Shown: positions 1-64,000 of the stretch, piece after piece | Layout of the letters: every line of letters begins with the position of its first letter | Position numbering within the stretch: the first letter of the stretch is position 1 | Source of the DNA: Candidatus Flemingiibacterium merdigallinarum | GTDB taxonomy: Bacteria > Bacillota > Clostridia > Oscillospirales > CAG-272 | Direction of reading: 5' to 3' | Assembly (NCBI GenBank): GCA_904386005.1 | Contig: CAJFKR010000003.1 | Location: 7,587-71,586, forward strand | DNA length: 64,000 nucleotides | Position numbers and translations under genes: made by a program | The notes under the pieces: generated by a model | What the model was told of the DNA's origin: nothing | Databases searched by the model: none | The model's input: only the letters and a program-made list of their open reading frames with translations

Positions 1-1256
1 TTCTATATCCCGAGTGGTCGCTGTATATGAACTACTACTTCGCCGACGAGGCGAACGGCGAGGTCGTAAACGACGCCGTATACGAACGCCTTCGTCGGGT
101 CGAGGAGTTCTTCAACATCGATTTCGAATGGTACTCGCCCGGGTATGTCGATTCGGTCTATCCGGAGCTACAAAAGGTCGTGACCGCGGGACTGCCCGAA
201 TATGATTTGGTGCTGACTCACTGTGCGACGTCGCTGACCGGATATGTGACCGAGGGACTGATCTGCAACTGGATTGATATGCCGGGGGTCGATTTGGAAA
301 AGCCCTACTGGAACCAGTCGGTTCGCGAGAATTTCGAGGTCAAGGGCGTGCTCCCGTTTATGGCGAGCGACTACATACTGCCGGACGTCAACTCGATTTT
401 CTTCAACAAGGACCTGATTGCCGAATACAGTCTCGACGACCCGTATGCGCTTGTTGAGGACGGCAGCTGGACTTGGGAAAAGCTGAATACCATGGCTACA
501 GTCGCGTCGCGCGACCTGAACGGCGACAATATCATGGATGAACAGGATCAATACGGCTTTGTCGGCGAGCGAGACTGGCAGTTTTCATCGGTCATGACGT
601 CCTGCGGTCAGCTGCTCTTCGGCAAAAACGATGAGGGTATTCCGGAAGTCATCTGTGATAACGAAAAGACCCAGTCGATACTCGACATGATTTGCAATCT
701 GATTTATCGGGACAACACGTCCTATACATGGGCGTTTTCAGCCGAATATGACATCAACGCCGGCGGACGACCTCCGGTCGCGTTTGACAACAACCGTTCG
801 CTCTTTTATCTGACTCCCCTGAGTCTCGCTACCACTTATCGAGAAGCCGAGGTGAATTACGGTATTGTTCCGCTTCCCAAATATGATGAGAATCAGGAGG
901 ATTACATAACGCTCAACTGGTCGGGCTTTATGTGCATTCCCGCGACAGTCGAGGATATCGAATGCGTCGGAATGGTCTGCGAAATGCTCGCCGCCGAGAG
1001 CTGCCGCACGGTAATTCCGGCATTCTATGATGTGCTGCTCGGTGAAAAAATCGCGCTTGACCCGACGGCAAAGGAAATGCTTGACATCATTTTTGACGAT
1101 ACGGTCTATGACCTCGGAGTCAATTTGAGTCAGTATCATATCGTTTACAGCCAGATTGCGAGCGATTCGCCCAACAACTCGGCCTATCTCGCGGCTAATC
1201 TTCCGAGTATAGAGAAAACTATTGAAGATTATGTCGAGGGCTGCGAGGGATATTAA
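1..1256 (+). CDS. Solute-binding lipoprotein paralog (family-1 / LplA-like SBP), 5' end cut by window edge
   Basis: The frame is open from base 3. LYPEWSLYMNYYFADEANGEVVNDAVYERLRRVEEFFNI aligns colinearly with the full-length neighbour at 1515..2966, so the tracked ATG at 27 is internal. Family motifs KPYWNQS, DLNGD, DQYGFV and LPKYDENQ are present. Confidence 0.8.
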   Translation, partial: LYPEWSLYMNYYFADEANGEVVNDAVYERLRRVEEFFNIDFEWYSPGYVDSVYPELQKVVTAGLPEYDLVLTHCATSLTGYVTEGLICNWIDMPGVDLEKPYWNQSVRENFEVKGVLPFMASDYILPDVNSIFFNKDLIAEYSLDDPYALVEDGSWTWEKLNTMATVASRDLNGDNIMDEQDQYGFVGERDWQFSSVMTSCGQLLFGKNDEGIPEVICDNEKTQSILDMICNLIYRDNTSYTWAFSAEYDINAGGRPPVAFDNNRSLFYLTPLSLATTYREAEVNYGIVPLPKYDENQEDYITLNWSGFMCIPATVEDIECVGMVCEMLAAESCRTVIPAFYDVLLGEKIALDPTAKEMLDIIFDDTVYDLGVNLSQYHIVYSQIASDSPNNSAYLAANLPSIEKTIEDYVEGCEGY

Positions 1257-1273
1257 TCCTGAGTGCAAAATGT

Positions 1274-1301
1274 ACCGGCTCAATGCGAGCCGGTCTTTTT
1301 T
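1274..1301 (+). terminator. Rho-independent terminator
   Basis: Stem accggctc / gagccggt with loop aatgc, followed by cTTTTTT, 18 nt after the stop codon. Confidence 0.75.
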
Positions 1302-1514
1302 ATGCTCGATGTCAATTTATCAGCCGATATAATTTGTCGATGACCTCGATTTTATAAACGCAATACCGATAATTACATATATATTACAATAAAATACATA
1401 TACTTTATCTTGATGATATGTTATAATTATTGTATACAATGTGAACAACAGACATGAGAGGTGCAAATAAATATTGTCACTTGTGTAAAATAAATCGAAA
1501 GGCAGGCTGCATTT

Positions 1515-2966
1515 ATGAAGCGGATTATCACAGCATTACTCTTTACGGCACTACTTGTCTCAAGCGTTTCCTGCGCCTCGGAACAGACGACCGTCGAAAC
1601 GACTGTCGCGGCGCGCTCGGTCGAGACCACCGCTCCCGAGGAGGACGACTACGGCTATGTCGACCCCGAGCTGCCCGAAAAGGATTATGATGGACGGGCA
1701 TTCAATATTTTGTATCCCGAATGGTCGCTCTACAACAATTACTATTTCGCCGAGGAAGATAACGGCGAGGTCGTAAATGATGCCCTGTATGACCGAGCGC
1801 GGCGGGTCGAGGAGTATTTCAACATTGATTTTTCATACATTACGCTTGGATATATCGAGACAATCTATCCAGCGGTGCAGAAGGTCGTCGCGGCTGGTAT
1901 GTCCGAATATGACCTTGTACTCACACATAACTCAACGTCGCTGACCGGATATGTGACCGAGGGTATCGTCGCGAATTGGAACAGCGTACCATCAATCGAT
2001 CTTGACAAGCCTTATTGGAATCAGTCGGTGCGTGAGAGCTTCGAGGTAAATGGTATACTTCCGTTTATGTCGAGCGACTACATACTGCCTGACGTCAACT
2101 CGATTTTCTTCAATAAAGGGCTGATTGAGCAGTATAGTCTCGAAAATCCGTATGAACTCGTCGAGTCGGGCGTTTGGACTTGGGATAAGCTACGTGAGTT
2201 GGCGTCTGGAGCCGCTGCCGACCTGAATGGCGACAGTATTATGGACGATCAGGATCAATACGGATTTGTCGCCGAGCTTGGCTGGCAATTCGCTTCAGTG
2301 TTCACAGCCTGCGGTCAGGATTATTTCGGCAAGGATGACGATGGGTTGCCCGCAATCGCCTGCGACAACGATAAGACGCAGGATATCCTCGAGAAGATAA
2401 CACAGCTGTTATACCGTGATGACTGTTCATATACTTGGAATCACTCGGCTGAATACGATCCAAATCAGGGAGGTACTCCACCTGTGTCCTTTGACAACGG
2501 TCGCGCACTATTTTATCTGACTCCATTGAGCCTTGCTACCACCTTCCGCGAAACCTTGGTCGATTACGGTATCCTGCCACTGCCGAAATACGACGAAAAT
2601 CAAAGCGATTACTCAACGCTGAATTGGGCGGGCTTCATGTGCATTCCGGCGAGTGTTTCTGACCTTGAATGCGTCGGACTCGTCAGCGAGATGCTCGCCG
2701 CCGAAAGCTGCCGCACAGTAATGCCGGCGTTCTACGACGTTCTGCTCGGTGAAAAAATCGCGCTCGACCCCGACGCAAAGGAAATGCTCGATATCCTGTT
2801 CGACAATACAATTTATGACCTCGGAGTTAATCTCAGCTATTACAGCCTGTGTTCATCGCAGATTTCAAACGATTCGCCAAACAATACGTCCTATCTCGCG
2901 TCCAACCGCGCGGCCATTGAAAAGACGATAAACGACTACATCGAGGGCTGCGAGGGCTACAATTGA
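1515..2966 (+). CDS. Solute-binding lipoprotein paralog (family-1 / LplA-like SBP)
   Basis: 483 aa. Signal peptide ends in ...LLVSSVSC. Colinear with 1..1256, 8429..9904 and 44301..45782 (GEVVNDALYDRARRVEEYFNI, KPYWNQS, DLNGD, LPKYDENQSDY). Confidence 0.8.
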   Translation: MKRIITALLFTALLVSSVSCASEQTTVETTVAARSVETTAPEEDDYGYVDPELPEKDYDGRAFNILYPEWSLYNNYYFAEEDNGEVVNDALYDRARRVEEYFNIDFSYITLGYIETIYPAVQKVVAAGMSEYDLVLTHNSTSLTGYVTEGIVANWNSVPSIDLDKPYWNQSVRESFEVNGILPFMSSDYILPDVNSIFFNKGLIEQYSLENPYELVESGVWTWDKLRELASGAAADLNGDSIMDDQDQYGFVAELGWQFASVFTACGQDYFGKDDDGLPAIACDNDKTQDILEKITQLLYRDDCSYTWNHSAEYDPNQGGTPPVSFDNGRALFYLTPLSLATTFRETLVDYGILPLPKYDENQSDYSTLNWAGFMCIPASVSDLECVGLVSEMLAAESCRTVMPAFYDVLLGEKIALDPDAKEMLDILFDNTIYDLGVNLSYYSLCSSQISNDSPNNTSYLASNRAAIEKTINDYIEGCEGYN

Positions 2967-2972
2967 TTTAAC

Positions 2973-3005
2973 AAATCCGCTGAAAAAACAGCGGATTTAA
3001 TTTTT
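2973..3005 (+). terminator. Rho-independent terminator
   Basis: Stem aaatccgctg / cagcggattt with loop aaaaaa, followed by aaTTTTT. Confidence 0.8.
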
Positions 3006-3207
3006 CAGCAGCTTATATAAATCTGTGTTCACAGTGTTCGTTGCCACAAATTACAAAATCGAATGTTCAAATTGTGTAAGTTGTTGAAAATTGTCATTAT
3101 ATTTTTACAGTTTGAATGAAAGTTCAGCATATTTTGATATTTACACGAAATCCGAAAAATGCTACAATATATATAAATATATACTCTGATATATTGTTTT
3201 ATTCCTG

Positions 3208-4548
3208 ATGGATTTTGAGGTGTTAAAAATAGAAACCAGTAATATTTACAGACGAGTTGGTATAATGACGCTCGGCTGTAAGGTCAACCAATATGAAAGT
3301 CAGGCGATTGCCGAGGAGTTCGAGAAGAACGGCTTTATAATCGGCAGATTCTCTGAGAAATGCGGGATTTACATCATCAATACCTGCACCGTAACCTCCG
3401 AAAGCGATCGCAAAACCCGGCAGATGATACGCCGCGCCGCACGTCACAACCCGAAGGCCTTCATCCTCGTGACCGGCTGCTATTCGCAGCTCAATCCGGG
3501 CAAGACCGCGGGCATCGACGGCGTCGATTTTATCTGCGGCAACGGCAACAAGCTGCGGCTCGTCGACGCCGCGCTCGGACTTATCGCATCCGGCGAGAAG
3601 AATGGCGCCGCTGATATAAAGGTCGACGACGTCGAACAGTCGCCGCTCGAACCTATGAAGATACATTCGTCTGAGCGCACCCGCGCGTATGTTAAGATCG
3701 AGGACGGCTGTAACAATCACTGCACTTACTGCACTGTGCCGCTCGCACGCGGTCATGTCCGTTCGAAGCCGATCGACGAGGTCGTATCCGAGGTTTCGGG
3801 GCTCTGCGGCGCGGGCTACAGCGAAGTGGTGCTCACCGGTATCGAAACCGCGTCGTATGGCCGCGACTTCGATAATAAAACTGACCTCGCGACACTGCTC
3901 GAAGCGGTCGATAAGGTCGACGGCATCGGTCAGATACGGCTCGGCTCGCTCGACCCGTCGCTGCTGAAGCCCGAATTCGTATCGCGGCTCGCGTCGCTCA
4001 AGCATTTCGCTCCCCACCTGCACCTGTCAATACAGTCGGGTTCGGACAAGATTCTATCGGTAATGGGCAGAAAATACAGCTCCGCCGAGATTGAGAACTA
4101 CATCGCCGACACTCGCGCCAAACTGCCCGGCATCACGTTCGCGGCTGACATCATCGTCGGCTTCCCGGGCGAGACCGAGGAGCTGTTTTGTGAGACGGTC
4201 GAATTCGTCAAGCGCGTGAAATTCACGCACCTTCACATCTTCCCCTATTCGAAGCGCCCGGGAACGCCCGCGGCGAGTATGCCGGATCAGGTCGCGGAGG
4301 ACGTAAAGAACGAGCGCGTGAAGCGGCTCGAAGCCGCTGAGCGCGAGGTCGCTTTCGAGCTCGCGAACGACTATATCGGCAAGCAGCGCGATGTGCTGTT
4401 TGAGCTCTGCGAGGATGGCCGCGCTACCGGTCACACGCCCGAATTTCTTGAGGTCGCGGTCATCACGAACGACGACCTGCACGGCGAGACCAAGAAGGTC
4501 AAGCTGAACGGCTTTGACGGTACGGTCTTTTCGGGATTCATAATATAA
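3208..4548 (+). CDS. mtaB: Radical-SAM tRNA methylthiotransferase, MtaB-like
   Basis: MTTase N-terminal motif TLGCKVNQYES, radical-SAM CNNHCTYCTVP cluster motif, and a TRAM-like C-terminus. The start is uncertain (3208 or the internal ATG at 3265). Confidence 0.8.
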   Translation: MDFEVLKIETSNIYRRVGIMTLGCKVNQYESQAIAEEFEKNGFIIGRFSEKCGIYIINTCTVTSESDRKTRQMIRRAARHNPKAFILVTGCYSQLNPGKTAGIDGVDFICGNGNKLRLVDAALGLIASGEKNGAADIKVDDVEQSPLEPMKIHSSERTRAYVKIEDGCNNHCTYCTVPLARGHVRSKPIDEVVSEVSGLCGAGYSEVVLTGIETASYGRDFDNKTDLATLLEAVDKVDGIGQIRLGSLDPSLLKPEFVSRLASLKHFAPHLHLSIQSGSDKILSVMGRKYSSAEIENYIADTRAKLPGITFAADIIVGFPGETEELFCETVEFVKRVKFTHLHIFPYSKRPGTPAASMPDQVAEDVKNERVKRLEAAEREVAFELANDYIGKQRDVLFELCEDGRATGHTPEFLEVAVITNDDLHGETKKVKLNGFDGTVFSGFII

Positions 4549-4564
4549 TAGGAGGAGTCGGATT

Positions 4565-7500
4565 ATGGTTTTACGAGTCTATGTGGAAAAGCAGCCCGAG
4601 CACGCGGTCGAGGCAAGACAGCTCTTCGCGGATATCCGCGAGAATCTGATGATTACGTCGCTTGAGTCGCTGCGTATGCTGAACCGCTACGACGTCGAGG
4701 GGATCTCGCTCGACGTATACAATAAGGCAAAAAACACGATATTCTCCGAGCCGCAGAGCGATATCGTCTACGATGAGCTCGAATATTCTGACAGCGACCG
4801 CGTGTTCGCGGTCGAATACCTGCCCGGACAGTTCGACCAGCGCGCCGATTCCTGCGCGCAGTGCATACAGCTCCTGACCTACGAGGAGCGTCCGACCGTC
4901 CGCACGGCAAAGGTGTATATTCTCTCCGGAGACCTCAGCGACGACGACCTTGCGCGCATCAAGCATTATGTTATAAATCCGGTCGAGAGCCGCGAGGCTT
5001 CGCTCGCGCTGCCCGAGACGCTCGCCGACAATTTCGAGATTCCGACTACGGTCGAGACTATCGACGGCTTTATCTCGATGGGCGAGGACGAGCTGCACGC
5101 TTTCCTCAAAAAATACGCGCTCGCAATGGACTTTGACGATGTCGTGTTCTGCCAGAGCTATTTTAAGAATGAGGAGAAACGCGACCCGACTATAACCGAG
5201 ATCCGAATGATCGACTCGTACTGGTCCGACCACTGCCGCCACACGACCTTCACGACCGCGATTGACGACATCAAATTCGGCAACGACTACATCGAGGAGA
5301 CCTACAAGGATTATATAAGCAAGCGCGGCGAGGTTTACGGCAGCCGCAAGAAGAATATCACGCTCATGGACATGGCTACGCTCGGCGCGAAGTATCTTAA
5401 AAAGACCGGTCAGCTCAAGAACCTTGACGAATCGGAGGAGATCAACGCCTGCTCGGTCAGGATCAAAGTCGACATCGACGGCAGAGCCGAGGACTGGCTG
5501 CTCATGTTCAAGAACGAGACTCACAACCATCCGACCGAAATCGAGCCGTTCGGCGGTGCGGCCACCTGCCTTGGCGGCGCGATACGCGACCCGTTGTCTG
5601 GACGCTCGTATGTATATCAGGCGATGCGCGTCACCGGCTGCGCCGACCCGCGCACTCCGGTCGCCGACACTCTGCCCGGCAAGCTGCCGCAGTCGAAGCT
5701 GACTCACGGTGCGTCGGCCGGATATTCGTCCTACGGCAACCAGATCGGTCTCGCGACCGGCGCGGTATACGAGCTGTACCACCCGAACTATGTCGCGAAG
5801 CACCTTGAAATCGGCGCGGTAGTCGGCGCGGCTCCCGCGCGCAATGTCGTCCGCGAGCGTCCGGCTCCCGGCGACGTCATTATTCTGCTCGGCGGCCGAA
5901 CCGGTCGCGACGGCTGTGGAGGAGCCACCGGCTCGTCGAAGGCTCACACACACGATTCGCTGACCACCTGCGGCGCGGAGGTGCAGAAGGGAAATCCGCC
6001 TGAAGAACGCAAGCTACAGCGTCTCTTCCGCGACCCCGACGTCACCCGTCTTATCAAGCGCTGCAACGACTTCGGCGCGGGCGGAGTCTCGGTCGCGATA
6101 GGCGAGCTCGCCGACGGACTTGACATCGACCTGTCGCGCGTACCTAAGAAATACGAGGGACTCGACGGCACCGAGCTCGCGATCTCCGAGTCGCAGGAGC
6201 GCATGGCGGTAGTAGTCGCGCGCGAGGACGCTGAAAAATTCCGTGAATACGCGTCACGCGAGAACCTCGAATCGACAGTTGTGGCTGTAGTTACCGAGGA
6301 ACCGAGACTGCGCATGAAGTGGAACGACAGCTATATTGTCGACCTGTCGCGCGAATTCCTCAATTCAAACGGAGCGGAGAAGCACACTACAATCGAAATC
6401 GAGCCGGTCGACAGCGATACGATCCTCGACGGCTTTGCGCCGGCACTTGCCGATATGCCGGTCGCCGACGCGATGAAGTCTCTGCTCTCCGACCTCAACG
6501 TCTGCTCCGAGCGCGGACTCGTCGAGAAGTTCGACAGCACGATCGGCGCGGGCACGGTCGTTATGCCCTACGGCGGAAAATATCAGATTACACAGCCGCA
6601 GTATATGGCGGCTAAGCTGCCGGTGCTCGACGGCGAGACCGACACAACGTCGGTAATGGCGTACGGCTTCGACCCGTATCTGTCCGAGAAGAGCCCGTAT
6701 CACGGCGCTATGTACGCGGTCGTCGAGTCGGCGGCGAAGCTCGTTGCAGCCGGAATCGACTACAAGAGCGCGTATCTCACGTTCCAGGAGTACTTCGAGC
6801 GCACGCAGAACACACCGTCGCGCTGGGGCAAGCCGGCGGCAGCGCTGCTCGGCGCGCTGAAGGCGCAGTGCGAGCTCGGAATCGCCGCGATTGGCGGCAA
6901 GGACTCGATGTCCGGCACGTTTGAGGATATCGACGTCCCGCCGACACTCGTATCCTTTGCGATAGCGACGCACGACGCGAAAAAAATAATCACCCCCGAA
7001 TTCAAGTCGACGGGCGACAAGGTATATCTGTTCATTCCGAAATACACAGCCGACAAGCTGCCCTGCTTTGACAGCCTGCGCGCGCTGTTCGACTATATCC
7101 ACAGCCTTGCCGAAACCGGCGAGGTCAAGGCGATATACACGCTCGACAACGGCGGCGCCGCCGAGGGACTCGCGAAGATGTCGTTCGGCAATCGAATCGG
7201 CTTCAAGGGCGATATGCTCGACAGCGAGCTGCTGTTCGGTCTCAATTACGGCGGCTTCATTGTCGAGACAACCGGCGGAGCCAATGGCTCGGACAAGTTT
7301 GACTGCCGTCTCATCGGTCAGACGGTCGAGTCCGAGTCGCTGACGCTCGGCGAGGCGACAGTGACGATTGACGAGCTGCAAAGCGCGTGGGAGTCGACGC
7401 TTGAGGGAATATTCCCGACGAAGGTCGCTTCCGTGCCCGCGGTCAAGACTGAGGTCTTCACCTGCGACAAACGTCCGACGATATCGACATCGGTCAAATT

Positions 7501-8305
7501 CGCATCGCCGCGCGTAGTCATTCCGGTATTCCCGGGCACGAACTGCGAGTACGATACAATGCGCCGATTCAAAGCCGCGGGCGCGAATACGAGCATATTC
7601 GTTCTCCGCAACCTCGACGCGAAGTCGCTCGGCGAGTCGGTCGACGAGCTGGCAGAGCTCATCGACAACGCGCAGATATTCATGCTGCCCGGCGGATTCT
7701 CGGGCGGCGACGAGCCGGACGGCTCGGGCAAGTTCATCACAGCCGTACTGCGCAGTCCGAAGATAAAGGAAGCGGTTACGCGCCTTATCGAAAATCGCGA
7801 CGGACTGGTGCTCGGTATCTGCAACGGCTTCCAGGCGCTCGTCAAATCGGGTCTGCTGCCTTATGGCAGAATCATGGACGAGATGACTCCCGACTGCCCG
7901 ACGCTGACCTTCAACTCGATCGGTCGTCACCAGTCGATGATGGTACACACGCGCATCGCGTCGGTCAAGTCGCCGTGGCTCGCCGGAGTCAACGCGGGCG
8001 ACATCCACACGATCCCGATCTCTCACGGCGAAGGACGCTTCTGGGCGAGCGATGAGCTGATTAGAAAGCTCGCCGCAAACGGTCAGATAGCTACGCAGTA
8101 CTGCGACCTCGATGGAAATCCGACTATGGATATCCGCTACAACCCGAATTCGTCCTGCTTCGCTATCGAGGGCATACTCAGCCCCGACGGTCGAATCTTC
8201 GGCAAGATGGGGCACAGCGAGCGAATCGGCCGCAACGTCGCCGTCAACATCGAGGGCGACAAGGATCAGCACCTCTTTGAGTCGGGCGTACGGTATTTCA
8301 AATAA
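4565..8305 (+). CDS. purL: Phosphoribosylformylglycinamidine (FGAM) synthase, single-chain large type
   Basis: 1246 aa. AIRS-type domains (ETHNHPTEIEPFGGAATCLGG, GGRTGRDGCGGATGSS) are followed by a C-terminal glutaminase domain (GICNGFQAL ... SHGEGRF). GGAGG lies 8 nt upstream of the ATG. Confidence 0.93.
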   Translation: MVLRVYVEKQPEHAVEARQLFADIRENLMITSLESLRMLNRYDVEGISLDVYNKAKNTIFSEPQSDIVYDELEYSDSDRVFAVEYLPGQFDQRADSCAQCIQLLTYEERPTVRTAKVYILSGDLSDDDLARIKHYVINPVESREASLALPETLADNFEIPTTVETIDGFISMGEDELHAFLKKYALAMDFDDVVFCQSYFKNEEKRDPTITEIRMIDSYWSDHCRHTTFTTAIDDIKFGNDYIEETYKDYISKRGEVYGSRKKNITLMDMATLGAKYLKKTGQLKNLDESEEINACSVRIKVDIDGRAEDWLLMFKNETHNHPTEIEPFGGAATCLGGAIRDPLSGRSYVYQAMRVTGCADPRTPVADTLPGKLPQSKLTHGASAGYSSYGNQIGLATGAVYELYHPNYVAKHLEIGAVVGAAPARNVVRERPAPGDVIILLGGRTGRDGCGGATGSSKAHTHDSLTTCGAEVQKGNPPEERKLQRLFRDPDVTRLIKRCNDFGAGGVSVAIGELADGLDIDLSRVPKKYEGLDGTELAISESQERMAVVVAREDAEKFREYASRENLESTVVAVVTEEPRLRMKWNDSYIVDLSREFLNSNGAEKHTTIEIEPVDSDTILDGFAPALADMPVADAMKSLLSDLNVCSERGLVEKFDSTIGAGTVVMPYGGKYQITQPQYMAAKLPVLDGETDTTSVMAYGFDPYLSEKSPYHGAMYAVVESAAKLVAAGIDYKSAYLTFQEYFERTQNTPSRWGKPAAALLGALKAQCELGIAAIGGKDSMSGTFEDIDVPPTLVSFAIATHDAKKIITPEFKSTGDKVYLFIPKYTADKLPCFDSLRALFDYIHSLAETGEVKAIYTLDNGGAAEGLAKMSFGNRIGFKGDMLDSELLFGLNYGGFIVETTGGANGSDKFDCRLIGQTVESESLTLGEATVTIDELQSAWESTLEGIFPTKVASVPAVKTEVFTCDKRPTISTSVKFASPRVVIPVFPGTNCEYDTMRRFKAAGANTSIFVLRNLDAKSLGESVDELAELIDNAQIFMLPGGFSGGDEPDGSGKFITAVLRSPKIKEAVTRLIENRDGLVLGICNGFQALVKSGLLPYGRIMDEMTPDCPTLTFNSIGRHQSMMVHTRIASVKSPWLAGVNAGDIHTIPISHGEGRFWASDELIRKLAANGQIATQYCDLDGNPTMDIRYNPNSSCFAIEGILSPDGRIFGKMGHSERIGRNVAVNIEGDKDQHLFESGVRYFK

Positions 8306-8311
8306 ACAAAA

Positions 8312-8344
8312 GACGGAGATACCGCAAAAAAAACGGTATCTCCG
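8312..8344. terminator. Hairpin between convergent genes (likely terminator, better on minus strand)
   Basis: 12-bp stem acggagataccg / cggtatctccgt. The minus-strand reading is followed by cTTTTgTTTaTTT. The plus-strand reading lacks a U-tract. Confidence 0.6.
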
Positions 8345-8428
8345 TTGTGTTACAGTTACCTATACCGGTGTTCTACAACTATAAATCCGGACGCTTTACA
8401 GCTATAAATCCCGGCGTTGATCAAGGCT

Positions 8429-9904
8429 TCAGTCTTCAAGTGCCAGAATGTCTTCTACGAAATTGTCTATCGCGGTCTGTGCCGCGGTTTCGTTGGACGC
8501 GTAATATGAGGACCAGTTCGTGTTGTTGGCGACTATGAAATTCTTGATAGCGTTAAATGGTATTCCAAGCGCGCCTCCGTAGAGCGCGCCGAAATCAAAG
8601 ACTACGTTTTCGCGGATAAGGTCGAACATCTGCGCCGACTCGTCGCTGCGCGAGTATTTGATTTTAAGCGCGACCTCGTAATACGCCGGAGCAACTGTCG
8701 CGTATCCCTCATATGCGAGCGCTTCCAGCGTTGCCGCCGCCATATTCGGGTCGGCGCAGGACGCGGTTATGCCGAAAAGCGTATTGGCTTCGCCAAGCCG
8801 GGTCGCGTATTCGGTCTGCGTATCATCATATTTCGGATAGGGCAAGATATAATAGTCATCGGCCATATTGTTGTATTCGTTGGCGGCGTTGCCAAAAAAT
8901 CCGGTGGTCAATACGGCGCGACCGTCTGTGAATATCCGGTAGTTTTGTTCTAACTCAGCGTCCTTTCCGAGATATACGCCCTCCGAATCATAAATGAAGG
9001 CGCGCAGATTTTCTATCGCGTCCGTAACTCTTTCTGTGCCGAAAGACAGCTCAGGTATACCGTCGGCGTTGTTTGTTGTGACCTTGAGTCCGAACGATTG
9101 CTGGAAGCCGGTTATGCCATTCGTGTTGTAGAGTACAAGACCGTAGCTATCCTCGGCGTCAGCTAACTCATTACCGTTCAAATCCTGATATGTGTCGGCG
9201 ACAATCTCACGCACGGCGTCGAGCGTCCAGTTGCCGCTTGTCACTAATTCTATCGGATTATCAAGCTGATATTCTTCAAACAGACGCTTGTTGCCGAACA
9301 TACAGCAGACTGTGGATATGGACGTTGTGGACATATTGCCGGCAGCCAGATATAACCTGCCGTCTATCGCGGTTTCTTCGATCAAGTCGTTTATCCACCA
9401 GGGCTGAGTGAAGTCGAGGTGCTCGAGATTTTCAAGATTCAAGTAGATACCGTCGGTTATCAGTGTGGGCATAGTCGCGTATTGACCGCTGACGATATCG
9501 TAAATGCCGTCTCCGGACATGACGCTGTTGCGAATCGCGCCGATGTAGATGTCGCGAGTGCTCCATGCGTAGGACATACCAATGTGATCGAGCGTTACAT
9601 TGAGCATTTCCTCGATGTTGCGGTCACGTTCGTACAACGCGTCGTTCACGACATCGCCGTCCTGCTCCTCGACGAATTCGTTGTTTTCCTCCCACCAGAG
9701 AATGCTCACGCTTTCGCCTCCGAAATCGAGTCCGGTAAGCGAGCTTGGTATTGTCTCGTTTTCGGTCGTCTCGGCTGCGGTCGAGCCGTCGGGCGCGTCG
9801 GTCACCGCGTCGTCGGTACTGTCACCGCAGGCGACCAGCAGATTTGACAGAATAAGTCCGGACAGAATCAATGCGAGTTTGCGTTTATTATTCATAATAT
9901 TCAC
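8429..9904 (-). CDS. Solute-binding lipoprotein paralog (family-1 / LplA-like SBP)
   Basis: The tracked ORF (to 10150) is over-extended. A GTG at 9904 lies 6 nt after GGGAG, or the ATG at 9895 could be used. This gives MNNKRKLALILSGLILSNLLVAC with lipobox LVAC. Family motifs GDVVNDALYERDRNIEEMLNV, QPWWIN and DLNGN are present. Confidence 0.8.
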   Translation of the reverse strand: MNIMNNKRKLALILSGLILSNLLVACGDSTDDAVTDAPDGSTAAETTENETIPSSLTGLDFGGESVSILWWEENNEFVEEQDGDVVNDALYERDRNIEEMLNVTLDHIGMSYAWSTRDIYIGAIRNSVMSGDGIYDIVSGQYATMPTLITDGIYLNLENLEHLDFTQPWWINDLIEETAIDGRLYLAAGNMSTTSISTVCCMFGNKRLFEEYQLDNPIELVTSGNWTLDAVREIVADTYQDLNGNELADAEDSYGLVLYNTNGITGFQQSFGLKVTTNNADGIPELSFGTERVTDAIENLRAFIYDSEGVYLGKDAELEQNYRIFTDGRAVLTTGFFGNAANEYNNMADDYYILPYPKYDDTQTEYATRLGEANTLFGITASCADPNMAAATLEALAYEGYATVAPAYYEVALKIKYSRSDESAQMFDLIRENVVFDFGALYGGALGIPFNAIKNFIVANNTNWSSYYASNETAAQTAIDNFVEDILALED

Positions 9905-10030
9905 AATAATCTCCCTGTTTTTTATTTTATATAAGCTATTATAGCAAAAGTGCGGGCGGTTGTAAATAGACAAATCAACCATATCAGCACAAATCGACCA
10001 TGTTCGATAATCAAGGAAAGGAATATTCAC

Positions 10031-10717
10031 ATGAGATACGAAACACACGCGCATACATCCGAGACCAGCCGCTGTTCGCATATCAGCGGCGGCGAACTCG
10101 CCGAATTCTACAAGTCGCTCGGATATACCGGACTGTTCATCACCGACCATTTTTTCAACGGCAACACCACCGTGCCGCGCGAGCTCGACTGGAACGAGCG
10201 GGTCGACCTGTTCTGCGCCGGCTACGACGCCGCGAAGGCGGTCGGCGACAAGATCGGTCTGGATGTGTTTTTCGGCTGGGAATATTCAATTAACGGAAAC
10301 GATTTTCTGATATACGGTCTCGACCGCGACTGGCTGTACGCGCACCCCGACCAGCTCGACTGGAAGTTGAGAGACTATATGAGCCGCGTCCGCGCTGACG
10401 GCGGATTCGTCGTACACGCGCATCCATTCCGCGAGGCGGGATACATTGAATTGATACGGCTGATACCGCGTGATGTCGACGCGGTCGAGATCATCAACTC
10501 GAGCATGACGCCCGAGGTCAACGAGCGCGCCGAGTGGTATGCCGGAAGCTACGGACTTTTGAAAACCGCCGGTTCAGACAACCATGTCGGTCGGCGTGAG
10601 CTGCTCGCCGGAGTCGATTTGCCGAAACGCATATCGAGCGCGCGCGAATACGGCGAGCTGCTCTTCGAGGGCAGGGCGGAGATATTCTGCGAGCGGATGA
10701 GCTATGATGAAAAATGA
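10031..10717 (+). CDS. PHP-domain metal-dependent phosphoesterase
   Basis: MRYETHAHTSETSRCS ... VVHAHPFRE ... GSDNHV histidine motifs. AAGGAAAGGAA precedes the ATG at 10031, and the tracked start at 9950 has no RBS. Confidence 0.7.
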   Translation: MRYETHAHTSETSRCSHISGGELAEFYKSLGYTGLFITDHFFNGNTTVPRELDWNERVDLFCAGYDAAKAVGDKIGLDVFFGWEYSINGNDFLIYGLDRDWLYAHPDQLDWKLRDYMSRVRADGGFVVHAHPFREAGYIELIRLIPRDVDAVEIINSSMTPEVNERAEWYAGSYGLLKTAGSDNHVGRRELLAGVDLPKRISSAREYGELLFEGRAEIFCERMSYDEK

Positions 10718-10745
10718 GCGGTGTGCGGGTATGTGAAAGTCACTA

Positions 10746-10838
10746 TATAATAATGAAGAAAACCTTGAAGTCATACCGACGGCTGCATATTATTATTGCA
10801 TATTATTATAATGAAGAAAACTGTGGTGTTATGCCGCG
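10746..10838 (+). repeat. Imperfect ~33-bp direct repeat (2 copies) in an AT-rich spacer
   Basis: aTAATGAAGAAAACcttgaagtcataccg (10749-) and aTAATGAAGAAAACtgtggtgttatgccg (10807-) share an exact 14-mer followed by a diverged tail. Confidence 0.6.
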
Positions 10839-10914
10839 CTAAATTATATTATTGAATAAAGCCTCAGTACCATGCAAACATATATGATTTAATATTGAAG
10901 AAAGTTGAATAAAC

Positions 10915-11358
10915 ATGAAGCACGTTGATATTTACACCGACGGCGCGTGTAAGCACAACCCGGGACCGGGCGGCTGGGGCGCGATAATTGTCTACAACAA
11001 TGTCGAAAAGGAGCTGTCGGGCGGTGAAGCGCGGACTACAAACAACCGAATGGAGCTGCTCGGCGCGATAAACGCGCTCGAAGCATTGAGGGAGCCTTGC
11101 GACGTCACGCTGACGTCTGACTCAAAATATATGATAGATTCTATAACGAAACGCTGGGTTTACGGCTGGCGCGATCGCGGCTGGGTAAAATCGGACAAGA
11201 CTCCGGCGCTGAATCCCGACCTGTGGGAGCGACTGCTGAAGCTGCTCGAGCTTCACACAGTCAGATTTGTCTGGGTCAAGGGTCACGCCGGACATCCATA
11301 CAACGAACGCTGCGACGCGCTTGCCGTAGCCGAAGCCGAGCACTACCGCAACAGCTGA
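10915..11358 (+). CDS. rnhA: Ribonuclease HI
   Basis: 147 aa. [29 protein letters not shown] and [16 protein letters not shown] match the RNase H catalytic DEDD context. Confidence 0.9.
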
Positions 11359-11433
11359 GCGCGCTTCGCAACAGATATGTCACGACACTTCCGCGTATAC
11401 ATTCGCTGGTTGGAAATGCATTCATAAATAATT

Positions 11434-11486
11434 TACATCGAATTAAGTCGATGTATGTTGCAAAGTATACCAAAATGGTATACAAT
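11434..11486 (+). promoter_or_regulatory. nifS-nifU promoter with two 8-bp-arm palindromes
   Basis: TTGCAA (11458-63), 17 nt, TACAAT (11481-86). The palindrome GTATACCA-aaa-TGGTATAC (11465-83) fills the spacer and -10. TACATCGA-attaag-TCGATGTA (11434-55) abuts the -35. Confidence 0.6.
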
Positions 11487-11596
11487 ATATATGTAAGCAA
11501 AATCAACGTCTTCACACAAAATCCTCGCTATAGCGTGGTGAGTCTGGAGATTGAATATATGATTACAGAAACAATCAAACAACGGGGTGGATAAAT

Positions 11597-12784
11597 ATGC
11601 CAGAAAAATTTGTATATGCGGACAACGCGGCGACGACACGCGTGTCACAATCGGTGCTTGACGCGATGCTGCCATATTTTGGTGAAGAATATGGCAATCC
11701 GTCCAGCCTGCACTCGAAGGGCAGAGAAGCGAGTGCCGCGCTTGGCGACGCGCGGGCAAGAATCGCAAAGCTGCTTGGAGCTAAGGAAAGTGAGATTTAC
11801 TTCACCGCGAGCGGCTCGGAGGCTGACAATTGGGCTGCCAAGGGCGCGGCATATGCCAATCGCGACCGCGGCAGGCATATAGTATCGACAAAAATCGAAC
11901 ATCACGCGGTACTCAATTCACTGAAAGCGCTCGAGCGCGAGGGCTTCGAGGTGACGCTTGTCGACGTAGATCAAGGGGGCAGAGTCTCGCCCGAAGCGGT
12001 AGCGAACGCGGTCAGGGAGGACACTGTGCTTGTTTCAGTCATGACCGCAAATAACGAGGTCGGCACAATCGAACCGATAGCCGAGATCAGCGCGGCGGTC
12101 AAGCAAAAGAATCGAAAGACCTTGATTTTCACCGACGCGGTGCAGGCGGCAGGAACGCTCAGGCTCGACGTCCGTGAGCTCGGAGTCGATATGCTCAGCC
12201 TTTCGGGGCACAAGCTGCACGCGCCGAAAGGCGTCGGCGCGCTTTATATCCGGAACGGAATACGCGTATCGAACCTGATTGACGGCGGCGGACAGGAGCG
12301 CTCGCGGCGGGGCGGAACCGAAAATCTTCCTTATATAATAGGGCTGGCAAAAGCCCTTGAGGACGCGGTCGCCGGAATCGATGAAAACGCGCGGGTCTCG
12401 GCAATGCGCGACCGGCTGATCGACGGGATTCTCGATAAGATCCCGTATACCCGACTGAATGGAGCGCGCGAGCAAAGATTACCCGGGAATGTAAATATAT
12501 CATTTGATTATATTGAGGGCGAAAGTCTGCTGCTCTGGCTCGACATGAACGGAATCTGTGCGTCGACCGGCTCGGCCTGCTCGTCGGCATCGCTCGAAGC
12601 GTCGCACGTATTGCTTGCGCTTGGCGTGCCGGTCGAATCGGCGCACGGCTCGCTGCGACTGTCGCTCGGTCGGGACAATACAGACGACGACGTCGACTAC
12701 ATTCTGCGAGTCCTGCCCGGGATCGTCGAACGGCTGCGCGCCATGAGCCCGCTTTATGAAAAGGTTAACGGCTCGAAGATCTGA
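11597..12784 (+). CDS. nifS: Cysteine desulfurase (NifS/IscS class V aminotransferase)
   Basis: 395 aa. YADNAATT, GNPSSLHS, SGHKLHAPKGVGALY (PLP lysine context) and the active-site loop STGSACSS are present. Confidence 0.9.
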   Translation: MPEKFVYADNAATTRVSQSVLDAMLPYFGEEYGNPSSLHSKGREASAALGDARARIAKLLGAKESEIYFTASGSEADNWAAKGAAYANRDRGRHIVSTKIEHHAVLNSLKALEREGFEVTLVDVDQGGRVSPEAVANAVREDTVLVSVMTANNEVGTIEPIAEISAAVKQKNRKTLIFTDAVQAAGTLRLDVRELGVDMLSLSGHKLHAPKGVGALYIRNGIRVSNLIDGGGQERSRRGGTENLPYIIGLAKALEDAVAGIDENARVSAMRDRLIDGILDKIPYTRLNGAREQRLPGNVNISFDYIEGESLLLWLDMNGICASTGSACSSASLEASHVLLALGVPVESAHGSLRLSLGRDNTDDDVDYILRVLPGIVERLRAMSPLYEKVNGSKI

Positions 12785-12863
12785 CGATGGAGATTTTCGA
12801 AAAAACAGAGAGCATAGAGGTACCGCTCTCAATACATCAACAAATATACGGGAGGTAATATAA

Positions 12864-13295
12864 ATGTACAGCGAAAAGGTAATGGAGCACTTCACGAATC
12901 CGAGAAATGTCGGCGAGCTTTCGGAGGCAAACGCTGTGGGAGAGGTCGGCAACGCGGCCTGTGGAGATATCATGAAGATGTATCTTAAAATAAATGACGA
13001 CAATATCATTGAGGACGTCAGGTTCAAGACATTCGGCTGCGGAGCCGCGATCGCGACGTCGTCGATGGCGACCGAGATGATCAAAGGGAAGTCGGTCGAC
13101 GAGGCGCTCAAGCTGACAAACAAAGCGGTCGTTGAGGCGCTCGACGGACTTCCGCCGCAGAAGCTGCACTGCTCGGTGCTCGCCGAGGAGGCGGTAAAGG
13201 CAGCAATTGCCGATTATTACGACAAGAAGGGGATAGCGCACGACCTGTATCCGCACTGTGACGGCTGTTGTGACACCTATGCAAAAGAGCATTAA
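12864..13295 (+). CDS. nifU: Fe-S cluster scaffold protein NifU/IscU type
   Basis: 143 aa. MYSEKVMEHFTNPRNVG, NAACGD, FKTFGCGAAIA and LHCSVLA carry the three conserved Cys. Confidence 0.9.
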   Translation: MYSEKVMEHFTNPRNVGELSEANAVGEVGNAACGDIMKMYLKINDDNIIEDVRFKTFGCGAAIATSSMATEMIKGKSVDEALKLTNKAVVEALDGLPPQKLHCSVLAEEAVKAAIADYYDKKGIAHDLYPHCDGCCDTYAKEH

Positions 13296-13400
13296 TAAAC
13301 GAAAAATCACAAATATTCAATACGAGATACGCTTAGAATCAAATCAGGACATAAATTTATGGATTTATCCGGAATTCAAACAAAATTATAAACAAGTGAA

Positions 13401-13436
13401 CGGCGGCGTCAGTTTGGGAACGCCGTCGTTTTCTTT
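13401..13436 (+). terminator. Rho-independent terminator after nifU
   Basis: 9-bp stem cggcggcgt / acgccgtcg (one G-U pair), followed by TTTTCTTT. Confidence 0.7.
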
Positions 13437-13677
13437 ATCGTTACATGACGGTCACATGACCGGTAAGTGATTAATAAATATCTGAAATTGTTTACGTCAG
13501 AGATATAAATGCTTACATATAATGGAATAGATTACATTAACAGTCATTAATTTCTTAAAAGGTGATGAATTTGTGCAGTTTGCTTATGCGTAGAAAAAAT
13601 GTCTCAAAAATTGTGTAAAATGTACAATCAAAAGCTCAATTACGTCACAATGTAATAGACGGCGCGGATGAAAAAAC

Positions 13678-13694
13678 GGTAAATAATATTTACC
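13678..13694. promoter_or_regulatory. Perfect 17-bp palindrome, candidate operator
   Basis: GGTAAATAATATTTACC is a perfect inverted repeat around a central A. A near-identical copy lies at 13764. Confidence 0.5.
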
Positions 13695-13763
13695 CAATGT
13701 ATCTTTATAGTATTTTACAATACAAAAGTATACTGAAAATACGGGATATTATCCGGGAAATAA

Positions 13764-13780
13764 GGTAAATAATAATTACC
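13764..13780. promoter_or_regulatory. Second copy of the palindrome (one mismatch)
   Basis: GGTAAATAATAATTACC lies 86 bp downstream of the first copy. Both are followed by CA. Confidence 0.5.
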
Positions 13781-13914
13781 CACGCTTAACCGAACGACAA
13801 GACTCTGACAAGAGACGGCGTTTCGGCTTCAATCGAAAAATGTGAACGGCCGCTCGATGTTTTCAACGGAACATTGACACGGGCTTCAATGATAAAAGTT
13901 TGAAAATACCGCTA

Positions 13915-13943
13915 TTGACTTTTGTCGGGCGTTATGATATTAT
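13915..13943 (+). promoter_or_regulatory. SigmaA-type promoter of the large ABC locus
   Basis: TTGACT (13915-20), 17 nt, TATTAT (13938-43). It lies ~220 nt upstream of the start codon at 14165. Confidence 0.55.
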
Positions 13944-14164
13944 ATTTGTATGAAAAAATCGGTGGGCTGGCAGACGATGAGCATCGGTAATCGAATGTAT
14001 CATAAAGACGCTTTGTTCGCACGATTGGCTCATTGTCTGTCCGCTGTGACCGCGCGTCCACGCATATGTGCCATAAATGCCGTCTCGGCGTTCGGGATAT
14101 TCGCGGCAGGCTGCAAAGCTATTATTTTCCCTTCAAAGTAAATTCTTGGCAGGAGGAAAGGTTA

Positions 14165-17164
14165 ATGAAAAAAACAAAATTGACAAGGTTAATTGCTGTT
14201 TTTTTATCATTGATGATGCTCTACTCCGTGATTGGAGCCGGCGACTTTACGGTTTCGGCTGCTGAGGAAGGCGACGATGAAACGGCCTCATCGACGGTCA
14301 GCTATGATATAGCTGACGTCCAGGACCTGCTCAACGCCGAATCCTACGCCGATTACGCGGAGCGCAACGCGGATGTCCCGCGCGGCACATCAACGATAAC
14401 AATCAACGCGGTTGACTACAACACGGAGCTGACCGACGCCGATGTTGAGGTCGTGAATAATTATAACGGCACCACCGGCAGCGCGCTGCTCACGCCGAAC
14501 ACCGGTTCAGTGGTGTGGGACGTCGAGATTCCGAAGACCGGAAAATACGCGATCGACATCGAGTATTCATTCCCGACCGACGGAAAATCGACCGCGATCG
14601 AGCGCAAGCTGCGCATCGACGGCGAGTATCCGTTCAAGGGTATAAGATACCTCTCGTTTACCAAGGTATGGCAGGATCAGTTCGAAACTGACGAGAACGG
14701 AAACGACGCGTACAAAACCGATATCAACGGCAATGACATCAAGGCTCAAAAGGAAATCGTACCTACGTGGAGAACCTACACTTTAAGCGACTCCACCGGT
14801 TACGACATAGACCCGTATGAGGTAGTCTTTGAGGCCGGCTCGCACACGCTGGCACTCGAAGCCGACCGCGAGGTGCTGGTCATAAAGTCGATTACGATTT
14901 ACCCGTATGAAGACCTTCCTACATGGGAAGACGTCAAGGCTGAATATTCAACTAACGGCTATCAGCCGGCGACCGGAGCCGAACCGATAATTCTCCAGGC
15001 GGAGTTCCCGGACTACACTTCGGACAGCACGATCTATGCCGCAAACGACAGAACCTCGGCTCTCACTCAGCCGCAGAGCTCTTCGAAGTCGCTTCTGAAC
15101 ACGCTCGGAAGTACGAAGTGGCAGTCGGTCGGACAGTGGATTGAGTATTCGTTCACCTGCGAAAAGAGCGGTCTTTACGACATAGTCACACGCTACAAGC
15201 AGTCGGATGTCTCGGGTATGTATACCTCGCGCCGTATTTACATAAACGGCGAGATTCCGTTCGAGGAAGCCAATTATCTTCAGTTCAATTACTCGGATAC
15301 CTGGCAGACCGAAGTCCTAAACAACGGACAGGAGCAGTTCCAATTTTACTTTGAAGAGGGACAGACCTATACAATCAAGCTTGAAGTCGTACTCGGCGGC
15401 ATGAGCGAGATCATCGGTCGGGTTCAGGAATGTCTTACATCAATCAACAACGATTATCTGAAGATACTCCAGATCACCGGTGCTGACCCCGACGTTTACC
15501 GCGACTATAACTTCAGAAACCTGATCCCCGATACTATCAAGGATCTGTATGCACAGTACCTTGAGCTGACCGCGGTTTCGAATCTCATCACCGAGATCAA
15601 CGGAATCAAGGGAAGCAACACCGCAACGCTTGACAACGTCGCGCGCGTGCTTCAGACGATGGCTACCGATGAAGACGAGGTCGCAAGAAATATGGCGACC
15701 TTGAAGAGCTACATCGGTACTCTCGGTACCTGGCTCAACACCGCGACAAACCAGCCGGTGCTCCTCGACTACATCTGCATCCAGCCGTCCGGCGAAGACC
15801 TCCCCAAGGCTGAAGCAAACTTCTTCCAGGCAGCCGGATTCGAAATTACCTCGTTCGTAATGTCTTTCTTCACCGACTACAACAACCTCGGCGCGACCAT
15901 CGAGCTTGATGAAGATGACGTAATCGAGGTTTGGATCGCGACCGGACGCGACCAGGCACAGGTCGTCCGTTCAATGATCGATAACGGCTTCACTTCCCAA
16001 ACGAACATCGGCGTTTCGCTGAAGCTCGTAACCGCGGGTACGCTTCTACCGGCAACCCTTTCGGGCACCGGACCTGACGTAAACCTCGGAAGCGCGCAGG
16101 GCGACCCGGTACAGTACGCGATTCGTAACGCGGTGCTCCCGCTGAACGATTTCGACACCTTCGACGAAGTGACATCGCGCTTCTCCGAAGCCGCGATGGT
16201 TCCGGTAACGCTGTACGGCACGACTTACGGTCTGCCGGAAACCCAGACCTTTAATATGCTCTTCTACCGCAAGGATATCTTCGCGGAGCTTGGAATTGAC
16301 ATTCCTAAGACCTGGGACGACTTGATGTCGATAGTTCCGTATCTTCAGTACAACCACATGGAAGTCGGTCTGCCGAAGGAGCTTGCCGGTCTCCAGATGT
16401 TCCTCTACCAGATGGGCGGCGAGCTTTATGCCGACGAAGGTATGAGAATCAACCTTGACTCAAACGTCGCGCTTGAAGCGTTCGACTATGAGTGCTCCTT
16501 CTTTACACAGTATTCGTTCCCGGTAACCTATGACTTCCCGAACCGTTTCAGAACCGGTGAAATGCCGCTCGGTTTCGCTGACTATATCGGCACCTACAAC
16601 CAGCTGTCGATATTCGCGACTGAAATCCGCGACCTCTGGGAATTCGTACCGATCATCGGTATGGAGGACGAAAACGGCAACATCAACAACGTTTCGGTAT
16701 CTACAATTACCTCGCTTGTTATGATGAACGGCTGCAAGAACCCCGAGAACGCATGGAAGTTCATGGACTGGTACACCTCCGCTGAAACCCAGTCGACTTA
16801 CGCAAACGAGATGGTTGCTATAGTCGGACAGGGCGCGATGTACGCAACCGCTAATAAGGAAGCGCTCGAATCGCTGCCGTGGTCGACGACCGACCTTGAG
16901 AATATTCAGGCGCAGTACAACAACCTCGCCGCTATTCCTGAAATGCCGGGCGGCTACATCATCACTCGTTACGTACAGTTCGCGTTCCTTGACGCTTATA
17001 ACAACAACGCTGACCCTGTAGAAGCACTGCTCGGCTACGTTGATGATATCAACAAGGAAATCACGAGAAAGCGTAAAGAATTCGACCTTGATACCCTCGA
17101 GCTGGGCGAAACTCTGGCTGACAGAGAAGCGGCTCAGAACAATGAGGAGACCACAGCCGAATAA
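14165..17164 (+). CDS. Giant secreted solute-binding protein (999 aa): signal peptide, two CBM-like beta-sandwich modules, helical linker, C-terminal family-1 SBP fold
   Basis: AGGAGGAAAGG lies 5 nt before the ATG at 14165 (the tracked start at 14033 lacks an RBS). MKKTKLTRLIAVFLSLMMLYSVIGAGDFTVSA-AE is a signal peptide. There is an internal duplication (GKYAIDIEYSF...RKLRIDGEYPFKGIRYLSFTKVW versus GLYDIVTRYKQ...RRIYINGEIPFEEANYLQFNYSDTW). The C-terminal ~420 aa is SBP-like (IEVWIATGRDQ..., TWDDLMSIVPYLQ). Confidence 0.75.
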   Translation: MKKTKLTRLIAVFLSLMMLYSVIGAGDFTVSAAEEGDDETASSTVSYDIADVQDLLNAESYADYAERNADVPRGTSTITINAVDYNTELTDADVEVVNNYNGTTGSALLTPNTGSVVWDVEIPKTGKYAIDIEYSFPTDGKSTAIERKLRIDGEYPFKGIRYLSFTKVWQDQFETDENGNDAYKTDINGNDIKAQKEIVPTWRTYTLSDSTGYDIDPYEVVFEAGSHTLALEADREVLVIKSITIYPYEDLPTWEDVKAEYSTNGYQPATGAEPIILQAEFPDYTSDSTIYAANDRTSALTQPQSSSKSLLNTLGSTKWQSVGQWIEYSFTCEKSGLYDIVTRYKQSDVSGMYTSRRIYINGEIPFEEANYLQFNYSDTWQTEVLNNGQEQFQFYFEEGQTYTIKLEVVLGGMSEIIGRVQECLTSINNDYLKILQITGADPDVYRDYNFRNLIPDTIKDLYAQYLELTAVSNLITEINGIKGSNTATLDNVARVLQTMATDEDEVARNMATLKSYIGTLGTWLNTATNQPVLLDYICIQPSGEDLPKAEANFFQAAGFEITSFVMSFFTDYNNLGATIELDEDDVIEVWIATGRDQAQVVRSMIDNGFTSQTNIGVSLKLVTAGTLLPATLSGTGPDVNLGSAQGDPVQYAIRNAVLPLNDFDTFDEVTSRFSEAAMVPVTLYGTTYGLPETQTFNMLFYRKDIFAELGIDIPKTWDDLMSIVPYLQYNHMEVGLPKELAGLQMFLYQMGGELYADEGMRINLDSNVALEAFDYECSFFTQYSFPVTYDFPNRFRTGEMPLGFADYIGTYNQLSIFATEIRDLWEFVPIIGMEDENGNINNVSVSTITSLVMMNGCKNPENAWKFMDWYTSAETQSTYANEMVAIVGQGAMYATANKEALESLPWSTTDLENIQAQYNNLAAIPEMPGGYIITRYVQFAFLDAYNNNADPVEALLGYVDDINKEITRKRKEFDLDTLELGETLADREAAQNNEETTAE

Positions 17165-17193
17165 TCGCAAAACAGTAATCCTCCTGCCAAAAT

Positions 17194-17232
17194 CCGATAT
17201 CCGGTCGGGGAAACCCGGCCGGGGAATATCGG
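17194..17232 (+). other. Intercistronic GC-rich stem-loop with GAAA tetraloop (no U-tract)
   Basis: ccgatat-ccggtcggg-GAAA-cccggccgg-gga-atatcgg gives 16 bp in total. It sits between the binding-protein gene and the first permease gene, where mRNA-stabilising hairpins usually occur. Confidence 0.55.
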
Positions 17233-17279
17233 GCTCTTGACAGTGTATCTACTAAATCTGTTATAAGGAGAGAACAAAC

Positions 17280-18239
17280 ATGTCACAGAACGCAGCGGCG
17301 GTAAACAATTCGCCAAAGCCGACGGCTCGCAAGGACATGACAAAGGCGCAGTGGACGCTGAAGGAAATACGTCGCAACAAAACGGCGTATATAATGATAG
17401 CTCCCTTCATGATTCTGTTCACTATCTTTACTGTCTTCCCTGTTGCGCTGTCGATCATTCTGAGCTTCACGCAGTTCAACTTGCTTGAAGTGCCGGTGCC
17501 TGTCTTCATGGATAACTACATCAGATTGTTCCTTGACGACGATATATTCCTTACCGCCTGCCAGAATACACTCGTATTCGCGGCAGTCACAGGACCGGCT
17601 TCCTACTTCTTGTCCCTGCTCATCGCATGGTTCATAAACGAGCTTACCCCGAAGATCCGTGCGCTTGTAACCCTCGTCTTCTACTCTCCGTCGATTTCGG
17701 GTTCGGTTTACCTCATTTGGGGTATCATCTTCTCGGACGACGCGTACGGTTACGCTAACGCGTGGCTGACCGAGTTCGGTATAATTACCGAGCCTATACT
17801 TTGGTTCCACGATGCAAAATACGTCATGGGTCTTTGTATAGTAGTCGCGCTTTGGACCTCGCTCGGTACCTCGTTCCTTTCGTTCATCGCAGGTCTTCAG
17901 ACCATCGACAAATCGCTTTATGAAGCCGGCGCGGTCGACGGTGTAAGAAACAGATGGCAGGAGCTCTGGTACATTACCCTTCCGACTATGAAGCCGCAGC
18001 TTATGTTCGGTGCGGTCATGTCGATAACCGGTTCGTTCGGATTCGGCGCTATAGTTACCGCGCTCGCCGGTATGCCGTCTGTCGATTATGCGGCGCATAC
18101 GATTATGCACCACCTCGAGGACTACGGCGGACAGCGTTTCGAGGTCGGTTACTCGTCGACTATCGCGGTTGTGCTGTTCGTAATAATGGTCGGTGCTAAC
18201 CTGATAGTCAAAAAATTATTATCGAAGGTAGGACAATAA
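17280..18239 (+). CDS. ABC transporter permease (MalF/LplB-like)
   Basis: 319 aa and multi-TM. EAA loop YEAGAVDGVRNRWQELWYITLPTMKP. AAGGAGAG RBS. Confidence 0.88.
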   Translation: MSQNAAAVNNSPKPTARKDMTKAQWTLKEIRRNKTAYIMIAPFMILFTIFTVFPVALSIILSFTQFNLLEVPVPVFMDNYIRLFLDDDIFLTACQNTLVFAAVTGPASYFLSLLIAWFINELTPKIRALVTLVFYSPSISGSVYLIWGIIFSDDAYGYANAWLTEFGIITEPILWFHDAKYVMGLCIVVALWTSLGTSFLSFIAGLQTIDKSLYEAGAVDGVRNRWQELWYITLPTMKPQLMFGAVMSITGSFGFGAIVTALAGMPSVDYAAHTIMHHLEDYGGQRFEVGYSSTIAVVLFVIMVGANLIVKKLLSKVGQ

Positions 18240-18240
18240 G

Positions 18241-19113
18241 ATGGCAAGATTAAGAACCAGAAAACATAAAGTTGTCCTCAACCGCTCAGTTGGCGGTGAT
18301 ATCGGTATCAACGTTTTGCTCATCCTCATGGGCGCGTTCATGTTCCTGCCGATGCTCTACGTTATAATGCAGTCCTTGAAGCCGCTTGACGAACTCTGGA
18401 TGTTCCCGCCGCGCTTTTACGTTGTAAGCCCGACGCTCAAAAACTTCTCCGACCTGTTCAAGCTGATGAGCACCTCGTGGGTTCCGTTCTCGCGCTACAT
18501 ATTCAACACTGTGTTTATCTCGGTAGCCGGAACGCTCGGCAACCTGCTTCTGTCCTCGCTTGCCGCTTACGCGCTCGCGAAGATAAACTTCCCCGGACGC
18601 GGCTGGATATTCCAGGTCATCGTCCTCTCGCTGATGTTCAACTCAACGGTCACCAGCATTGCAAACTTCTTAACGATGTCGACCCTTCACTGGATTGACA
18701 CCTATCTCGCAATCATCGTTCCGGCATGGTGTACTTCTCTCGGACTTTATCTGATGAAGAACTTCATGGATACCGCGGTTTCTGACGCGGTGCTCGAGTC
18801 CTCACGACTTGACGGCGCGACCGAATTCTACACATTCTTAAAGATAGCGATGCCGATGGTTAAGCCGGCTTGGCTGACACTTATTATCTACTCGTTCCAG
18901 ACTCTGTGGAACGCCGGCGGTTCTATCTACATCTATTCCGAACAGTTAAAGACCTTCAACTACGCAATCAGCCAGATCGTTGCCGGCGGTATCGCCCGTG
19001 CGGGTGCGAGTGCCGCTTCGACAGTTATCATGATGGCGGTGCCGATCACCGTCTTCGTCGTCACTCAGAGTAATATCATTGAGACGATGGGCTCATCGGG
19101 TATGAAGGATTAA
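18241..19113 (+). CDS. ABC transporter permease (MalG/LplC-like)
   Basis: 290 aa. EAA loop LESSRLDGATEFYTFLKIAMPMVKP. It starts 1 nt after the upstream stop. Confidence 0.88.
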   Translation: MARLRTRKHKVVLNRSVGGDIGINVLLILMGAFMFLPMLYVIMQSLKPLDELWMFPPRFYVVSPTLKNFSDLFKLMSTSWVPFSRYIFNTVFISVAGTLGNLLLSSLAAYALAKINFPGRGWIFQVIVLSLMFNSTVTSIANFLTMSTLHWIDTYLAIIVPAWCTSLGLYLMKNFMDTAVSDAVLESSRLDGATEFYTFLKIAMPMVKPAWLTLIIYSFQTLWNAGGSIYIYSEQLKTFNYAISQIVAGGIARAGASAASTVIMMAVPITVFVVTQSNIIETMGSSGMKD

Positions 19114-19124
19114 GGAGGGTAAAT

Positions 19125-21251
19125 ATGAAAAAAATATCAAGAATACTTACCCTCGCGGCACTGGTGATTCTTGTGCTCGGCTGCCTTCCGATCAACGCTA
19201 TCACTCCGTATTCAACTTATACCTACTCAATCGGCGGCTTTTCGCTTATGTCGCCTGACGCATATACACCGGACAGACAGATCGATTCAAACTACATGGG
19301 CGTAACTCCGGCAATCGACGACCCGCGCGATTTGTTCGTAGATCAGTATAAGAATATTTACATCGCGGACGCCGCGAACAACCGTATCGTTGTACTTGAC
19401 AGATATTACAAGCTCAAGTTCTACATAAATACGTTTGTCAACGGACAGGGTGTTCCGGACTCGCTGACCAACCCTTCGGGCGTATATGTCACCGAGGATA
19501 AGATTTATGTAGCCGACACCGACAACAATCGTATTGTAATGTTCGAGCTTGACGGCACCTTCTATAAGGTTATCGAGGAGCCTGACTCGGATGTTTTCCC
19601 GTCCGGTTCTATTTACAAGCCGGTCGCAATCGCAGTCGATAACTATGGTCGTATCTATGTTATTTCGTCGACCACCTACATGGGTGTCATCGCGATAAAC
19701 GAAAACGGAGACTTCCAGGGCTTCATCGGCGCGCAGAAGGTTACGATCGACGCGCTCTCGATAATCTGGAGACGTTTCCAGACTGAAGAGCAGAGAGCTT
19801 TGTCGCAGCAGTATGTATCGACTGAGTTCAACAACATCACCATCGACGACAAAGGCTTCATCTATGTAACCACCTCGTCTATCGACGAGAATCAGCAGCA
19901 GGCGGCTATAAACTCGAAGGACGGAACTTATGCTCCTGTCAAGAAGCTGAACACCGCGGGTTCGGACATCATGAAGCGTAACGGCTTCTTTGGTCCGGGC
20001 GGTGAAGTTAACATCACGAATATCTCGACCGCTGATATCACCGGTCCTTCGAAGATCATCGACGTCGCTATCGGACCGGAGGAGACCTGGTCGATAATCG
20101 ACGAAAAGCGCAGCAAGATTTACACCTATGACTCCGACGGAAATCTTCTGTTCATCTTTGGCGATACTGGACAGCAGCTCGGTAACATTCAGTCTATCGA
20201 AGCTATTGCCTACCTCGATAATGACATTCTCATTCTTGACAAAACTTCCGATAACATCACTGTTTACAGACGTACTGAGTACGGCGATCTGCTGCTTGAA
20301 GCTATCAGAAATACAAATGAACGTAACTACGACACTACGATTGACTACTGGATGGAAATACTTAAGCGCAACAACAACTTTGACTCGGCTTACATCGGTA
20401 TAGGCAAGAGCCTTTACAGAAGCGCTGACTACGAAGAATCGCTTACCTATTACAAATCCGCGTATGACACGGAGAATTACTCCGAATCGTTTAAGGAAAT
20501 CAGAAAAGCTTGGATTTCGAAGTATATCGTTCTGATTCCGATAATCGTAATTGCGATCGTTGTCCTTATCGTATTGTTTAACAAATACGCAGCAAAGCTC
20601 AACAAGAAGACGCAGCTCAAAAAGGGCAGAAAGACCTTCTGGGAAGAGCTTATCTACGCGAACCATGTCATATTCCACCCGTTCGACGGTTTCTGGGATT
20701 TGAAGCATGAATATCGCGGTTCGGTCAGAGCCTCGTTTGTATGGATCGTAATCGCTATTCTGACATTCTATTATCAGAGCGTCGGTACCGGTTATATCTT
20801 CAATCCTCAGGAAGGCGGTTCGACAATATTGGTTCAGCTGACCGCGGTGCTCGTACCTGTACTGCTTTGGACCGTATCCAACTGGTGCTTGACCACTCTG
20901 TTCGACGGCGAAGGCAGCTTCAAGGATATATTTGTCGCAACCTCTTACGCTCTGGTGCCGATTCCGATACTTATTATCCCGTCGGTCATCATATCAAACT
21001 TCTCGCTCGCATCTGAAGCTACCATTATCAATCTGCTTGTCTCGCTCGCATTCATCTGGTGCGGTCTCCTGATCTTCTTCGGCACAATGGTAACTCATGA
21101 CTACACTTTCTCGAAGAATGTCATTACATCCCTCGGCACAATCGTCGGAATGGCTATTATCATGTTTATTGGTATCCTGTTCTCGACGCTGCTTGCTAAG
21201 ATTGTAAGCTTTATTTCGAGTATTGTTATCGAAATCACGTATCGTATGTAA
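19125..21251 (+). CDS. Membrane protein: signal peptide, six-bladed NHL-repeat propeller, TPR-like segment, C-terminal Yip1-type multi-TM domain
   Basis: NHL-like blades are YKNIYIADAANNRIVVLD, EDKIYVADTDNNRIVMFE, YGRIYVISS, KGFIYVTTS, SKIYTYDSDGNLLFIFG and NDILILDKTSDNITVYR. The helical repeats include YYKSAYDTENY. Five hydrophobic helices follow from KYIVLIPIIVIAIVVLIVLF onward (FHPFDGFWDLKHE...). Confidence 0.65.
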   Translation: MKKISRILTLAALVILVLGCLPINAITPYSTYTYSIGGFSLMSPDAYTPDRQIDSNYMGVTPAIDDPRDLFVDQYKNIYIADAANNRIVVLDRYYKLKFYINTFVNGQGVPDSLTNPSGVYVTEDKIYVADTDNNRIVMFELDGTFYKVIEEPDSDVFPSGSIYKPVAIAVDNYGRIYVISSTTYMGVIAINENGDFQGFIGAQKVTIDALSIIWRRFQTEEQRALSQQYVSTEFNNITIDDKGFIYVTTSSIDENQQQAAINSKDGTYAPVKKLNTAGSDIMKRNGFFGPGGEVNITNISTADITGPSKIIDVAIGPEETWSIIDEKRSKIYTYDSDGNLLFIFGDTGQQLGNIQSIEAIAYLDNDILILDKTSDNITVYRRTEYGDLLLEAIRNTNERNYDTTIDYWMEILKRNNNFDSAYIGIGKSLYRSADYEESLTYYKSAYDTENYSESFKEIRKAWISKYIVLIPIIVIAIVVLIVLFNKYAAKLNKKTQLKKGRKTFWEELIYANHVIFHPFDGFWDLKHEYRGSVRASFVWIVIAILTFYYQSVGTGYIFNPQEGGSTILVQLTAVLVPVLLWTVSNWCLTTLFDGEGSFKDIFVATSYALVPIPILIIPSVIISNFSLASEATIINLLVSLAFIWCGLLIFFGTMVTHDYTFSKNVITSLGTIVGMAIIMFIGILFSTLLAKIVSFISSIVIEITYRM

Positions 21252-21274
21252 TAACAGGATAGGAGTTATAGTAA

Positions 21275-24200
21275 ATGAAAAAATTCAGATTATTATCGGC
21301 ATTCCTGACTGTTGTTATGGTTTGGGGTGTGCTTGCAAGTCTACCGGTCTTTGCCGCAGAGGCTGAGACCACCGAAGACGGTGTTCTGATTCCTGGATGG
21401 GACGACGAAGAAGGAGTTCCTACCATCGATTATGTAACACAGCTCTTCAACACTCCCGAGGATAAGCTGGCTACCATGACGAAGTATCTCGATAAGGGAA
21501 ACTTTGAATTGTATGTAGAGCCGATTTCTGGTGAAATTGCGTATGTCAACAAAGTGACCGGACAGATTCTTTTCTCGAATCCATACGACGTCTCCCAGAC
21601 AAGCGCATCGGAATCAATAAAACAACAGCTTCTCTCGCAGATTGAGATCAAGTATACCGACAACGACTCTCAGCTCGAGCTTCACAGCTTTGTTGAAGCC
21701 TGCCAGAGAGGTCAGATCGTCGTAAAGAAGATTAAAAACGGCGTTCGTGTCGAATATACTATGGGTCGTGAAGAGACCCGTAAGCTCGTTCCGAAACAGA
21801 TTGAAAAAACTCGTTTCGAAACCTTGATTCTTGCGAATATCCCCGAAGGTCAGGCGCTCAACAAGATGAACGCGTTTTATCAGCTCAAGGACCCGTTTGA
21901 TCCGAACCTGACAGAGCGTGCAAAGCGTGAGCTGCAGGCGACCTTCCCCATAACAAACGAAATGGCGATCTACATCTTCGACCCGTATGCGTCCGACCGT
22001 GAGCTTAACGAAATCGAAGGCTATATCAAGCAGTACTGCCCTGAATATACGTATGAAACCCTCGAAGAGGACCATACGATGACAGAGTATGAAGGAAAGG
22101 ATGAAGCACCGGTTCTGTTCAGACTTTCGCTCGAATACACGCTCGATGAAGATGGCTCGCTCGACGTCCGTCTCCCCGCGAACGGTATCCGTTTCGACGA
22201 GAGCTCGTTCCAGCTCGACTCGATCACTCCCCTGCCGTGGTTTGGAGCCGGTTCGAGCAATTACAGCGGCTATACATTCATCCCCGACGGTTCGGGTACA
22301 CTCGTCCGTTTTGAGGACGTCGGAACCAAGCCGCTGACCCTGTCCGGTCAGATTTACGGACCTGACTACGCGTATCAGGAAATCACTGGCTTCCAGCACA
22401 AGGAAGTTATGAGGCTTCCGGTATTCGGTGTAGTTGAAACAAATGTAGCACTCCCGATAACAGAAACTGACGCCACCACCGGTGAGACCACGACGACCTA
22501 CGCCGAGATTGAAACGGCAGACGGTGAGATTTACGAGAAAAAGACCAACGGCTTCCTCGCGATTATTGAGGAAGGCGACGCGCTCGCAAGCATCACCACC
22601 GAGCACGGCGGTACAGTTCATTCCTACAACAGTGTCAACGCGTCCTTCTCACCTCGTCCTAAGGACTCGTATAACCTCGCTGAAGCAATTTCGGCCGGTC
22701 AGGACGCTACCTACACGGTCGTTTCCGAGCGTAAATACACCGGAAGCTATCGCATTAAGTACATAATGCTGACTGAGCCCGAGCTCGCGGAAGCTACTGG
22801 TTTTTCCGATTATTATGAAGCATCCTATGTCGGAATGGCTACCGCATACAGAGAATACCTTGAGAATGAAGGAATTCTCACCGACCTTGAAAATGTAAGC
22901 GATTCGATCCCGCTTTACATTGAGTCGTTTGGCTGCCTTGAGGATATAGAGCGCATTCTTTCAATCCCTGTTGAAGTTTTGAAGCCGTTGACCACATTCG
23001 AAGATTTGAAGTCGATGTATACACAGCTCTCTGAAGCCGGTATTACAAACATCAACTTCAAGCTCACCGGATTTGCAAACGGTGGTATGAACGATACCTC
23101 AGCGTATAATGTTAAGTTCGAAAAGGTAGTCGGCGGTAACGACGGCTTCACTGAATTCGTTTCTTATGCACAGTCGAACAACTTTGGCGTATATCCTGAT
23201 TTCGACTTTGCGAACATCGGTATGTTCGAAATGTTCGACGGCGTTTCGATGAGAAAGCACCTCATCAAGACGATGGATAACCGCTACACAAGTAAACGTT
23301 ATTACGACTCGACGCTCCAGTCCTACGAGAGAGGTTACTCGCTCGCGGTATCACCTTCGGTTTATGACTATTTCTACGAGCACTTCAAAGAGGACTACTC
23401 TGATCTCAGCCCGATGGGTCTGTCCGTATCAACTCTCGGTACCGACCTGAACTCCGACTTCGATAAGAAGGAGCCGTACAACCGCGAGGACAGCAAGGAA
23501 TTCACGACCGACCTGCTAGCAGATATTGAAACTGACTACCAAAACGTCATGATCGATGGTGGTAACCTTTACTCGCTGCCGTATGCGGATCATATTATCA
23601 ATGTTTCGCTTGACTCCAGCCGCTTCTCTAATGCAAGTGAAGCTGTGCCGTTCATGGGTATGGTGCTTCATGGTAGTATGAACTTCGCCGGCACTGCTAT
23701 CAATATGGCAGGCGACACCCAGTATGAACTGCTTAAGGCCATCGAAAACGGCGCGTCACTTTACTTCACGCTTTCGATGCAGAACACTTCGCTGCTTAAG
23801 GAAGACATTGAATTCAACAAGTACTATTCAATATCGTTTGATATTTGGTATGAAGAACTTGTTTCGCTTTACAACACGCTCAATGACGCGATCGGTGATG
23901 TTCAGGACAAGAAGATCGTCGACCATGAATTCCTGATTGGCGAGCGCGTACCGTCCGCTGAAGAAATTGAAGCTGACCGTATCGCCGAGGAGGAAGCAAG
24001 ACTTGCTGAGGAAGAAGCTGAAGCACTTGCGGCTGAAAAGGCTGAAAAGAAGGAGCTTCTTGAACAGAGACTCGCTGAACTCGCAGGTGAAGAGTATGAG
24101 CCTGAGGAGCCAGAGGAGGAAGAAGAAGAGGAAGAAGTCGTCACCGAGGGTTACCAGTATACTAAGTATACCTCCGACGACGGCAGAATCGTCAAGGTCA

Positions 24201-24313
24201 CCTACGAAGGCGGAAAGTCTTTCATACTCAACTACAACAACTTTGAAATCACTGTCGTTGATGATGGTACTACCTACACAATCGGCGCACTTGATTTCGT
24301 TCAGGTTGATTAA
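21275..24313 (+). CDS. Secreted 1012-aa protein of unknown function (possibly DUF5696-like), with acidic coiled-coil/poly-Glu tract and a small C-terminal domain
   Basis: Signal peptide MKKFRLLSAFLTVVMVWGVLASLPVFA-AE. I recognise no catalytic motif. The acidic tract is EEIEADRIAEEEARLAEEEAEALAAEKAEKKELLEQRLAELAGEEYEPEEPEEEEEEEE (23960-24137). The DUF label is from memory only. Confidence 0.5.
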   Translation: MKKFRLLSAFLTVVMVWGVLASLPVFAAEAETTEDGVLIPGWDDEEGVPTIDYVTQLFNTPEDKLATMTKYLDKGNFELYVEPISGEIAYVNKVTGQILFSNPYDVSQTSASESIKQQLLSQIEIKYTDNDSQLELHSFVEACQRGQIVVKKIKNGVRVEYTMGREETRKLVPKQIEKTRFETLILANIPEGQALNKMNAFYQLKDPFDPNLTERAKRELQATFPITNEMAIYIFDPYASDRELNEIEGYIKQYCPEYTYETLEEDHTMTEYEGKDEAPVLFRLSLEYTLDEDGSLDVRLPANGIRFDESSFQLDSITPLPWFGAGSSNYSGYTFIPDGSGTLVRFEDVGTKPLTLSGQIYGPDYAYQEITGFQHKEVMRLPVFGVVETNVALPITETDATTGETTTTYAEIETADGEIYEKKTNGFLAIIEEGDALASITTEHGGTVHSYNSVNASFSPRPKDSYNLAEAISAGQDATYTVVSERKYTGSYRIKYIMLTEPELAEATGFSDYYEASYVGMATAYREYLENEGILTDLENVSDSIPLYIESFGCLEDIERILSIPVEVLKPLTTFEDLKSMYTQLSEAGITNINFKLTGFANGGMNDTSAYNVKFEKVVGGNDGFTEFVSYAQSNNFGVYPDFDFANIGMFEMFDGVSMRKHLIKTMDNRYTSKRYYDSTLQSYERGYSLAVSPSVYDYFYEHFKEDYSDLSPMGLSVSTLGTDLNSDFDKKEPYNREDSKEFTTDLLADIETDYQNVMIDGGNLYSLPYADHIINVSLDSSRFSNASEAVPFMGMVLHGSMNFAGTAINMAGDTQYELLKAIENGASLYFTLSMQNTSLLKEDIEFNKYYSISFDIWYEELVSLYNTLNDAIGDVQDKKIVDHEFLIGERVPSAEEIEADRIAEEEARLAEEEAEALAAEKAEKKELLEQRLAELAGEEYEPEEPEEEEEEEEVVTEGYQYTKYTSDDGRIVKVTYEGGKSFILNYNNFEITVVDDGTTYTIGALDFVQVD

Positions 24314-24333
24314 TCAAAAGAGAGGTGTAATAA

Positions 24334-25308
24334 ATGAACAGCGAATTAAAGCTCAATAGTGTCCCCGCTGCTAAAAAGCGCAAGCGTGGTGCCTCTCTTG
24401 ATAAGCGCAAGGCGCGTGCGGGATGGATGTTTGTCATGCCGTTCGTCCTCAGCTTTATCATCATCTACCTGCCGATCATCATTGACTCGATAAAGTACAG
24501 CTTTAACAAGATCAAGATCGGTCAGGGCGGCGGCTACACTCTCGAATTCGTCGGCTGGGAAAACTACCAGGAAGCGTTGTTTGTCGACCCTCAGTTCGTT
24601 CAGACTCTGACTTCCGGTATCCAGCAACTGATCTTTGACATCCCGGCAATAGTCATATTCTCGCTCTTTATGGCAGTGCTTCTGAACCAGAAAATGGTTG
24701 GACGCGCCGCGTTCCGTGCAATCTTCTTTATTCCGGTTATTATCTCGACCGGTATCATTGACAAGATTGACCAGGCAAACACCATGCTCGACTACATGGA
24801 GAACGTCGAAGAGGGTATCAACGACGGTTCCGGACAGAACACGACCAACGAAATCTTGTCCGCGGTCGATATCGAGCGTTTGTTTGACAACATGAAGGTT
24901 GGTACCGAGCTGGTTGACTACGTTGTAACGATGGTTAACAACGTCTACAACATCATCAACCGTTCAGGCGTACAGATGCTGATTTACCTCGCAGGTCTGC
25001 AGTCCATCTCGCCGTCGATTTACGAATCGTGCGATATAGACGGTGCGACCGCATGGGAAACCTTCTGGAAGATCACCTTCCCGATGATCAGCCCGATGAT
25101 TCTCGTAAACGCGATTTACACAGTCATCGACTCGTTTACATCACAGTCCAACCAGGTTATGACTTACATTTCGAATGTATATGACCAGGCTGGAGGAAAC
25201 GTGCTCAGCTCGGCAATGGCATGGATTTACTTCCTTATCGTTCTTCTCATAATCGGTTTGGTTGCCGCACTGCTCAGCGCGTACGTATTCTACCAGAAGC
25301 GCGATTAA
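24334..25308 (+). CDS. ABC transporter permease (MalF-like), second pair
   Basis: 324 aa. Basic N-terminus, then TM helices. EAA loop YESCDIDGATAWETFWKITFPMISP. Confidence 0.85.
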   Translation: MNSELKLNSVPAAKKRKRGASLDKRKARAGWMFVMPFVLSFIIIYLPIIIDSIKYSFNKIKIGQGGGYTLEFVGWENYQEALFVDPQFVQTLTSGIQQLIFDIPAIVIFSLFMAVLLNQKMVGRAAFRAIFFIPVIISTGIIDKIDQANTMLDYMENVEEGINDGSGQNTTNEILSAVDIERLFDNMKVGTELVDYVVTMVNNVYNIINRSGVQMLIYLAGLQSISPSIYESCDIDGATAWETFWKITFPMISPMILVNAIYTVIDSFTSQSNQVMTYISNVYDQAGGNVLSSAMAWIYFLIVLLIIGLVAALLSAYVFYQKRD

Positions 25309-25321
25309 TGGAGGGTAAAAA

Positions 25322-26380
25322 ATGAATTCTCAACAAGCACCTCAGGCTCCCCGCGTAATGAAGGAGAGCAAAAACAAAATCAGAGTTGAGTTTGAAAGAA
25401 CCCCTCTAAAAGAAAGATTAAAGGCGAAATTCTTAAACCTTAACTTTCTTACAAATGTCGTCTGGGTTATTTTCAGACTGGTTCTGCTTATCGGTATTTC
25501 GTATGTCATTCTATTCCCGTTCTTCGCGAAGATCTCCGGCTCATTTATGAGCCGTGAGGACTTCGTTGACGTAACGGTCAAGCTGATACCGAAATATCCT
25601 ACGCTTGACACTTACAGAGCTATCATCCAGGAAAATGATTATTTCGAAGCTCTTCTGAACACGACGATCCTGTCGGTTCTCTGCGGCATTATCCAGACAT
25701 TTATGTGCTGTGTAATCGGTTACGGTCTTGCGAAGTTTAAGTTCAAAGGAAGCAAGCTTATATTCTTCCTTGTTATCTTCACAATGGTTGTTCCGCATAG
25801 AACACTCCAGCTCTCGATGTTCATGAAGTTCAGATACTTCGACATTCTTGGTATATTCAATCTCCTCGGAGGCGGAGTATTCGAAGGATTAAAAGTTTTA
25901 CCTTTCACATCCCTGAACCTGAACAATACATATTGGCCTCTGGCACTTCTGTCGATTGGCGGACTTGCGTTTAAGAACGGTCTGTACATCTTCATGATGC
26001 GTCAGTTCTTCCGCGGTGTACCGGATGAGCTTGAAGAGTCGGCATACATCGACGGAAGCGGCACTTTCAGAACCTTCATTCAGATTATACTTCCGCTTTC
26101 CGTGCCGATGATGATCACTATCTTCCTGTTCGCGTTCTCGTGGCAGTGGACAGATAACTTCTACACTACGATATTCTTCACAAAAGCCTCGATGGTTCTG
26201 ATGCCGGATATCATCGCGATACCAAAGACATTGGACACCGCATATGCGGCGCAAAACCTGTATGAATCGGCGATACGTAATACCTGCGGTCTGCTGATAC
26301 TCGCTCCTCTGCTCATAATCTACATCTTCATGCAGAGATTCCTTATCGGCGGTATCGAGCGTTCTGGTATTGTCGGTTAA
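25322..26380 (+). CDS. ABC transporter permease (MalG-like), second pair
   Basis: 352 aa. EAA loop EESAYIDGSGTFRTFIQIILPLSVP. Confidence 0.85.
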   Translation: MNSQQAPQAPRVMKESKNKIRVEFERTPLKERLKAKFLNLNFLTNVVWVIFRLVLLIGISYVILFPFFAKISGSFMSREDFVDVTVKLIPKYPTLDTYRAIIQENDYFEALLNTTILSVLCGIIQTFMCCVIGYGLAKFKFKGSKLIFFLVIFTMVVPHRTLQLSMFMKFRYFDILGIFNLLGGGVFEGLKVLPFTSLNLNNTYWPLALLSIGGLAFKNGLYIFMMRQFFRGVPDELEESAYIDGSGTFRTFIQIILPLSVPMMITIFLFAFSWQWTDNFYTTIFFTKASMVLMPDIIAIPKTLDTAYAAQNLYESAIRNTCGLLILAPLLIIYIFMQRFLIGGIERSGIVG

Positions 26381-26400
26381 GAAATCATATCTAAAATTAA

Positions 26401-26430
26401 AAGAGACAGTCGAAAGGCTGTCTCTTTTAC
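26401..26430 (+). terminator. Rho-independent terminator ending the ABC locus
   Basis: Stem aagagacag / ctgtctctt with loop tcgaaagg. The run of T's overlaps the 3' arm and is followed by ttac. Confidence 0.75.
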
Positions 26431-26503
26431 AATATATTAAATTGATATAGGTAGCATATTTAAAAGGTGAAACGCTATATCGCATTTATATACATAAAAT
26501 ATA

Positions 26504-26528
26504 CCCCCTCGAAGCTGCTTCGAGGGGG
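26504..26528 (-). terminator. Rho-independent terminator after carB-dapF
   Basis: 11-bp stem ccccctcgaag / cttcgaggggg with a 3-nt loop. The minus-strand reading is followed by a T-rich tatatttta. Confidence 0.7.
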
Positions 26529-26542
26529 TGATCATTTTATAA

Positions 26543-29500
26543 TCAGATTATCGTTCTGCCTTCGTAGACTTTGACCGCGCCGCCGGAAAGGAATACAGCT
26601 TCGTCCGTGTAACGAATCTTGAGGTCGCCGCCTTTGAGCTTTACAGTGATTTCCTCGTTCTTCGGACAGTAGCCGTTTTCAACCGCCGCGACAACCGCCG
26701 CACAAGCACCGCTGCCGCAGGCAAAGGTTTCGCCCGATCCGCGCTCCCAGACGCGCATCTTCAAGGTCGTTCGATTCAAAACCTTAATAAATTCGGTGTT
26801 GACGCGCTCGGGGAAAAGCGGGTCGTTTTCGAACTTCGGTCCGATGACTTCGAGATTCAAATTGTCGAGCGGAGCATCGAGATCTTCGCTGAATACGACG
26901 CAATGCGGATTGCCCATTGATACGCAGGTAATGCGGTAACGCCCGTCAGCGACCTGTACCGGTACGCCTATCGCGGTGTTTCCGGCGAGTTTGACCGGTA
27001 TAAGCGCCGGCTTTAATTCAGCCTTGCCCATATCGACTGTCGCCCAGCTTACTTCGCCGTTGACCTTTTCGACGGTTACCTTGCGGACGCCGCTCAAGGT
27101 TTCAATGGTAACGCTGTCGCCGTCGACAAGCTTGTTGTCAATCATATATTTCGCGATGCAGCGCGCCGCGTTGCCGCACATCTTGCCCTCGGTTCCGTCA
27201 AGGTTGAACATACGCATCTTGACGTCAGCCTTGTCTGACGGATACATCAGTACGACGCCGTCTCCGCCGATGCCGAAGTGGCGGTCGGCGAGCCGTATGG
27301 ACAGTCCCTCAGGATTGTCGATCTTCTGGTTGAAGCAGTTGAAGTAGATGTAGTCATTGCCGCAGGCTTCCATCTTGGTGAATTCAAGTGAAGCCTTTTC
27401 GGTGCGCATATCGTTGATGTCAACAAGCTCGGTGCAGGCCTGCGAATAACGGCTCTTCAGGCAATCGGCGACCGCGTTAGCGGTGTCGATCGAAGTCAGA
27501 CAGGGAATCGCGCGCTCGACTGCTTTACGGCGAATCTTTACGCTATCGCGCGACGGAATGCGTCCTTTTGCGGAGGTCGAAATCACATAATCGATCCAAC
27601 CGCTCTCGATGAGCTTGAGCGTGTTGTTTTCGCCCTCGTGAATTTTGTCGACGACCTTGACTTTCATGCCGTAATCTTCGATAACTTTCGCAGTACCACG
27701 GGTAGCGTATAGCTCAAAGCCGAGATCATAATAACGCTTCGCTACCTCGCCGACCTCCGACTTGTCACTGTCACGTACCGTGATGAATACGCCGCCATGC
27801 TTTTTAAGCGTGTAGCCGGCTGCGATCAGTCCTTTGTAGAGCGCTTCTTCACGAGTGCTTGCCAGACCGAGGACTTCGCCGGTCGATTTCATCTCGGGTC
27901 CGAGGTGATTGTCGACGTTCATCAGCTTTTCGAATGAGAATACCGGAACCTTGACTGCGACATACGGCGAGGTTTTATACAGACCGACACCATAACCCAT
28001 GTCTTTGAGCTTTTCACCGAGCATAGCGCGGGTTGCGAGGTCGACCATCGGCACGCCGGTGACCTTGCTGATATAGGGAATCGTGCGCGACGAACGCGGG
28101 TTGACTTCGATTACATAGAGCTGGTCATGGTAAATCAGATACTGAATATTGACAAGTCCCATGATTTTGAGCGAGACTGACAGCTTCTTCGTGCAGTCGA
28201 TGATGTCGTGGCGGAGCTTGTCGTTGATGTTCCACGCCGGATAGACGGCAATCGAGTCGCCCGAATGGATACCGGTGCGCTCGACGTGCTCCATGATTCC
28301 GGCGATGAGGATGTCCTCGCCGTCGCAGATTGCGTCGACTTCGAGCTCAATGCCCATCAGATATTTGTCGATAAGCACCGGATTCTCGATGTTGTGCGAC
28401 AGGATGATCGCCATGTATTCCTTGATGTCGTCGTCGGTGAACGCAATTATCATATTTTGTCCGCCGAGGACGTAGGACGGGCGCATAAGCACCGGATATC
28501 CGATCCGGTTCGCGATTTCAAGCGCTTCCTCGGTGGTCATGACCGTATAGCCAACCGGGCGCTTGATGTGGTGCTCCTCGAGCAGCTCGTCGAAGCGCTC
28601 GCGGTCCTCAGCGGCGTCGATCGAGTCGGCGCTCGTGCCGAGAATGTTTATATTCTGCTTTGATAAGAACTTGGTCAGCTTGATGGCAGTCTGACCGCCG
28701 AACGCGACGACGACGCCGACCGGATTTTCGGTCTCGATGATATTCATTACATCTTCGTTTGTCAGCGGCTCGAAGTAGAGTCGGTCAGCGGTGTCAAAGT
28801 CGGTCGAAACCGTCTCGGGGTTGTTGTTGACGATTACGACGTCATATCCGGCTTTCTTCAGCGACCAGACGCAGTGTACCGAAGCGTAGTCGAATTCGAT
28901 ACCCTGACCGATGCGGATAGGTCCGGCGCCAAATACGATCACCGTTTTCTTGTCGGGCGATTTGTGCTCGTTGATGAATTCGGTAGCTTCGTTCTCGTCG
29001 TCATATGTCGAATAGAAGTAAGGAGTCTCGGCGCTGAATTCGGCCGCGCAGGTGTCGACCATTTTGTATACGGCGCGGCGGTGCATACCCTCGGGCAGCG
29101 GTTTGCCGGACAGCTCTTCGATTACCTTGTCCGGGAAGCCGAGCTTTTTCGCGTCGAGGTAGAGCTCACTTGTCAGCGGTTCGGTCGCGAGTATCTGTTC
29201 GAATTCGGCGAGGTGGCGCAGCTTGCAGAGGAACCACTCGTCAATCATAGTGCATTCATGTATGTGCTCGACCGAAACTCCGCGGCGAAGCGCTTCATAT
29301 ACAATGAATATCCGCTCGTCGTCAATTTCATGCAGACGTGCTTCAATCTCGTCGTCGGTCATATCGCGGTATTTCGGCGCGGACATACTCGACATACCGA
29401 TTTCGACTCCGCGCACGGCTTTCATCATCGCCTGCTCGAAGCTCGTGCCGATAGCCATTACCTCGCCGGTCGCCTTCATCTGCGTGCCGAGCGTGCGCTT

Positions 29501-30604
29501 AGCATAGACAAATTTGTCAAACGGCCACTTCGGGAACTTGACGACGACATAGTCGATCGACGGCTCAAAGCAGGCGTAAGTCTTTTTTGTGACCGCGTTG
29601 ACAATTTCAGGAAGCGTGTATCCGATTGCGATTTTGGCAGCGACCTTGGCAATCGGATATCCGGTCGCCTTTGACGCGAGCGCGGACGAACGCGATACAC
29701 GCGGGTTGACCTCGATTACCGCGTATTCGAAGCTCTCGGGATGGAGCGCGAACTGCACGTTGCAGCCGCCTTCGATTTTCAGCTCGTTGATAATAGCGAG
29801 CGCGGCTGAACGCAGCATCTGATATTCCTTGTCGGACAATGTGACAGCCGGAGCGATGACGATGCTGTCGCCGGTGTGGACGCCGACCGGGTCTACATTC
29901 TCCATTGAGCAGATCGTGATTACGTTTCCGGCGCTGTCGCGCATTACTTCGAACTCGATCTCTTTCCAGCCGGATACGCACTTTTCGACCAGCACCTGAT
30001 TTATTGGCGACAGTCGAAGTCCGGTCTCGGCGATTTCGATAAACTCCTCCTCGGTGTTGGCAATGCCGCCGCCGGTGCCGCCGAGCGTGAACGCCGGACG
30101 GATGATAAGCGGATAGCCGTTCGAGTGAGCGAACGCGAGCGCGGCTTCGATGTCATTGACAACGGTAGACGGAATGACCGGCTGACCGATTTTCATCATC
30201 GTGTCCTTGAACGCCTGACGGTCCTCGGCTTTGTCTATAGTCTCGGGATTTGCGCCGAGCAGCTTGACTCCCATTTTGTCAAGGAAGCCTTCTTTGGCGA
30301 GCTGCATACTCAAGGTCAGACCGGTCTGACCTCCGAGCGTCGACAACAGGCTGTCGGGACGCTCTTTTTCGATGATGCGCTTGATGGTGGGGAGGGTCAG
30401 CGGCTCGATATATACCTCATCCGCCATTGCGTTATCGGTCATTATCGTCGCAGGGTTGGAGTTGACGAGTACGACCTCAAGACCGTCTTCCTTTAACGCG
30501 CGGCAGGCCTGTGTTCCCGCGTAGTCGAATTCGGCTGCCTGTCCGATTACAATAGGACCGGAACCGATAACCATGACCTTTTTTAACGCTTTATTGAGCG
30601 GCAT
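26543..30604 (-). CDS. carB: Carbamoyl-phosphate synthase large subunit fused in frame to diaminopimelate epimerase (1353 aa)
   Basis: Residues 1-~1065 are a complete CarB: two ATP-grasp halves ([19 protein letters not shown] / [18 protein letters not shown]) plus an MGS-like tail. Residues ~1070-1353 are a complete DapF ([46 protein letters not shown]). No stop codon separates them. Confidence 0.85.
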
Positions 30605-30605
30605 A

Positions 30606-31703
30606 TTATTTATCCTCCTTCATCATTGCTATAAATCTATCGAACAGAAACTCGGTGTCAAGCGGACCGGCGGCGGCTTCGGGGTGGAACTGAACCGTGA
30701 ACGCCGGAATCGACGTGTAGTCTATTCCCTCGCAGGTGCCGTCGTTGCCGTTTACAAAGCTCATCGACGCGCCCTCGGGTAGCGAATCGGGCAGGATTTC
30801 GTAGCCGTGGTTCTGGCTCGTGATGAACACGCGCTTGTCGCTCTGACGGATTGCCGGCTGATTTTCGCCGCGGTGTCCGTATTTGAGCTTTTTCGACTTC
30901 GCGCCCATAGCGAGCGCGAGCAGCTGATGACCGAGGCAGATGCCGAATATGGGTATTCTATATTCGCAGAGCTTTGTCATCTCTTGAATTATCAATGGAT
31001 TGTCAGCCGGGTCTCCAGGGCCGTTCGAGAGCATGATGCCGTCCGGCTTCATCGCGACAATATCCTCTGCCGTCGACGACGCGGGCATTTTTACTACCTC
31101 GCAGCCGCGCGCGAGCAGCTGACGGCGGATATTCTCCTTTGTGCCGAAATCCCAGAGGACGACGCGGTATTTCTTATCTTCGGGAGTCATGATTTCGGGC
31201 TGCTTGCAGGTCACGCGCTCGACCGCGTCGCGTATCACATAATCGTGCAGCTCGGAAAGCGTTTCGTCAAGCTGTTCGGGAAGCGAATATGTGATCTTGG
31301 CGTTCATGACGCCGACCTCACGCACGATGCGGGTCAGCGCGCGAGTGTCGATGTCGGACACGCCCACGACCTTATGCTCTTTCAAAAAAACGTCAAGAGC
31401 ACCCTCGCTTCTGAAATTGGAAGGCTCTTGACATATATCGCGGACAATATAGGCGGCGAGTGCGGTGTCTTTACATTCAAAATCAGACGGGATCACACCG
31501 TAGTTGCCGATGAGTGGGAATGTCTGGATGACGACTTGACCTAAAAAGCTGGGATCGGTCAGCGTCTCAAGATATCCGGACATTGAAGTGGTGAAAACAA
31601 GCTCGCCCATGGTTTCGGCTTCGTAACCGAACGACCTGCCGCGAAATACCTTACCGTTTTCGAGTATAAGGTAAACGGGTTTTGTGCGCATATTCATGAT
31701 CAT
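30606..31703 (-). CDS. carA: Carbamoyl-phosphate synthase small (glutaminase) subunit
   Basis: Class-I amidotransferase motifs GICLGHQLL and VQFHPEA. The stop lies 1 nt from the carB ATG. The start could be 31703 or 31697 (AAAGGA precedes both). Confidence 0.92.
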
Positions 31704-31791
31704 CCTTTCATAAATATCGAGGCTGCCGAAGTCGTCCGCGGCTCGCGTCGACTTCGTCTCCCCGTAAAATTCTTATCCTATCATTCATAAT

Positions 31792-31821
31792 ATTATATCA
31801 CAAAAAGCATATTCATGTCAA
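31792..31821 (-). promoter_or_regulatory. carAB promoter (extended -10)
   Basis: The minus strand reads TTGACA (31821-16), 18 nt, TGaTATAAT (-10 at 31797-92). The ~90-nt leader contains the hairpin gaagtcg...cgacttc but has no U-tract. Confidence 0.55.
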
Positions 31822-32037
31822 TGCGTAATAATGTATAAATATAAATTAAATGTGTGACAAACGATAATGATGAATGACTAATGGCGTATAATAATTCGCG
31901 GTATTCGGTTTTTACTGTTATAATCAAGAATTCGCGACCGCGAAACTTACGTCATAAACGGTCAAACGACGTCATAAGCATCGAAGCCAGAATACTCGCG
32001 GTTTATAGCCTTAAAATACATATTAAGTCATGACACC

Positions 32038-32937
32038 TCAAATCTTGAGCGTTTTCTTCTTTTTCGACGCGTTCATCGAGCGGTCGAGGTAGGGCTTGAT
32101 TTCACTGTACAGCCGGCTGGTGACAATTGAAAACAGAATATCGACAATACAGAGCTGACCTATGCGCGAGCTCATCGCGCCGCTGCGGATGAAGCTTTCG
32201 TCCGAAACCATGAACAAATTTACGTCGCAGGCGGAGGAAAGCGAATTTTTACCGTGCTTGGTGATACTGATAGTCGACGCGCCGGTAGATTTTACAATAT
32301 CAAGCGTTTCGAGCAGGTCGCGCGTTTCACCGGTGTAGGAGATGAATACGGCGACGTCGTCGCGCGACAGGTTCGACGCGGTAAGTATCTGCAAATGCGG
32401 GTCGATTTGCGCGGTCGCGATTTTGTTTATCCGCAGGAATTTGTTCTGCGCATCGAGCGCGACGAAGCCCGAATTGCCGACGCCGTAAAAGTCAATGCGT
32501 CTGGCGTGGCAAAGCAGATCGACTGCGCGAGTAAGCTCGTTGTAGTCCATTATATCGACTGTATTTTGTATGGCTTTGATATTATTCTCCGAAACCTTTG
32601 CGACAATTTCAATGGTGTTGTCGTTCGGATTGATGTCTTTATAGGAAAGCTCGCCGCCCTCATTTTGCATAATATCTGCGTTGAGGTACATACACAGCTC
32701 CTTGTAGCCGCTGTATCCGAGCGTTTTGCATAGCCGGACTACCGTCGGTTTACTTGTTTGACATCTGTCCGCAAGCTCGCTTATCGGCAGCCTGACGACC
32801 TCATTCGGATTGTCGATGATGTATTTTGCGATTCGCTTTTCACTTGCGGAGAGACGTTCGTAGCTCTCTTTGATATTGAGATAACAGCGCAGAAGAAACA
32901 CTCCTTTTTGCTCTGATTTACGGCAAAATAATGCCAA
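32038..32937 (-). CDS. RpiR/MurR-family transcriptional regulator (HTH + SIS domain)
   Basis: HTH_6-like region LSASEKRIAKYIIDNPNEV...ISELADRCQTSKPTVVRLCKTLGYSGYKEL. SIS domain IDFYGVGNSGFVALDAQNKF. The start codon (TTG at 32937) is uncertain. Confidence 0.8.
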   Translation of the reverse strand: MALFCRKSEQKGVFLLRCYLNIKESYERLSASEKRIAKYIIDNPNEVVRLPISELADRCQTSKPTVVRLCKTLGYSGYKELCMYLNADIMQNEGGELSYKDINPNDNTIEIVAKVSENNIKAIQNTVDIMDYNELTRAVDLLCHARRIDFYGVGNSGFVALDAQNKFLRINKIATAQIDPHLQILTASNLSRDDVAVFISYTGETRDLLETLDIVKSTGASTISITKHGKNSLSSACDVNLFMVSDESFIRSGAMSSRIGQLCIVDILFSIVTSRLYSEIKPYLDRSMNASKKKKTLKI

Positions 32938-33085
32938 AAGTTTTATATTGTGGAACTATGGAACTTAGAATAGAAATATACTTGAAAATTATGCGATAAA
33001 ATCCCATAATATCAGAATTATCATCGCTTCAAACTAAAAAATACTGATATATGGAACTTGTGAAACTAATTCTGTAACCGCGAAA

Positions 33086-33967
33086 TCACAGCAGACCAAG
33101 CCTTGAAAAACAGTCGCAGGCCGATCCAAGCATATGCGCGCTTTCGAGCCGCTGCGAGCCAGTGATTTGTTCGAGCGATCCTATCTCTTTCAGCCGCGCT
33201 TCGAGCGGCTTTTTGAACAGCGGCAGCGCACGGCTGATTTGACCGCCGAGAATCAGGATTTTCGCTTCGACCAGCTCGAGATAGGGCGCGATAATTTCGC
33301 CGAGCATATCTCCGGTCGTTTCGTATACACGACGCGCCTCGGAGTCGCCCGCGTACGCGCGGCGCTCGACCTCCTTTGCGCTGACGTCTACCTTCGAGTA
33401 ACGCTCGGATATGCCGCGCCCCGAGATGAAATCCTCTGCAATTCGACCTCGGTAGGGCAGCTGCCATATGCTGTATAGCGGCGAGCCGTCCGGCTTGCGC
33501 AATACAACGCCGTCTTTCATCGTCGCGAAGCCAAGTCCGGTGCCGATCATTACTCCGGCGGCGTTCTTGTAGTCGCCATAGGGCGAGTGCCAGAGCTCGC
33601 CGGTCAGATATGCCGCCGAATCGTGTATGAAGGTGACCGGCAGATCAACGATTTCCTGTATCCACGGGCGGAGCGGCAGCTTGTATATCGCCTTGTATTT
33701 GTGCTGCATCAAGCTGTAACCATTTTCATAGTCGAATGGTCCGGGGGTGTCGATAGCCACTGCTGACAGCTCGATGTTTTGCCGCGCGGCGTTCGCGAGC
33801 TGGGTCTCGAGCGTGCGAATGTAGCCTTGGTGTACCGCATCGGCGTCAAGGTCACTGTTTGCTTCGGTCGAATAGATTGAGCCGTCGACGATCTCGGCGT
33901 CGTTTGAAACGATCGCCGACTTCATAAACGTGCCGCCGGCGTCGATTGCGATTAGGTATTTTTTCAT
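33086..33967 (-). CDS. ROK-family sugar kinase
   Basis: GGAG lies 6 nt before the ATG at 33967. MKKYLIAIDAGGTFMKSAIV is the ATPase phosphate-1 motif, and AGVMIGTGLGFA is also present. The tracked start at 34045 is over-extended. Confidence 0.7.
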   Translation of the reverse strand: MKKYLIAIDAGGTFMKSAIVSNDAEIVDGSIYSTEANSDLDADAVHQGYIRTLETQLANAARQNIELSAVAIDTPGPFDYENGYSLMQHKYKAIYKLPLRPWIQEIVDLPVTFIHDSAAYLTGELWHSPYGDYKNAAGVMIGTGLGFATMKDGVVLRKPDGSPLYSIWQLPYRGRIAEDFISGRGISERYSKVDVSAKEVERRAYAGDSEARRVYETTGDMLGEIIAPYLELVEAKILILGGQISRALPLFKKPLEARLKEIGSLEQITGSQRLESAHMLGSACDCFSRLGLL

Positions 33968-34078
33968 TGCGTTCTCCGTTTCATGCGCAAGCCGGTTTAA
34001 ATATATTCCGCCAAGCGCGGTATAATGCGGTATAATATTGTACATTCCGCCGCGGATGTGCGCTTGACGGTCGTATGC

Positions 34079-35923
34079 TCATCTTTTGAGCAGAGTCTTG
34101 TGCTCAACGATGACCGTGCCGGGCTTTCGGTTGACTATTTCATATTCACCCATGGAAGCCGGCACTACGACGATTTCGAGGAATTTCTGCACGAATGACA
34201 GGCTGGGGTCGCGCTTCGAGCGGATTTCGACCTCCTCGCCGTCGACAAGAGTCAGTACGTGGAAGTCGTCGTTAGTATTGTCCTCGATTTTGTCGACGAA
34301 CTTCTCGTTGCGCAGCGAGAAGTAGAGCCGGTCGCACTCGCCGACTACATATTCCTCCCAGCCGTCGCCCGAGCGGAGCGTGCGCTTGCCCCCGTTGACG
34401 AGATTTTTGTATACATAGTCCTCGCGCATATCGCGGTCGAGGTTGAGCGCGCCGTAGTAGCTGTGTATCGGGCGCGGGTTGCCGTCGAGGTCGCGGCGGA
34501 GGTAGTCATACATCTTGTAGGTGTACGAACCGACCGTAAGGCTACCTATCTCGAGTATCAGCTGGTTGCGCCCCGACGCGTGTATCGTGCCGTGCGGTAT
34601 CATCACCTGCACGCCCGGCTTCGACTCGACCGCGTTGATGTATTTCTGATAGTCAACCTCGGTGTGCTCGGTCTCGCTCTGCTTGATGTCGGCGATGAAT
34701 TGGTCGATGTCGGCGTCCTGCTTGAAGCCGAGGTAGGTCTTGGCGTCCTGTCCGGTCGCGACTATGTAGTAGCTCTCGTCCTGCCGGCCGAGCTCGTTCG
34801 CGTTTTCGCGGAGGAATTTCTCGCCAGGGTGCAGCTGTATCGACATATTGCCGTTTGAGTGGAAGGTGTCGTCAAAGTTGAAGCGAATCGGGAAGTAGCC
34901 GCCGAAGTCATTTAGGCAGCGCTCGCCGAGCAGCTTCGCGCCGTTAATACCGATCAGCGTGTAGTAAGGGAACTCGAGCTTGAGGTTGTCTATCTCGACT
35001 ACGGTCGAAACCTCCATCGGGATGAGGTCGAAAATCCACGCGGCGTTTTTCATCGTCCGAGGCAGATTGCGTTCTTTCATTGTATAATATCCGCCCCATA
35101 CGCCCTCGAGGTAAACCGGCTTGCAGCGGAACGGGTAGTCGGTGACCCGAAGCAGGATTTTCTTAAGCGTGTCATACGGCATCGCGACCAGCGCGTCGGG
35201 ATCTGACGCGGCGACATACAAATCGAGATTGCCCGATTTCAGCAGCTCGCGGCGCAGACAGAACGAAAGGTCGAAATCGAAATAGTAATTGCGGCGCATC
35301 GCGAGCTTGAACGGCAGCTCGGCGTCGCGACCGTAGTTGAGATAACCGCCTTTCTTTACGTTCAGCACCGCTTGCTTTGGCGTGACATCGGCGAATACGC
35401 GGTATTTTGCATATGGGAGCAGCTCGTCGCAGAGCGCGCCGTTGCCGTATACAATAGTGATTCCGTCGAACGCCGCGGCGTCGGCAATCAATGCCTGAAC
35501 CTTATTTTCGTCCATAAGTCCGCGGTAGCCCTTGTCATATATCTTGCCGTAGAGCAGCACCGGATCCTTCTCGCGGTCCTCGGGCAGGTATTCGACCAGC
35601 TCGCTATCGAGAATATCGGACGGACGGGCGAGGGTGCGGGTGTCGACCGTGCGGCAGGCGAGTCCGGCTTCGGCTACAGCCGAAGCCGCGAGCTCGCAGA
35701 GCGACGCGAACGGCGCGGTCGCGTAGCCGTCGATAGCGATGATTCCCTGTCCGATCGACTTCGCGGCTTCGGAAATGGCGGCTTTAATCGTAGTCGGACA
35801 GGTAAGGATGGCGGAGAGGTCGACGTCCGGAGCGGTGATACGATTCACCGCGTTGGGGTCGTCGTACGGAAATGGGTTGAACATGAAGCTCATATATTTA
35901 TGACCATGACTTCGCGACAGCAA
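34079..35923 (-). CDS. Class-I mannose-6-phosphate-isomerase-like cupin protein with a large extra N-terminal domain
   Basis: 614 aa. The cupin/PMI-like stretch is NMSIQLHPGEKFLRENANELGRQDESYYIV ... VMIPHGTIHASGRNQLILEIG. The start may be the ATG at 35893 (MSFMFNPF), coupled to an upstream uORF. Confidence 0.55.
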   Translation of the reverse strand: MLSRSHGHKYMSFMFNPFPYDDPNAVNRITAPDVDLSAILTCPTTIKAAISEAAKSIGQGIIAIDGYATAPFASLCELAASAVAEAGLACRTVDTRTLARPSDILDSELVEYLPEDREKDPVLLYGKIYDKGYRGLMDENKVQALIADAAAFDGITIVYGNGALCDELLPYAKYRVFADVTPKQAVLNVKKGGYLNYGRDAELPFKLAMRRNYYFDFDLSFCLRRELLKSGNLDLYVAASDPDALVAMPYDTLKKILLRVTDYPFRCKPVYLEGVWGGYYTMKERNLPRTMKNAAWIFDLIPMEVSTVVEIDNLKLEFPYYTLIGINGAKLLGERCLNDFGGYFPIRFNFDDTFHSNGNMSIQLHPGEKFLRENANELGRQDESYYIVATGQDAKTYLGFKQDADIDQFIADIKQSETEHTEVDYQKYINAVESKPGVQVMIPHGTIHASGRNQLILEIGSLTVGSYTYKMYDYLRRDLDGNPRPIHSYYGALNLDRDMREDYVYKNLVNGGKRTLRSGDGWEEYVVGECDRLYFSLRNEKFVDKIEDNTNDDFHVLTLVDGEEVEIRSKRDPSLSFVQKFLEIVVVPASMGEYEIVNRKPGTVIVEHKTLLKR

Positions 35924-35934
35924 AGTCTTCCTTT
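35890..35934 (-). promoter_or_regulatory. Leader motif copy A: SD, hairpin, and uORF MVINI overlapping the main ATG
   Basis: The minus strand reads AAAGGAAG (35934-27), hairpin gactttgc-tgtc-gcgaagtc (35927-08), then ATGGTCATAAATATATGA (35907-35890). The uORF stop overlaps ATGAGC (35893). The core GCGAAGTCATGGTCATA is identical to the copy at 49277-49318. Confidence 0.55.
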
Positions 35935-36001
35935 CTATTTTTATGTGTTGTGACGAATTCGTAAAACTCGCGAGTTTGAGAATTTATTTTCAAACTTTAC
36001 C

Positions 36002-37462
36002 TTATTTTATCAATGTAAACTCAAAGCCGCAGAGCTTGGCTACATATTCAAGCTCCTTGGTTACGTCTCCCGCGACGATTCCGTAGTGCTGTGTGACGCC
36101 CTTTTCGATTATGCGACCGAACAGCTCCTCGGGCGAGAGCGTCGGGTGACGGAAATTCGCGTGCGAATAGCTTGCGAGATAGTGCTTTGTCGGCAAGCAC
36201 TCGACAGTTGTACAAACCATTTTCATCACGCCGTCACATTCGCTCATGTGCAGCATGGTCTTGAGCCCTGCCGGAAATACATACCACGCGAACGGCGCGC
36301 CGGCGTATTTCCACGCGGTTTTCGCGAATCGCTCGTCGCGCGCGATGACTACATTTTCAGGAGCTTCGCGGTAATCGTTCGGTCCGGCGTGTCCGGCTAC
36401 GAAACCGCCGTTTGCGTGATCTATGTAGAACGGCTCGATGAAGTTGGCATTTGTGCCGGCGAGCAGCTGCAATATATAGGTCGCGAGTCCGCCGCCGATG
36501 TCTCCCTCGGGTACGGTGACCATTTCGGTCGAATTGTCGGTCGGCGTGAAGCCGGGCCGGAGTCCGACATATTTGAACAGCACCGTGTCGATGTCGTTGA
36601 GCACCAGCAGGTCGATATCCGACTGCTTCGCGATTTGCTCCATCGCGTAGGACGCGCGCACCGAGGCTTTGAACTTTTCGTAGTCGACGTTAGGCATCAT
36701 GTGATAACGCGAAGCGATATTCGCGGTCAGCTCGTCGGTGAGACTGTCCGGAACGCGCGAGATTTCGTCGGTCAGCTCCTGTATGCTTAGGAAGTGAATC
36801 TCGGGTCCGATTTTCGAGAATATATTGTACGGGTCGACATATGTAGCCCACATTGCTTCGTTGTAACAGGCGAGCAGACCAAGGTTTGTCCGACGCAGCT
36901 GTGAGCGCACCTGCGCGGCTTTGGCAAAGTGTGAAAATTTCATCGCGACGTCGTCGAGCGTGCCAATGAAGGAATCGCACATCGGGCGGTCGAATCGCTT
37001 GAACGAACCGGAAGCCTCCTGCACGCCGACAAGCGCGCCGGCTGAAAGGAAGTCGATGAATTGATTCTCATCGTTCGTGTCGGTGATCGAGAGGCTGTCC
37101 CGCACGACCGATGCAAAGAATATTGGAATCGGCGGCATATCCCGCAGAAAGCGTATCCATGTGAAGTCCTCTGCCCACGACAGGTACATTGCAAACACGC
37201 AGTCGACACGTTCTAAAAAGAAGCGGTTGATCGCAGAATCGACATCAGCGCGCTCATATACGATTTTGTCGAATAATACATCGGCGAATTCGGATAAACG
37301 GCGGCGCAGGACGTCGGCTTCACCGAGCTTGCGGCTTTCGTATGTGCCGTCGGAGGTGTCCGCGCCAAGATTTCGGAAACGCTTCGCTCCGATTAATAAC
37401 AGACCGATTTTAGGACGTGATTTTAGTTCCATCTCATTTATCATTCCTTTGCTTTTATACAT
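36002..37462 (-). CDS. L-fucose/L-arabinose-isomerase-family-like sugar isomerase
   Basis: ~480 aa, cytoplasmic. The N-terminus PKIGLLLIGAKRF and overall length resemble FucI/AraA-family proteins. The assignment is from memory only. The start is 37462, 37444 or 37432. Confidence 0.45.
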   Translation of the reverse strand: MYKSKGMINEMELKSRPKIGLLLIGAKRFRNLGADTSDGTYESRKLGEADVLRRRLSEFADVLFDKIVYERADVDSAINRFFLERVDCVFAMYLSWAEDFTWIRFLRDMPPIPIFFASVVRDSLSITDTNDENQFIDFLSAGALVGVQEASGSFKRFDRPMCDSFIGTLDDVAMKFSHFAKAAQVRSQLRRTNLGLLACYNEAMWATYVDPYNIFSKIGPEIHFLSIQELTDEISRVPDSLTDELTANIASRYHMMPNVDYEKFKASVRASYAMEQIAKQSDIDLLVLNDIDTVLFKYVGLRPGFTPTDNSTEMVTVPEGDIGGGLATYILQLLAGTNANFIEPFYIDHANGGFVAGHAGPNDYREAPENVVIARDERFAKTAWKYAGAPFAWYVFPAGLKTMLHMSECDGVMKMVCTTVECLPTKHYLASYSHANFRHPTLSPEELFGRIIEKGVTQHYGIVAGDVTKELEYVAKLCGFEFTLIK

Positions 37463-37558
37463 TGAACCTATGCCGCGCTGGATGTATTCAGCTTGTCAAA
37501 ATAATATAAAACGTTCGGATGAACGCGTCAGCTGTTCATCGGAGATTTGCATATATAT

Positions 37559-37587
37559 ATTATATTACTGATATACGACTTTGTCAA
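37559..37587 (-). promoter_or_regulatory. Exact-consensus sigmaA promoter P1 of the isomerase operon
   Basis: The minus strand reads TTGACA (37587-82), 17 nt, TATAAT (37564-59). Confidence 0.7.
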
Positions 37588-37686
37588 GACAAAATTCGAA
37601 ATATATAAAAAATATTCGAATCATGGTATATAAGGAGATAGCATATCAAATCCGCCGAATGCAAACGCGGCATGTGTCTGACTGTA

Positions 37687-37724
37687 TCGACCGAAATCGG
37701 TCGAGCGAGCGAAATCGGTCGAGC
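37687..37724. promoter_or_regulatory. Palindrome plus tandem 15-mer, candidate operator between P2 and P1
   Basis: TCGACCGA-aa-TCGGTCGA (37687-704). CGAAATCGGTCGAGC is repeated at 37692-706 and 37710-724, separated by gag. Confidence 0.5.
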
Positions 37725-37738
37725 TGTTGTCTTTATAT

Positions 37739-37767
37739 ATTATATGCTCTCTGCGGGGATTTGTCAA
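37739..37767 (-). promoter_or_regulatory. Exact-consensus sigmaA promoter P2, 180 bp upstream of P1
   Basis: The minus strand reads TTGACA (37767-62), 17 nt, TATAAT (37744-39). The flanks repeat those of P1 (tatatattatat ... tttgtcaaKacaaa). Confidence 0.65.
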
Positions 37768-37870
37768 TACAAATTCCAAAATTAATAATGATAAAAAAAC
37801 TAATTACATCAAATGGCGCGCGGATTTTATAAACAAGTTCCAATGTAAAAAAATTCGCGATTATGCTTGA

Positions 37871-38599
37871 CTTTCAATTCAAAAAGATGAATATTCAGCA
37901 GCCGGCTTCTACATCAGCGCGGGCGGCACACAGATAAAGTATGACGAGAGCGGCAACCCGTCGTTTGCATTCGAGGATCAGAAGAACTACGATATTATCG
38001 AAAAGGTCGCGTCGATTATCGGCAACGAAGACGTGACCCAGAAGGCGGAAGCGCTTGCCAGCCGCAGCGGCACGTACGACATCACCGACAAGGTATACAC
38101 ATTCAAGAACGGCCATGCGCTATATCTCGGCTACGGAGCGCAGGCAATCGCGTTCTATCTGCGCGATATGAACGACGACTACGGAATCCTGCCCGTGCCG
38201 AAATATGACGAGGCGCAGGACGGATACATCACGTTCGGAAACTCGTTTGTGCCGGCGTATGTCGCTCTGCCGATGAACAACACTCGCGGCGAGATGAACG
38301 GTATTCTCTTAAACACACTCGGGTATATTTCGCAGCGCGACGTACAGCCGAATATAGTCAACGTCCTGCTCAAGGGCAAGGCGGCGCGCGATGAGGAATC
38401 GCAGCGGATGATAGATATTATATATGAAGATATTTATCTTGACATCAACAGCTGCTACAACTTCGCGCAGAGCTTCACTCTGCTGCGCGACATCACGATG
38501 GGCAAAAAGGAGAACTTCGCGTCCGAGTGGGCGAAAATCAAATCGAGCGCCGAAACCGAGATGGCGAAGCTGTATGAGCAGTTCGCCGAAATCGAATAG
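37871..38599 (+). pseudogene. 5'-truncated remnant of an SBP paralog (C-terminal ~45% only)
   Basis: The frame is open from the stop at 37868-70. AAGFYISAGGTQIKYDESGNPSFAFEDQKNYDIIEKV...YGILPVPKYDEAQDGYIT aligns with the second half of 1515..2966. There is no signal peptide, N-terminal half or RBS. Confidence 0.65.
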
Positions 38600-38683
38600 G
38601 ATTGCTCGGTCTGCGGCTTTACCTATAAAATAAGACTCTCGACTTACAAATAAGCCTCTCGACATGCAAAAAGACTTCCGGCG

Positions 38684-40048
38684 TCATTTGCCGGAAGTCT
38701 TGTCTTTTTTGAAGAAGCGGTCGGTTTCCCGCTTGATTTCAGGCAGGCTGGCCAATATCGCAGCGAGATTGACAATTGTCATTAAGCTGACCGATAGGTC
38801 GGCGAGACTCCAGACGACCGAGCCGTAAAGCGCGCCTAAAACGCAGCACAATGTGAATACGATCGGATATATATGTTTAGGACAGCGATTATTGGTAAGA
38901 TAGCTTATACTTTCGCTGCCATAATAGAACCAGCATATCAGCGTGCAGAACACGAACACGATTATTGCCGCGCATATCGGAAGATCGGCGTGCGGGATGA
39001 ATTGCCCGAACGAATCGAGCGCGTCGCGCATACCGTCGCCGGTTGGTATCACGCCCCTCCGCTGCGCGCACAACACGACGAGCGCGGTCATCGTGCAGAT
39101 TACGAGCGTGTCGATCGCTACCTCGACGATACCCCACAACCCCTGACGCGCCGGATAATCGACGTTCGCGTTGGCATGAGCCATCGGCGCGGTGCCGCAT
39201 CCGGCTTCGTTCGAAACGATACCGCGTGTCACGCCGACCGAAAGCGCGCGGCTCATAATGAAGCCGAATATTCCGCCCCTCGCCGCGTCAAAGTCAAACG
39301 CCGAGCTGAAAATCAGACTGAATACCTCGCCGAGCAGTTGGTGGTTGACTATGATAACGTACAGCGACATCGCGATATAAACAAGGCTCATCGCCGGTAT
39401 CAGCCGCACGCAGAGCGCGGAAATCCGCTTCATCCCGCCCGATATCGCCGCGAAGGTGGGGATGGCGAGCAGTATTCCGCAGAGCAGCGGGCTCATATTC
39501 GTCAGCTTTCCGAGCGATACGGCGACCGCGTTCGACTGCACGGCCGAGCCGATGGTCAAAGACGCGGCGACACAGAATATCGAGAATAGCGCGGCGGCGA
39601 TCGCCGATATCCGTTTCGCGACGCCGGTTCTGCCAAGGTCGGAGATGTAGAAATGCGCCCCGCCGCGAAAGCTGACGCCGTCTGTCTGATGGCGCCGGTG
39701 TCTGACTGCGAGGACTATTTCGGCGTATTTTATCGGCATCGCCGCGAGCGCGCTCAACCACATCCAGAATATCGCGCCCGCGCCGCCGATGTATATCGCC
39801 GACGCGACACCGGCGATATTGCCGACTCCAAGTGTCCCGGCGAGCGCGACCAGCATTGCGCCAAGCGGCGTCATGCCGGTCTGCTCGTTTGATTTATCTT
39901 TACTGAACAATGCGCGAAATGAGACGATTGGATGCAGCAGGATGAAAGGCTTTAAGTATATAATCAGAAACATCCCACAAAAAAGCACTGCAAACGCAAG
40001 TCCGGGACCGGTTATGCGACTGTTTATTATATCGAGCAGATTCCGCAT
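38684..40048 (-). CDS. Alanine/glycine:cation symporter (AGCS family)
   Basis: 454 aa, ~11 TM helices. GTLGVGNIAGVASAIYIGGAGAIFWMW is the family signature. Confidence 0.85.
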   Translation of the reverse strand: MRNLLDIINSRITGPGLAFAVLFCGMFLIIYLKPFILLHPIVSFRALFSKDKSNEQTGMTPLGAMLVALAGTLGVGNIAGVASAIYIGGAGAIFWMWLSALAAMPIKYAEIVLAVRHRRHQTDGVSFRGGAHFYISDLGRTGVAKRISAIAAALFSIFCVAASLTIGSAVQSNAVAVSLGKLTNMSPLLCGILLAIPTFAAISGGMKRISALCVRLIPAMSLVYIAMSLYVIIVNHQLLGEVFSLIFSSAFDFDAARGGIFGFIMSRALSVGVTRGIVSNEAGCGTAPMAHANANVDYPARQGLWGIVEVAIDTLVICTMTALVVLCAQRRGVIPTGDGMRDALDSFGQFIPHADLPICAAIIVFVFCTLICWFYYGSESISYLTNNRCPKHIYPIVFTLCCVLGALYGSVVWSLADLSVSLMTIVNLAAILASLPEIKRETDRFFKKDKTSGK

Positions 40049-40285
40049 AATTAATTTAATAGCCCTCGTTTGGCGAAAGCTTCCTTTCTAATAAAATCAA
40101 TCTCATATAATTATATTCGTCCGTCCGATAGAATAGACACGTTTTAGCACTCAACAATCATCCCTGACAGCAGCGTTGATATACAAGTATATGTTGTCAA
40201 ATGTAGTAATATATTAGCTACTTGGCGCAATATGACTCATTATTATGAATATTGTTAATTAACTGTAAATAATAACCTGAAACTC

Positions 40286-40314
40286 TTGATTTTCGGATTG
40301 AATGGATGTACAAT
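40286..40314 (+). promoter_or_regulatory. groESL promoter
   Basis: TTGATT (40286-91), 17 nt, TACAAT (40309-14), immediately upstream of CIRCE. Confidence 0.65.
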
Positions 40315-40326
40315 ATAGAATGTAAG

Positions 40327-40353
40327 TTAGCACTCGACAAGAAAGAGTGCTAA
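40327..40353 (+). promoter_or_regulatory. CIRCE operator (HrcA binding site)
   Basis: TTAGCACTC-gacaagaaa-GAGTGCTAA is an exact match to the CIRCE consensus with 9-nt spacing. Confidence 0.95.
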
Positions 40354-40446
40354 CAAGAAAAAATTGAAATAAATTCGTTGCGGATAGGCAAGAAGTCCAT
40401 ATCGGATATCCGTCAAACGGATATTATAATTGATTTGGGAGGATAA

Positions 40447-40737
<291 letters not shown>

Positions 40738-40750
40738 TCAACTGTACTAA

Positions 40751-42406
<1,656 letters not shown>

Positions 42407-42444
42407 TAACCGCGCGGGCGCAAGCTCAATATAAATAAGAAAAT

Positions 42445-42480
42445 AAGGTCTGTCACTAAAATGTGGCAGATCTTATTTTT
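42445..42480 (+). terminator. Rho-independent terminator after groEL
   Basis: 12-bp stem aaggtctgtcac / gtggcagatctt (two G-U pairs), followed by aTTTTTaTaT. Confidence 0.7.
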
Positions 42481-42596
42481 ATATATGCGATACGAAATAA
42501 AACGAATGGTTTCGATTTATCTTTTCTTCATATCGTGTTTTAGTGACTGCATACAGCACTGTCGTTGCTATAATTTACAGAAAGTTCACGAAAAAC

Positions 42597-42638
42597 TGAA
42601 TATAATTCATTGAATCAAATTCAATTATGCGCTATAAT
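42597..42638 (+). promoter_or_regulatory. TetR-gene promoter overlapped by two adjacent palindromes (candidate TetR operators)
   Basis: TTGAAT (42610-15), 17 nt, TATAAT (42633-38). The palindromes are TGAAT-ata-ATTCA (42597-609) and ATTGAAT-caa-ATTCAAT (42609-25). Confidence 0.6.
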
Positions 42639-42660
42639 ATATTACAGAGGAGGTGAGATA

Positions 42661-43278
42661 GTGGATGTAAAAAAAACCAACAGACAGCTGCGAGCACAAG
42701 AGACGAGGGAACGAATTGTGCAAGCCGCAAAAGCTCTGATCGCGACAAAGGGGTTTGAAGAAACTTCAATTGAAGACATAACCGCCAGAGCCGGAGTGTC
42801 TATCGGTTCGTTTTACACTTACTTCAAAAGAAAGGAGGACGTGGTTCGGGCATTAGATCAGACCGACTTTTACCGGCTGGCTGAAATAACGAACGAAATG
42901 CCGGACAAGGATATATATGAGCGGCTCTCATACTATTGCAGAAATTTTTTGAAGGACATAGAGGAGACCGGAATTGAAATATGCAGACAGTGGCTAAAAA
43001 ACAATCTTTCTCCCGTTGATATGCTGATCAGAGGCACAAAAACAACGAAATACCGATATGATTTCAGCGCTATGCAGTCAGTTCTAAACGAAGCTGTTGA
43101 ACGCGGCGAGCTATCGTCGAATACTCCGGTCGATGATCTTGCTCTCTTCATTACCGCACAGCTTTATGGGCTGATGGTGATTTGGTGTATGACCGACAGC
43201 GAAGTTACCGGTTCGGAAAAGACCGATTTGTTGTGCGAAGAAATAATAAAAAAGGCTCTAAGCGTTTATAAAATCTGA
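42661..43278 (+). CDS. TetR/AcrR-family transcriptional regulator
   Basis: GGAGG lies 7 nt before the GTG at 42661. HTH region FEETSIEDITARAGVSIGSFYTYFKRKEDV. Confidence 0.85.
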   Translation: MDVKKTNRQLRAQETRERIVQAAKALIATKGFEETSIEDITARAGVSIGSFYTYFKRKEDVVRALDQTDFYRLAEITNEMPDKDIYERLSYYCRNFLKDIEETGIEICRQWLKNNLSPVDMLIRGTKTTKYRYDFSAMQSVLNEAVERGELSSNTPVDDLALFITAQLYGLMVIWCMTDSEVTGSEKTDLLCEEIIKKALSVYKI

Positions 43279-43300
43279 TTTATATATGGAGGATATAGAA

Positions 43301-44143
43301 ATGGAATATGTAACCTTGAATAACGGAAAAAAGTGCCCGGTGATTGGGCTTGGCACGTTTATGATTTCACCGGCTGACGCCGAAGTGAGCGTGCGGGAAG
43401 CATTGAAAATGGGTTATGAGTGCGTCGACACCGCGAACGCATATTGTAACGAGAGGGCTGTTGGCCGTGGCATAAGAGCAAGCGGCGTCCAGCGGGAGAA
43501 AATATTTGTCTCCACAAAGCTCTGGGCGACCGAATATGAAAATGAAAATGCAGTGGATGAAACACTTGAACGGCTCGGGCTCGATTATGTGGATTTACTC
43601 TATATTCATCAGCCGGCCGGAAACTGGCTTTCGGGCTACAGGCTGCTTGAGAGGGCATATCGTGACGGCAAAGCTAAGGCTATTGGAATTTCCAACTTCG
43701 AAGGCAAGTATTTGGATGAGCTTTGCACAAAATGGGAAATCGTGCCGCAGTTTATGCAGGCGGAGGCGCATCCTTACTTTACGCAGCGCGAGCTGATGAA
43801 GCAGCTTGATAAATATGAGATTAAGCTAATGTCGTGGTACCCTCTGGGACATGGAGACAAGTCTCTTATTAATGAGCCGATTTTCACAAGATTAGGCGCA
43901 AAATACGGCAAAACTCCGGCGCAGATAATTCTTCGCTGGCACACACAGATGGGCTTTGTTGTCATACCCGGAAGCAGAAATGTTGATCACATCCGAGACA
44001 ATCTCGACATACTTGACTTTATGCTGACTGATGCCGAAATGACGGAAATAGGTGGGCTTAACAAGGATAAGAGATATTATATCCGCACAGACGATGCTCT
44101 TGCCGGCTTTGCCTCCTGGCAGCCTGAATACGAAAAGGCATAA
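43301..44143 (+). CDS. Aldo/keto reductase
   Basis: GLGTF, DTANAYCNERAVG, HQP and VIPGSRNVDHIRDNL motifs. GGAGG lies 8 nt before the ATG at 43301. Confidence 0.88.
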   Translation: MEYVTLNNGKKCPVIGLGTFMISPADAEVSVREALKMGYECVDTANAYCNERAVGRGIRASGVQREKIFVSTKLWATEYENENAVDETLERLGLDYVDLLYIHQPAGNWLSGYRLLERAYRDGKAKAIGISNFEGKYLDELCTKWEIVPQFMQAEAHPYFTQRELMKQLDKYEIKLMSWYPLGHGDKSLINEPIFTRLGAKYGKTPAQIILRWHTQMGFVVIPGSRNVDHIRDNLDILDFMLTDAEMTEIGGLNKDKRYYIRTDDALAGFASWQPEYEKA

Positions 44144-44227
44144 ACAAAGAATACCTCTCAACAAATATAGTTTTAGTTTAATAATTATTTTATGTTCGAA
44201 ATCTACAGCGTTGGTCGATTTGTGCTA

Positions 44228-44256
44228 TTGACAAATAACGGCATATTATTTATAAT
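44228..44256 (+). promoter_or_regulatory. Exact-consensus sigmaA promoter
   Basis: TTGACA (44228-33), 17 nt, TATAAT (44251-56). Confidence 0.7.
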
Positions 44257-44300
44257 ATTATTAAGCTGATACTTTACTTTGCTGAGAGGAGATGGAACCA

Positions 44301-45782
44301 ATGAAAAGACGTGTGGCTTCGATGCTGCTCGTTTTAGCGATGCTGCTGGTCAATACCGGCTGCGGCGGCACCGAAACTGAAACCGACACAAATGAAAGTG
44401 ACAATTCTACAAATACAACCGGCGGCGATGGCGCTGATGATTCGTCGGACGAGACGCGTATTCCCTATGATTTCCCCGAGCTTGACTGCCAGCAGGGGGA
44501 TTTCAATATCCTAAACTGCGATTTTGTTTGGGATATGTACACCTATCTTGACTTTGAAGAAATGACCGGAGAGGTGCTCGACGATGCGATATATGAACGC
44601 AACCGTTCGGTTGAAGATATGTTCAACGTCAATTTGGTGGTGGAAGACCTTCACATTGACGAACTGAACACGCGCATTCAGCAAACCGTGCTTGCGGGCG
44701 ACGACATTTACGATGTGGCGTATTCGCGCGGCGACAAGATAAATTCGATCATTGCCGGCGGATATGTGACGAATCTGTATGATGTGCCGGGACTCAATCT
44801 CGACCAGCCATGGTGGAATCAAAGCGTAATCAGCGAGGCTACTATAGGCGACGGCGACGCGGTTTATTTCGCGCTGAACGATTTTTCACTGTGCGCGTTC
44901 GACCTGGTTTGGTGCATATTCTTCAACGAAGATATGCTGACCTCTCTGGGCGGCGAGCTGCCTTACGACCTTGTGCGCGAGGGCAAATGGACGATAGACG
45001 CCATGCACGAGCTGATAAAGCTCGGCACCAACCTGAACGGCGACGCTTCCTTTACGTTTGACCGCGAAGGAAATTCTGTGTACGGACTTGCATCCTACAG
45101 CCGGCTTGTCGGCTCGCTTATGACCGGCGCCGGCGTCCGCTTCACCGAAAAGAACTCCGAGGGCTATCCGGAGCTGATTATTGAAAACGATTTATTCTAC
45201 TCCACCGCCGAGAAGCTCGCGTCGATATTCGGCACCGCAGGCGACTACATAGAAGCTAACAACAGGGAAAACGGACAGAATTACGAAATGCTGTTCGAGC
45301 AGAACCGCGCGCTGTTTTTGGGCGGCGAGATCAAGTCCGCCAGCGTTTTCCGCGATATGGAGGACAGCTTCGGAATTGTGCCGTCGCCGAAGTACGACGA
45401 ATCGCAGGAAAGCTACTACAGCTGGATGAACCACGACACGCCGACGATGTGCATCCCCGCGACGAACGCAGACCTTGAAACCACCGGCATCGTGCTCGAC
45501 GCGCTGTCGTATCTGTCATACACTGACATCCTGCCGATATACTACAGCATACGTGTTTCGCAGAAGAGCCTGCGCAATGAGGATTCAATCGAAATGCTCG
45601 GAATCATCCGCGATACGCTCTACTATGACGCGAGCCTGACCTACGGCTGGACGCTGGATTTGTACACTAAGCTTATAGGCAAGATATCTACAGGCGACAC
45701 GAACCTCGCGTCGGACATCGCAGCCGCTAAATCCTCGGTAGAGAAAAAAATCGCGACGACATTCGAACTTATGAATGATTGA
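44301..45782 (+). CDS. Solute-binding lipoprotein paralog (family-1 / LplA-like SBP)
   Basis: MKRRVASMLLVLAMLLVNTGC has a lipobox-like signal. Family motifs GEVLDDAIYERNRSVEDMFNV, QPWWNQS, NLNGD and VPSPKYDESQESY are present. The ATG at 44301 is better spaced from AGAGGAG than the one at 44292. Confidence 0.8.
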   Translation: MKRRVASMLLVLAMLLVNTGCGGTETETDTNESDNSTNTTGGDGADDSSDETRIPYDFPELDCQQGDFNILNCDFVWDMYTYLDFEEMTGEVLDDAIYERNRSVEDMFNVNLVVEDLHIDELNTRIQQTVLAGDDIYDVAYSRGDKINSIIAGGYVTNLYDVPGLNLDQPWWNQSVISEATIGDGDAVYFALNDFSLCAFDLVWCIFFNEDMLTSLGGELPYDLVREGKWTIDAMHELIKLGTNLNGDASFTFDREGNSVYGLASYSRLVGSLMTGAGVRFTEKNSEGYPELIIENDLFYSTAEKLASIFGTAGDYIEANNRENGQNYEMLFEQNRALFLGGEIKSASVFRDMEDSFGIVPSPKYDESQESYYSWMNHDTPTMCIPATNADLETTGIVLDALSYLSYTDILPIYYSIRVSQKSLRNEDSIEMLGIIRDTLYYDASLTYGWTLDLYTKLIGKISTGDTNLASDIAAAKSSVEKKIATTFELMND

Positions 45783-45825
45783 CCATCTAACGACGCGATT
45801 TCTGACGCCATTATATCAAACGACG

Positions 45826-45856
45826 AAAAACAACCGCGGAATTCCGCGGTTGTTTT
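45826..45856. terminator. Bidirectional terminator between convergent genes
   Basis: Perfect palindrome aaaaacaaccgcgg-aatt-ccgcggttgtttt, with an A-run and a T-run on either side. Confidence 0.8.
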
Positions 45857-45872
45857 AATTTACTTTATTATA

Positions 45873-48218
45873 TCACACTACGGTCTTGAACCTGTCCGGC
45901 TTGTCGGCGGGGATAAATCTGAACGTAACCTTGCCGGTAAAGCGTCTGAAGGTCGTGCCGTCGTCGAGCTGCCAGCCTGCCTCGGCGACCAGCTCGCCGC
46001 GTGCGCCTTCGGGCAGCGATACCGTGTAGACAATACCGTCGCCGTCGCGTTTCCATTCGGCTTCGACGCGTCCGGCGGGCGCGTCATACGTGCCGGCAGC
46101 GTTGTCGAGCGACGATATGAACTTCGGCGCGAAGCGCAGCTCGTTCGCGTCGCACTCGTGCGGATTGACGTTTATGCCGACGAGATTCTTCATGAACCAC
46201 GAGATTATGTCTCCGAAGAAGTGGTGGTTGCGTGAATTCGGCGCGGCTTCGTCGAGACGGAAGTCCTCCCACAACGACGTCGCGCCGCAGGCGATTTCGT
46301 AGCCGTAGGACGGGAACTCGGGCTTTGTTATCAGATGATATGCCAGCTCCGAGTAGCCGAACGCCGACAGTACATGGAAGATAACGCGCAGACCGAGGAT
46401 TCCGCAGGTGAACGAGCCGCCGTCCTCCTCGATGAGCTCGACCAGCTTCTTCGCGGCGAGCGGCTTCTCGGCGGGGTCGAATACGTCATAGAATATCGCC
46501 ATCGCCTGTGTGGTCTGGCAGCGGCCGAGCGCGGTCAACGTATTTTGGTCGATGAGGTAGCGGCGCGCGCTCGTGCGCAGCTCATTGTATATCGTGTCGG
46601 CGAATGCCTTCTGCGCGGTCATACCGAGCACCTCAAAGAGCTTCGATGCCTTCTTGCAGATGTCCATGCAGATGACAGTGTCGGTGAACTCGAGCGGAGC
46701 CTGTACGCGTCCGTCGCGAGCGGCGGGGCACCAGTCGCCGAGACCGATGTGGACGAGTCCCTTGTCGTCACGGCGCAGACTGATGTAGTTGATATAGCGG
46801 AAAATCGCGGTCGCGTTTTCCTTTGCGACGGTAGCGTCACCGCGGTAGAGCCAGGTGAAATAGGGCAGGTCGGTGAGCACCTGATCCCAGGCCGGTCCGT
46901 TGCCCCACGCGAAGCCCCAGCCGGACGTCGGGATAATGCCCGGAATCGCGCCGTCCTGATTCATCGACGCGCGGATGTTATTAAGCCACTCGCGCCAGTT
47001 GCGTTCGGGAGTCAGCGCGGTGATCATCTGCTCGCTCGACAATGCCGCGTCGCCGGTCCAGCCGTTCTTTTCGCGGTGCGGACAGTCGGTCGGGAAGTGG
47101 TAGAAGTTCGCGAGGTCGGAGACGATGATGATATCCCAGAGCTTGTTCGCGACCTCATCCGAGCAGGAGAATTCGGCGCGAGGCTTGAGCGACGTGTTCA
47201 TGACGACATAGGTCAGCAGCTCGGGCACCGCCTGCGACGCGTCAACTCCGCAGACGAGACAGTACTGGAAGCCGTGATAGGTGAAGCTCGGCATATACAC
47301 CTCGTCCTCGAGTCCGCGGCAGATGTAGATGTCGGTGTGATTGTATCGCAGCGGCAAAAACGACATTCCGCGCATATCAAGTCCGCCGTCGTCGGCGAGC
47401 TTTTCGCCAAACTGCAAGACTATCTTCTGACCCGGACGGGCGTTCTTGATGTGCAGTCGGCAGAGACCGGCGGCGTTGACGCCGAAGTCGTATATGTAGC
47501 CCTCGCGTTTTTCATCGTCCGGAATCGGCACTACCGGCAGATTCGAGCGGATATTCGGGTTCAGCGATACCTTGCCCGGCTTAATCGAGACCGGAGCCAA
47601 TTCCTTGGTCGGCAGGATCGGGTCGACGTCGCAGAGCCGGCACTCGCCGCGCGGAGTCTCTGCCGATATCGGCGCGCGCCAGTCGGACGCGTCGTAGTCG
47701 GGGGTCGACCAGCCGTCACGGTTGATACGGGCGTCGTAGAACTCGCCGACGCGCGTGTCGTCGAGGATGATAGGCGAATCGGCGCAGATAAAGCCGTCGG
47801 CCGCGTCGAATTCTAACTTCGAGCCGTCCTTTGCGGTCGCCTCGAAGGTCAGCGCGAGCTTAGGCGCGCTTCTGTAGCGTGCGGTCTGGAAGTCCCAAAT
47901 CTCGCCGCCGAACGAGTTCAGCATACCGTTGCCGAGTATGACGCCGATTACATTCTTGCCGGTTTTGAGGTAGGGCAGGAGATTGTAATTGTCGTAGTAG
48001 AGTATGTCGTCGGGATTGGCAATGTACGAGGACAGCAGTCCGCGCGTTACGCGGCTGCCGTTTATGTAAAGCTCATATAAGCCGAGACCGCAGATGGTAA
48101 GCTCGGCGCTCTCGAGCTCGGACAGCGTTAGCTCTCGCCGGAACATCGGGGCGGGCACGCTATTTTCGAAGGTCGAGTATTCGGTCGACGCGGCTATGAA
48201 TTTAGTAGAAAATTTCAT
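45873..48218 (-). CDS. Alpha-L-rhamnosidase-like glycoside hydrolase (GH78-like), cytoplasmic
   Basis: 781 aa with no signal peptide. The N-terminal domain pattern is LGLYELYINGSRV...GKNVIGVILGNG, and the core motif is TDCPHREKNGWTGDA. AAAGGAAACG RBS. Confidence 0.7.
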   Translation of the reverse strand: MKFSTKFIAASTEYSTFENSVPAPMFRRELTLSELESAELTICGLGLYELYINGSRVTRGLLSSYIANPDDILYYDNYNLLPYLKTGKNVIGVILGNGMLNSFGGEIWDFQTARYRSAPKLALTFEATAKDGSKLEFDAADGFICADSPIILDDTRVGEFYDARINRDGWSTPDYDASDWRAPISAETPRGECRLCDVDPILPTKELAPVSIKPGKVSLNPNIRSNLPVVPIPDDEKREGYIYDFGVNAAGLCRLHIKNARPGQKIVLQFGEKLADDGGLDMRGMSFLPLRYNHTDIYICRGLEDEVYMPSFTYHGFQYCLVCGVDASQAVPELLTYVVMNTSLKPRAEFSCSDEVANKLWDIIIVSDLANFYHFPTDCPHREKNGWTGDAALSSEQMITALTPERNWREWLNNIRASMNQDGAIPGIIPTSGWGFAWGNGPAWDQVLTDLPYFTWLYRGDATVAKENATAIFRYINYISLRRDDKGLVHIGLGDWCPAARDGRVQAPLEFTDTVICMDICKKASKLFEVLGMTAQKAFADTIYNELRTSARRYLIDQNTLTALGRCQTTQAMAIFYDVFDPAEKPLAAKKLVELIEEDGGSFTCGILGLRVIFHVLSAFGYSELAYHLITKPEFPSYGYEIACGATSLWEDFRLDEAAPNSRNHHFFGDIISWFMKNLVGINVNPHECDANELRFAPKFISSLDNAAGTYDAPAGRVEAEWKRDGDGIVYTVSLPEGARGELVAEAGWQLDDGTTFRRFTGKVTFRFIPADKPDRFKTVV

Positions 48219-48314
48219 GGCGTTTCCTTTCGTGAGTTGAATTTATGAGGTTTGCGCAAAGCCTGCGAATGCGCGAGGGGCGGCGCAAGCCTTAAGTGGA
48301 TTTATGCTGATTTA

Positions 48315-48343
48315 ATTATAATTTATAACGCCGCGATTGTCAA
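48315..48343 (-). promoter_or_regulatory. Exact-consensus sigmaA promoter of the GH78-like gene
   Basis: The minus strand reads TTGACA (48343-38), 17 nt, TATAAT (48320-15). Confidence 0.7.
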
Positions 48344-48360
48344 TAGAAAAATAAAATAAA

Positions 48361-48411
48361 CACGGAAATCGCAAAAATTTATCATTATACAGAAGATTTC
48401 GGATTTCCGTG
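48361..48411 (-). terminator. Probable terminator after the membrane-protein gene (long loop)
   Basis: 10-bp arms cacggaaatc / gatttccgtg. The minus-strand reading is followed by TTTTATTTTATTTTT. The ~30-nt loop lowers confidence. Confidence 0.45.
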
Positions 48412-48430
48412 CTATATATGGATGCGATAA

Positions 48431-49276
48431 TTATTCTATGGACGCGTCGGTATCAGCCGGTATATCTTTTACGGCATTCTCCGGTCTTGAGGCACCCGCG
48501 CAGAAGAGACGCGACAGGATGAATACCGCGAGAGCGCATTCGACCGCGTAATCGATATAGCTGTCAGAGCTTCCAATCAATAAAAGATCAGGCTGAATCA
48601 GAGCGGGCAGCGACGACGACAACAAAAGTATCGGTGCTGTCGTGGACGCGGCTAAAAATAGCGGTCGGCTGCTCTTCGATAACAGGAAACGCGACTCGTT
48701 GAGAAAATATACCATTGCTGCGAGCAGAGCGAGTTGGTGCAGAGTTTTGTGCGGATTCGTTATCAGCAGCGACGTGTCAAAATAAACTCGAATCAGAAGA
48801 ACCGCGCACCAGACTATCGGAAAGAAGGACATGAAAGCGAGCGTCGCGCGCGAATTCAGCTTGGTCTTAATCAGCGAAAGGAAGAATATGATCGCGGGTA
48901 TCGACGTTATGGTCATCAGCCAGTCGTAAATCGACGCGGGTTGACGACGTATCAGAATATAATATAATGAAAGAAGCGTGCTCGCGGCGAGCATGAACGC
49001 CGAGATACAGGACGCGAAAATCGTGAAGTCGCCGACCGGCGGGGGCGCGTCAAACGAACCGCGCTTCGATATCAGTATCGCGGCGGCGACTACGGCTATT
49101 ACGATTGCGAACAGCGCGATGTGATATACAGTCGGCAAAATCTCGCCGCTGCGGTAGACGCCGTAATGCGCGTCAAGATAATTCATTGTCAGCAATATTC
49201 GTATGCCGACCGACAGCAGCGATAAAATTAACACAGCGCAAAACAGCAGCATTATCGGACTCGGTTTTCTTTTCAT
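48431..49276 (-). CDS. Hypothetical polytopic membrane protein (~8 TM)
   Basis: 281 aa, hydrophobic throughout. I recognise no family motif. Confidence 0.6.
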   Translation of the reverse strand: MKRKPSPIMLLFCAVLILSLLSVGIRILLTMNYLDAHYGVYRSGEILPTVYHIALFAIVIAVVAAAILISKRGSFDAPPPVGDFTIFASCISAFMLAASTLLSLYYILIRRQPASIYDWLMTITSIPAIIFFLSLIKTKLNSRATLAFMSFFPIVWCAVLLIRVYFDTSLLITNPHKTLHQLALLAAMVYFLNESRFLLSKSSRPLFLAASTTAPILLLSSSLPALIQPDLLLIGSSDSYIDYAVECALAVFILSRLFCAGASRPENAVKDIPADTDASIE

Positions 49277-49318
49277 TTATATGACCATGACTTCGCCAAA
49301 ACGAAGTCTACCTCCTTT
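49277..49318 (-). promoter_or_regulatory. Leader motif copy B: SD, hairpin, and uORF MVI abutting the main ATG
   Basis: The minus strand reads AAAGGAGG (49318-11), ta, hairpin gacttcg-ttttgg-cgaagtc (49308-289), then ATGGTCATATAA (49288-77), followed directly by the ATG at 49276. The core is identical to copy A. Confidence 0.55.
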
Positions 49319-49617
49319 GTGTCGGTGCTTTGTGACCTCGAAGTCACAAAATTCATAGTCTTGATATCCATTTTCAGATTTATTCTTTTTTTCGCATATG
49401 CGGCGTTGATTTTTAGCCGCGGAGATGCCGTGACACTCCTACCATTATAACCCGTAATTGTTAATTCAATATTAACAAATTCAGATAACTGCGAAAAAAT
49501 CCCGAAAACGGCATAATAAATCGTGGGAATGTATGCGTGTGCGCATAATGCACAAAGCATAGGGCGAAAATGCGTATATATTCATCATTGATATCGAGGG
49601 ATTTTTTTCGAAAACTA

Positions 49618-49646
49618 TTGCAATTTGCGGGAATTTGAGTTATAAT
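49618..49646 (+). promoter_or_regulatory. S10 operon promoter
   Basis: TTGCAA (49618-23), 17 nt, TATAAT (49641-46). Confidence 0.7.
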
Positions 49647-49776
49647 ATAGTAGTTGACGTGCGTTTTATGGTGAAAGGTTGCGACCGCAGCCGGTCGGGA
49701 ATTTTCACCGGAGTATGTCCGATATTCTAACCGGGCGTTGTCAAATCAGATTCCGCGCGGGGCGTTGGTTCAGAGT

Positions 49777-49807
49777 CCGTATTTCGGCTGAAAATACGGT
49801 TTTTATT
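49777..49807 (+). terminator. Terminator-like attenuator hairpin inside the S10 leader
   Basis: Stem ccgtattt / aaatacgg with loop cggctga, followed by TTTTTaTT. It lies ~80 nt upstream of the rpsJ ATG. Confidence 0.6.
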
Positions 49808-49884
49808 AAGCTGAGCTAAGAAACGCCCGACGCAGTGTTTCGTGAAAACCGCCCCCGAAAATCAGATTAAGGAGGCAAAAAAAC

Positions 49885-50196
49885 ATGGCAGTCAAGGAAA
49901 AAATCAGAATCCGCCTGAAAAGCTACGACCATATGCTCATCGATCAGGCAGCTCAGAAGATCGTCGAGACCGCGAAGCGCAACGACGCCGCCGTATCCGG
50001 CCCGATTCCGCTTCCGACCGAGAAGGAAATCATCACGATCCTGCGTGCCGTCCACAAATACAAGGACAGCCGCGAGCAGTTTGAACTGAGAACTCACAAG
50101 AGACTCATCGATGTGCTCCGTCCGTCGCAGAAGACAGTCGAGGCTCTGATGGGACTTGAATTACCCGCCGGCGTCGAGATAGAGATTAAGCTCTGA
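49885..50196 (+). CDS. rpsJ: 30S ribosomal protein S10
   Basis: [37 protein letters not shown]. First gene of the cluster. Confidence 0.98.
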
Positions 50197-50290
50197 TCGA
50201 CCGGGCAAACCAAAGGTCATGTTGGCGGTCTGCGGAAGCTAAAGCCCGCAAATCCAAGCCGTCAACCAATAATCTTAGGAGGAAAAACAA

Positions 50291-50923
50291 ATGAAAAAGG
50301 GAATTATCGGTCGCAAGGTCGGCATGACGCAGATCTTCGACGATATCGGAAACGTGATTCCGGTAACTGTAATTGAAGCCGGACCCTGCGTTGTCGTTCA
50401 GAAGAAAACTACTGAAAACGACGGCTACGACGCGGTTCAGCTCGGATTCGGCGCGGTCAAGGAAAAGCACCTGACCAAAGCCGATATGGGTCACTTCAAG
50501 AAGGCCGGAGTCGACAACAAGAAGCATCTCAAGGAATTCCGTCTTGAGGGCGCAGCCGCTATGAACGTCGGTGACACGATTACCGCCGATACCTTCGCCG
50601 CCGGCGAAAAGGTCGATGTAACCGGTACATCTAAAGGTCACGGATATTCGGGCGCCGTCAAGAGATGGGGTCACCATATTCTGCGCATGACTCACGGTAC
50701 CGGTCCTGTCCACCGTCAGGTCGGTTCGATGGGCGCGAACTCCACTCCGTCGAGAGTGTATAAGAACAAGAAGATGGCCGGACAGTACGGCAACGTCAAG
50801 TCCACAGTCCTCAATCTCGAGGTCGTTAAGGTTGACGCTGAAAAGAATATCATCGCGGTCAAGGGCGCCGTTCCGGGCTCCCGCGGAAATATCGTATTCC
50901 TCCGCGATTCGGTAAAAGCATAA
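50291..50923 (+). CDS. rplC: 50S ribosomal protein L3
   Basis: [13 protein letters not shown]. Position in the operon. Confidence 0.98.
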
Positions 50924-50942
50924 TCGGAAGGAGGAAATCAAT

Positions 50943-51566
50943 ATGCCTAACATGAAGGTTATGGATATGACCGGCAAGGAAGTCGGCGAGATCACTCTGT
51001 CCGACGCTGTGTTCGGTGCCGAGGTTAACGCCGCGGTTCTCCATCTCGCGGTAAGACAGTATCTTGCCAACCAGAGACAGGGTACACAGTCGACAAAGAC
51101 CCGCACCGAGGTTTCGGGCGGCGGCAGAAAGCCCTGGAAGCAGAAAGGCACCGGTCACGCAAGACAGGGTTCGACCCGTTCTCCGCAGTGGACACACGGC
51201 GGCGTAGCGCTCGGACCGAAGCCCAGAAGCTATCGTTTCTCGATAAATAAGAAGGTCAAGAGAATCGCGCTCCAGAGCGCGTTTTCCTCCAAGGTCGAGA
51301 CCGGCGACATGATCGTCGTCGACGCAATCACGGCCTCGGAATACAAGACAAAAACCATGGTCAATATGCTCAAGGCTCTCGGCAGCGAAAAGAAGGCTCT
51401 CGTAGTTCTCGCTGACAACGACTTAAAGGTAACAAAGAGCATGGCAAACATCCCGGGCGTCAAGACCGCGCTCTGGAACACGGTAAACGTTTATGACGTA
51501 CTCAACTGCGATAAGTTCATCGTAGTCAAGGGTGCGGCTGAGAAAATGGAGGAGGTATACGCATGA
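50943..51566 (+). CDS. rplD: 50S ribosomal protein L4
   Basis: RQGTQSTKTRTEVSGGGRKPWKQKGTGHARQGS. Confidence 0.98.
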   Translation: MPNMKVMDMTGKEVGEITLSDAVFGAEVNAAVLHLAVRQYLANQRQGTQSTKTRTEVSGGGRKPWKQKGTGHARQGSTRSPQWTHGGVALGPKPRSYRFSINKKVKRIALQSAFSSKVETGDMIVVDAITASEYKTKTMVNMLKALGSEKKALVVLADNDLKVTKSMANIPGVKTALWNTVNVYDVLNCDKFIVVKGAAEKMEEVYA

Positions 51567-51856
51567 AGACGGTACATGATATCATCATAAGACCGGTCAT
51601 CACCGAGGACAGCATGGCAAGATGTGCTGACAAGAAATATACCTTCGAGGTAATGGCAGGCGCGACCAAGTCCGAAATCGCCGCCGCGGTTGAGGAGCTC
51701 TTCAAGGTCAGCGTATTATGCGTAAACACGATATCAATGAAAAAGAAGCCGAAGAGACTCGGTTATCATCAGGGTTACACCTCTGAGTGGAAAAAGGCTA
51801 TAGTCACTCTCAAGCCCGATTCCAAGACCATCGAGTTCTTTGAAGGCATGATGTAA
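51563..51856 (+). CDS. rplW: 50S ribosomal protein L23
   Basis: [12 protein letters not shown]. Overlaps the rplD stop by 4 nt. Confidence 0.97.
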
Positions 51857-51873
51857 TCGAGGAGGAGTGCAAA

Positions 51874-52704
51874 ATGTCTACAGCTTACAAGCCCACGACT
51901 CCGTCAAGACGACACATGAGCGATCCTTCCTTTGCTGAAGTCACAAAGTTCAGCCCTGAGAAGAATCTGACTGTAATTCTCAAGAAGACCTCCGGACGCA
52001 ACAGCTACGGTAAGATCACCGTGCGTCACATCGGCGGTCGCAACAAGAGAAAGTACAGAATCATAGACTTCAAGAGAAACACGCTCGATAAGGCGGCTCG
52101 GGTCATCGGAATCGAATACGATCCGAACCGCACCGCGTATATCGCTCTCGTAGAGTATGAAGACGGCACAAGAAGCTATATTATCGCACCCGCGGGACTC
52201 AAGGACGGCGACGTCATTTACTCGGGCGCCGAGTCGGACATCAAGATCGGCAACACTCTGCCGGTCGCGAATATTCCCGTCGGTACTTTCATTCACAATA
52301 TCGAGCTTTATCCCGGCAAGGGCGCGCAGCTTGTACGCAGCGCCGGCGCGGCCGCTCAGCTGATGGCTAAGGAAAACGGAATGGCTCAGGTCAGACTTCC
52401 CTCCGGTGAGGTCAGAATCATCCGCCTCGACTGCAAGGCGACTATCGGTCAGGTCGGCAACATCGAGCATGAGAACGTCAAGCTCGGTAAGGCTGGTAAG
52501 ACTCGTCACAAGGGCATCCGTCCTCATGTCCGCGGTTCGGTCATGAACCCGGTTGACCACCCGCACGGTGGTGGTGAGGGACGCGCTCCGATCGGTCGTC
52601 CGTCTCCTGTTACTCCGTGGGGCAAGCCTACGAACGGTTACAAGACCAGAGACAAGAAGGCTCGCACCAATAAGTTCATCGTAAAGTCAAGAAACGGTAA
52701 GTAA
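51874..52704 (+). CDS. rplB: 50S ribosomal protein L2
   Basis: [10 protein letters not shown] ... [18 protein letters not shown]. Confidence 0.98.
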
Positions 52705-52723
52705 GAGAAGGAGGCACAGTCAA

Positions 52724-53005
52724 ATGAGCAGAAGTCTTAAAAAGGGTCCTTTCGTCGAAAAGAAGCTTTTTGACAGAATAGAAGCCATGAATCAGAAGAA
52801 CGAGAAGAAGGTTCTTAAGACATGGTCGCGTGCTTCTACAATCTTCCCGGAATTCGTCGGTCACACCATAGCCGTTCACGACGGTCGCAAGCACGTTCCG
52901 GTATATGTCACCGAGGACATGGTCGGACACAAGCTCGGCGAGTTCGCGCCCACGCGTACCTTTAAGGGTCACTCGGGCTCGAAGACCTCGAACAACGGCA
53001 ACTGA
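52724..53005 (+). CDS. rpsS: 30S ribosomal protein S19
   Basis: [11 protein letters not shown] ... [16 protein letters not shown]. Confidence 0.98.
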
Positions 53006-53057
53006 TATTGAATTCCACACTGTATATCGCAATAACGCGAAGGGAGGATAACGTACA

Positions 53058-53402
53058 ATGGAAGCAAAGGTAGCGCGTGCATATCTCCGGTATGCCAGAA
53101 TTTCTCCTCGCAAGGTTAAGATCGTGCTCGATCTTATCAGAGGCAAGGACGCGGCAACCGCAATGGCTATTCTCAAAAATACCCCCAAGAGCGCGTCCGA
53201 ATATCTCGTAAAGCTGCTCGCGAGCGCGGTAGCTAACGCTGAGAACAATTTCGGAATGGACGTCTCGAAGCTTTATGTTTCGGAATGCTTTGTATCCGCC
53301 GGTCCGACTCTCAAGAGAATCATGCCGAGAGCACGGGGCAGAGCGTTCAGAATCATGAAGAGAACCAGCCATGTAACACTGGCGGTCAAGGAAAAAGAAT
53401 AA
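53058..53402 (+). CDS. rplV: 50S ribosomal protein L22
   Basis: [18 protein letters not shown] ... [13 protein letters not shown]. Confidence 0.97.
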
Positions 53403-53428
53403 TCCGAAAAGGAGGTTTTGCACAGGTT

Positions 53429-54226
53429 ATGGGTCAGAAAGTTAATCCGCACGGTTTACGTGTCGGTGTTATAAAGAACTGGGATTCGAGATGGTACGTG
53501 CGCGACGAAGAGTTCAGCGACACGCTCGTCAACGACTACAATCTCAGAAAATATTTGAAAAACAAGCTTCAGGCGGCCGGCGTTCCGAAGATCGAAATCG
53601 AACGCGACAGCCAGAAGGTAAGAGTGTTCATCCACTGCGCTAAGCCCGGCGTGATCATCGGCAAGGGCGGCGCTGAGATCGAAAAGCTCAGACTCGAAAT
53701 CGAGTCTATCGTAAAGAAGCCGGTATCGGTCAACGTAATCGAGGTCAGAAGCCCCGATCTCTCGGCACAGCTCGTAGCTGAGAACATCGCGAGCCAGCTC
53801 GAGCGCAGAATTTCGTTCCGCCGCGCAATGAAGCAGTGCATCGGCAGAACAATCAAGCTCGGAGCTAAGGGAATCAAGGTAAGCTGCGGCGGACGTCTCG
53901 GCGGCGCCGAGATCGCGCGCACCGAGCACTATCATGAAGGTACGATTCCGCTTCAGACTCTCCGTGCCGACATCGACTACGGTTTCTATGAAGCAAATAC
54001 GACCTACGGTAAGATCGGAATCAAGGTCTGGATTTACAAGGGCGAGATTCTGAACGGCGCGGCAGCGAGAATCGCGGTTGAACAGCCGAAGCCTCCGAAG
54101 TCGAACGACAGAGGTGACAGAGGCGACCGTCGTGATCGCCGTGACCGTCGTCCGAGAGGCGACCGCGGATCGCGTGAAAACCGCGAGCCCAGAGAAGATC
54201 GCAATTCCGGCAGAAAGGAGCAGTAA
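53429..54226 (+). CDS. rpsC: 30S ribosomal protein S3 with a C-terminal Arg/Asp-rich extension
   Basis: GGAGG precedes the ATG at 53429 ([13 protein letters not shown]). The tracked start at 53285 overlaps rplV. The tail is [43 protein letters not shown]. Confidence 0.96.
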
Positions 54227-54231
54227 TCACC

Positions 54232-54663
54232 ATGTTAATGCCTAAAAGAGTGAAGTACAGACGTGTTCAGCGCGGCAGACTTAAGGGTAAGGCTTCGCGC
54301 GGCAACACCATCAGCAACGGCACCTATGGTCTTGTTGCTCTTGAGCCGGCATGGATCACGTCGAACCAGATCGAGGCAGCCCGTATCGCGATGACGCGTT
54401 ATATCAAGCGTGGCGGTCAGGTTTGGATCAAGATATTCCCGGATAAGCCGGTGACCGAAAAGCCGGCTGAAACCCGAATGGGTTCCGGTAAAGGTTCGCC
54501 TGAGTACTGGGTAGCAGTCGTTAAGCCGGGACGCGTTCTCTTTGAGATGGACGGCATCGACGAGACGACCGCGCGTGAGGCTATGCGTCTCGCAGGTCAC
54601 AAGCTTCCGATAAAGACGAAGTTTATGGCAAAAGAAACAGCGAAGAGCGAAGGGGAGGAATAA
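54232..54663 (+). CDS. rplP: 50S ribosomal protein L16
   Basis: [15 protein letters not shown] ... [19 protein letters not shown]. Confidence 0.98.
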
Positions 54664-54666
54664 GCC

Positions 54667-54855
54667 GTGAAAGCCAAGGAATTAAGAGACATGACCGGCG
54701 ACGAGCTCAACGCCAAATTGAAGGAGCTCAAGAACGAGCTTTTCAATCTCCGCTTCCAGCACGCTATAAATCAGCTTGACAATCCCCACAAGATCGTGGA
54801 CGTCAAGCGTGACATTGCGCGTGTAATGACAATTCTTCAAGAGAAGAATGCTTGA
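54667..54855 (+). CDS. rpmC: 50S ribosomal protein L29
   Basis: ELRDMTGDELNAKLKELKNELFNLRFQ. GTG start. Confidence 0.95.
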   Translation: MKAKELRDMTGDELNAKLKELKNELFNLRFQHAINQLDNPHKIVDVKRDIARVMTILQEKNA

Positions 54856-54875
54856 GTTAAGGAAGGAGAAAAGTC

Positions 54876-55142
54876 ATGAGTGAAGCAGCAGAGCGCAATC
54901 TGAGAAAGACCCGCGTAGGCATGGTTGTCAGCGACAAGATGGACAAGACGGCAGTCGTCGCAATCCTCGACAATGTCAAGCACCCGATCTACGGCAAGGT
55001 CATCAAGCGTACTGTCAAGATCCACGTTCACGATGAAAAGAATGAATGCGGCGTCGGCGACAAGGTCAGCGTAATGGAGACAAGACCTCTTTCCAAGACC
55101 AAGAGATGGCGTCTTGTCGAAATCATCGAAAAAGCAAAATAA
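54876..55142 (+). CDS. rpsQ: 30S ribosomal protein S17
   Basis: [19 protein letters not shown] ... [16 protein letters not shown]. Confidence 0.97.
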
Positions 55143-55206
55143 TCGATTAAAGGCTTATAAATAAGTAGGCACGTCGCTGCGTGCCGAAGCAAGGAGGATA
55201 AGCACT

Positions 55207-55575
55207 GTGATACAGCAACAGACATTAATGAAGGTTGCCGATAATACAGGCGCTAAGGAGCTGATGTGCATCCGCGTGATCGGAGGCACCGCTCGCCGGT
55301 ACGCCAACATAGGCGATATCGTGATTTGCGCTGTAAAAAAAGCAACGCCCGGCGGCGTTGTAAAAAAAGGCGAAGTAGTCAAGGCTGTCGTTGTCAGAAG
55401 CGTCAAGGGACTTAAGCGTGCCGACGGTTCTTACATCAAGTTTGACGAGAACGCGGCGGTAATCATTAAGGACGACAAGACCCCGAGAGGAACTCGTATT
55501 TTTGGCCCGGTGGCAAGAGAGCTTCGTGAAGGCGACTACCTGAAGATTCTCTCCCTCGCACCCGAAGTATTATAA
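55207..55575 (+). CDS. rplN: 50S ribosomal protein L14
   Basis: [27 protein letters not shown] start after AAGGAGG. Confidence 0.98.
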
Positions 55576-55591
55576 TAGGAGGTATCTTAAA

Positions 55592-55912
55592 ATGAATAAA
55601 CAGGTTCACGTTAAGAAAGACGATACCGTTATTGTAATTTCCGGCGACGACAAGGGCAAGAAAGGCAAGGTTCTTGAGGTTTCACCGAAAGAGGGCAAGG
55701 TCATCGTCCAGGGAATCAATATCGTAACCAAGCACGCAAAGCCCCGCCGTCAGGGCGAGCAGGGCGGAATCGTCAAGGTTGAAGGCGCTATGTATGCCGA
55801 CAAGGTGCAGCTCTACTGCGCAAAGTGCGACAAGGGCGTGCGCGCCAAGGCAAAAATCCTTGACGACGGCAAGAAAGTCCGCGTTTGCGCAAAATGCGGC
55901 GAAATTCTGTGA
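55592..55912 (+). CDS. rplX: 50S ribosomal protein L24
   Basis: VKKDDTVIVISGDDKGKKGKVLEV (KOW motif). Confidence 0.97.
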   Translation: MNKQVHVKKDDTVIVISGDDKGKKGKVLEVSPKEGKVIVQGINIVTKHAKPRRQGEQGGIVKVEGAMYADKVQLYCAKCDKGVRAKAKILDDGKKVRVCAKCGEIL

Positions 55913-55930
55913 GTGGGAGGATAACGAATC

Positions 55931-56470
55931 ATGGCAAGACTTAAGGATTTATACAAGAATGACGTCGCTCCCGCGCTCATGAAGAAGTTCGCCTACAAGA
56001 GCCCGATGCAGATTCCGAAGCTCGACAAGATCGTCGTAAACGTCGGCTGCGGCGACGCTAAGGAAAACGCTAAGGTAATCGACACGGTTATAGGCGAAAT
56101 CACTACGATCACCGGTCAGAGGGCGGTTCCGACCTACGCTAAGAAGTCGGTCGCTAACTTCAAGCTCCGTCAGGGCATGAAGATCGGCGTTAAGGTCACT
56201 CTCCGCGGCGACAGAATGTACGAGTTCATGGACAGACTCTTCAACTTCTCGCTGCCGCGTGTCCGCGACTTCAAGGGTATCAACCCGAACGCGTTCGACG
56301 GACGCGGCAACTATTCGCTCGGACTCAAGGAGCAGCTGATATTCCCCGAAATCGAGTATGACAAGATCGACAAGATCCGCGGTATGGACATCGCGTTCGT
56401 CACCACCGCAAATACCGACGAGGAAGCAAGAGAGCTGCTCACATTGATGGGCGCGCCGTTCGCGAAATAA
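55931..56470 (+). CDS. rplE: 50S ribosomal protein L5
   Basis: [19 protein letters not shown] ... [10 protein letters not shown]. Confidence 0.98.
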
Positions 56471-56489
56471 GGAGGAGAGTTATTAAGTC

Positions 56490-56675
56490 ATGGCAAAGAA
56501 ATCAATGGTTTTGAAGCAGCAGAAGCCGCAGAAATTCTCCACCCGTGAATACAACAGATGCAAAATCTGCGGCCGTCCGCACGGCTATTTAAGAAAGTAC
56601 GGCATCTGCCGTATCTGCTTCCGTGAGCTTGCCTACAAGGGCGAGATTCCCGGAGTAAGAAAGGCATCCTGGTAA
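56490..56675 (+). CDS. rpsN: 30S ribosomal protein S14, zinc-binding type Z (61 aa)
   Basis: [23 protein letters not shown] contains the CxxC...CxxC motif. Confidence 0.97.
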
Positions 56676-56832
56676 GCTCCGACCGGATTTCCGGTTGGCA
56701 GCCGACTAAATTATCAGTAATAAAAATCGCTCCAATCTTGCCGGAAGGAAGCGATAAGCTTAACCACCGGCTGCAGGCCGCATATCGCGGCAGCAAGGGT
56801 TATAGCGTACTTGCATAAAGGAGGATAATAAA

Positions 56833-57231
56833 ATGCAAATTTCAGACGTAATCGCTGATATGCTCACGCGTATCAGAAACGCAAACGATGCTAAGCATCA
56901 GACCGTAGACGTTCCGGCGTCCAACATGAAGAAGGCAATTGCCGACATTCTTCTTTCCGAGGGCTATATCAAGTCCTATCAGGTCATTGAGGACGGCAAG
57001 CAGGGAATCATTCGCATCACGCTTAAGTACGGACAGGGCAAGTCGAAGATCATCAAGGGTCTGCGCAGAGTTTCCAAGCCCGGTCTCCGTATCTACGCCA
57101 ACTGCGAGGATATGCCGCGCGTCATGAACGGACTCGGTATCGCAATCATCTCTACCTCCAAGGGCATCATGACCGACAAGGCAGCTCGTGAGAGCCATGT
57201 CGGCGGTGAAGTTCTCGCCTTTGTATGGTAA
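56833..57231 (+). CDS. rpsH: 30S ribosomal protein S8
   Basis: [13 protein letters not shown] ... [26 protein letters not shown]. Confidence 0.98.
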
Positions 57232-57250
57232 TCGGCAGGAGGAGATAATA

Positions 57251-57790
57251 ATGTCAAGAATAGGAAAGAAGCCGATCGCCGTTCCCGCAGGTGTTGACGT
57301 CAAGATTGGCGACGGCAATACTCTGACCGTCAAGGGACCGAAGGGTACTCTTGTTCAGTCGTTCAGCCCCAGAATGTCGATAACTGTCGATAACGGTACT
57401 ATCAATGTCGCTCGTCCGACAGACGAGAAGGAAGATCGTGCTATTCATGGCCTGACCCGTACGCTTATCAACAATATGGTTATAGGTGTAACCAATGGCT
57501 ATTCGAAAAAGCTCGAAATCAACGGCGTTGGCTACAGAGCTCAGAAGAGCGGAAAGACGCTCACTCTGAACCTCGGTTACTCGCACACAATAACGTTCGA
57601 CGAGTTCGACGACATCAAATTCGACGTTCCGTCGCAGACTGAAATTATTGTCAGCGGCATCAACAAGCAGACTGTCGGTCAGATAGCGGCTCAGATCCGC
57701 GAAAAGAGACCGCCCGAGCCCTACCTCGGCAAGGGTATCAAGTATGAGGGCGAGCATATTCGCCGCAAAGCCGGAAAGACCGGTAAATAA
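57251..57790 (+). CDS. rplF: 50S ribosomal protein L6
   Basis: GGAGG precedes the ATG at 57251 (MSRIGKKPIAVPAGV). The tracked start at 57188 overlaps rpsH. Confidence 0.97.
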   Translation: MSRIGKKPIAVPAGVDVKIGDGNTLTVKGPKGTLVQSFSPRMSITVDNGTINVARPTDEKEDRAIHGLTRTLINNMVIGVTNGYSKKLEINGVGYRAQKSGKTLTLNLGYSHTITFDEFDDIKFDVPSQTEIIVSGINKQTVGQIAAQIREKRPPEPYLGKGIKYEGEHIRRKAGKTGK

Positions 57791-57808
57791 TGAAAGGAGT
57801 GGACTTGC

Positions 57809-58165
57809 ATGGTATCGAGAAAGGACAGTAATATACAGCGCCTTAAGAGACATAAGAGAGTCAGAGCCAAGATCTCCGGCACTGAAGCTCGTCCGCGTCT
57901 CTGTGTATATCGTTCGCTTAACAACATCCAGGCACAGGTCATTGATGATGTCAAGGGCGTAACGCTTGCATCCGCTTCCTCCCTTGAGAAGGATTTCGGT
58001 TATGGCGGCAACAAGGAAGCTGCGCGCAAGGTCGGCAAGCTGATTGCCGAGCGCGCGGTCGCAAAGGGTATCTCCGAAGTCGTTTTCGACAGAGGCGGAT
58101 ACGTTTACCACGGTCGTGTATTGGAGCTTGCAGAGGGTGCAAGAGAAGGCGGACTTAAGTTCTAA
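57809..58165 (+). CDS. rplR: 50S ribosomal protein L18
   Basis: [15 protein letters not shown] ... [26 protein letters not shown]. Confidence 0.98.
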
Positions 58166-58305
58166 GTCCGCAAAGCCGAAATATTTCGGTTGAAATAGTT
58201 CGGCTAAGACCAGTTTATACACGGTTTGAATGATTAATCATCCAAATTTTTAATTAACTGAGAGGAAAACGGGTAACAATCTATAAGGTTGTTATAAAAG
58301 CCCGT

Positions 58306-58824
58306 GTGGCAAACAAAATGGCAAAACAGAAATTTGATCCGTCGACCCTCGACCTTTCGGAAACTCCAGTCGCAATCAAGCGCGTTTCCAAGACGGTTAA
58401 GGGCGGACGTATTATGAGATTTACCGCGCTGATGGTTGTCGGCGACGGCAATGGTCACGTAGGCTACGGTCTCGGCAAGGCAGCCGAGGTTCCGGACGCT
58501 ATCCGCAAGGGTATCGAGGACGCAAAGAAGAACATGATCGAAGTCTCGCTCAAGGGAAGCACGATCCCGCACGAGGTTCTCGGCGAGTACGGCGCGGGCA
58601 AGGTTCTTCTGAAGCCGGCCGCACCTGGTACCGGCGTTATCGCCGGCGGCGCGGTTCGTGCCGTAGTTGAGAAAGCCGGAATCAAGAATATCCGTACCAA
58701 GTGCCTGCGTTCGAACAACCCGGTAAACGTAATCAAAGCTACGTTTGAGGGACTCAAGACGCTTCGCAACGCTGAGGAAGTCGCACAGATGCGCGGACTC
58801 AGCCGTGAAGCCGTCACGAAATAA
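58306..58824 (+). CDS. rpsE: 30S ribosomal protein S5
   Basis: [38 protein letters not shown]. The start is GTG at 58306 or ATG at 58318. Neither has a nearby SD. Confidence 0.95.
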
Positions 58825-58838
58825 GGAGGCTTTATAAG

Positions 58839-59018
58839 ATGGCAAACGTAAAGGTAACACTTGTAAAGAGCCTTATCGGCGCAAAGCCCAACCAAAAGGC
58901 TACGGCGGCTTCGCTCGGACTCAAAAGAGTAGGCGATTCGATTATCCATGCCGATGATGCAGTTCTCGGCGGCAAGGTTAAGGTTATTTCTCACCTTGTA
59001 AAGAAGGAAAACGTCTAA
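58839..59018 (+). CDS. rpmD: 50S ribosomal protein L30 (59 aa, below the ORF-track cutoff)
   Basis: My translation is [66 protein letters not shown] lies 8 nt upstream. Confidence 0.93.
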
Positions 59019-59055
59019 AAAGGCTTTAAAAATTCAGTATAAGGAGGAAAAACCT

Positions 59056-59496
59056 ATGAAGCTCCATGAACTTTCACCCGCTGAAGGCTCGGTCAAAAAC
59101 AACTGGCGCCGCGGCAGAGGCACCGGTTCCGGAAACGGCAAGACTGCCGGTAAGGGACATAAGGGTCAGAACGCTCGCTCGGGCGGCGGTGTCAGAATCG
59201 GATTCGAAGGCGGTCAGCTCCCGCTTTACAGAAAGCATCCGAAGAGAGGCTTCCACAACAAGTTCGCGACTGTATACTCAATCGTCAATGTGGACGCTCT
59301 CAATGTATTTGAGGACGGCGACGTCGTTAACCTCGCCGCTCTGATGGAAAAAGGCATTATTCGTAAGGCTAATGATGGACTTAAAGTGTTAGGCAACGGA
59401 GAAATCTCAAAGAAGCTTACCGTTGAAGCATCAGTCTTTTCGACAACTGCGAAGGAAAAGATAGAAGCAGCGGGCGGAAAGACAGAGGTGATCTAA
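59056..59496 (+). CDS. rplO: 50S ribosomal protein L15
   Basis: [12 protein letters not shown]...[25 protein letters not shown]. Confidence 0.98.
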
Positions 59497-59497
59497 G

Positions 59498-60784
59498 TTG
59501 TTCAAGACACTTAGGAACGCCTTTTCGCTCCCTGAGCTCCGAAAAAAGATGCTCTATGTGGTATTTATCGTCGTGCTGTACCGTATCGGCGCGGTCATCC
59601 CCGTTCCGTATATCAGCGCGGACGCGATGAATTACATTATGAGCTATGGAGACGGTTCTATCTTTCAGTATATGAGCATACTGTCAGGTACGGCCTTCTC
59701 GCGCGCGACCCTGTTCGCGCTGTCGATTTCACCGTACATCAACGCGTCGATTATCATGCAGCTGTTGACTACGGCTATTCCCGCGCTTGAAAATCTTGCT
59801 AAGGAAGAGGACGGCAGAAAAAAGATCACGCAGATTACGCGTTATGTCACGGTCGCGCTCGGACTCATCACCGCTTACGGCTATTATATGTATATCCGTA
59901 ACATCGGCGTCCTGCTTGACAACGGCGTATTCGCCGCTATTGTAATCATCGCCTGCTACACCGCGGGTTCGTCGCTCATCATGTGGCTCGGCGAGAAAAT
60001 CAATGAGAACGGTATCGGCAACGGTATTTCGATTATTCTCTTTTCAAACATCGTTTCTTCAGGTCCTACGATCATAGCGTCGCTTATCTCCTATATCACA
60101 AGCGGCACGGTCGCAGGTGTCATCACCGCGATTCTAAGCGTTCTTATCGGTCTTTTCATGGTTGTATTTATCGTATTTATCACGAATTCCGAAAGACGCC
60201 TCCCGATTCAGTACGCGAAGCGTGTGGTCGGCAGAAAGATGTATGGCGGTCAGAGCTCTACGCTTCCGCTCAAGCTCAATATGACCGGCGTCATGCCGAT
60301 AATCTTCGCAAACTCGATCCTCGCTCTTCCGAGCACAATAGCAATGCTGTTCCCGACGCCTGAGGAGGGTACGTTCTGGTATGGATTCCAGCAGCTCTTC
60401 GCTTATACCTCATGGCTGTATGTAGTGCTGTTCTTTGTGCTGATTGTGTTCTTCTCGTATTTCTATATCGCAATCTCGTTCAATCCGATTGAGGTATCGA
60501 ACAACTTAAAGAAGAACGGCGGATTCATCCCGGGCATACGTCCCGGTAAACCCACCGCGGATTATATCACGAAGGTACTAAATAAGATCACGCTCATGGG
60601 CGCGTTCTTCCTCGCGGTAATTGCGGTGCTCCCGCTGGCGGCAAACATCATCTCCGGCAACACGATCTCCGGCATCGCGTTCGCGGGCACGTCGATCATA
60701 ATAGTCGTCGGCGTCGCGCTTGAAACCGCGCGTGAGATCGAGGCTCAGATGACTATGCGCCACTACAAAGGTTTCCTTGAATAA
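59498..60784 (+). CDS. secY: Preprotein translocase subunit SecY
   Basis: 428 aa, 10 TM. TLFALSISPYINASIIMQLL. TTG start 1 nt after the rplO stop. Confidence 0.97.
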   Translation: MFKTLRNAFSLPELRKKMLYVVFIVVLYRIGAVIPVPYISADAMNYIMSYGDGSIFQYMSILSGTAFSRATLFALSISPYINASIIMQLLTTAIPALENLAKEEDGRKKITQITRYVTVALGLITAYGYYMYIRNIGVLLDNGVFAAIVIIACYTAGSSLIMWLGEKINENGIGNGISIILFSNIVSSGPTIIASLISYITSGTVAGVITAILSVLIGLFMVVFIVFITNSERRLPIQYAKRVVGRKMYGGQSSTLPLKLNMTGVMPIIFANSILALPSTIAMLFPTPEEGTFWYGFQQLFAYTSWLYVVLFFVLIVFFSYFYIAISFNPIEVSNNLKKNGGFIPGIRPGKPTADYITKVLNKITLMGAFFLAVIAVLPLAANIISGNTISGIAFAGTSIIIVVGVALETAREIEAQMTMRHYKGFLE

Positions 60785-60839
60785 GATATCCCGACCTTGT
60801 CGGTGAAGCGCCGCTTCACCGAGGGGCGCGGGAGGATTA

Positions 60840-61505
60840 ATGGAGAATGGTTTATTAATGAAAATGATTTTCCTTGGCGCACCCGGCGCCGGTAAAGGCA
60901 CACAGGCTGAGATAGTTTCCGAAAAATATTCTCTTCCTGCGATATCGACGGGCGCGATCATAAGAGAAGCAATCAAAAATCAGACCGAAATGGGCAAGGC
61001 GGCAAAGTCGTACACCGAATCGGGCGCGCTGGTGCCCGACGAGGTCGTGATTGGTATAATCAAAGAGAGACTGGCGATGGATGACTGTAAAAACGGTTTC
61101 ATTCTCGACGGTTTCCCGAGAACCGTGCCGCAGGCCGAAGCACTTGACAACATGGGCGTCAAGATTGATCTTGTGATAAATATTGACGTTCCGGACGAGA
61201 AGATTGTGGAGAGAATGTCCGGAAGACGCGTCTGCTCGAGATGCGGAGCGTCCTACCATACGAAATACAATCCGTCAAATAAGGGCGATATTTGCGAAAA
61301 ATGCGAAAACGAGCTGCAAATTCGCAAGGACGACGCTCCTGAAGTCGTGTTGTCACGACTCAAAACCTATCATGAGCAGACCGAGCCGCTGATAGAATTC
61401 TATTCGAAGCTCGGAGTGCTCGAAACCGTAATCGGTCAGGAGGAAGTTGCGGATACCACCGCGCTGACGCTTGGCGTGATTGAAGCAAAAAGGCAAGGCA
61501 GATAA
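60840..61505 (+). CDS. adk: Adenylate kinase (zinc-lid type)
   Basis: P-loop GAPGAGKGTQA. The lid is CSRCGASYH...CEKCENEL. The true start may be the ATG at 60858 (MKMIFLG). Confidence 0.96.
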   Translation: MENGLLMKMIFLGAPGAGKGTQAEIVSEKYSLPAISTGAIIREAIKNQTEMGKAAKSYTESGALVPDEVVIGIIKERLAMDDCKNGFILDGFPRTVPQAEALDNMGVKIDLVINIDVPDEKIVERMSGRRVCSRCGASYHTKYNPSNKGDICEKCENELQIRKDDAPEVVLSRLKTYHEQTEPLIEFYSKLGVLETVIGQEEVADTTALTLGVIEAKRQGR

Positions 61506-61507
61506 TC

Positions 61508-62257
61508 ATGATTTCTGTGAAGAATTCCGAACAGATCAAGCTGATGAAGGAAGCCGGACGGATCACCGGTGAAGCGCTGCTGCTCGCCGGCGAGGCTGTT
61601 AAGCCCGGCGTCACGACAAAGCACCTTGACACCATAATCCGCCGCCACATTGAGAGCTGCGGCGCGAAGCCGTCGTTTCTCGGTTACGCGGGTTTCCCCG
61701 GAAGTGCCTGCATCAGTATAAACGATCAGGTCATACACGGAATTCCCGGTTCCAGAGTGATTGAAGAGGGAGACATCGTAAAAATCGATGTCGGCGCCTA
61801 TTACAAGGGATTTCACGGGGACAGCGCAAACACTTTTCCGGTAGGTCATGTCAGCGATGAGGCGTCGCGTCTCATCGAGGTGACAAAGGAGAGCTTCTGG
61901 CGAGGCATCGCCGAAGCGAAGCCTGGAAACCGTGTCGGTGACATTGGTTTTGCGGTGCAGTCTTATGTCGAGAGCTTCGGCTTTTCGGTGGTCAGACGAT
62001 ATGTCGGTCACGGAGTCGGCGAAGAGCTGCACGAGGCACCCGATGTTCCGAACTTCGGGACGCGCGGCCGTGGAGTCAGACTCTGTGCCGGTATGACAAT
62101 CGCGGTCGAGCCGATGGTCAATATCGGAGGACCCGATGTAAACGAACTCAAGGACAAATGGACAGTAGTGACCGCCGACGGCTCGCTGTCGGCTCATTAT
62201 GAGCATACGATAGCAATCACCGATAACGGGGTCATAGTCTTGACGAAAGTCGATTAG
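61508..62257 (+). CDS. map: Methionine aminopeptidase type I
   Basis: FHGDSANTFPVG, GHGVGEELHE and the EHT metal ligands. Confidence 0.96.
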   Translation: MISVKNSEQIKLMKEAGRITGEALLLAGEAVKPGVTTKHLDTIIRRHIESCGAKPSFLGYAGFPGSACISINDQVIHGIPGSRVIEEGDIVKIDVGAYYKGFHGDSANTFPVGHVSDEASRLIEVTKESFWRGIAEAKPGNRVGDIGFAVQSYVESFGFSVVRRYVGHGVGEELHEAPDVPNFGTRGRGVRLCAGMTIAVEPMVNIGGPDVNELKDKWTVVTADGSLSAHYEHTIAITDNGVIVLTKVD

Positions 62258-62282
62258 TCAATTTATCTAAGGAGGGATTTTT

Positions 62283-62501
62283 CTGCCAAAGGATGACGTT
62301 GTAGAATTTGAGGGTACGGTTATCGAGGCTCTGCCTAACGCCGTATTCAAGGTTGAGCTTCCGAACAAGCACATTATAACCGCGCACATTTCAGGCAAGC
62401 TCAGAATGAACTTCATCAAGATTCTGCCGGGCGACAAGGTGACCGTTGAGGTCACGGTGTACGACCTGACTAAGGGCAGAATCACATGGAGAGCGAAATA
62501 A
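62283..62501 (+). CDS. infA: Translation initiation factor IF-1, apparently with a CTG start
   Basis: My translation is (L/M)[71 protein letters not shown], 72 codons. The frame opens after the TAA at 62268-70. No ATG, GTG or TTG occurs before residue 43. GGAGG ends 7 nt before the CTG at 62283. Confidence 0.85.
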
Positions 62502-62571
62502 ATCTCCGACACGTATGAAACCTCGTCACATTGTGACGGTCGCTTAATTGTGAGAAAGGCATGGTGAACAC

Positions 62572-62685
62572 ATGAAAGTAAAACCATCCGTTAAGAAGAT
62601 CTGCGACAAGTGCAAGATCATCAAGAGAAAAGGTCATGTCATGGTTATCTGTGAGAACCCGAAGCACAAGCAGAGACAGGGTTAA
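62572..62685 (+). CDS. rpmJ: 50S ribosomal protein L36 (37 aa)
   Basis: My translation is [37 protein letters not shown]. Confidence 0.95.
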
Positions 62686-62731
62686 AGTGACATACCTAAT
62701 TGCAACCATTAAAGAAGGGGTGAACTAACGA

Positions 62732-63100
62732 ATGGCACGTATTGCCGGTGTTGATATTCCGAACAACAAGAGAGTAGAAATCGCTCTCACCTATATCTAC
62801 GGTATCGGCCTCAAGAGCTCGAAGGACATCCTTGCCGCAACTGGCATCGATCCCGACAAGCGCGCGAAGGACCTTACCGAAGAGGATACCGCCAAGTTAA
62901 GAGAAGAGATCGAAAAGAACTATCACGTTGAGGGTGACCTTCGCCGTGATGTCGCGCTCGACATCAAGCGCATGATCGAAATCAACTGCTACCGTGGTAT
63001 CAGACACAGAAAGGGTCTGCCCGTAAGAGGACAAAGAACCAAGACTAACGCGAGAACCAGAAAGGGTCCCGCTAAGACCATAGCGAATAAGAAGAAGTAA
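62732..63100 (+). CDS. rpsM: 30S ribosomal protein S13
   Basis: [26 protein letters not shown]. Confidence 0.98.
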
Positions 63101-63114
63101 GGAGTGACCAGAAG

Positions 63115-63519
63115 ATGGCAAAAGCACAGGCTACCGCCAAAAAGGTTGTCAAGAAACGCCGCGAGCGCAAGAATATCGAAAAGGGCGCCGCACACATTCG
63201 CGCAACCTTCAACAACACTATCGTAACCATTTCCGATGTAGCGGGAAATGCCGTATCGTGGGCTTCAGCCGGAGAGCTCGGATTCAAGGGTTCGAGAAAA
63301 TCCACTCCTTACGCAGCTCAGATGGCAGCTGAAACCGCAGCGAGAGCTGCAATGGAACACGGTATGAAAACCGTAGAGGTTTATGTAAAGGGTCCGGGCG
63401 CGGGACGTGAAGCCGCTATCCGCGCGCTTCAGGCAACCGGTCTCGACATCAGCCTCATCAAGGACGTAACGCCGATTCCTCACAACGGCTGCCGTCCTCC
63501 GAAACGCCGCCGCGTTTAA
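63115..63519 (+). CDS. rpsK: 30S ribosomal protein S11
   Basis: [18 protein letters not shown] ... [18 protein letters not shown]. Confidence 0.98.
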
Positions 63520-63546
63520 TCGGATTACAAAAGGAGGTAAATTAAA

Positions 63547-64000
63547 ATGGCAAGATATACAGGTTCTTCTTGCAGACTCTGCCGCAGAGAAGGCTGCAAG
63601 CTGTTCTTAAAGGGTGATCGCTGCCTGTCGTCTAAGTGCGCGATCACAACGAGAGAGAAGTCGCTCGCTCCCGGTCAGCATGGCGCGGACCGCAAGAAGA
63701 TCGGTGAATATGGTATGCAGCTCCGCGAGAAGCAGAAGGCAAAGAGATTCTACGGCGTGCCCGAGAAGCAGTTCCACACCTACTTCAACATTGCGGACAA
63801 GAAAGAGGGTATGTCGGGCGAAAACCTGCTCTCGCTGCTTGAGCGCAGACTCGACAACGTGGTTTACAGAATGGGTATGGCAGAGAGCCGCAAGGAAGCT
63901 CGTCAGCTCGTTCGTCACAACCACTTCAGACTCAACGGCAAAAAGGCAAATATCCCGTCCATCATACTCAATGTCGGCGATGAGATAACTGTTAATGAGA
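63547..64000 (+). CDS. rpsD: 30S ribosomal protein S4, 3' end cut by window edge
   Basis: AAGGAGG lies 8 nt before the ATG at 63547. [26 protein letters not shown]... continues open to base 64000. It is absent from the ORF track because no stop codon falls in the window. Confidence 0.93.

Follow-up and report, generated by a model that had tools for sequence, protein, structure and literature searches.

The window analysed here, a 64,000-nt stretch of DNA from Candidatus Flemingiibacterium merdigallinarum, contains seven co-directional genes in which a 999-aa binding protein is followed by two pairs of ABC permeases, with two large extracytoplasmic proteins encoded between the pairs. Do these products work together, and on what? 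We favor, with a probability of roughly 0.55, the reading that they form one multi-component machine at the cell surface for the capture, cleavage and import of a glycan. The initial annotation had proposed a glycan capture, processing and import apparatus, and this proposal stands in part: the operon, the capture modules and the enzyme fold are supported, while the statement that the 1012-aa protein belongs to no recognisable family is not.

The genes, exactly as previously positioned and all on the + strand together with the domains, promoter and leader described below, encode the binding protein (14165..17164), permease P1 (MalF/UgpA-like, 319 aa, 17280..18239), permease P2 (MalG/UgpE-like, 290 aa, 18241..19113), an NHL/TPR/Yip1 protein (708 aa, 19125..21251), a secreted DUF5696 protein (1012 aa, 21275..24313), P3 (MalF/UgpA-like, 324 aa, 24334..25308) and P4 (MalG/UgpE-like, 352 aa, 25322..26380). 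The successive intergenic gaps are 115, 1, 11, 23, 20 and 13 nt, and a GGAGG-like ribosome-binding site lies 5' of each of the seven ATG codons. A longer binding-protein ORF starting at TTG 14033 is unlikely; relatives share ATG 14165 together with its Shine-Dalgarno sequence.

The proposed sigma-A-type promoter (13915..13943; TTGACT, 17 nt, TATTAT; a TG precedes the -10 hexamer) is the top-scoring site of the region (10/12 with TG). Its -35, its extended -10 hexamer and the GTATGAAAAAATCGG that comes next show near base-for-base conservation in 11 related genomes. The 5' leader is about 215 nt long (13950..14164). Alignment and consensus folding of 12 such leaders show that its 5' stem is conserved and that a CCCUUC element complements the Shine-Dalgarno sequence; few of the pairs vary among the 12, so that covariation lends the fold no support, and the leader has no Rfam match. 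Directly after the last stop codon a palindromic hairpin set between runs of A and T (26398..26429, no strand assigned) likely terminates the operon, perhaps bidirectionally, as the terminator predicted there. The spacing, promoter, terminator and a synteny kept strictly across two bacterial classes suggest that the seven genes are co-transcribed as one operon, in agreement with the ~12.2-kb transcription unit initially described.

Of 80 related loci, 64 carry all seven genes in identical order and the remaining 16 are contiguous sub-runs cut by contig ends; every complete locus examined retains all seven (64/64). The order is also found in two cultured species, Butyrivibrio fibrisolvens (on pNP243) and Paenibacillus cellulosilyticus (on a plasmid), with 25-58 % identity per protein, and the four permeases are one-to-one orthologous to those of both plasmid-borne cassettes. 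Given the same order in 64/80 loci and in two cultured species, the arrangement is far from chance. Gene order is thus kept from gut Clostridia to soil Paenibacillus, the neighborhood conservation in Clostridia and Bacilli that had been proposed as a check, and the association of Yip1 and DUF5696-like proteins with sugar ABC genes that had previously been suggested for Firmicutes is seen in the related loci and in both cultured species.

The binding protein begins with a hydrophobic helix and is modeled by AF2 at a pLDDT of 85. A first CBM35-like beta-sandwich (residues ~70-246, 14372..14902) is beta-rich in this model and scores 23.8-26.7 bits against Pfam CBM_35, just below the cutoff of 28 bits. 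Across 34 orthologs it matches CBM_35 in 22 and Golvesin_C in 26, and a profile search of the PDB retrieves the CBM35 of CsxA (E 0.019). The same type of search matches the second CBM35-like sandwich (residues ~275-409, 14987..15391) with the CBM35 of cycloisomaltooligosaccharide glucanotransferase (5x7g, E 3.7e-6, profile positions 266-364). A helical bundle defined by AF2 secondary structure (residues ~413-528, 15401..15748), for which we found no family match, joins these modules to a CUT1-type oligosaccharide-binding domain (residues ~533-975, 15761..17089). Pfam SBP_bac_1 and SBP_bac_8 match residues 602-881, which confirms the previous placement of the C-terminal half in a named family. 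Structural matches in Foldseek are the cycloisomaltooligosaccharide-binding protein 9xf5 (E 9e-20), cycloalternan-binding 5f7v, sophoro-oligosaccharide-binding 5yse and MalE/GacH; PDB sequence matches agree. The full-length protein is retained in the Butyrivibrio (36 % identity) and Paenibacillus (27 %) orthologs. The two CBM35-like modules lend support to the idea of glycan capture. Counting against a surface machine, neither the binding protein nor the DUF5696 protein has a lipobox or sortase signal that would account for its staying at the cell surface.

All four permeases match Pfam BPD_transp_1 and NCBIfam families (UgpA-like for P1), and each carries the EAA loop attributed to it, a docking site for the ATPase: at residue 186 in P2, 231 in P3 and 239 in P4, and in an EAA-like form with a spacing longer by one residue in P1. 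They constitute two ancient, distinct MalF/MalG-like pairs. P3 has no detectable similarity to P1 beyond the EAA region (a 58-aa match); its external loop between TM3 and TM4 is enlarged, as are the external loops of P4. Identities to the Butyrivibrio and Paenibacillus orthologs are 58 and 43 % for P1, 39 and 34 % for P3, and 42 and 27 % for P4, and P2, at a mean identity of 76 % over 80 loci, is better conserved than any other protein of the cassette. As previously reported, profile scans recognise no ATPase, regulator or glycoside hydrolase in the operon; an ABC ATPase is also absent from the window ORFs scanned, which counts against our reading. In Bacillota many CUT1 systems share MsmX-type ATPases, and the MsmX/UgpC-type ATPase gene directly upstream of the Paenibacillus cassette is consistent with the earlier remark that CUT1 systems commonly come without an ATPase. 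In this the cassette resembles the CUT1 importers that share MsmX or MalK, with the ATPase gene outside the operon. With its SBP_bac_1 domain, MalF-like and MalG-like permeases and EAA loops it resembles more generally the CUT1-family (TC 3.A.1.1) importers of Bacillota such as MalEFG and AraNPQ-MsmX. Unlike these it has two non-identical permease pairs per binding protein, about 530 extra N-terminal residues and no lipobox on that protein, and always two large extracytoplasmic proteins encoded between the pairs.

One explanation for two permease pairs is that two ordinary, independent ABC sugar importers lie side by side, with two unrelated surface proteins inserted between them and no joint machine. 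Either pair alone makes up a full MalFG-type unit, EAA loops included, ATPase sharing would serve both, and two further binding-protein genes that immediately follow P4 in Butyrivibrio could serve P3/P4. We regard this explanation as quite improbable: the window and Paenibacillus cassettes have one binding protein for both pairs, the 1-23 nt gaps indicate translational coupling, and the order is invariant, with no gene missing from a complete locus, down to ~25 % identity in two classes.

Is there an enzyme in such a machine? The 1012-aa protein, which has a signal peptide, matches Pfam DUF5696 (E 7e-146), a family that the initial annotation had itself guessed. Mentioned in no searchable paper, this family falls into about 5,500 clusters at 50 % identity. 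The AF2 model (pLDDT 80, pTM 0.77) has its best Foldseek match in GH129 (5opq, E 2.7e-26, TM 0.70, nearly the whole target covered), followed by 5wzp at 1.6e-19 and then GH31, GH101 and GH36, all alpha-glycosidase folds. Alternating strands and helices in the model predict a (beta/alpha)8 barrel (residues ~516-891, 22820..23947), followed by a long helix and acidic linker (895-960, 23957..24154) and a small C-terminal beta domain (965-1011, 24167..24307). Other members have an Ala/Glu/Lys-rich insert of 40 to ~1,500 aa at the 895-960 site, and the C-terminal domain is conserved, with invariant Y965, V975, Y977, L985, N986, Y987 and N988, and kept after long inserts.

Structure prediction and Foldseek, suggested earlier for this protein, thus give a GH129 fold match; sequence gives no glycosidase family. 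Pfam reports no glycosidase even at E < 5, hhalign finds no match to the GH31 enzyme YihQ, and the sole PDB sequence-profile match is a marginal one to GH129 NagBb (E 1.5), aligning positions 516-634 with the start of the NagBb barrel (231-360), a topologically equivalent region. Compared with GH129 (the alpha-N-acetylgalactosaminidase NagBb and the 3,6-anhydro-D-galactosidase ZgGH129), GH101, GH31 and GH36, the predicted order of beta-sandwich, (beta/alpha)8 barrel and C-terminal beta domain is the same. DUF5696 differs from them in its ~10 % identity with no significant sequence or profile match, in ~250 extra N-terminal residues and in a helical insert that precedes the final beta domain.

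Among 50 diverse members, E550, D655, D728, R737, D739, N764, H799 and E824 of the barrel are near-invariant, and D338, D364 and D464 persist as invariant, as do D728, R737, H799 and E824 of the barrel (41-50 % identity). D724, the Asp of a GH31/36-like 'DLN' motif, and D761, at the end of strand 5, are not conserved, and the catalytic pair of nucleophile and acid/base could not be mapped from conservation in these members, the NagBb profile or hhalign. It is conceivable that DUF5696 has kept a glycosidase fold but catalyses nothing, and instead binds glycans or plays a structural part at the surface, forming with the NHL propeller a receptor or sensor that gates the transporters. Such a role would fit the missing catalytic pair, the use of NHL propellers as extracellular sensor domains (e.g. 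PknD, PDB 1rwi) and long stalk-like inserts resembling those of surface adhesins. It seems very doubtful to us, since the invariant acidic residues together with His and Arg form a pattern typical of active sites and none of the seven proteins has a signaling output domain (kinase, HTH, GGDEF). The GH129/GH101/GH31-type fold of the model and the invariant acidic residues support the earlier idea of an unrecognised enzyme, and DUF5696 is probably a new glycosidase family, GH129/GH101/GH31-like, whose members may be catalytic.

The 708-aa protein had been described as an NHL-propeller/Yip1 membrane protein. Both parts are present (Pfam Yip1 52.6 bits, NHL 38.4 bits), and the description lacked a TPR segment. 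The order is signal peptide, NHL-type beta-propeller (residues ~55-390, 19287..20294), TPR (399-454, 20319..20486; PDB consensus TPR proteins, E 4e-11) and a membrane part (20523..21170) with a TM helix (467-485), a basic loop and the Yip1 domain (514-682) by Pfam and hydropathy, the latter showing six hydrophobic segments. PDB and Pfam matches, including the NHL domains of TRIM71 and PknD (1rwi, E 5e-10), cover residues 63-252 of the extracytoplasmic propeller, and its C-terminal limit is an approximate one. Conservation extends to the AxA cleavage site and to ITPYSTYTYS, the N-terminus of the mature protein, but not to the Cys (6/67). In Butyrivibrio the protein is encoded by two genes, split exactly at the membrane part. 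The full architecture is confined to this cassette (plasmid collection), and we know of no study of such a membrane-anchored propeller protein.

Two known proteins offer comparisons. YknW, of the Yip1 family, modulates assembly of the Bacillus YknXYZ ABC transporter (PMC4887032), and by likeness to it the 708-aa protein may be a scaffold or sensor; both are Yip1-domain membrane proteins encoded together with an ABC transporter. YknW lacks the propeller and TPR ectodomain, however, and YknYZ exports, being of the MacB type and paired with a membrane-fusion protein, whereas the cassette encodes a binding-protein-dependent importer. PknD of Mycobacterium tuberculosis likewise has an extracytoplasmic NHL propeller tethered to the membrane, but coupled to a cytoplasmic kinase; the membrane part here is Yip1, without a recognisable output domain.

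In the surface machine that we favor, the binding protein would hold a polymer by its CBM35-like modules and DUF5696, acting as a glycosidase, would cut or trim it, most likely at an alpha-linked sugar. The oligosaccharide product would be picked up by the CUT1 domain and the product or products would cross the membrane through the two separate MalFG-type pairs, both powered by one MsmX/UgpC-type ATPase encoded elsewhere in the genome. The NHL/TPR/Yip1 protein would hold the extracellular parts at the transporter or organise the complex as YknW does.

Such a machine resembles Gram-positive polysaccharide utilisation loci in combining a predicted extracellular enzyme, carbohydrate-binding modules and an ABC importer, and in Butyrivibrio the cassette is joined by a GH43 gene, which runs into the 5' end of the binding-protein gene, and by an upstream histidine kinase gene. 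Unlike these loci, which are usually mosaic, the cassette is rigid in content and order over very large evolutionary distances; its CBM-like modules are on the binding protein and not on the enzyme, and the window locus has no regulator or recognised CAZyme. Its neighbors in the window lineage are the housekeeping genes iscS, nifU, carAB and alaS (iscS-nifU upstream in 25 loci), with no regulator or cytoplasmic sugar-catabolic genes nearby. Such surroundings and a near-consensus promoter are not what one usually sees in a utilisation locus induced by its substrate, and they argue against our reading.

Alternatively the cassette may serve not to forage but to turn over or recycle a glycopolymer from the envelope of the cell itself, such as capsule, secondary cell-wall polysaccharide or a teichoic-acid-type polymer, with DUF5696 trimming it and the fragments being re-imported. 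The same housekeeping context and lack of a regulator favor recycling, and the promoter, both conserved and near-consensus, suggests constitutive expression. GH129 and GH101 relatives cleave alpha-GalNAc-type linkages, which occur in Gram-positive wall polymers too, and the variable helical insert of DUF5696 could track envelope thickness. We consider recycling unlikely: the GH43, histidine kinase and extra sugar-binding proteins make the Butyrivibrio cassette look like a foraging locus, plasmid carriage in both cultured species marks it as accessory, and the capture of exogenous glycans is the typical task of CBM35-like modules and an oligosaccharide-type binding domain.

Two further hairpins lie in and near the operon. 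A GC-rich one without a T-run (17193..17232, + strand) is found between the binding-protein and P1 genes (RNA fold of 17160-17285, -38.3 kcal/mol, z -3.2) and may be a transcript stabiliser or attenuator that favors binding-protein expression. The other, also strong, lies beyond the operon terminator at 26502-26530 and is probably that of the convergent carB-dapF gene.

The operon at 14165-26380 was proposed in the initial annotation as seven co-directional genes spaced 1-115 nt apart. Our ORF list agrees exactly with those seven genes on the + strand, and the measured gaps are 115, 1, 11, 23, 20 and 13 nt. The genes encode a 999-aa binding protein (14165-17164), the ABC permeases P1 (17280-18239) and P2 (18241-19113), a 708-aa NHL/TPR/Yip1 protein (19125-21251), a 1012-aa DUF5696 protein with a signal peptide (21275-24313) and the permeases P3 (24334-25308) and P4 (25322-26380). 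All seven ATG starts are preceded by a GGAGG-type ribosome-binding site. The proposed sigmaA-type promoter at 13915-13943 (+ strand; TTGACT, 17 nt, TATTAT, with a TG) is near-consensus, ranks as the top consensus match within 14 kb and is near-identical in 11 related genomes. The proposed terminator is likewise found, as a palindromic hairpin bordered by A and T runs at 26398-26429, 3' of the last stop codon. A strong, GC-rich hairpin (17193-17232, RNA fold z = -3.2), which has no T-run, lies between the binding-protein gene and the P1 gene. Hairpins of this kind are common where an ABC operon over-expresses its binding protein.

We predict that the binding-protein gene starts at the ATG at 14165 and not at the TTG upstream at 14033, because the ATG and its Shine-Dalgarno sequence are kept in relatives. 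The resulting operon leader of about 215 nt (13950-14164, + strand) is kept in 11 related genomes and contains a 5' stem AAUCGGCGG...CCGCCGAUU, together with a CCCUUC element, placed about 20 nt upstream, which is able to pair with the GGAGG ribosome-binding site. A conserved motif, AATGTGAAC, is located about 90 nt upstream of the operon promoter. A riboswitch was considered for the leader and rejected; since the leader matches no Rfam family and its consensus fold shows no covariation, a regulatory role is only a possibility.

The gene-neighbourhood comparison suggested in the initial annotation finds the seven-gene order kept across Clostridia and Bacilli. Relatives occur at at least 535 places in species-representative genomes, and the best 80 of these were compared. 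In 64 of the 80 loci the complete set of seven lies on one strand in unchanged order; the other 16 are contiguous sub-runs ending at contig ends, and the pattern is broken in none. Mean identity to the window proteins across the 80 loci is 76% for P2, 71% for P1, 70% for both P3 and P4, 64% for the NHL/Yip1 protein, 55% for the DUF5696 protein and 53% for the binding protein. Two cultured organisms, which belong to different classes, share this seven-gene order, each time on a plasmid: pNP243 of Butyrivibrio fibrisolvens D1, where the DUF5696 protein is 26% and P1/P2 58% identical to the window proteins, and a 509-kb plasmid of Paenibacillus cellulosilyticus KACC 14175, where the DUF5696 protein is 25% identical. 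P1, P2, P3 and P4 each pair one-to-one with their own counterpart in both cultured cassettes. These comparisons argue that the cassette is an ancient, rigid unit whose seven genes have been inherited together.

Complete or near-complete cassettes were also observed in assemblies labelled as an archaeon (Methanocorpusculum sp., locus L025), a Negativicute (Selenomonadaceae, L055) and an Erysipelotrichia member (Bulleidia sp., L066), at identities typical of Clostridia loci. Mis-binned metagenomic contigs are the likely origin of these labels, and horizontal transfer is possible.

All four permeases score above the Pfam BPD_transp_1 cutoff, show UgpA/UgpE-like pairing and carry an EAA motif each. 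The two-permease arrangement of CUT1 importers, a MalF-like and a MalG-like protein with EAA loops, is found twice, in P1/P2 and in P3/P4. The two pairs are not recent duplicates: P1 aligns with P3 over no more than 58 residues surrounding the EAA loop, and P2 is 22% identical to P4. Inspection of P3 and P4 indicates enlarged external loops. That the operon places two unrelated transporters side by side is very unlikely given the strict seven-gene conservation across two classes. A MalK/MsmX-type ATP-binding subunit is absent from the operon and from the window ORFs scanned. Because an annotated UgpC-type ABC ATPase gene is found directly upstream of the Paenibacillus cassette, in the same direction, the ATPase subunit for the window cassette is likely encoded elsewhere in the genome. 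The cassette otherwise has the features of a CUT1 ABC importer (TC 3.A.1.1), lacking from that definition an ATPase gene inside the operon.

The initial annotation proposed structure prediction followed by Foldseek for several of the proteins. For the binding protein (14165-17164), the AF2 model (pLDDT 85) runs from an N-terminal hydrophobic helix through two beta-sandwich domains and a helical bundle to a CUT1 solute-binding domain. The protein scores above the family-1 solute-binding thresholds in Pfam (SBP_bac_1 73 bits, SBP_bac_8 70 bits), and Foldseek matches its binding domain to CUT1 binders of cycloisomalto-oligosaccharide, cycloalternan, sophoro-oligosaccharide and maltodextrin (E about 1e-19), with which the PDB sequence matches concur. 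As modelled, the domain resembles binders of longer oligosaccharides. The Pfam CBM_35 score of the window protein, 23.8-26.7 bits, is just under the 28-bit cutoff; CBM_35 is matched in 22 of 34 orthologs at E < 0.01, and a profile of the N-terminal region searched against the PDB finds the CBM35 of cycloisomalto-oligosaccharide glucanotransferase (CITase) at E 3.7e-6 and that of CsxA at E 0.019. Both beta-sandwiches appear CBM35-like, and glycan binding by them is predicted.

The 708-aa protein (19125-21251) begins with a cleavable signal peptide. An NHL-type propeller and a TPR segment come next, and a single transmembrane helix then leads through a basic loop to the Yip1 membrane domain. The Yip1 match (PF04893; 52.6 bits, cutoff 28.6) covers residues 514-682 and nearly the whole profile, and hydropathy scores four hydrophobic segments inside the domain (566-691) as transmembrane. 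The NHL match reaches 38.4 bits (cutoff 20), with TRIM71 (E 1.8e-14) and PknD (E 5.4e-10) found in the PDB. The AxA cleavage site and the mature N-terminus are conserved; lipoprotein anchoring was rejected, the lipobox-like Cys being kept in just 6 of 67 orthologs. Within the plasmid collection, the full NHL/TPR/Yip1 architecture is confined to the two cultured-species cassettes. Among bacterial Yip1 proteins the sole precedent is YknW, which modulates assembly of the YknXYZ ABC transporter (PMC4887032).

In the Butyrivibrio locus (L085, 7789-9884) the annotation assigns the NHL/TPR and Yip1 parts to separate genes that overlap in different frames, and the break falls exactly between the first transmembrane helix and the Yip1 domain. 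Either this split is natural, the parts acting as separate subunits, or it is a frameshift.

The description of the 1012-aa protein (21275-24313) as belonging to no recognisable family does not stand: residues 261-887 match Pfam DUF5696 (PF18952) with 487.7 bits (cutoff 25.6; E 6.7e-146), and all 44 of the 44 aligned homologs match too. The family comprises 5,488 clusters at 50% identity (E < 1e-3). In the assembly collection, 46 blocks index a protein identical in sequence to that of the window. Searches for glycosidase relatives at the sequence level returned no match for phmmer against the PDB, none for hhalign of DUF5696 against the E. coli GH31 enzyme YihQ, and only noise, with no glycosidase family, for the 44 members against Pfam at E < 5. 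The DUF5696 profile touched GH129 NagBb alone in the PDB, at a non-significant E of 1.5, where the alignment falls at the topologically equivalent barrel start; significant sequence similarity to GH129 members was not found for the window protein.

The structural comparison gives a different picture. The AlphaFold model, built on the 44 homologs (pLDDT 80, pTM 0.77), matches the GH129 structures ZgGH129 (5opq; E 2.7e-26, TM (target) 0.70, over nearly the whole target length) and NagBb (5wzp; E 1.6e-19, TM 0.69) in Foldseek, followed by a Flavonifractor galactosaminidase, GH31, GH101 and GH36. The model has the GH129 arrangement of an N-terminal beta-sandwich, a (beta/alpha)8 barrel and a C-terminal beta domain. 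We conclude that DUF5696 is predicted to have a glycosidase fold, the activity itself being a further prediction, and that there is a good chance that it founds a new glycoside hydrolase family. The matched entries are described as alpha-acting (alpha-GalNAc-ases, alpha-galactosidase, alpha-glucosidase and alpha-xylosidase). Families of the GH129, GH31, GH101 and GH36 type are mostly retaining alpha-glycosidases, and our guess of an alpha-linked substrate derives from this.

Across 50 diverse DUF5696 members (41-50% identity), D338, D364, D464, R461, R737, N764, H799 and E824 are invariant, and D728 (49/50), D739, D655 and E550 are nearly so. D728, which follows the predicted fourth barrel strand, is the best candidate nucleophile. 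D724, considered as the catalytic Asp of a GH31/36-like 'DLN' motif, was rejected with just 48% conservation in diverse members, as was D761, which varies among the 50. The proposal that DUF5696 is non-catalytic would have to accommodate these invariant acidic, His and Arg residues, and we regard it as most unlikely.

Many DUF5696 members are 1,200-2,545 aa long. The surplus is an Ala/Glu/Lys-rich insert of 40 to about 1,500 residues, presumably helical. It follows the catalytic region and precedes a C-terminal beta domain that is about 50 residues long and strongly conserved; in the window protein the insert is short (residues ~895-960; 23957-24154). Accessory domains were sought in 24 proteins of 1,600-2,500 aa and rejected, no Pfam domain being found. 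Many members, among them P0404, P0391, P0366 and P0477, have 800-1,500 Ala/Glu/Lys/Thr-rich residues, the length varying more than 30-fold, and the long insert resembles the stalks of Gram-positive surface proteins. The insert may be either a stalk projecting the enzyme or an arm inside the usual C-terminal beta-sandwich.

We favour, at a probability of roughly 0.55, the reading that the cassette captures, cleaves and imports a glycan, and give much lower weight to any specific detail. The binding protein would tether a polymer, which the DUF5696 protein would cleave. The oligosaccharide-type binding domain would then feed P1/P2, and possibly P3/P4 too, with an MsmX-type ATPase encoded elsewhere powering both pairs. 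The NHL/TPR/Yip1 protein may hold the secreted parts at the membrane or organise the complex. Such a scaffold role would address surface retention, as a Gram-positive importer needs its binding protein at the cell and neither the binding protein nor the DUF5696 protein carries a lipobox or a sortase signal. A stronger version, which we put forward only tentatively, is an obligate assembled surface machine. In it, the Yip1-anchored NHL/TPR protein would dock both the DUF5696 enzyme, as founder of a new GH family, and the binding protein with its CBM modules at two distinct ABC translocons, mechanically coupling capture, cleavage and uptake. P3/P4, whose external loops are enlarged, would be supplied with substrate while having no classical binding protein of their own.

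The genomic context could also be read as that of a constitutive, possibly envelope-related function. Pfam and NCBIfam give no regulator or CAZyme family match in or beside the operon. In the window it is flanked by iscS and nifU upstream and by a convergent carB-dapF fusion gene and carA downstream, and in loci of the Flemingiibacterium lineage the neighbourhood is core genome, where regulator and catabolic genes were not found. The near-consensus promoter and the conserved 215-nt leader fit a constitutive role as well. The foraging reading is favoured by the CBM-like modules on the binding protein, by the presence of the cassette on plasmids in both cultured species and by its Butyrivibrio context. 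There the binding-protein gene is overlapped at its start by a GH43 gene, with a histidine kinase encoded upstream and two ordinary sugar-binding proteins encoded after the cassette. On balance we consider an envelope-related function unlikely.

The neighbouring carB-dapF fusion (26543-30604, - strand) is one 1353-aa ORF that joins the CarB domains of the carbamoyl-phosphate synthase large subunit to a C-terminal diaminopimelate epimerase (DapF) domain at residues ~1227-1344, and a fusion of equal length adjoins the cassette in related loci such as L010.

The hints on the substrate do not converge, and we commit to none. The closest folds of the DUF5696 model are all alpha-glycosidases, the cycloisomalto-oligosaccharide (alpha-1,6-glucan) system supplies the best CBM match as well as the best binding-domain match, and the Butyrivibrio cassette has a GH43 partner; each of these is a weak hint. 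The flanks of the 80 loci were discarded as a source of clues, holding housekeeping genes (IscS, NifU, AlaRS, CarAB and a glucokinase-type ROK protein) that vary between loci.

The cassette appears to work like a Gram-positive ABC-based glycan utilisation system. Compared with a Gram-positive polysaccharide utilisation locus, which joins a transporter to a recognised CAZyme and a regulator, the window operon is by sequence a transporter alone, whereas the Butyrivibrio ortholog does have the GH43 gene and the histidine kinase. Four fixed differences separate the cassette from known systems: the dual permease pairs, the CBM-bearing binding protein, the NHL/TPR/Yip1 membrane protein and a DUF5696 protein that falls outside glycosidase families by sequence. 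In the searchable literature, which excludes subscription-only text, no paper mentions DUF5696, PF18952 or this gene combination, and the cassette is not described in that literature's work on Yip1 proteins, on NHL repeats in sugar ABC systems or, from 2020 onwards, on GH129.

DUF5696 gains from this analysis a testable prediction, a glycosidase fold-related to GH129, GH101 and GH31, and six partner proteins that form a fixed set. In uncultured gut and rumen Clostridia the cassette is common, and two cultured, experimentally accessible hosts exist; the function is therefore directly testable. If the proposed reading is true, a glycoside hydrolase family would be added, a Yip1-type protein would for the first time have a role in a bacterial ABC importer, two permease pairs would be an example of sharing one binding protein, and a transporter widespread in gut Bacillota would gain a substrate.

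Elsewhere in the window, five predicted ORFs of 281-573 aa are matched by neither Pfam nor NCBIfam at the thresholds applied: 8429-10150 (-), 44292-45782 (+), 27-1256 (+), 1515-2966 (+) and 48431-49276 (-). The sole recognised glycoside hydrolase found in the window is a four-domain GH78 alpha-L-rhamnosidase (45873-48218, - strand), encoded about 20 kb from the operon with no evident link to it. Four co-directional genes at 32038-37462 (- strand), for which no link to the cassette was found, encode two proteins with weak similarity to isomerases (486 aa, to sulfoquinovose isomerase; 614 aa, to class I mannose-6-phosphate isomerase), a ROK kinase and an RpiR/SIS regulator. The four genes may constitute a cytoplasmic pathway, so far uncharacterised, of sugar isomerases and a kinase. 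The window ROK protein and the ROK glucokinase that adjoins the cassette in 12 other loci are not orthologs.

Follow-up and report, generated by a model that had tools for sequence, protein, structure and literature searches.

A DUF5696 protein with a GH129-like fold and no acidic beta4 nucleophile, encoded in a glycan-import cassette of gut Clostridia, is a possible glycan-binding subunit of the importer

The protein P0001, encoded in a 64,000-nucleotide stretch of the Candidatus Flemingiibacterium merdigallinarum genome (the window), has the three-domain fold of GH129 glycosidases but no acidic residue at the position of their catalytic nucleophile, and its gene is a fixed part of a transporter operon. 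P0001 is most likely, if only tentatively, a non-hydrolytic glycan-binding subunit of the importer. A serious possibility is that it remains an active enzyme that processes carbohydrates through a rewired catalytic centre. The original prediction, that this gene is the likeliest place for a new enzymatic activity in the locus, was not supported as stated: the nucleophile has no acidic counterpart, the acid/base position is variable and the gene belongs to a transporter cassette.

Results

The gene and its family

The 1012-residue P0001 is encoded by an open reading frame on the forward strand (21275..24313, stop codon included), and the gene assignment is based on the frame and its translation, a Pfam match and an AF2 model. 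A ribosome-binding site, AGGAG, was read in the sequence at 21261..21265 (+), 9 nt 5' of the ATG. One search recovered more than 2000 homologs at E<=1e-5 and a second gave 4497 clusters of relatives at 50% identity (E<=1e-3). The open frame, the AGGAG box and the homologs confirm that the predicted gene is real, and the signal peptide, the body of about 870 residues, the acidic helix and the terminal beta strands were all found where they had been placed.

P0001 is a member of the Pfam family DUF5696 (PF18952; E 6.7e-146, 487.7 bits against a cut-off of 25.6), with residues 261-887 matching positions 5-576 of the 612-position profile. A genome-wide search with PF18952 recovered the same gene, while an NCBIfam search with P0001 gave no match. 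The family was carried by 45 of the 97 sampled genera of the source's order, often in several copies per genome. A search of 8.4 million papers for DUF5696 or PF18952 found none, and the family is unstudied. The Pfam scan of P0001 matched no solute-binding protein family, which, together with the GH129-like fold, indicates that P0001 is not a binding protein by homology; any receptor role would be analogous to that of binding proteins.

The same genome encodes a second member of the Pfam family, P0122 (PF18952, 2.6e-43), a short-type DUF5696 protein (~560 aa) whose gene adjoins a GH109 gene. Unlike P0001, short-type proteins have no signal peptide, no extra N-domain segments and no helical arm, and are encoded outside the cassette. 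P0122 matched NagBb, the GH129 alpha-N-acetylgalactosaminidase of Bifidobacterium bifidum (5WZN/5WZP), at E 6e-22, and barely attained the Pfam GH101 cut-off. P0001 itself had no significant direct sequence match to NagBb or to the PDB (phmmer), and the weak match of its family profile to NagBb, which falls on the beta2 motif, had an E value of 1.6 over 68 residues. As judged from these alignments, the homology of P0001 to GH129 is transitive, through the short paralog P0122.

Domain architecture

The AF2 model of P0001 (pLDDT 82, pTM 0.78) had as its top Foldseek matches 5opq, 8rzk and 5wzn, with E values of 6e-26 to 7e-21 and TM scores on the target of 0.68-0.70. After these GH129 structures (DagB and NagBb), Foldseek ranked GH101, GH31 and GH36. 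The model shows all three domains of the GH129 fold: a beta-sandwich at the N-terminus, then a (beta/alpha)8 barrel, and an Ig-like domain at the C-terminus. The suggestion that the body is of the TIM-barrel glycoside hydrolase type was thus correct, both the Pfam and the Foldseek matches bearing it out, and the fold, which is that of exo-alpha-glycosidases, is one argument that P0001 is still an enzyme.

The protein begins with a Sec-type signal peptide or N-terminal anchor (residues 1-27, ...LPVFA/AE; 21275..21355, +), recognized from the sequence. It has no lipobox and its close homologs are of the same type; lipoboxes were found instead in five distant homologs, so that these DUF5696 members are, by their sequences, lipoproteins, membrane-tethered like Gram-positive binding proteins, a surface location that favors the glycan-binding subunit.

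The expanded N-terminal beta-sandwich domain (residues ~40-510; 21392..22804, +), delineated by the secondary structure of the models, hhalign and Foldseek, includes a helical sub-domain (~175-270) and a variable loop (~392-424). Residues 287-510 were paired by hhalign with the N-domain of short-type DUF5696. The first ~100 residues superimposed on the beginning of the DagB structure 5opq (97 columns, rmsd 2.7, prob 0.99, E 0.13), the only structure that matched them. An independent N-terminal carbohydrate-binding module was considered and dropped, residues 36-285 having been folded separately and having matched nothing significant except the start of DagB. The GH129/GH101-like (beta/alpha)8 barrel follows (residues ~515-875; 22817..23899, +), as indicated by Foldseek, the weak profile match and hhalign, which aligned the long-type and short-type DUF5696 profiles with a probability of 99.1.

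The first strands of the Ig-like C-domain (residues 878-892; 23906..23950, +; AF2 strands 881-886 and 889-891) carry the conserved H884, which is common to short-type DUF5696 and NagBb. A helical acidic insertion (residues 893-958; 23951..24148, +) then forms a helix at 895-936 followed by a poly-Glu linker in the AF2 model, with pLDDT <50 at residues 945-958. As had been stated, bases 23960-24137 encode EEIEADRIAEEE...EEEEEEEE (residues 896-954). The remaining strands of the C-domain (residues 959-1012; 24149..24310, +), five in number with pLDDT 79-93, contain the motif ILNYN...YTI and align with the C-terminus of short-type DUF5696. In relatives the insertion spans 18 to 1497 residues, 23-46% of them A/E/K/Q, and the motif lies near the C-terminus whatever the insertion length, with 20-49 residues after it in 132 of the 136 relatives in which it occurs. 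The acidic helix and the ~55 terminal beta residues (pLDDT ~79-93) of the original prediction are therefore present, but not as two successive modules; in the model the helix is an insertion within a single C-terminal Ig-like beta-sandwich domain.

Pfam scans of relatives of 1358-2545 aa revealed no added domains and no fusions to other parts of the cassette. The sole extra match in these proteins was one weak, sub-threshold HL_N-beta.

Catalytic positions in the barrel

NagBb and DagB share an Asp nucleophile on beta4, D435 in NagBb and D486 in DagB (PMC5698469). The corresponding region of P0001, residues 712-723 (SPMGLSVSTLGT; 23408..23443, +), is the site of the GH129/GH101 Asp nucleophile and contains neither Asp nor Glu. 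BLASTP, hhalign, MAFFT and HMM alignments placed L716, V718, S719 or a gap in the nucleophile column. The columns were hydrophobic or Ser in 149 cluster representatives, and the position had no Asp in 23 other long-type proteins with identities as low as 24%. In L030 and L031, two deep-branching members of the long type, a Glu lies at most one residue from the nucleophile column and another occupies the acid/base column. By alignment, the whole long-type branch of DUF5696 has lost the beta4 Asp nucleophile. Both catalytic residues were invariant among 38 short-type sequences: the Asp nucleophile in HYIDV and the acid/base Glu in SSEGG.

D761 of P0001 (23555..23557, +) aligned with the acid/base Glu (NagBb E478, short-type E437). 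The column was acidic in 52 of 53 close orthologs (D33/E19/N1), and it read D78/S28/E24/N14 in the 149 representatives, where D761 was replaced by S or N in 42. The alignments thus indicate that the acid/base position is not fixed across the wider long-type clade. D724, D728 and D730 in the beta4-alpha4 loop, and E738 and D739, were kept in close orthologs. Among the 149 representatives D728 was N in 9 and N or S in 10, as also in several distant relatives, E550 was Q or N in 6 and D644 was N in 5. The long-type alignments contained no universal barrel carboxylate, and the GHD loop and the beta3 His of active enzymes were replaced. The original description of the protein as having no recognisable catalytic motifs holds insofar as the protein lacks the motifs of the enzyme families nearest to it. 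The predicted polar residues of the barrel face were conserved within orthologs and differed between paralogous cassettes.

That P0001 is simply a retaining GH129/GH101-type alpha-glycosidase, with a nucleophile that the alignments overlooked, is very improbable. The strong GH129 fold match would fit such an enzyme, as would the spacing of D728 and D761, 33 residues compared with 31-32 in the catalytic pairs of DagB and GH101 (residue numbers from PDB entry titles and PMC5698469; for GH101, D764/E796 of SpGH101). However, the four alignment methods agreed on the nucleophile column within three residues, and V718 rather than D728 lies at the strand end, because the AF2 strand runs from 715 to 718 and the loop to the start of the NR(E/R)(D/E) helix is of equal length. 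Moreover, D728 is N or S in the relatives mentioned above, and the GHD loop and beta3 His hallmarks have also gone.

Other candidates were set aside. E824 is at a helix end before beta8 and is common to the short type. R737, H799 and N810 are common to GH129 and the short type, so that they are ancestral structural or sugar-binding residues. A Ser-His-Asp esterase triad (S717 or S782, H799, D338) found no support.

Universal acidic residues in the N-domain

Two acidic residues stood out by their conservation in the alignments. D338 (motif IPDGSG; 22286..22288, +) was Asp in 149 of 149 representatives, in all 24 long-type rows (with P0001 among them) of the locus alignment and in all 53 rows of the A1 alignment. 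No other acidic residue was identical across all the long-type relatives examined; short-type DUF5696 has R or L at the position of D338. D364 (motif YGxDYAY; 22364..22366, +), at the start of a low-confidence loop (residues 364-376, pLDDT <50), was Asp in 148 of the 149 representatives and, in the locus alignment, 22 of the 24 long-type rows, and its segment is missing from short-type DUF5696. In the model both residues are outside the barrel, in loops of the N-domain. The original prediction had made the enzymatic role depend on conserved candidate catalytic residues among homologs: D338 and D364 are indeed universal, but their location outside the barrel leaves that expectation half borne out.

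These residues are central to the possibility of a rewired enzyme. Such an enzyme might be, for example, an inverting hydrolase that pairs D761 or D728 of the barrel with D338/D364 of N-domain loops; it would trim cell-surface glycans for the adjacent importer, and long-type DUF5696 would then constitute a new glycoside hydrolase family. The conservation of D338 and D364, the acidic acid/base column in 52 of 53 close orthologs and the retention there of D724, D728, D730, E738 and D739 all favor it. GH97 provides a further argument, since loss of the beta4 Asp accounts for the presence of inverting as well as retaining members in this family. Relocated catalytic residues, one of them from the N-domain, are also known in the superfamily (DagB Asp202; PMC5698469). 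On the other hand, the barrel candidates D761, D728, E550 and D644 become amides or small or neutral residues, as catalytic residues seldom do, none of the barrel carboxylates is universal, and the gene is fixed in its cassettes while the adjoining CAZymes change. D338 and D364 could equally form a structural or metal site or bind sugar.

The transporter cassette

P0001 is encoded by the fifth of seven genes in the order binding protein, PermA1, PermA2, propeller/Yip1 protein, DUF5696, PermB1, PermB2, an order also present at the loci L005, L007 and L008. Gene 1 (14165..17164, +) encodes a giant (~1000-aa), non-lipidated solute-binding protein identified by Pfam, with N-terminal CBM-like modules, SBP_bac_1 / SBP_bac_8 matches at residues 646-925 and a weak CBM_35 match. 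Its true start is M45, its signal is ...TVSA/AEE with no Cys, and it occupied the identical position in all complete cassettes. Genes 2-3 (17280..19113, +) encode the first MalF/MalG-type permease pair, PermA1 and PermA2, both Pfam BPD_transp_1 and conserved in order. Gene 4 (19125..21251, +), directly 5' of the P0001 gene, encodes an NHL-propeller / Yip1 membrane protein (Pfam NHL, SBBP, Yip1), and in many distant cassettes is divided into a propeller gene followed by a Yip1 gene. Genes 6-7 (24334..26380, +) encode the second permease pair, PermB1 and PermB2, again both BPD_transp_1, which has no binding-protein gene of its own. The operon contains no ATPase gene.

Thirty-eight homolog loci were compared, 35 fetched from genomes and 3 via the encoding contigs. 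The PermB genes were directly 3' of DUF5696 at 35 of the 38, the exceptions being L013, L039 and the truncated L016. The full order was found wherever the flanking DNA reached far enough, down to 24% identity, with one module swap, at L022, where DUF5696-B1-B2 and SBP-A1 were exchanged as units. Several paralogous cassettes occurred per genome, adjoining different CAZymes (GH95, GH127-like, beta-helix); with such varying neighbors, a substrate-adaptable core part fits better than one specific glycosidase. The cassette is a conserved seven- to eight-gene sugar/glycan-import operon of gut Clostridia. A literature search combining Yip1, ABC transporter and Clostridia gave nothing relevant, and a 2026 review of glycoside transporters describes no such cassette.

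The strict gene order over deep divergence is typical of stoichiometric complexes and would also suit a component with a structural or assembly role and no glycan binding, in which the old active site serves a protein contact. In a wall-spanning scaffold, for example, the arm and body of P0001 would organize the giant binding protein, the propeller/Yip1 protein and the two translocators. The hugely variable helical insertion, from 18 to ~1500 residues, and the lack of an obvious anchor on P0001 or the giant binding protein are consistent with this role. It is nevertheless unlikely, as barrel-face polar residues that are ortholog-conserved and paralog-variable suggest ligand specificity over a constant protein partner.

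Discussion

Comparison with known systems

NagBb shares with P0001 the three-domain architecture and barrel (E 7e-21, TM 0.69 on target), and both have the beta2 motif region, the VP....H motif, the NR.E helix start and the C-terminal strands. Unlike NagBb, P0001 has no acidic counterpart of D435, the E478 column is variable, and W398 and the GYD loop are replaced; it is also an exported protein, longer by ~400 residues, with insertions in the N-domain and a helical arm, and its gene belongs to a transporter cassette. DagB (ZgGH129, ZGAL_3152; 5OPQ, 8RZK), the GH129-like exo-alpha-1,3-(3,6-anhydro)-D-galactosidase of Zobellia galactanivorans, was the best structural match of P0001 (E 6e-26). 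DagB retains the beta4 Asp, D486, that P0001 lacks and is a proven enzyme by mutagenesis; it is a periplasmic PUL enzyme outside ABC cassettes, whereas the P0001 gene is in one. Its catalysis uses residues other than the acid/base of NagBb, among them Asp202, which a second monomer contributes from its N-domain (PMC5698469). The GH101 enzymes (EngBF 2ZXQ, SpGH101 5A55) have a similar barrel and flanking domains (E ~1e-13 to 1e-11), but with lower TM scores than GH129 and no direct sequence match. P0001 lacks their catalytic Asp and did not match Pfam PF12905 (GH101) even at E<=1.

In Bacillota, carbohydrate ABC importers of the CUT1 type share an orphan ATPase. The cassette resembles them in its SBP_bac_1 binding protein, its MalF/MalG-type permeases and its lack of an operon ATPase, and goes beyond them in having a giant CBM-bearing binding protein, two permease pairs, the propeller/Yip1 protein and DUF5696 as fixed parts.

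A possible role in glycan import

P0001 would be the extracytoplasmic DUF5696 subunit of the glycan-import cassette. It has probably ceased to hydrolyse by the retaining mechanism of its family and may act as a lectin-like pseudo-glycosidase that holds oligosaccharide chains at the membrane surface and hands them to the importer. The most probable recipient is permease pair B, because this pair is encoded directly 3' of DUF5696 and lacks its own binding protein. P0001 may be positioned by the helical arm and the propeller/Yip1 protein. Glycan binding, partner and arm role are all inferred.

Several observations argue against a non-hydrolytic binding subunit, 1) the acid/base column is acidic in nearly all close orthologs (52/53), which also conserve D724, D728 and D730, 2) D338 and D364 are universal in the alignments, and such conservation is typical of catalytic residues, 3) catalytic residues have already been relocated elsewhere in the superfamily (DagB, PMC5698469), 4) L030 and L031 have aligned Glu residues near the nucleophile column and at the acid/base column and 5) an extracellular enzyme beside a transporter is the usual layout of Gram-positive glycan loci.

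A more specific and rather doubtful version of the glycan-binding subunit is that long-type DUF5696 is the dedicated extracytoplasmic receptor and hand-over subunit of PermB1/B2. A glycosidase fold without its nucleophile would have taken over the job of a substrate-binding protein, the propeller/Yip1 protein would keep DUF5696 at the membrane, and the helical arm, adjustable in length, would reach into or through the wall. The SLC3 heavy chains (4F2hc/CD98hc and rBAT) have a GH13-like barrel and C-domain without a working catalytic centre and are obligatory transporter partners. They are eukaryotic, single-pass, disulfide-linked to LAT-type permeases and unrelated to ABC importers. Their ectodomains offer what is perhaps the best-fitting concept for P0001, by an analogy in which the conserved gene order suggests a partnership of DUF5696 with the translocator.

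Significance

DUF5696 is a very large family (4497 clusters at 50% identity, E<=1e-3), present in 45 of 97 sampled genera. If its long-type members are rewired enzymes, they would represent a new glycoside hydrolase family with a catalytic centre partly built by the N-domain. If they are non-hydrolytic partners of ABC importers, the automatic label "putative glycosidase" would be wrong for thousands of gut-microbiome genes, and glycan uptake by monoderm gut bacteria would involve a multi-part surface machine missing from current transporter reviews. Should a receptor role for PermB prove true, long-type DUF5696 would be to bacteria what the glycosidase-fold heavy chains of SLC3/SLC7 transporters are to eukaryotes, and the cassette would represent a new, dual class of ABC glycan importer that is widespread in gut Clostridia.

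Gene, signal peptide and homologs

The frame at 21275-24313 on the forward strand is open and encodes P0001, a protein of 1012 residues. An AGGAG box lies 9 nt 5' of the ATG, which is separated from the end of the preceding gene by 23 nt. The gene is certainly real, given the number of homologous sequences: more than 2000 at E<=1e-5 in one search, with PF18952 in all of the matches listed, and 4497 clusters at 50% identity and E<=1e-3 in an exhaustive homolog search, of which 1749 were found at E<=1e-30. The nearest named relatives are from uncultured gut MAGs, many of them labeled Candidatus Flemingiibacterium.

The N-terminus, MKKFRLLSAFLTVVMVWGVLASLPVFA/AE, was read as a Sec-type signal without a lipobox, as in the original prediction (VFA-AE). 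The signals of close homologs were of the same type, and five distant homologs had lipoboxes. Both P0001 (VFA/AEAE) and the giant binding protein of the operon (14165-17164; TVSA/AEE) have an AxA-type signal followed by acidic residues, and neither has a lipobox, a sortase motif or an SLH domain. The acidic tract previously assigned to bases 23960-24137 is indeed encoded there, as an acidic helix and poly-Glu run (residues 896-954), and beta strands make up the last ~55 residues.

Predicted fold

Residues 261-887 matched DUF5696 (Pfam PF18952, E 6.7e-146), a family for which a literature search found no paper. P0001 had no match in NCBIfam, nor in a direct sequence search of the PDB. The AlphaFold2 model, built from 53 homologs (mean pLDDT 82, pTM 0.78), showed a GH129/GH101 fold. 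Its best Foldseek match in the PDB was DagB, the GH129-like 3,6-anhydro-D-galactosidase of Zobellia galactanivorans (5opq, E 6e-26), with GH101, GH31 and GH36 enzymes at lower rank, so that the earlier guess of a TIM-barrel-type hydrolase was right as to shape.

The first 250 mature residues, which lie outside the Pfam match, gave a pLDDT of 91 when folded alone, and structurally they matched nothing but the beginning of DagB (97 columns, rmsd 2.7). This segment is therefore predicted to be part of a GH129-type N-domain that is enlarged and carries a helical insertion; a separate N-terminal module was ruled out for the same reason.

A short-type paralog as an internal control

The same genome carries one more DUF5696 gene, on a different contig (L002:733-2556, corresponding to ~98.1-99.9 kb of G000 contig C4), which encodes the short-type protein P0122. 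This protein is 607 residues long as translated, compared with ~560 in its relatives, and lacks a signal peptide; a GH109-type gene follows immediately downstream. P0122 matched NagBb, the solved GH129 enzyme of Bifidobacterium bifidum, directly (E 6e-22 over ~480 residues), its HYIDV Asp aligning with D435 and its SSEGG Glu with E478; both residues are invariant in 38 short-type relatives. Asp435 is one of the two catalytic residues of NagBb and the one that is conserved in DagB, as Asp486 (PMC5698469). P0122 is probably an active cytoplasmic GH129-like alpha-glycosidase. Since P0122 matches NagBb and the long-type and short-type profiles align with each other (probability 99.1), the paralog links P0001 reliably to the enzymes of solved structure.

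Catalytic-residue positions in the long-type proteins

BLASTP, hhalign, MAFFT and HMM alignment placed the β4 nucleophile column of P0001 at L716, in a four-residue gap, or at V718 or S719. There is no Asp or Glu in the whole stretch 712-723 (SPMGLSVSTLGT). The modeled strand 715-718 ends at V718, and the same end point follows from the loop leading to the start of the conserved NR(E/R)(D/E) helix, a loop of equal length in P0001, P0122 and NagBb. The columns of this region read G/I/S/V/S/T in 149 cluster representatives (41-55% identity), and no Asp stood at the nucleophile columns in 23 further long-type proteins, which came from other genomes and were as little as 24% identical. The alignments show that the canonical nucleophile was lost throughout the long-type branch, and an ordinary retaining mechanism of the GH129 type is very unlikely in P0001. 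Two deep branches, lipoproteins encoded at L030:257-2716 and L031:7355-9673, have a Glu one residue off this column, in the motif GLNIE(R/K)LG, and a Glu at the acid/base column; to judge by these residues, they may be catalytically competent relatives residing in the same cassette.

The acid/base position proved to be variable in the long-type branch. P0001 has D761 there, and of 53 close orthologs all but one have an acidic residue; the column reads D78/S28/E24/N14 in the 149 representatives, with more variation in distant long-type proteins. The GHD loop after β2 and the β3 His of the active enzymes are both replaced in the long type. Among orthologs, several barrel carboxylates (E550, D642, D644, D728, D730, E738 and D739) show good conservation, and some of these are amides or small or neutral residues in the wider clade. 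The polar barrel face is conserved but paralog-specific. The only universal acidic residues of the long type, D338 (IPDGSG) and D364 (YGxDYAY), belong to N-domain loops that have no counterpart in the short type. D338 is identical in all sequences examined; D364 is an Asp in 148 of the 149 representatives, and the locus alignment has it in 22 of its 24 long-type rows.

The conservation of D338 and D364, together with the residue at 761 that is still acidic in close orthologs, supports a rewired enzyme. DagB provides a precedent, as its catalytic set differs from that of NagBb and includes an N-domain Asp contributed by a second monomer (PMC5698469). That P0001 is such an enzyme is the main alternative to a binding function and a real possibility, although we consider it somewhat improbable.

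C-terminal domain

The AlphaFold2 model has strands at 881-891, a helix at 895-936, a disordered acidic linker and five confident strands at 972-1011, and the short-type HMM puts its own C-terminal strands on residues 964-995. Among 150 sequences (P0001 and the 149 representatives, of up to 2545 residues), 136 have an ILNYN...YTI motif downstream of the H884 motif, and in 132 of these only 20-49 residues follow it. In the longer proteins nearly all of the additional sequence falls between H884 and ILNYN...YTI, although a few carry theirs ahead of this interval instead; the span ranges from 18 to 1497 residues (median ~290), is rich in A, E, K and Q, and is among the shorter ones in P0001. Since the strands flank the helix in the model, the short-type strands align and the extra length falls between the motifs, the C-terminus is best modeled as one Ig-like domain into which a helical arm is inserted, its length differing greatly between proteins. 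The coiled coil and small beta domain proposed previously are thus present as helix and strands, but they are not two separate modules. DagB likewise has a single C-terminal Ig-like domain, which in P0001 is interrupted by the arm.

The transporter cassette

The operon encodes the giant non-lipidated binding protein (14165-17164), two permeases, the A pair (17280-19113), an NHL/Yip1 membrane protein (19125-21251), P0001 and two further permeases, the B pair (24334-26380). Three loci retrieved through protein identity had this gene order too. In 35 more loci, taken from other genomes within this taxonomic order and down to 24% identity, the arrangement was complete wherever there was enough DNA, except for a module swap in L022 and for L039, which had no recognisable PermB genes. 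The short loci kept the immediate neighbors, with DUF5696 preceded by the NHL/Yip1 gene and followed by PermB1, and in many of the 35 the propeller and Yip1 were separate genes. The place of DUF5696 in the cassette was invariant. In L022:300-8247 the modules were rearranged as units, DUF5696-PermB1-PermB2 preceding SBP-PermA1, a gene order suggesting that the cassette has two functional modules.

A homolog at E<=1e-20 was present in 67 of 151 sampled genomes of this order (45 of 97 genera), with five to seven in some of them. Typical Clostridia-type DUF5696 genes, 49-52% identical to P0001, also occurred in assemblies labeled Methanocorpusculum sp. (L069), Selenomonadaceae bacterium (L099) and Bulleidia sp. 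(L110), most likely as binning contamination.

The neighbors of the cassette vary and include GH95, GH127-like, beta-helix and ordinary binding proteins, with GH51-type and GH95 genes in L005; in the window the cassette is flanked by nifS/nifU and carB. Directly upstream of it, in the window (11597-13310), L005, L007 and L008, is a gene for a nifS-type cysteine desulfurase, accompanied by nifU in L005 and the window. Since this gene stays in place among relatives just 52-54% identical while the downstream genes change, the arrangement points to vertical inheritance at a housekeeping locus rather than to a mobile sugar island. A gene convergent with the cassette (26543-30604, reverse strand) encodes an in-frame fusion of CarB, the large chain of carbamoyl-phosphate synthase, with a DapF-type diaminopimelate epimerase domain.

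The window also encodes four paralogous proteins of ~410-570 residues (27-1256, 1515-2966 and 44292-45782, forward; 8429-10150, reverse; mutual E 1e-44 to 1e-212), labeled putative orphan binding proteins in the original prediction. Two have clear lipoboxes, and the one at 44292-45782 adjoins a GH78 rhamnosidase gene (45873-48218, reverse). None matched Pfam even at E<=1 or resembled the giant binding protein by phmmer, and a PDB search with one of them (1515-2966) gave no match.

Proposed function

A purely structural role for P0001 is possible but unlikely. The reading that we tentatively favor, though at somewhat less than even confidence, is that of a non-hydrolytic glycan-binding subunit that would hold glycan chains at the membrane and hand them to the importer. 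The likely recipient would be permease pair B, whose genes lie directly 3' of DUF5696 at nearly every locus and which lacks a dedicated binding-protein gene. The nearest functional analogy would be the glycosidase-fold heavy chain of the SLC3/SLC7 transporters.

Follow-up and report, generated by a model that had tools for sequence, protein, structure and literature searches.

On its minus strand, the 64-kb stretch of DNA analysed here (the window) carries an open reading frame of 1353 codons plus TGA (26543..30604) in which CarB, the large subunit of carbamoyl-phosphate synthase (CPS), runs without interruption into diaminopimelate epimerase, DapF. We put at roughly 80% the probability of the joint explanation that this ORF encodes a genuine single CarB-DapF polypeptide of ~150 kDa, a member of an old and vertically conserved family, which judging from sequence would be bifunctional and would probably have a second role. 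The frame was defined by ORF listing and translation together with profile and PDB searches. The initial annotation had proposed an in-frame fusion of a complete CarB to a complete DapF, and this was borne out: a single 1353-aa ORF is present, both profiles are matched in full and the sequences quoted there are exact. In NCBI the protein (HIX92210.1) is named merely 'carbamoyl-phosphate synthase large subunit', while fragments of relatives' fusions have been deposited as 'diaminopimelate epimerase, partial', and no mention of a CarB-DapF fusion was found in the literature searched (full text).

Modules and expression of the fusion gene

The CarB module covers residues 1-1066 (27407..30604, minus strand), as delimited by Pfam, NCBIfam, PDB searches and comparison with unfused CarBs. 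It matches the CarB equivalog NF003671 with 1507 bits (cut-off 599; residues 1-1054, profile positions 1-1051 of 1058) and TIGR01369 with 1464 bits (cut-off 1027), and Pfam recognises CPSase_L_D1 and CPSase_L_D2 twice each, together with CPSase_L_D3 (oligomerisation) and MGS. The architecture is that of a pre-ATP-grasp/ATP-grasp unit present in duplicate, with an oligomerisation domain and, at the C-terminus, the MGS-like allosteric domain (residues 953-1037; 27494-27748, minus strand), and residues 1-1056 are colinear with E. coli CarB 1bxr from end to end (1050 bits). The CPS large subunit synthesises carbamoyl phosphate, with ornithine, UMP and IMP as its allosteric effectors. The window protein shows the same five-domain order as E. 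coli CarB (PDB 1bxr/1jdb), carA lies directly upstream in the window, and the CarB part would be a complete CPS large subunit working with the adjacent CarA. Unlike canonical CarB, it has a 287-residue DapF module past the normal C-terminus. Unfused CarBs of relatives measure 1063-1097 aa (n=20), in agreement with the initial statement that the ORF is longer than a normal CarB, and the nearest ones end where M1066 stands, which identifies the additional ~287 residues as the DapF module.

The DapF module (residues 1073-1353; 26546..27388, minus strand), delimited with TIGR00652 and PDB 2otn, contains both DAP_epimerase repeats. It matches the DapF equivalog TIGR00652 with 276 bits (cut-off 114.65; residues 1074-1351, profile positions 2-268 of 270), or 281 bits when isolated, and Pfam PF01678 in two stretches. 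Its closest stand-alone DapFs, which are clostridial, share 53-56% identity with it. In the PDB search, DapF 2otn from B. anthracis aligned to residues 1071-1345 (3.7e-74) with both Cys motifs aligned, the first beginning at residue 1142 and FACGSGACA at 1294. C1143 (codon TGC, 27176..27178, minus strand) and C1296 (codon TGC, 26717..26719, minus strand) are in register with 2otn and correspond to E. coli DapF Cys73 and Cys217, the first and second catalytic thiols, so that both catalytic motifs reported initially are indeed present. For residue mapping we used an E. coli DapF sequence whose numbering agrees with the published Cys73/Cys217. Of 14 positions checked on it (catalytic, ligand-binding and conserved), 13 are identical in the window protein, namely both Cys and 11 of the other 12, the exception being Q44, which is Gly. 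The DAP-binding residues N11, N64, G74, N75, N157, N190, E208, R209, G218 and S219 (E. coli numbering) are all identical in the window protein and are 86-100% conserved across the fusion family. In E. coli DapF, Cys73 and Cys217 are catalytic and a tight dimer is formed through Y268 (PMC6061791); an aromatic residue occupies this dimer-interface position in the window protein and in 34/34 fusions.

With stand-alone DapF (TIGR00652; PDB 2otn, 4ijz/5ygu from E. coli and 2gke from H. influenzae) the module therefore shares a full-length match over both pseudo-symmetric repeats, both Cys motifs, the DAP-binding residues and the dimer-interface aromatic, and it differs in that it lacks its own start codon and is fused to CarB. 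A complete CarB joined to a DapF module with both Cys, the DAP-binding residues and this aromatic argues for a bifunctional window protein, whose DapF part is most likely still an active epimerase, turning LL-DAP into meso-DAP in the DapL-variant lysine/peptidoglycan pathway. A Chlamydia-type bifunctional DapF/glutamate racemase (NF038284) was also considered for the module and ruled out, as its scores of 88.9-93.5 bits fall far under the cut-off of 350.

The fusion gene follows carA (30606..31703, minus strand), a 365-aa ORF for the small, glutaminase subunit of CPS (NF009475, 442.9 bits, cut-off 221; TIGR01368, 425 bits; Pfam CPSase_sm_chain and GATase), whose start is placed 2-4 codons later in the gene calls on identical contigs (361-363 aa). 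A single nucleotide separates the carA stop TAA from the carB ATG, and the Shine-Dalgarno (SD) site of the fusion gene, GAAGGAGGA (30613..30621, minus strand), lies within the 3' end of carA. Its anti-SD duplex energy of -12.4 kcal/mol is the strongest among the 27 starts tested (median -8.7 kcal/mol for these long-ORF starts of the window; in-ORF background -2.8 +/- 2.4). The two in-frame Met codons near the junction, M1066 (27407-27409) and M1078 (27371-27373), have no SD upstream (+0.3 and +0.4 kcal/mol), as was first noted, and no promoter or terminator was found at the CarB-DapF junction. Upstream of carA, a promoter-like site (31792..31821, minus strand) recognised by consensus match alone and presumably functional consists of TTGACA, an 18-nt spacer and a TG-extended TATAAT (12/12 matches). 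A bidirectional intrinsic-terminator-like hairpin (26503..26529; 12-13 bp, 8 GC pairs, T runs on both strands) stands 14 nt past the fusion stop and is common to the convergent ABC permease gene. No leader or attenuator was matched by Rfam (E <= 1) between 26000 and 33200. On this layout carA and carB::dapF would be transcribed together, starting at the consensus sigma-70 promoter and stopping at the strong terminator, and translation would begin at the carB SD site only.

DapL makes the substrate of DapF, and E. coli ArgD doubles as DapC. A DAP-pathway search of the 64-kb window, which covered DapF and DapL, revealed no dapL and no second dapF, the sole DapF match being the fusion itself. Among relatives, three loci (L010, L012 and L017) have dapL (TIGR03542, 507 bits) as the next gene after the fusion, L022 has it within about 350 nt, and in L009 and L016 it is nearby; it comes directly after the fusion in the nearest Ruminococcus-type genomes, and in other relatives the fusion gene ends an argD-argF-carA operon. 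Upstream of the fusion, carA (so called there by position and size) is found in 26/33 related loci. Given these neighbours, the initial assignment of CarB and DapF to unrelated pathways was overstated.

Conservation, junction and origin of the fusion

Several ENA assemblies and an NCBI MAG encode the identical 1353-aa protein, on at least 22 contigs (24 are on record in the collection), and more than 100 junction-spanning proteins were found at 60-89% identity. The same fusion is present in 33 further GTDB species-level genomes, in each case as one uninterrupted ORF of 1340-1429 aa with a CarB-to-DapF alignment gap of exactly 36 nt. The carriers are labelled Ruminococcus, Oscillospiraceae, Oscillibacter and Christensenellales, with the addition of one MAG labelled Selenomonadaceae and four gut MAGs labelled Treponema/Spirochaetaceae. 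Alignments of the fused homologues place the junction at residues 1067-1072, RTEKAS (27389..27406, minus strand); its length is invariant in all of them, no indel was seen there in any orthologous fusion aligned, and R1067 and K/R1070 are each kept in 32/34. Stand-alone relatives of the DapF module start M-K-L-K-F-T-K-M, so the true spacer is only ~4 residues. The initial annotation had allowed for an artefact at the junction; as the fusion is evolutionarily conserved, refutation on that ground fails.

In a neighbour-joining (NJ) tree of CarB, all fused proteins and two DapF-less derivatives form one clade with 99% bootstrap, which on this tree indicates that the fusion arose once; the two DapF-less members are apparent secondary losses. 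We suggest that the fusion arose in Clostridia, where a spacer of ~4-6 residues would have come to link the last CarB residue with the first DapF strand, and that it then spread by descent and by transfer into gut Treponema. The NJ tree of DapF only (273 columns) gave no single split for the fused modules (0% bootstrap), and the origin was read from the CarB tree instead. Two representatives listed as 'stand-alone' DapFs and nested among the fusions (P0142 and P0210) are in fact fusion fragments. Recurrent junction-spanning matches of 583-735 aa had raised a split CarB fused to DapF as a general feature. This was rejected because a 100-N scaffold gap in L010 and a ~11-nt deletion in L009 produce truncated gene calls on full-length loci, a rejection that leaves out the 735-aa group of matches.

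Loss of the catalytic cysteine and the role of the DapF module

The first catalytic Cys of DapF, kept in all of ~120 stand-alone representatives, is replaced by Ala, Ser, Gly or Thr in 21/34 species-level fusions; the second is kept in 32/34, with Ser in its place in Christensenellales SARD02, and 22/34 members of the fusion family do not have both. Counted on NJ bootstrap trees, four independent losses were obtained in 96 out of 100, which suggests that the first Cys was lost independently at least 3-4 times, and in the fusion family this residue is, to judge from its replacements, dispensable. Conservation of the ligand site in Cys-less forms is 0.96 against a domain mean of 0.64 (permutation p < 1e-4). 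The median dN(DapF)/dN(CarB) was 1.58 in class II (first or second catalytic Cys replaced) vs 1.66 in class I (both kept), and for those Cys-less pairs that have diverged least omega was roughly 0.16-0.33. The analysis kept to this relative dN ratio and to these pairs because in most pairs dS is near saturation (~1 or higher) or distorted by codon bias. No residues co-varying with the Cys loss were found in the DapF module as a substitute catalytic base, and the columns that discriminate Cys-less forms are mostly in CarB and follow phylogeny.

The initial picture of two enzymes on one chain still stands, but its reading as two independent enzymes is incomplete, since many family members lack a catalytic Cys. 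Many relatives in which the first of these was lost still retain the module, its ligand pocket and the constraint on it. A non-catalytic role of the DapF module within CPS is therefore probable as well, presumably that of a structural or ligand-sensing accessory domain of this CPS subfamily. A more specific model is offered tentatively, as one that could well be wrong: the module would belong, as an accessory domain, to the fixed make-up of a separate CPS subfamily, where it would sit on the allosteric domain as a sensor that binds DAP (or dimerises) and would link the supply of carbamoyl phosphate, for arginine and for the UDP-linked pyrimidine pool, to the state of the cell-wall/lysine precursors. 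On this model the window protein would be a still-catalytic moonlighting form, and the Cys-less forms of Oscillibacter-like Clostridia and gut Treponema pure pseudo-enzyme regulators derived at least three times. An AlphaFold2 model of residues 900-1353 shows the domains with confidence (mean pLDDT 86.5) but, with a junction at pLDDT 63-68 and a pTM of 0.65, does not support a fixed CarB-DapF interface.

Among other explanations, an assembly or sequencing artefact, in which a lost stop or a frameshift joined adjacent carB and dapF genes, is a priori the commonest source of odd fusions in MAG-derived sequence, and the gap and the deletion described above place such faults inside carB in relatives. 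It is nevertheless practically negligible here: different assemblies contain the identical protein, the 33 other species share its uninterrupted ORF and junction spacing with the junction residues conserved as protein, and no dapF was found within <= 6 kb downstream in the 45 loci without a DapF module (43 without any DapF match, plus the disrupted fusion loci L009 and L010), so that there is no state of adjacent genes to mis-join. It is also very improbable that the ORF yields two proteins, with DapF released by proteolysis at the junction or made from an internal start at M1066 or M1078, although the junction contains these two in-frame ATG codons and, with a modelled pLDDT of 63-68, could be protease-exposed. 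M1066 is Leu in 16/34 homologues, and M1078, the conserved internal 'K-M' residue of DapF, is Leu in some; a start at M1078 would moreover drop the first beta-strand, in which F1075 and K1077 are invariant. Together with the missing SD sites and the lack of a promoter or terminator at the junction, this upholds the initial view that separate initiation of dapF is unlikely. Conservation of frame and exact junction length across two phyla would, besides, be unexpected if co-transcription alone mattered.

The two remaining explanations accept the single chain and concern what it does. Both enzymes might share it as a neutral frozen accident and act independently, with no coupling: the CarB and DapF reactions have no metabolite in common, AlphaFold gives no confident interdomain packing, and DapF fuses readily, e.g. 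with a Mur ligase in P0268. We consider this unlikely in view of the invariant junction length and conserved linker residues (R1067, K/R1070), of a ligand pocket and constraint that outlasted repeated Cys losses of a kind unseen in the stand-alone DapFs, of the retention of the module, with Cys replaced by Ala, after transfer into Treponema, and of just two secondary losses within the clade. Conversely, the DapF module of the window might be regulatory or structural only, meso-DAP being supplied by a separate dapF or by ddh, much as 21/34 relatives retain the module although two-base epimerase chemistry has evidently been abandoned in them; dapL, too, is not adjacent to the fusion in the window. 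The window protein, however, has both Cys and all but one of the other positions checked, its close relatives keep the two Cys in 112/120 and 116/120, and in the nearest Ruminococcus-type genomes dapL is the next gene after the fusion, all of which makes a purely non-catalytic module improbable.

Significance and comparison with known systems

If the ORF is read as a single, bifunctional CarB-DapF protein with a probable second role, pathway reconstructions of many gut Clostridia may miss dapF or wrongly count a dead Cys-less epimerase, which affects predictions of lysine and meso-DAP auxotrophy. A CPS allosteric domain with a conserved extra ligand-binding module would be an architecture new to CPS, an enzyme whose allostery is among the best studied, and raises the direct question of whether DAP regulates CPS. 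With repeated losses of the same residue and a cross-phylum transfer, the family offers a natural series from bifunctional enzyme to pseudo-enzyme domain, useful for studying how fused enzymes gain non-catalytic roles.

Eukaryotic CPS fusions include CAD (GATase-CPSase-DHOase-ATCase), fungal URA2 and CPS I/III, and human CPS1 (PDB 5dot) was among the PDB matches of the window protein. Like these, the fusion extends the CPS large-subunit core with a further enzyme domain. CAD-type fusions, however, join consecutive pathway steps or the enzyme's own subunit, whereas CarB is here joined, past its allosteric domain at the C-terminus, to an enzyme of lysine/peptidoglycan synthesis. In CPS I the fused glutaminase domain lost its catalytic Cys and was retained as a structural or regulatory part, a possible parallel to the Cys-less DapF modules.

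E. coli DapF moonlights as a protein-binding activator of RppH (PMC6061791), which by analogy may serve as a precedent for DapF as a non-catalytic partner modulating another enzyme. There, in contrast to the fusion, DapF binds an unrelated Nudix enzyme non-covalently and need not lose its catalytic activity. The other DapF combinations, i.e. the DapF-Mur ligase of P0268 and the NF038284 type, also join DapF to a cell-wall/amino-acid function, but the DapF-Mur ligase protein links consecutive steps, unlike CarB-DapF.

Architecture, junction and expression signals

The carB::dapF gene of the window (26543..30604, minus strand) is a single ORF of 1353 codons, and all protein sequences quoted in the initial annotation were found in its translation where that annotation had placed them. 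A profile search of this ORF matched the CarB equivalog NF003671 with 1507 bits (residues 1–1054; profile positions 1–1051 of 1058; curated cut-off 599 bits) and the DapF equivalog TIGR00652 with 276 bits (residues 1074–1351; profile positions 2–268 of 270; cut-off 114.65 bits). Alignment to solved structures gave the same division, the E. coli CarB structure 1bxr being colinear with residues 1–1056 and the DapF structure 2otn aligning with residues 1071–1345. The proposed in-frame fusion of a complete CarB to a complete DapF is borne out by the single ORF and the two full-length profile matches, which support the interpretation then given; judged from sequence, the ORF encodes two complete enzymes whose family membership as CarB and DapF is unambiguous. 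Unfused CarBs of related genomes are 1063–1097 aa long (n = 20), the closest terminating in '...[DE][LM]VDI[TCS]x[IL]*' precisely where M1066 lies, and stand-alone clostridial DapFs start with 'MKLKFTKMQG...'; from these two ends, ~4–6 residues (RTEKAS) separate the last CarB residue from the first DapF strand.

The fusion is a real feature and not an artefact of assembly or sequencing. At least 22 contigs, drawn from different ENA assemblies and the NCBI MAG GCA_019115025.1, encode the identical 1353-aa protein amid the same neighbouring genes, and a junction-spanning query (residues 900–1353) retrieved more than 100 proteins, at 60–89% identity, in which MGS and DAP_epimerase share a single chain. 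A scan of GTDB species-representative genomes for the same fusion found 35 loci at which the CarB match continues into DapF; 33 of these hold a complete fusion gene, each one uninterrupted ORF (1340–1429 aa), and in all 33 exactly 36 nt lie between the end of the CarB alignment and the start of the DapF alignment. No junction indel was present in any sequence aligned, and the linker residues R1067 and K/R1070 are each retained in 32 of the 34 species-level fusions. Short lengths among the junction-spanning matches were rejected as a general feature of the gene: the loci are full-length, and the shortening comes from scaffold gaps or local errors. At one such locus (L009, 5900–6010) a deletion of ~11 nt (KKAGY|..VNNNPE) breaks carB into ORFs of 585 and 735 aa. 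A length of 735 aa is common to eight separate 90%-identity clusters retrieved by the same query, so this form may reflect either a CarB that is genuinely split in a particular lineage or an assembly error that recurs.

In the window, a promoter-like site with a perfect consensus match (TTGACA-18-TG-TATAAT; 31792–31821, minus strand) lies ~90 nt upstream of carA, the carA stop is 1 nt from the carB ATG, and a bidirectional GC-rich hairpin of 12–13 bp with T runs is located 14 nt past the fusion stop codon. In front of the carB ATG lies GAAGGAGGA, whose duplex energy of −12.4 kcal/mol is the strongest value among 27 starts tested. The junction Met codons M1066 and M1078 gave +0.3 and +0.4 kcal/mol (in-ORF background −2.8 ± 2.4), confirming the earlier remark that neither has a Shine–Dalgarno sequence; Leu takes the place of M1066 in 16 of 34 homologues, and M1078 is a conserved internal 'K-M' residue of DapF. 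Rfam gave no match in the fusion region. The best reading is a predicted single transcript, carA–carB::dapF, that would yield one translation product. On an R. bicirculans-like contig (L010, 3678–4000), by comparison with the 1-nt gap of the window, carA and carB::dapF are ~320 nt apart, and the start codon of carB is GTG. In the window, the carA promoter is directly preceded by a gene for an RpiR-family regulator in the same orientation (HTH_6 + SIS; 32038–32937). A long plus-strand cluster (14033–26380) is convergent with the fusion gene and probably serves glycan uptake; it encodes a solute-binding protein, four BPD_transp_1 permeases, a 708-aa Yip1/NHL-like protein and a 1012-aa DUF5696 protein.

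Distribution, origin and related rearrangements

Genomes encoding the fusion, MAGs as well as isolates, are labelled as Ruminococcus, Ruminococcaceae, Oscillospiraceae, Oscillibacter, Christensenellales (among them a complete chromosome of 1.8 Mb) and other Clostridia. Further carriers are a single Selenomonadaceae MAG and four Treponema/Spirochaetaceae MAGs that come from different studies. An NJ tree built on 1047 columns of the CarB part placed the 34 fused proteins and two DapF-less CarBs in one clade (99% bootstrap), sister to unfused CarBs of Oscillospiraceae and Ruminiclostridium, with the Treponema fusions as a 100% bootstrap group nested within Clostridia. This topology supports a history in which the fusion would have arisen once, descended vertically, been transferred into gut Treponema and rarely been lost. 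The fusion is real, ancient and widespread, and therefore no peculiarity of this genome alone. At 45 loci without a DapF module, no dapF lying next to carB as a separate gene was seen in up to 6 kb of downstream DNA.

An apparent secondary loss of the DapF module occurs in Clostridium transplantifaecale (L047, 3229–9456; gene order carB-pyrG-dapL), whose carB, one of the two DapF-less members nested in the fused clade, has an N-terminal extension of MQQIEI repeats and an aberrant 31-residue C-terminal tail. In a Treponema MAG (L054, 133–6639) and a Chthonomonas MAG (L065, 1369–6465) the carB halves, covering residues 1–547 and 543–1054, are ~2–3 kb apart, and carB is thus two genes there. The 512-aa protein P0125 (L091, 6001–7539; four contigs), adjoining mraZ-rsmH-ftsI, combines an OTCase/ATCase carbamoyl-phosphate-binding domain, the second half of the CarB MGS domain and a DapF module in which Gly replaces the first catalytic Cys, and appears to have arisen from the CarB–DapF fusion by deletion. 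Two further proteins join DapF to other partners: a complete Mur ligase in P0268 (776 aa) and, N-terminally, a DHH-like region in P0165 (a weak, below-threshold match).

The DapF module and its first catalytic cysteine

Mapped onto the E. coli DapF sequence, the window protein is identical at 13 of 14 checked positions (N11, N64, C73, G74, N75, N157, H159, N190, E208, R209, C217, G218 and S219), the sole difference being Gly for Q44. Both Cys motifs also align with those of 2otn. In the nearest Ruminococcus-type genomes the gene following the fusion is dapL (TIGR03542, 507 bits; cut-off 365), whose product makes the substrate of DapF. The Cys73/Cys217 numbering agrees with published work (PMC6061791), in which Y268 is a dimer-interface position; this residue is Y1347 in the window protein and F/Y in 34/34 fusions. 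Given these ligand and catalytic residues, the dimer aromatic and the adjacency of dapL in relatives, the window protein is expected to be both an active epimerase and a CPS subunit.

Across the 34 fusions the first catalytic Cys (C1143 in the window protein) is Cys in 13, Ala in 16, Ser in two, Gly in two and Thr in one, and the second (C1296) is retained in 32. Among the stand-alone DapF representatives closest to the module, 116 of ~120 are Cys/Cys and none is without the first Cys; all representatives without it that are long enough to judge are fusion fragments or derivatives. Parsimony on the CarB tree gave four changes at this position in 96 of 100 bootstrap trees and three in the other four. 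In Cys-less modules, conservation at the 12 other catalytic/ligand positions is 96%, compared with a mean of 64% over the domain (permutation p < 1e-4), and omega is 0.16–0.33 in the least diverged pairs. The ratio dN(DapF)/dN(CarB) is the same with or without the catalytic cysteines (medians 1.66 with both retained and 1.58 without). By these measures the Cys-less modules are not decaying. Since mutagenesis of H. influenzae DapF reportedly showed that Ala in place of the first Cys abolishes two-base epimerisation, such conservation suggests that the module would be kept on CarB by selection for a reason other than epimerisation, and in its Cys-less form it is probably ligand-binding. An AlphaFold2 model of residues 900–1353 has confident domains (mean pLDDT 86.5) but scores 63–68 at the junction (pTM 0.65), and gives no support for a fixed interface between CarB and DapF. 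Many Cys-less genes are the last in argD-argF-carA operons. The large Oscillibacter-type Cys-less group (L027–L034, L036–L038, L040, L042, L044 and L053) has in addition lost the 'STSxKGR...IRR' motif of the MGS-like allosteric domain, presumably a nucleotide-effector site, which the Treponema Cys-less group retains.

Comparison with known systems

Full-text literature searches, covering systematic reconstructions of how gut bacteria synthesise amino acids, gave no mention of a CarB–DapF fusion, and in databases these proteins are annotated only as 'carbamoyl-phosphate synthase large subunit' or as 'diaminopimelate epimerase, partial'; both enzymes are very well known, and this variant of them is uncharacterised. 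In E. coli, DapF forms a tight dimer and has a moonlighting role in which it binds and activates RppH (PMC6061791). Adding to the interest of the fusion, its invariant junction and the recurrent loss of a catalytic Cys, which is specific to fusions and took place while constraint continued, point to a possible second, CPS-related role of the DapF module. Known CPS fusions (CAD, URA2, CPS I/III) join CPS to its own subunit or to the next steps of the pathway, and the unusual part of CarB–DapF is the combination. CPS I provides a precedent, in that its fused catalytic domain lost its Cys and turned structural/regulatory.
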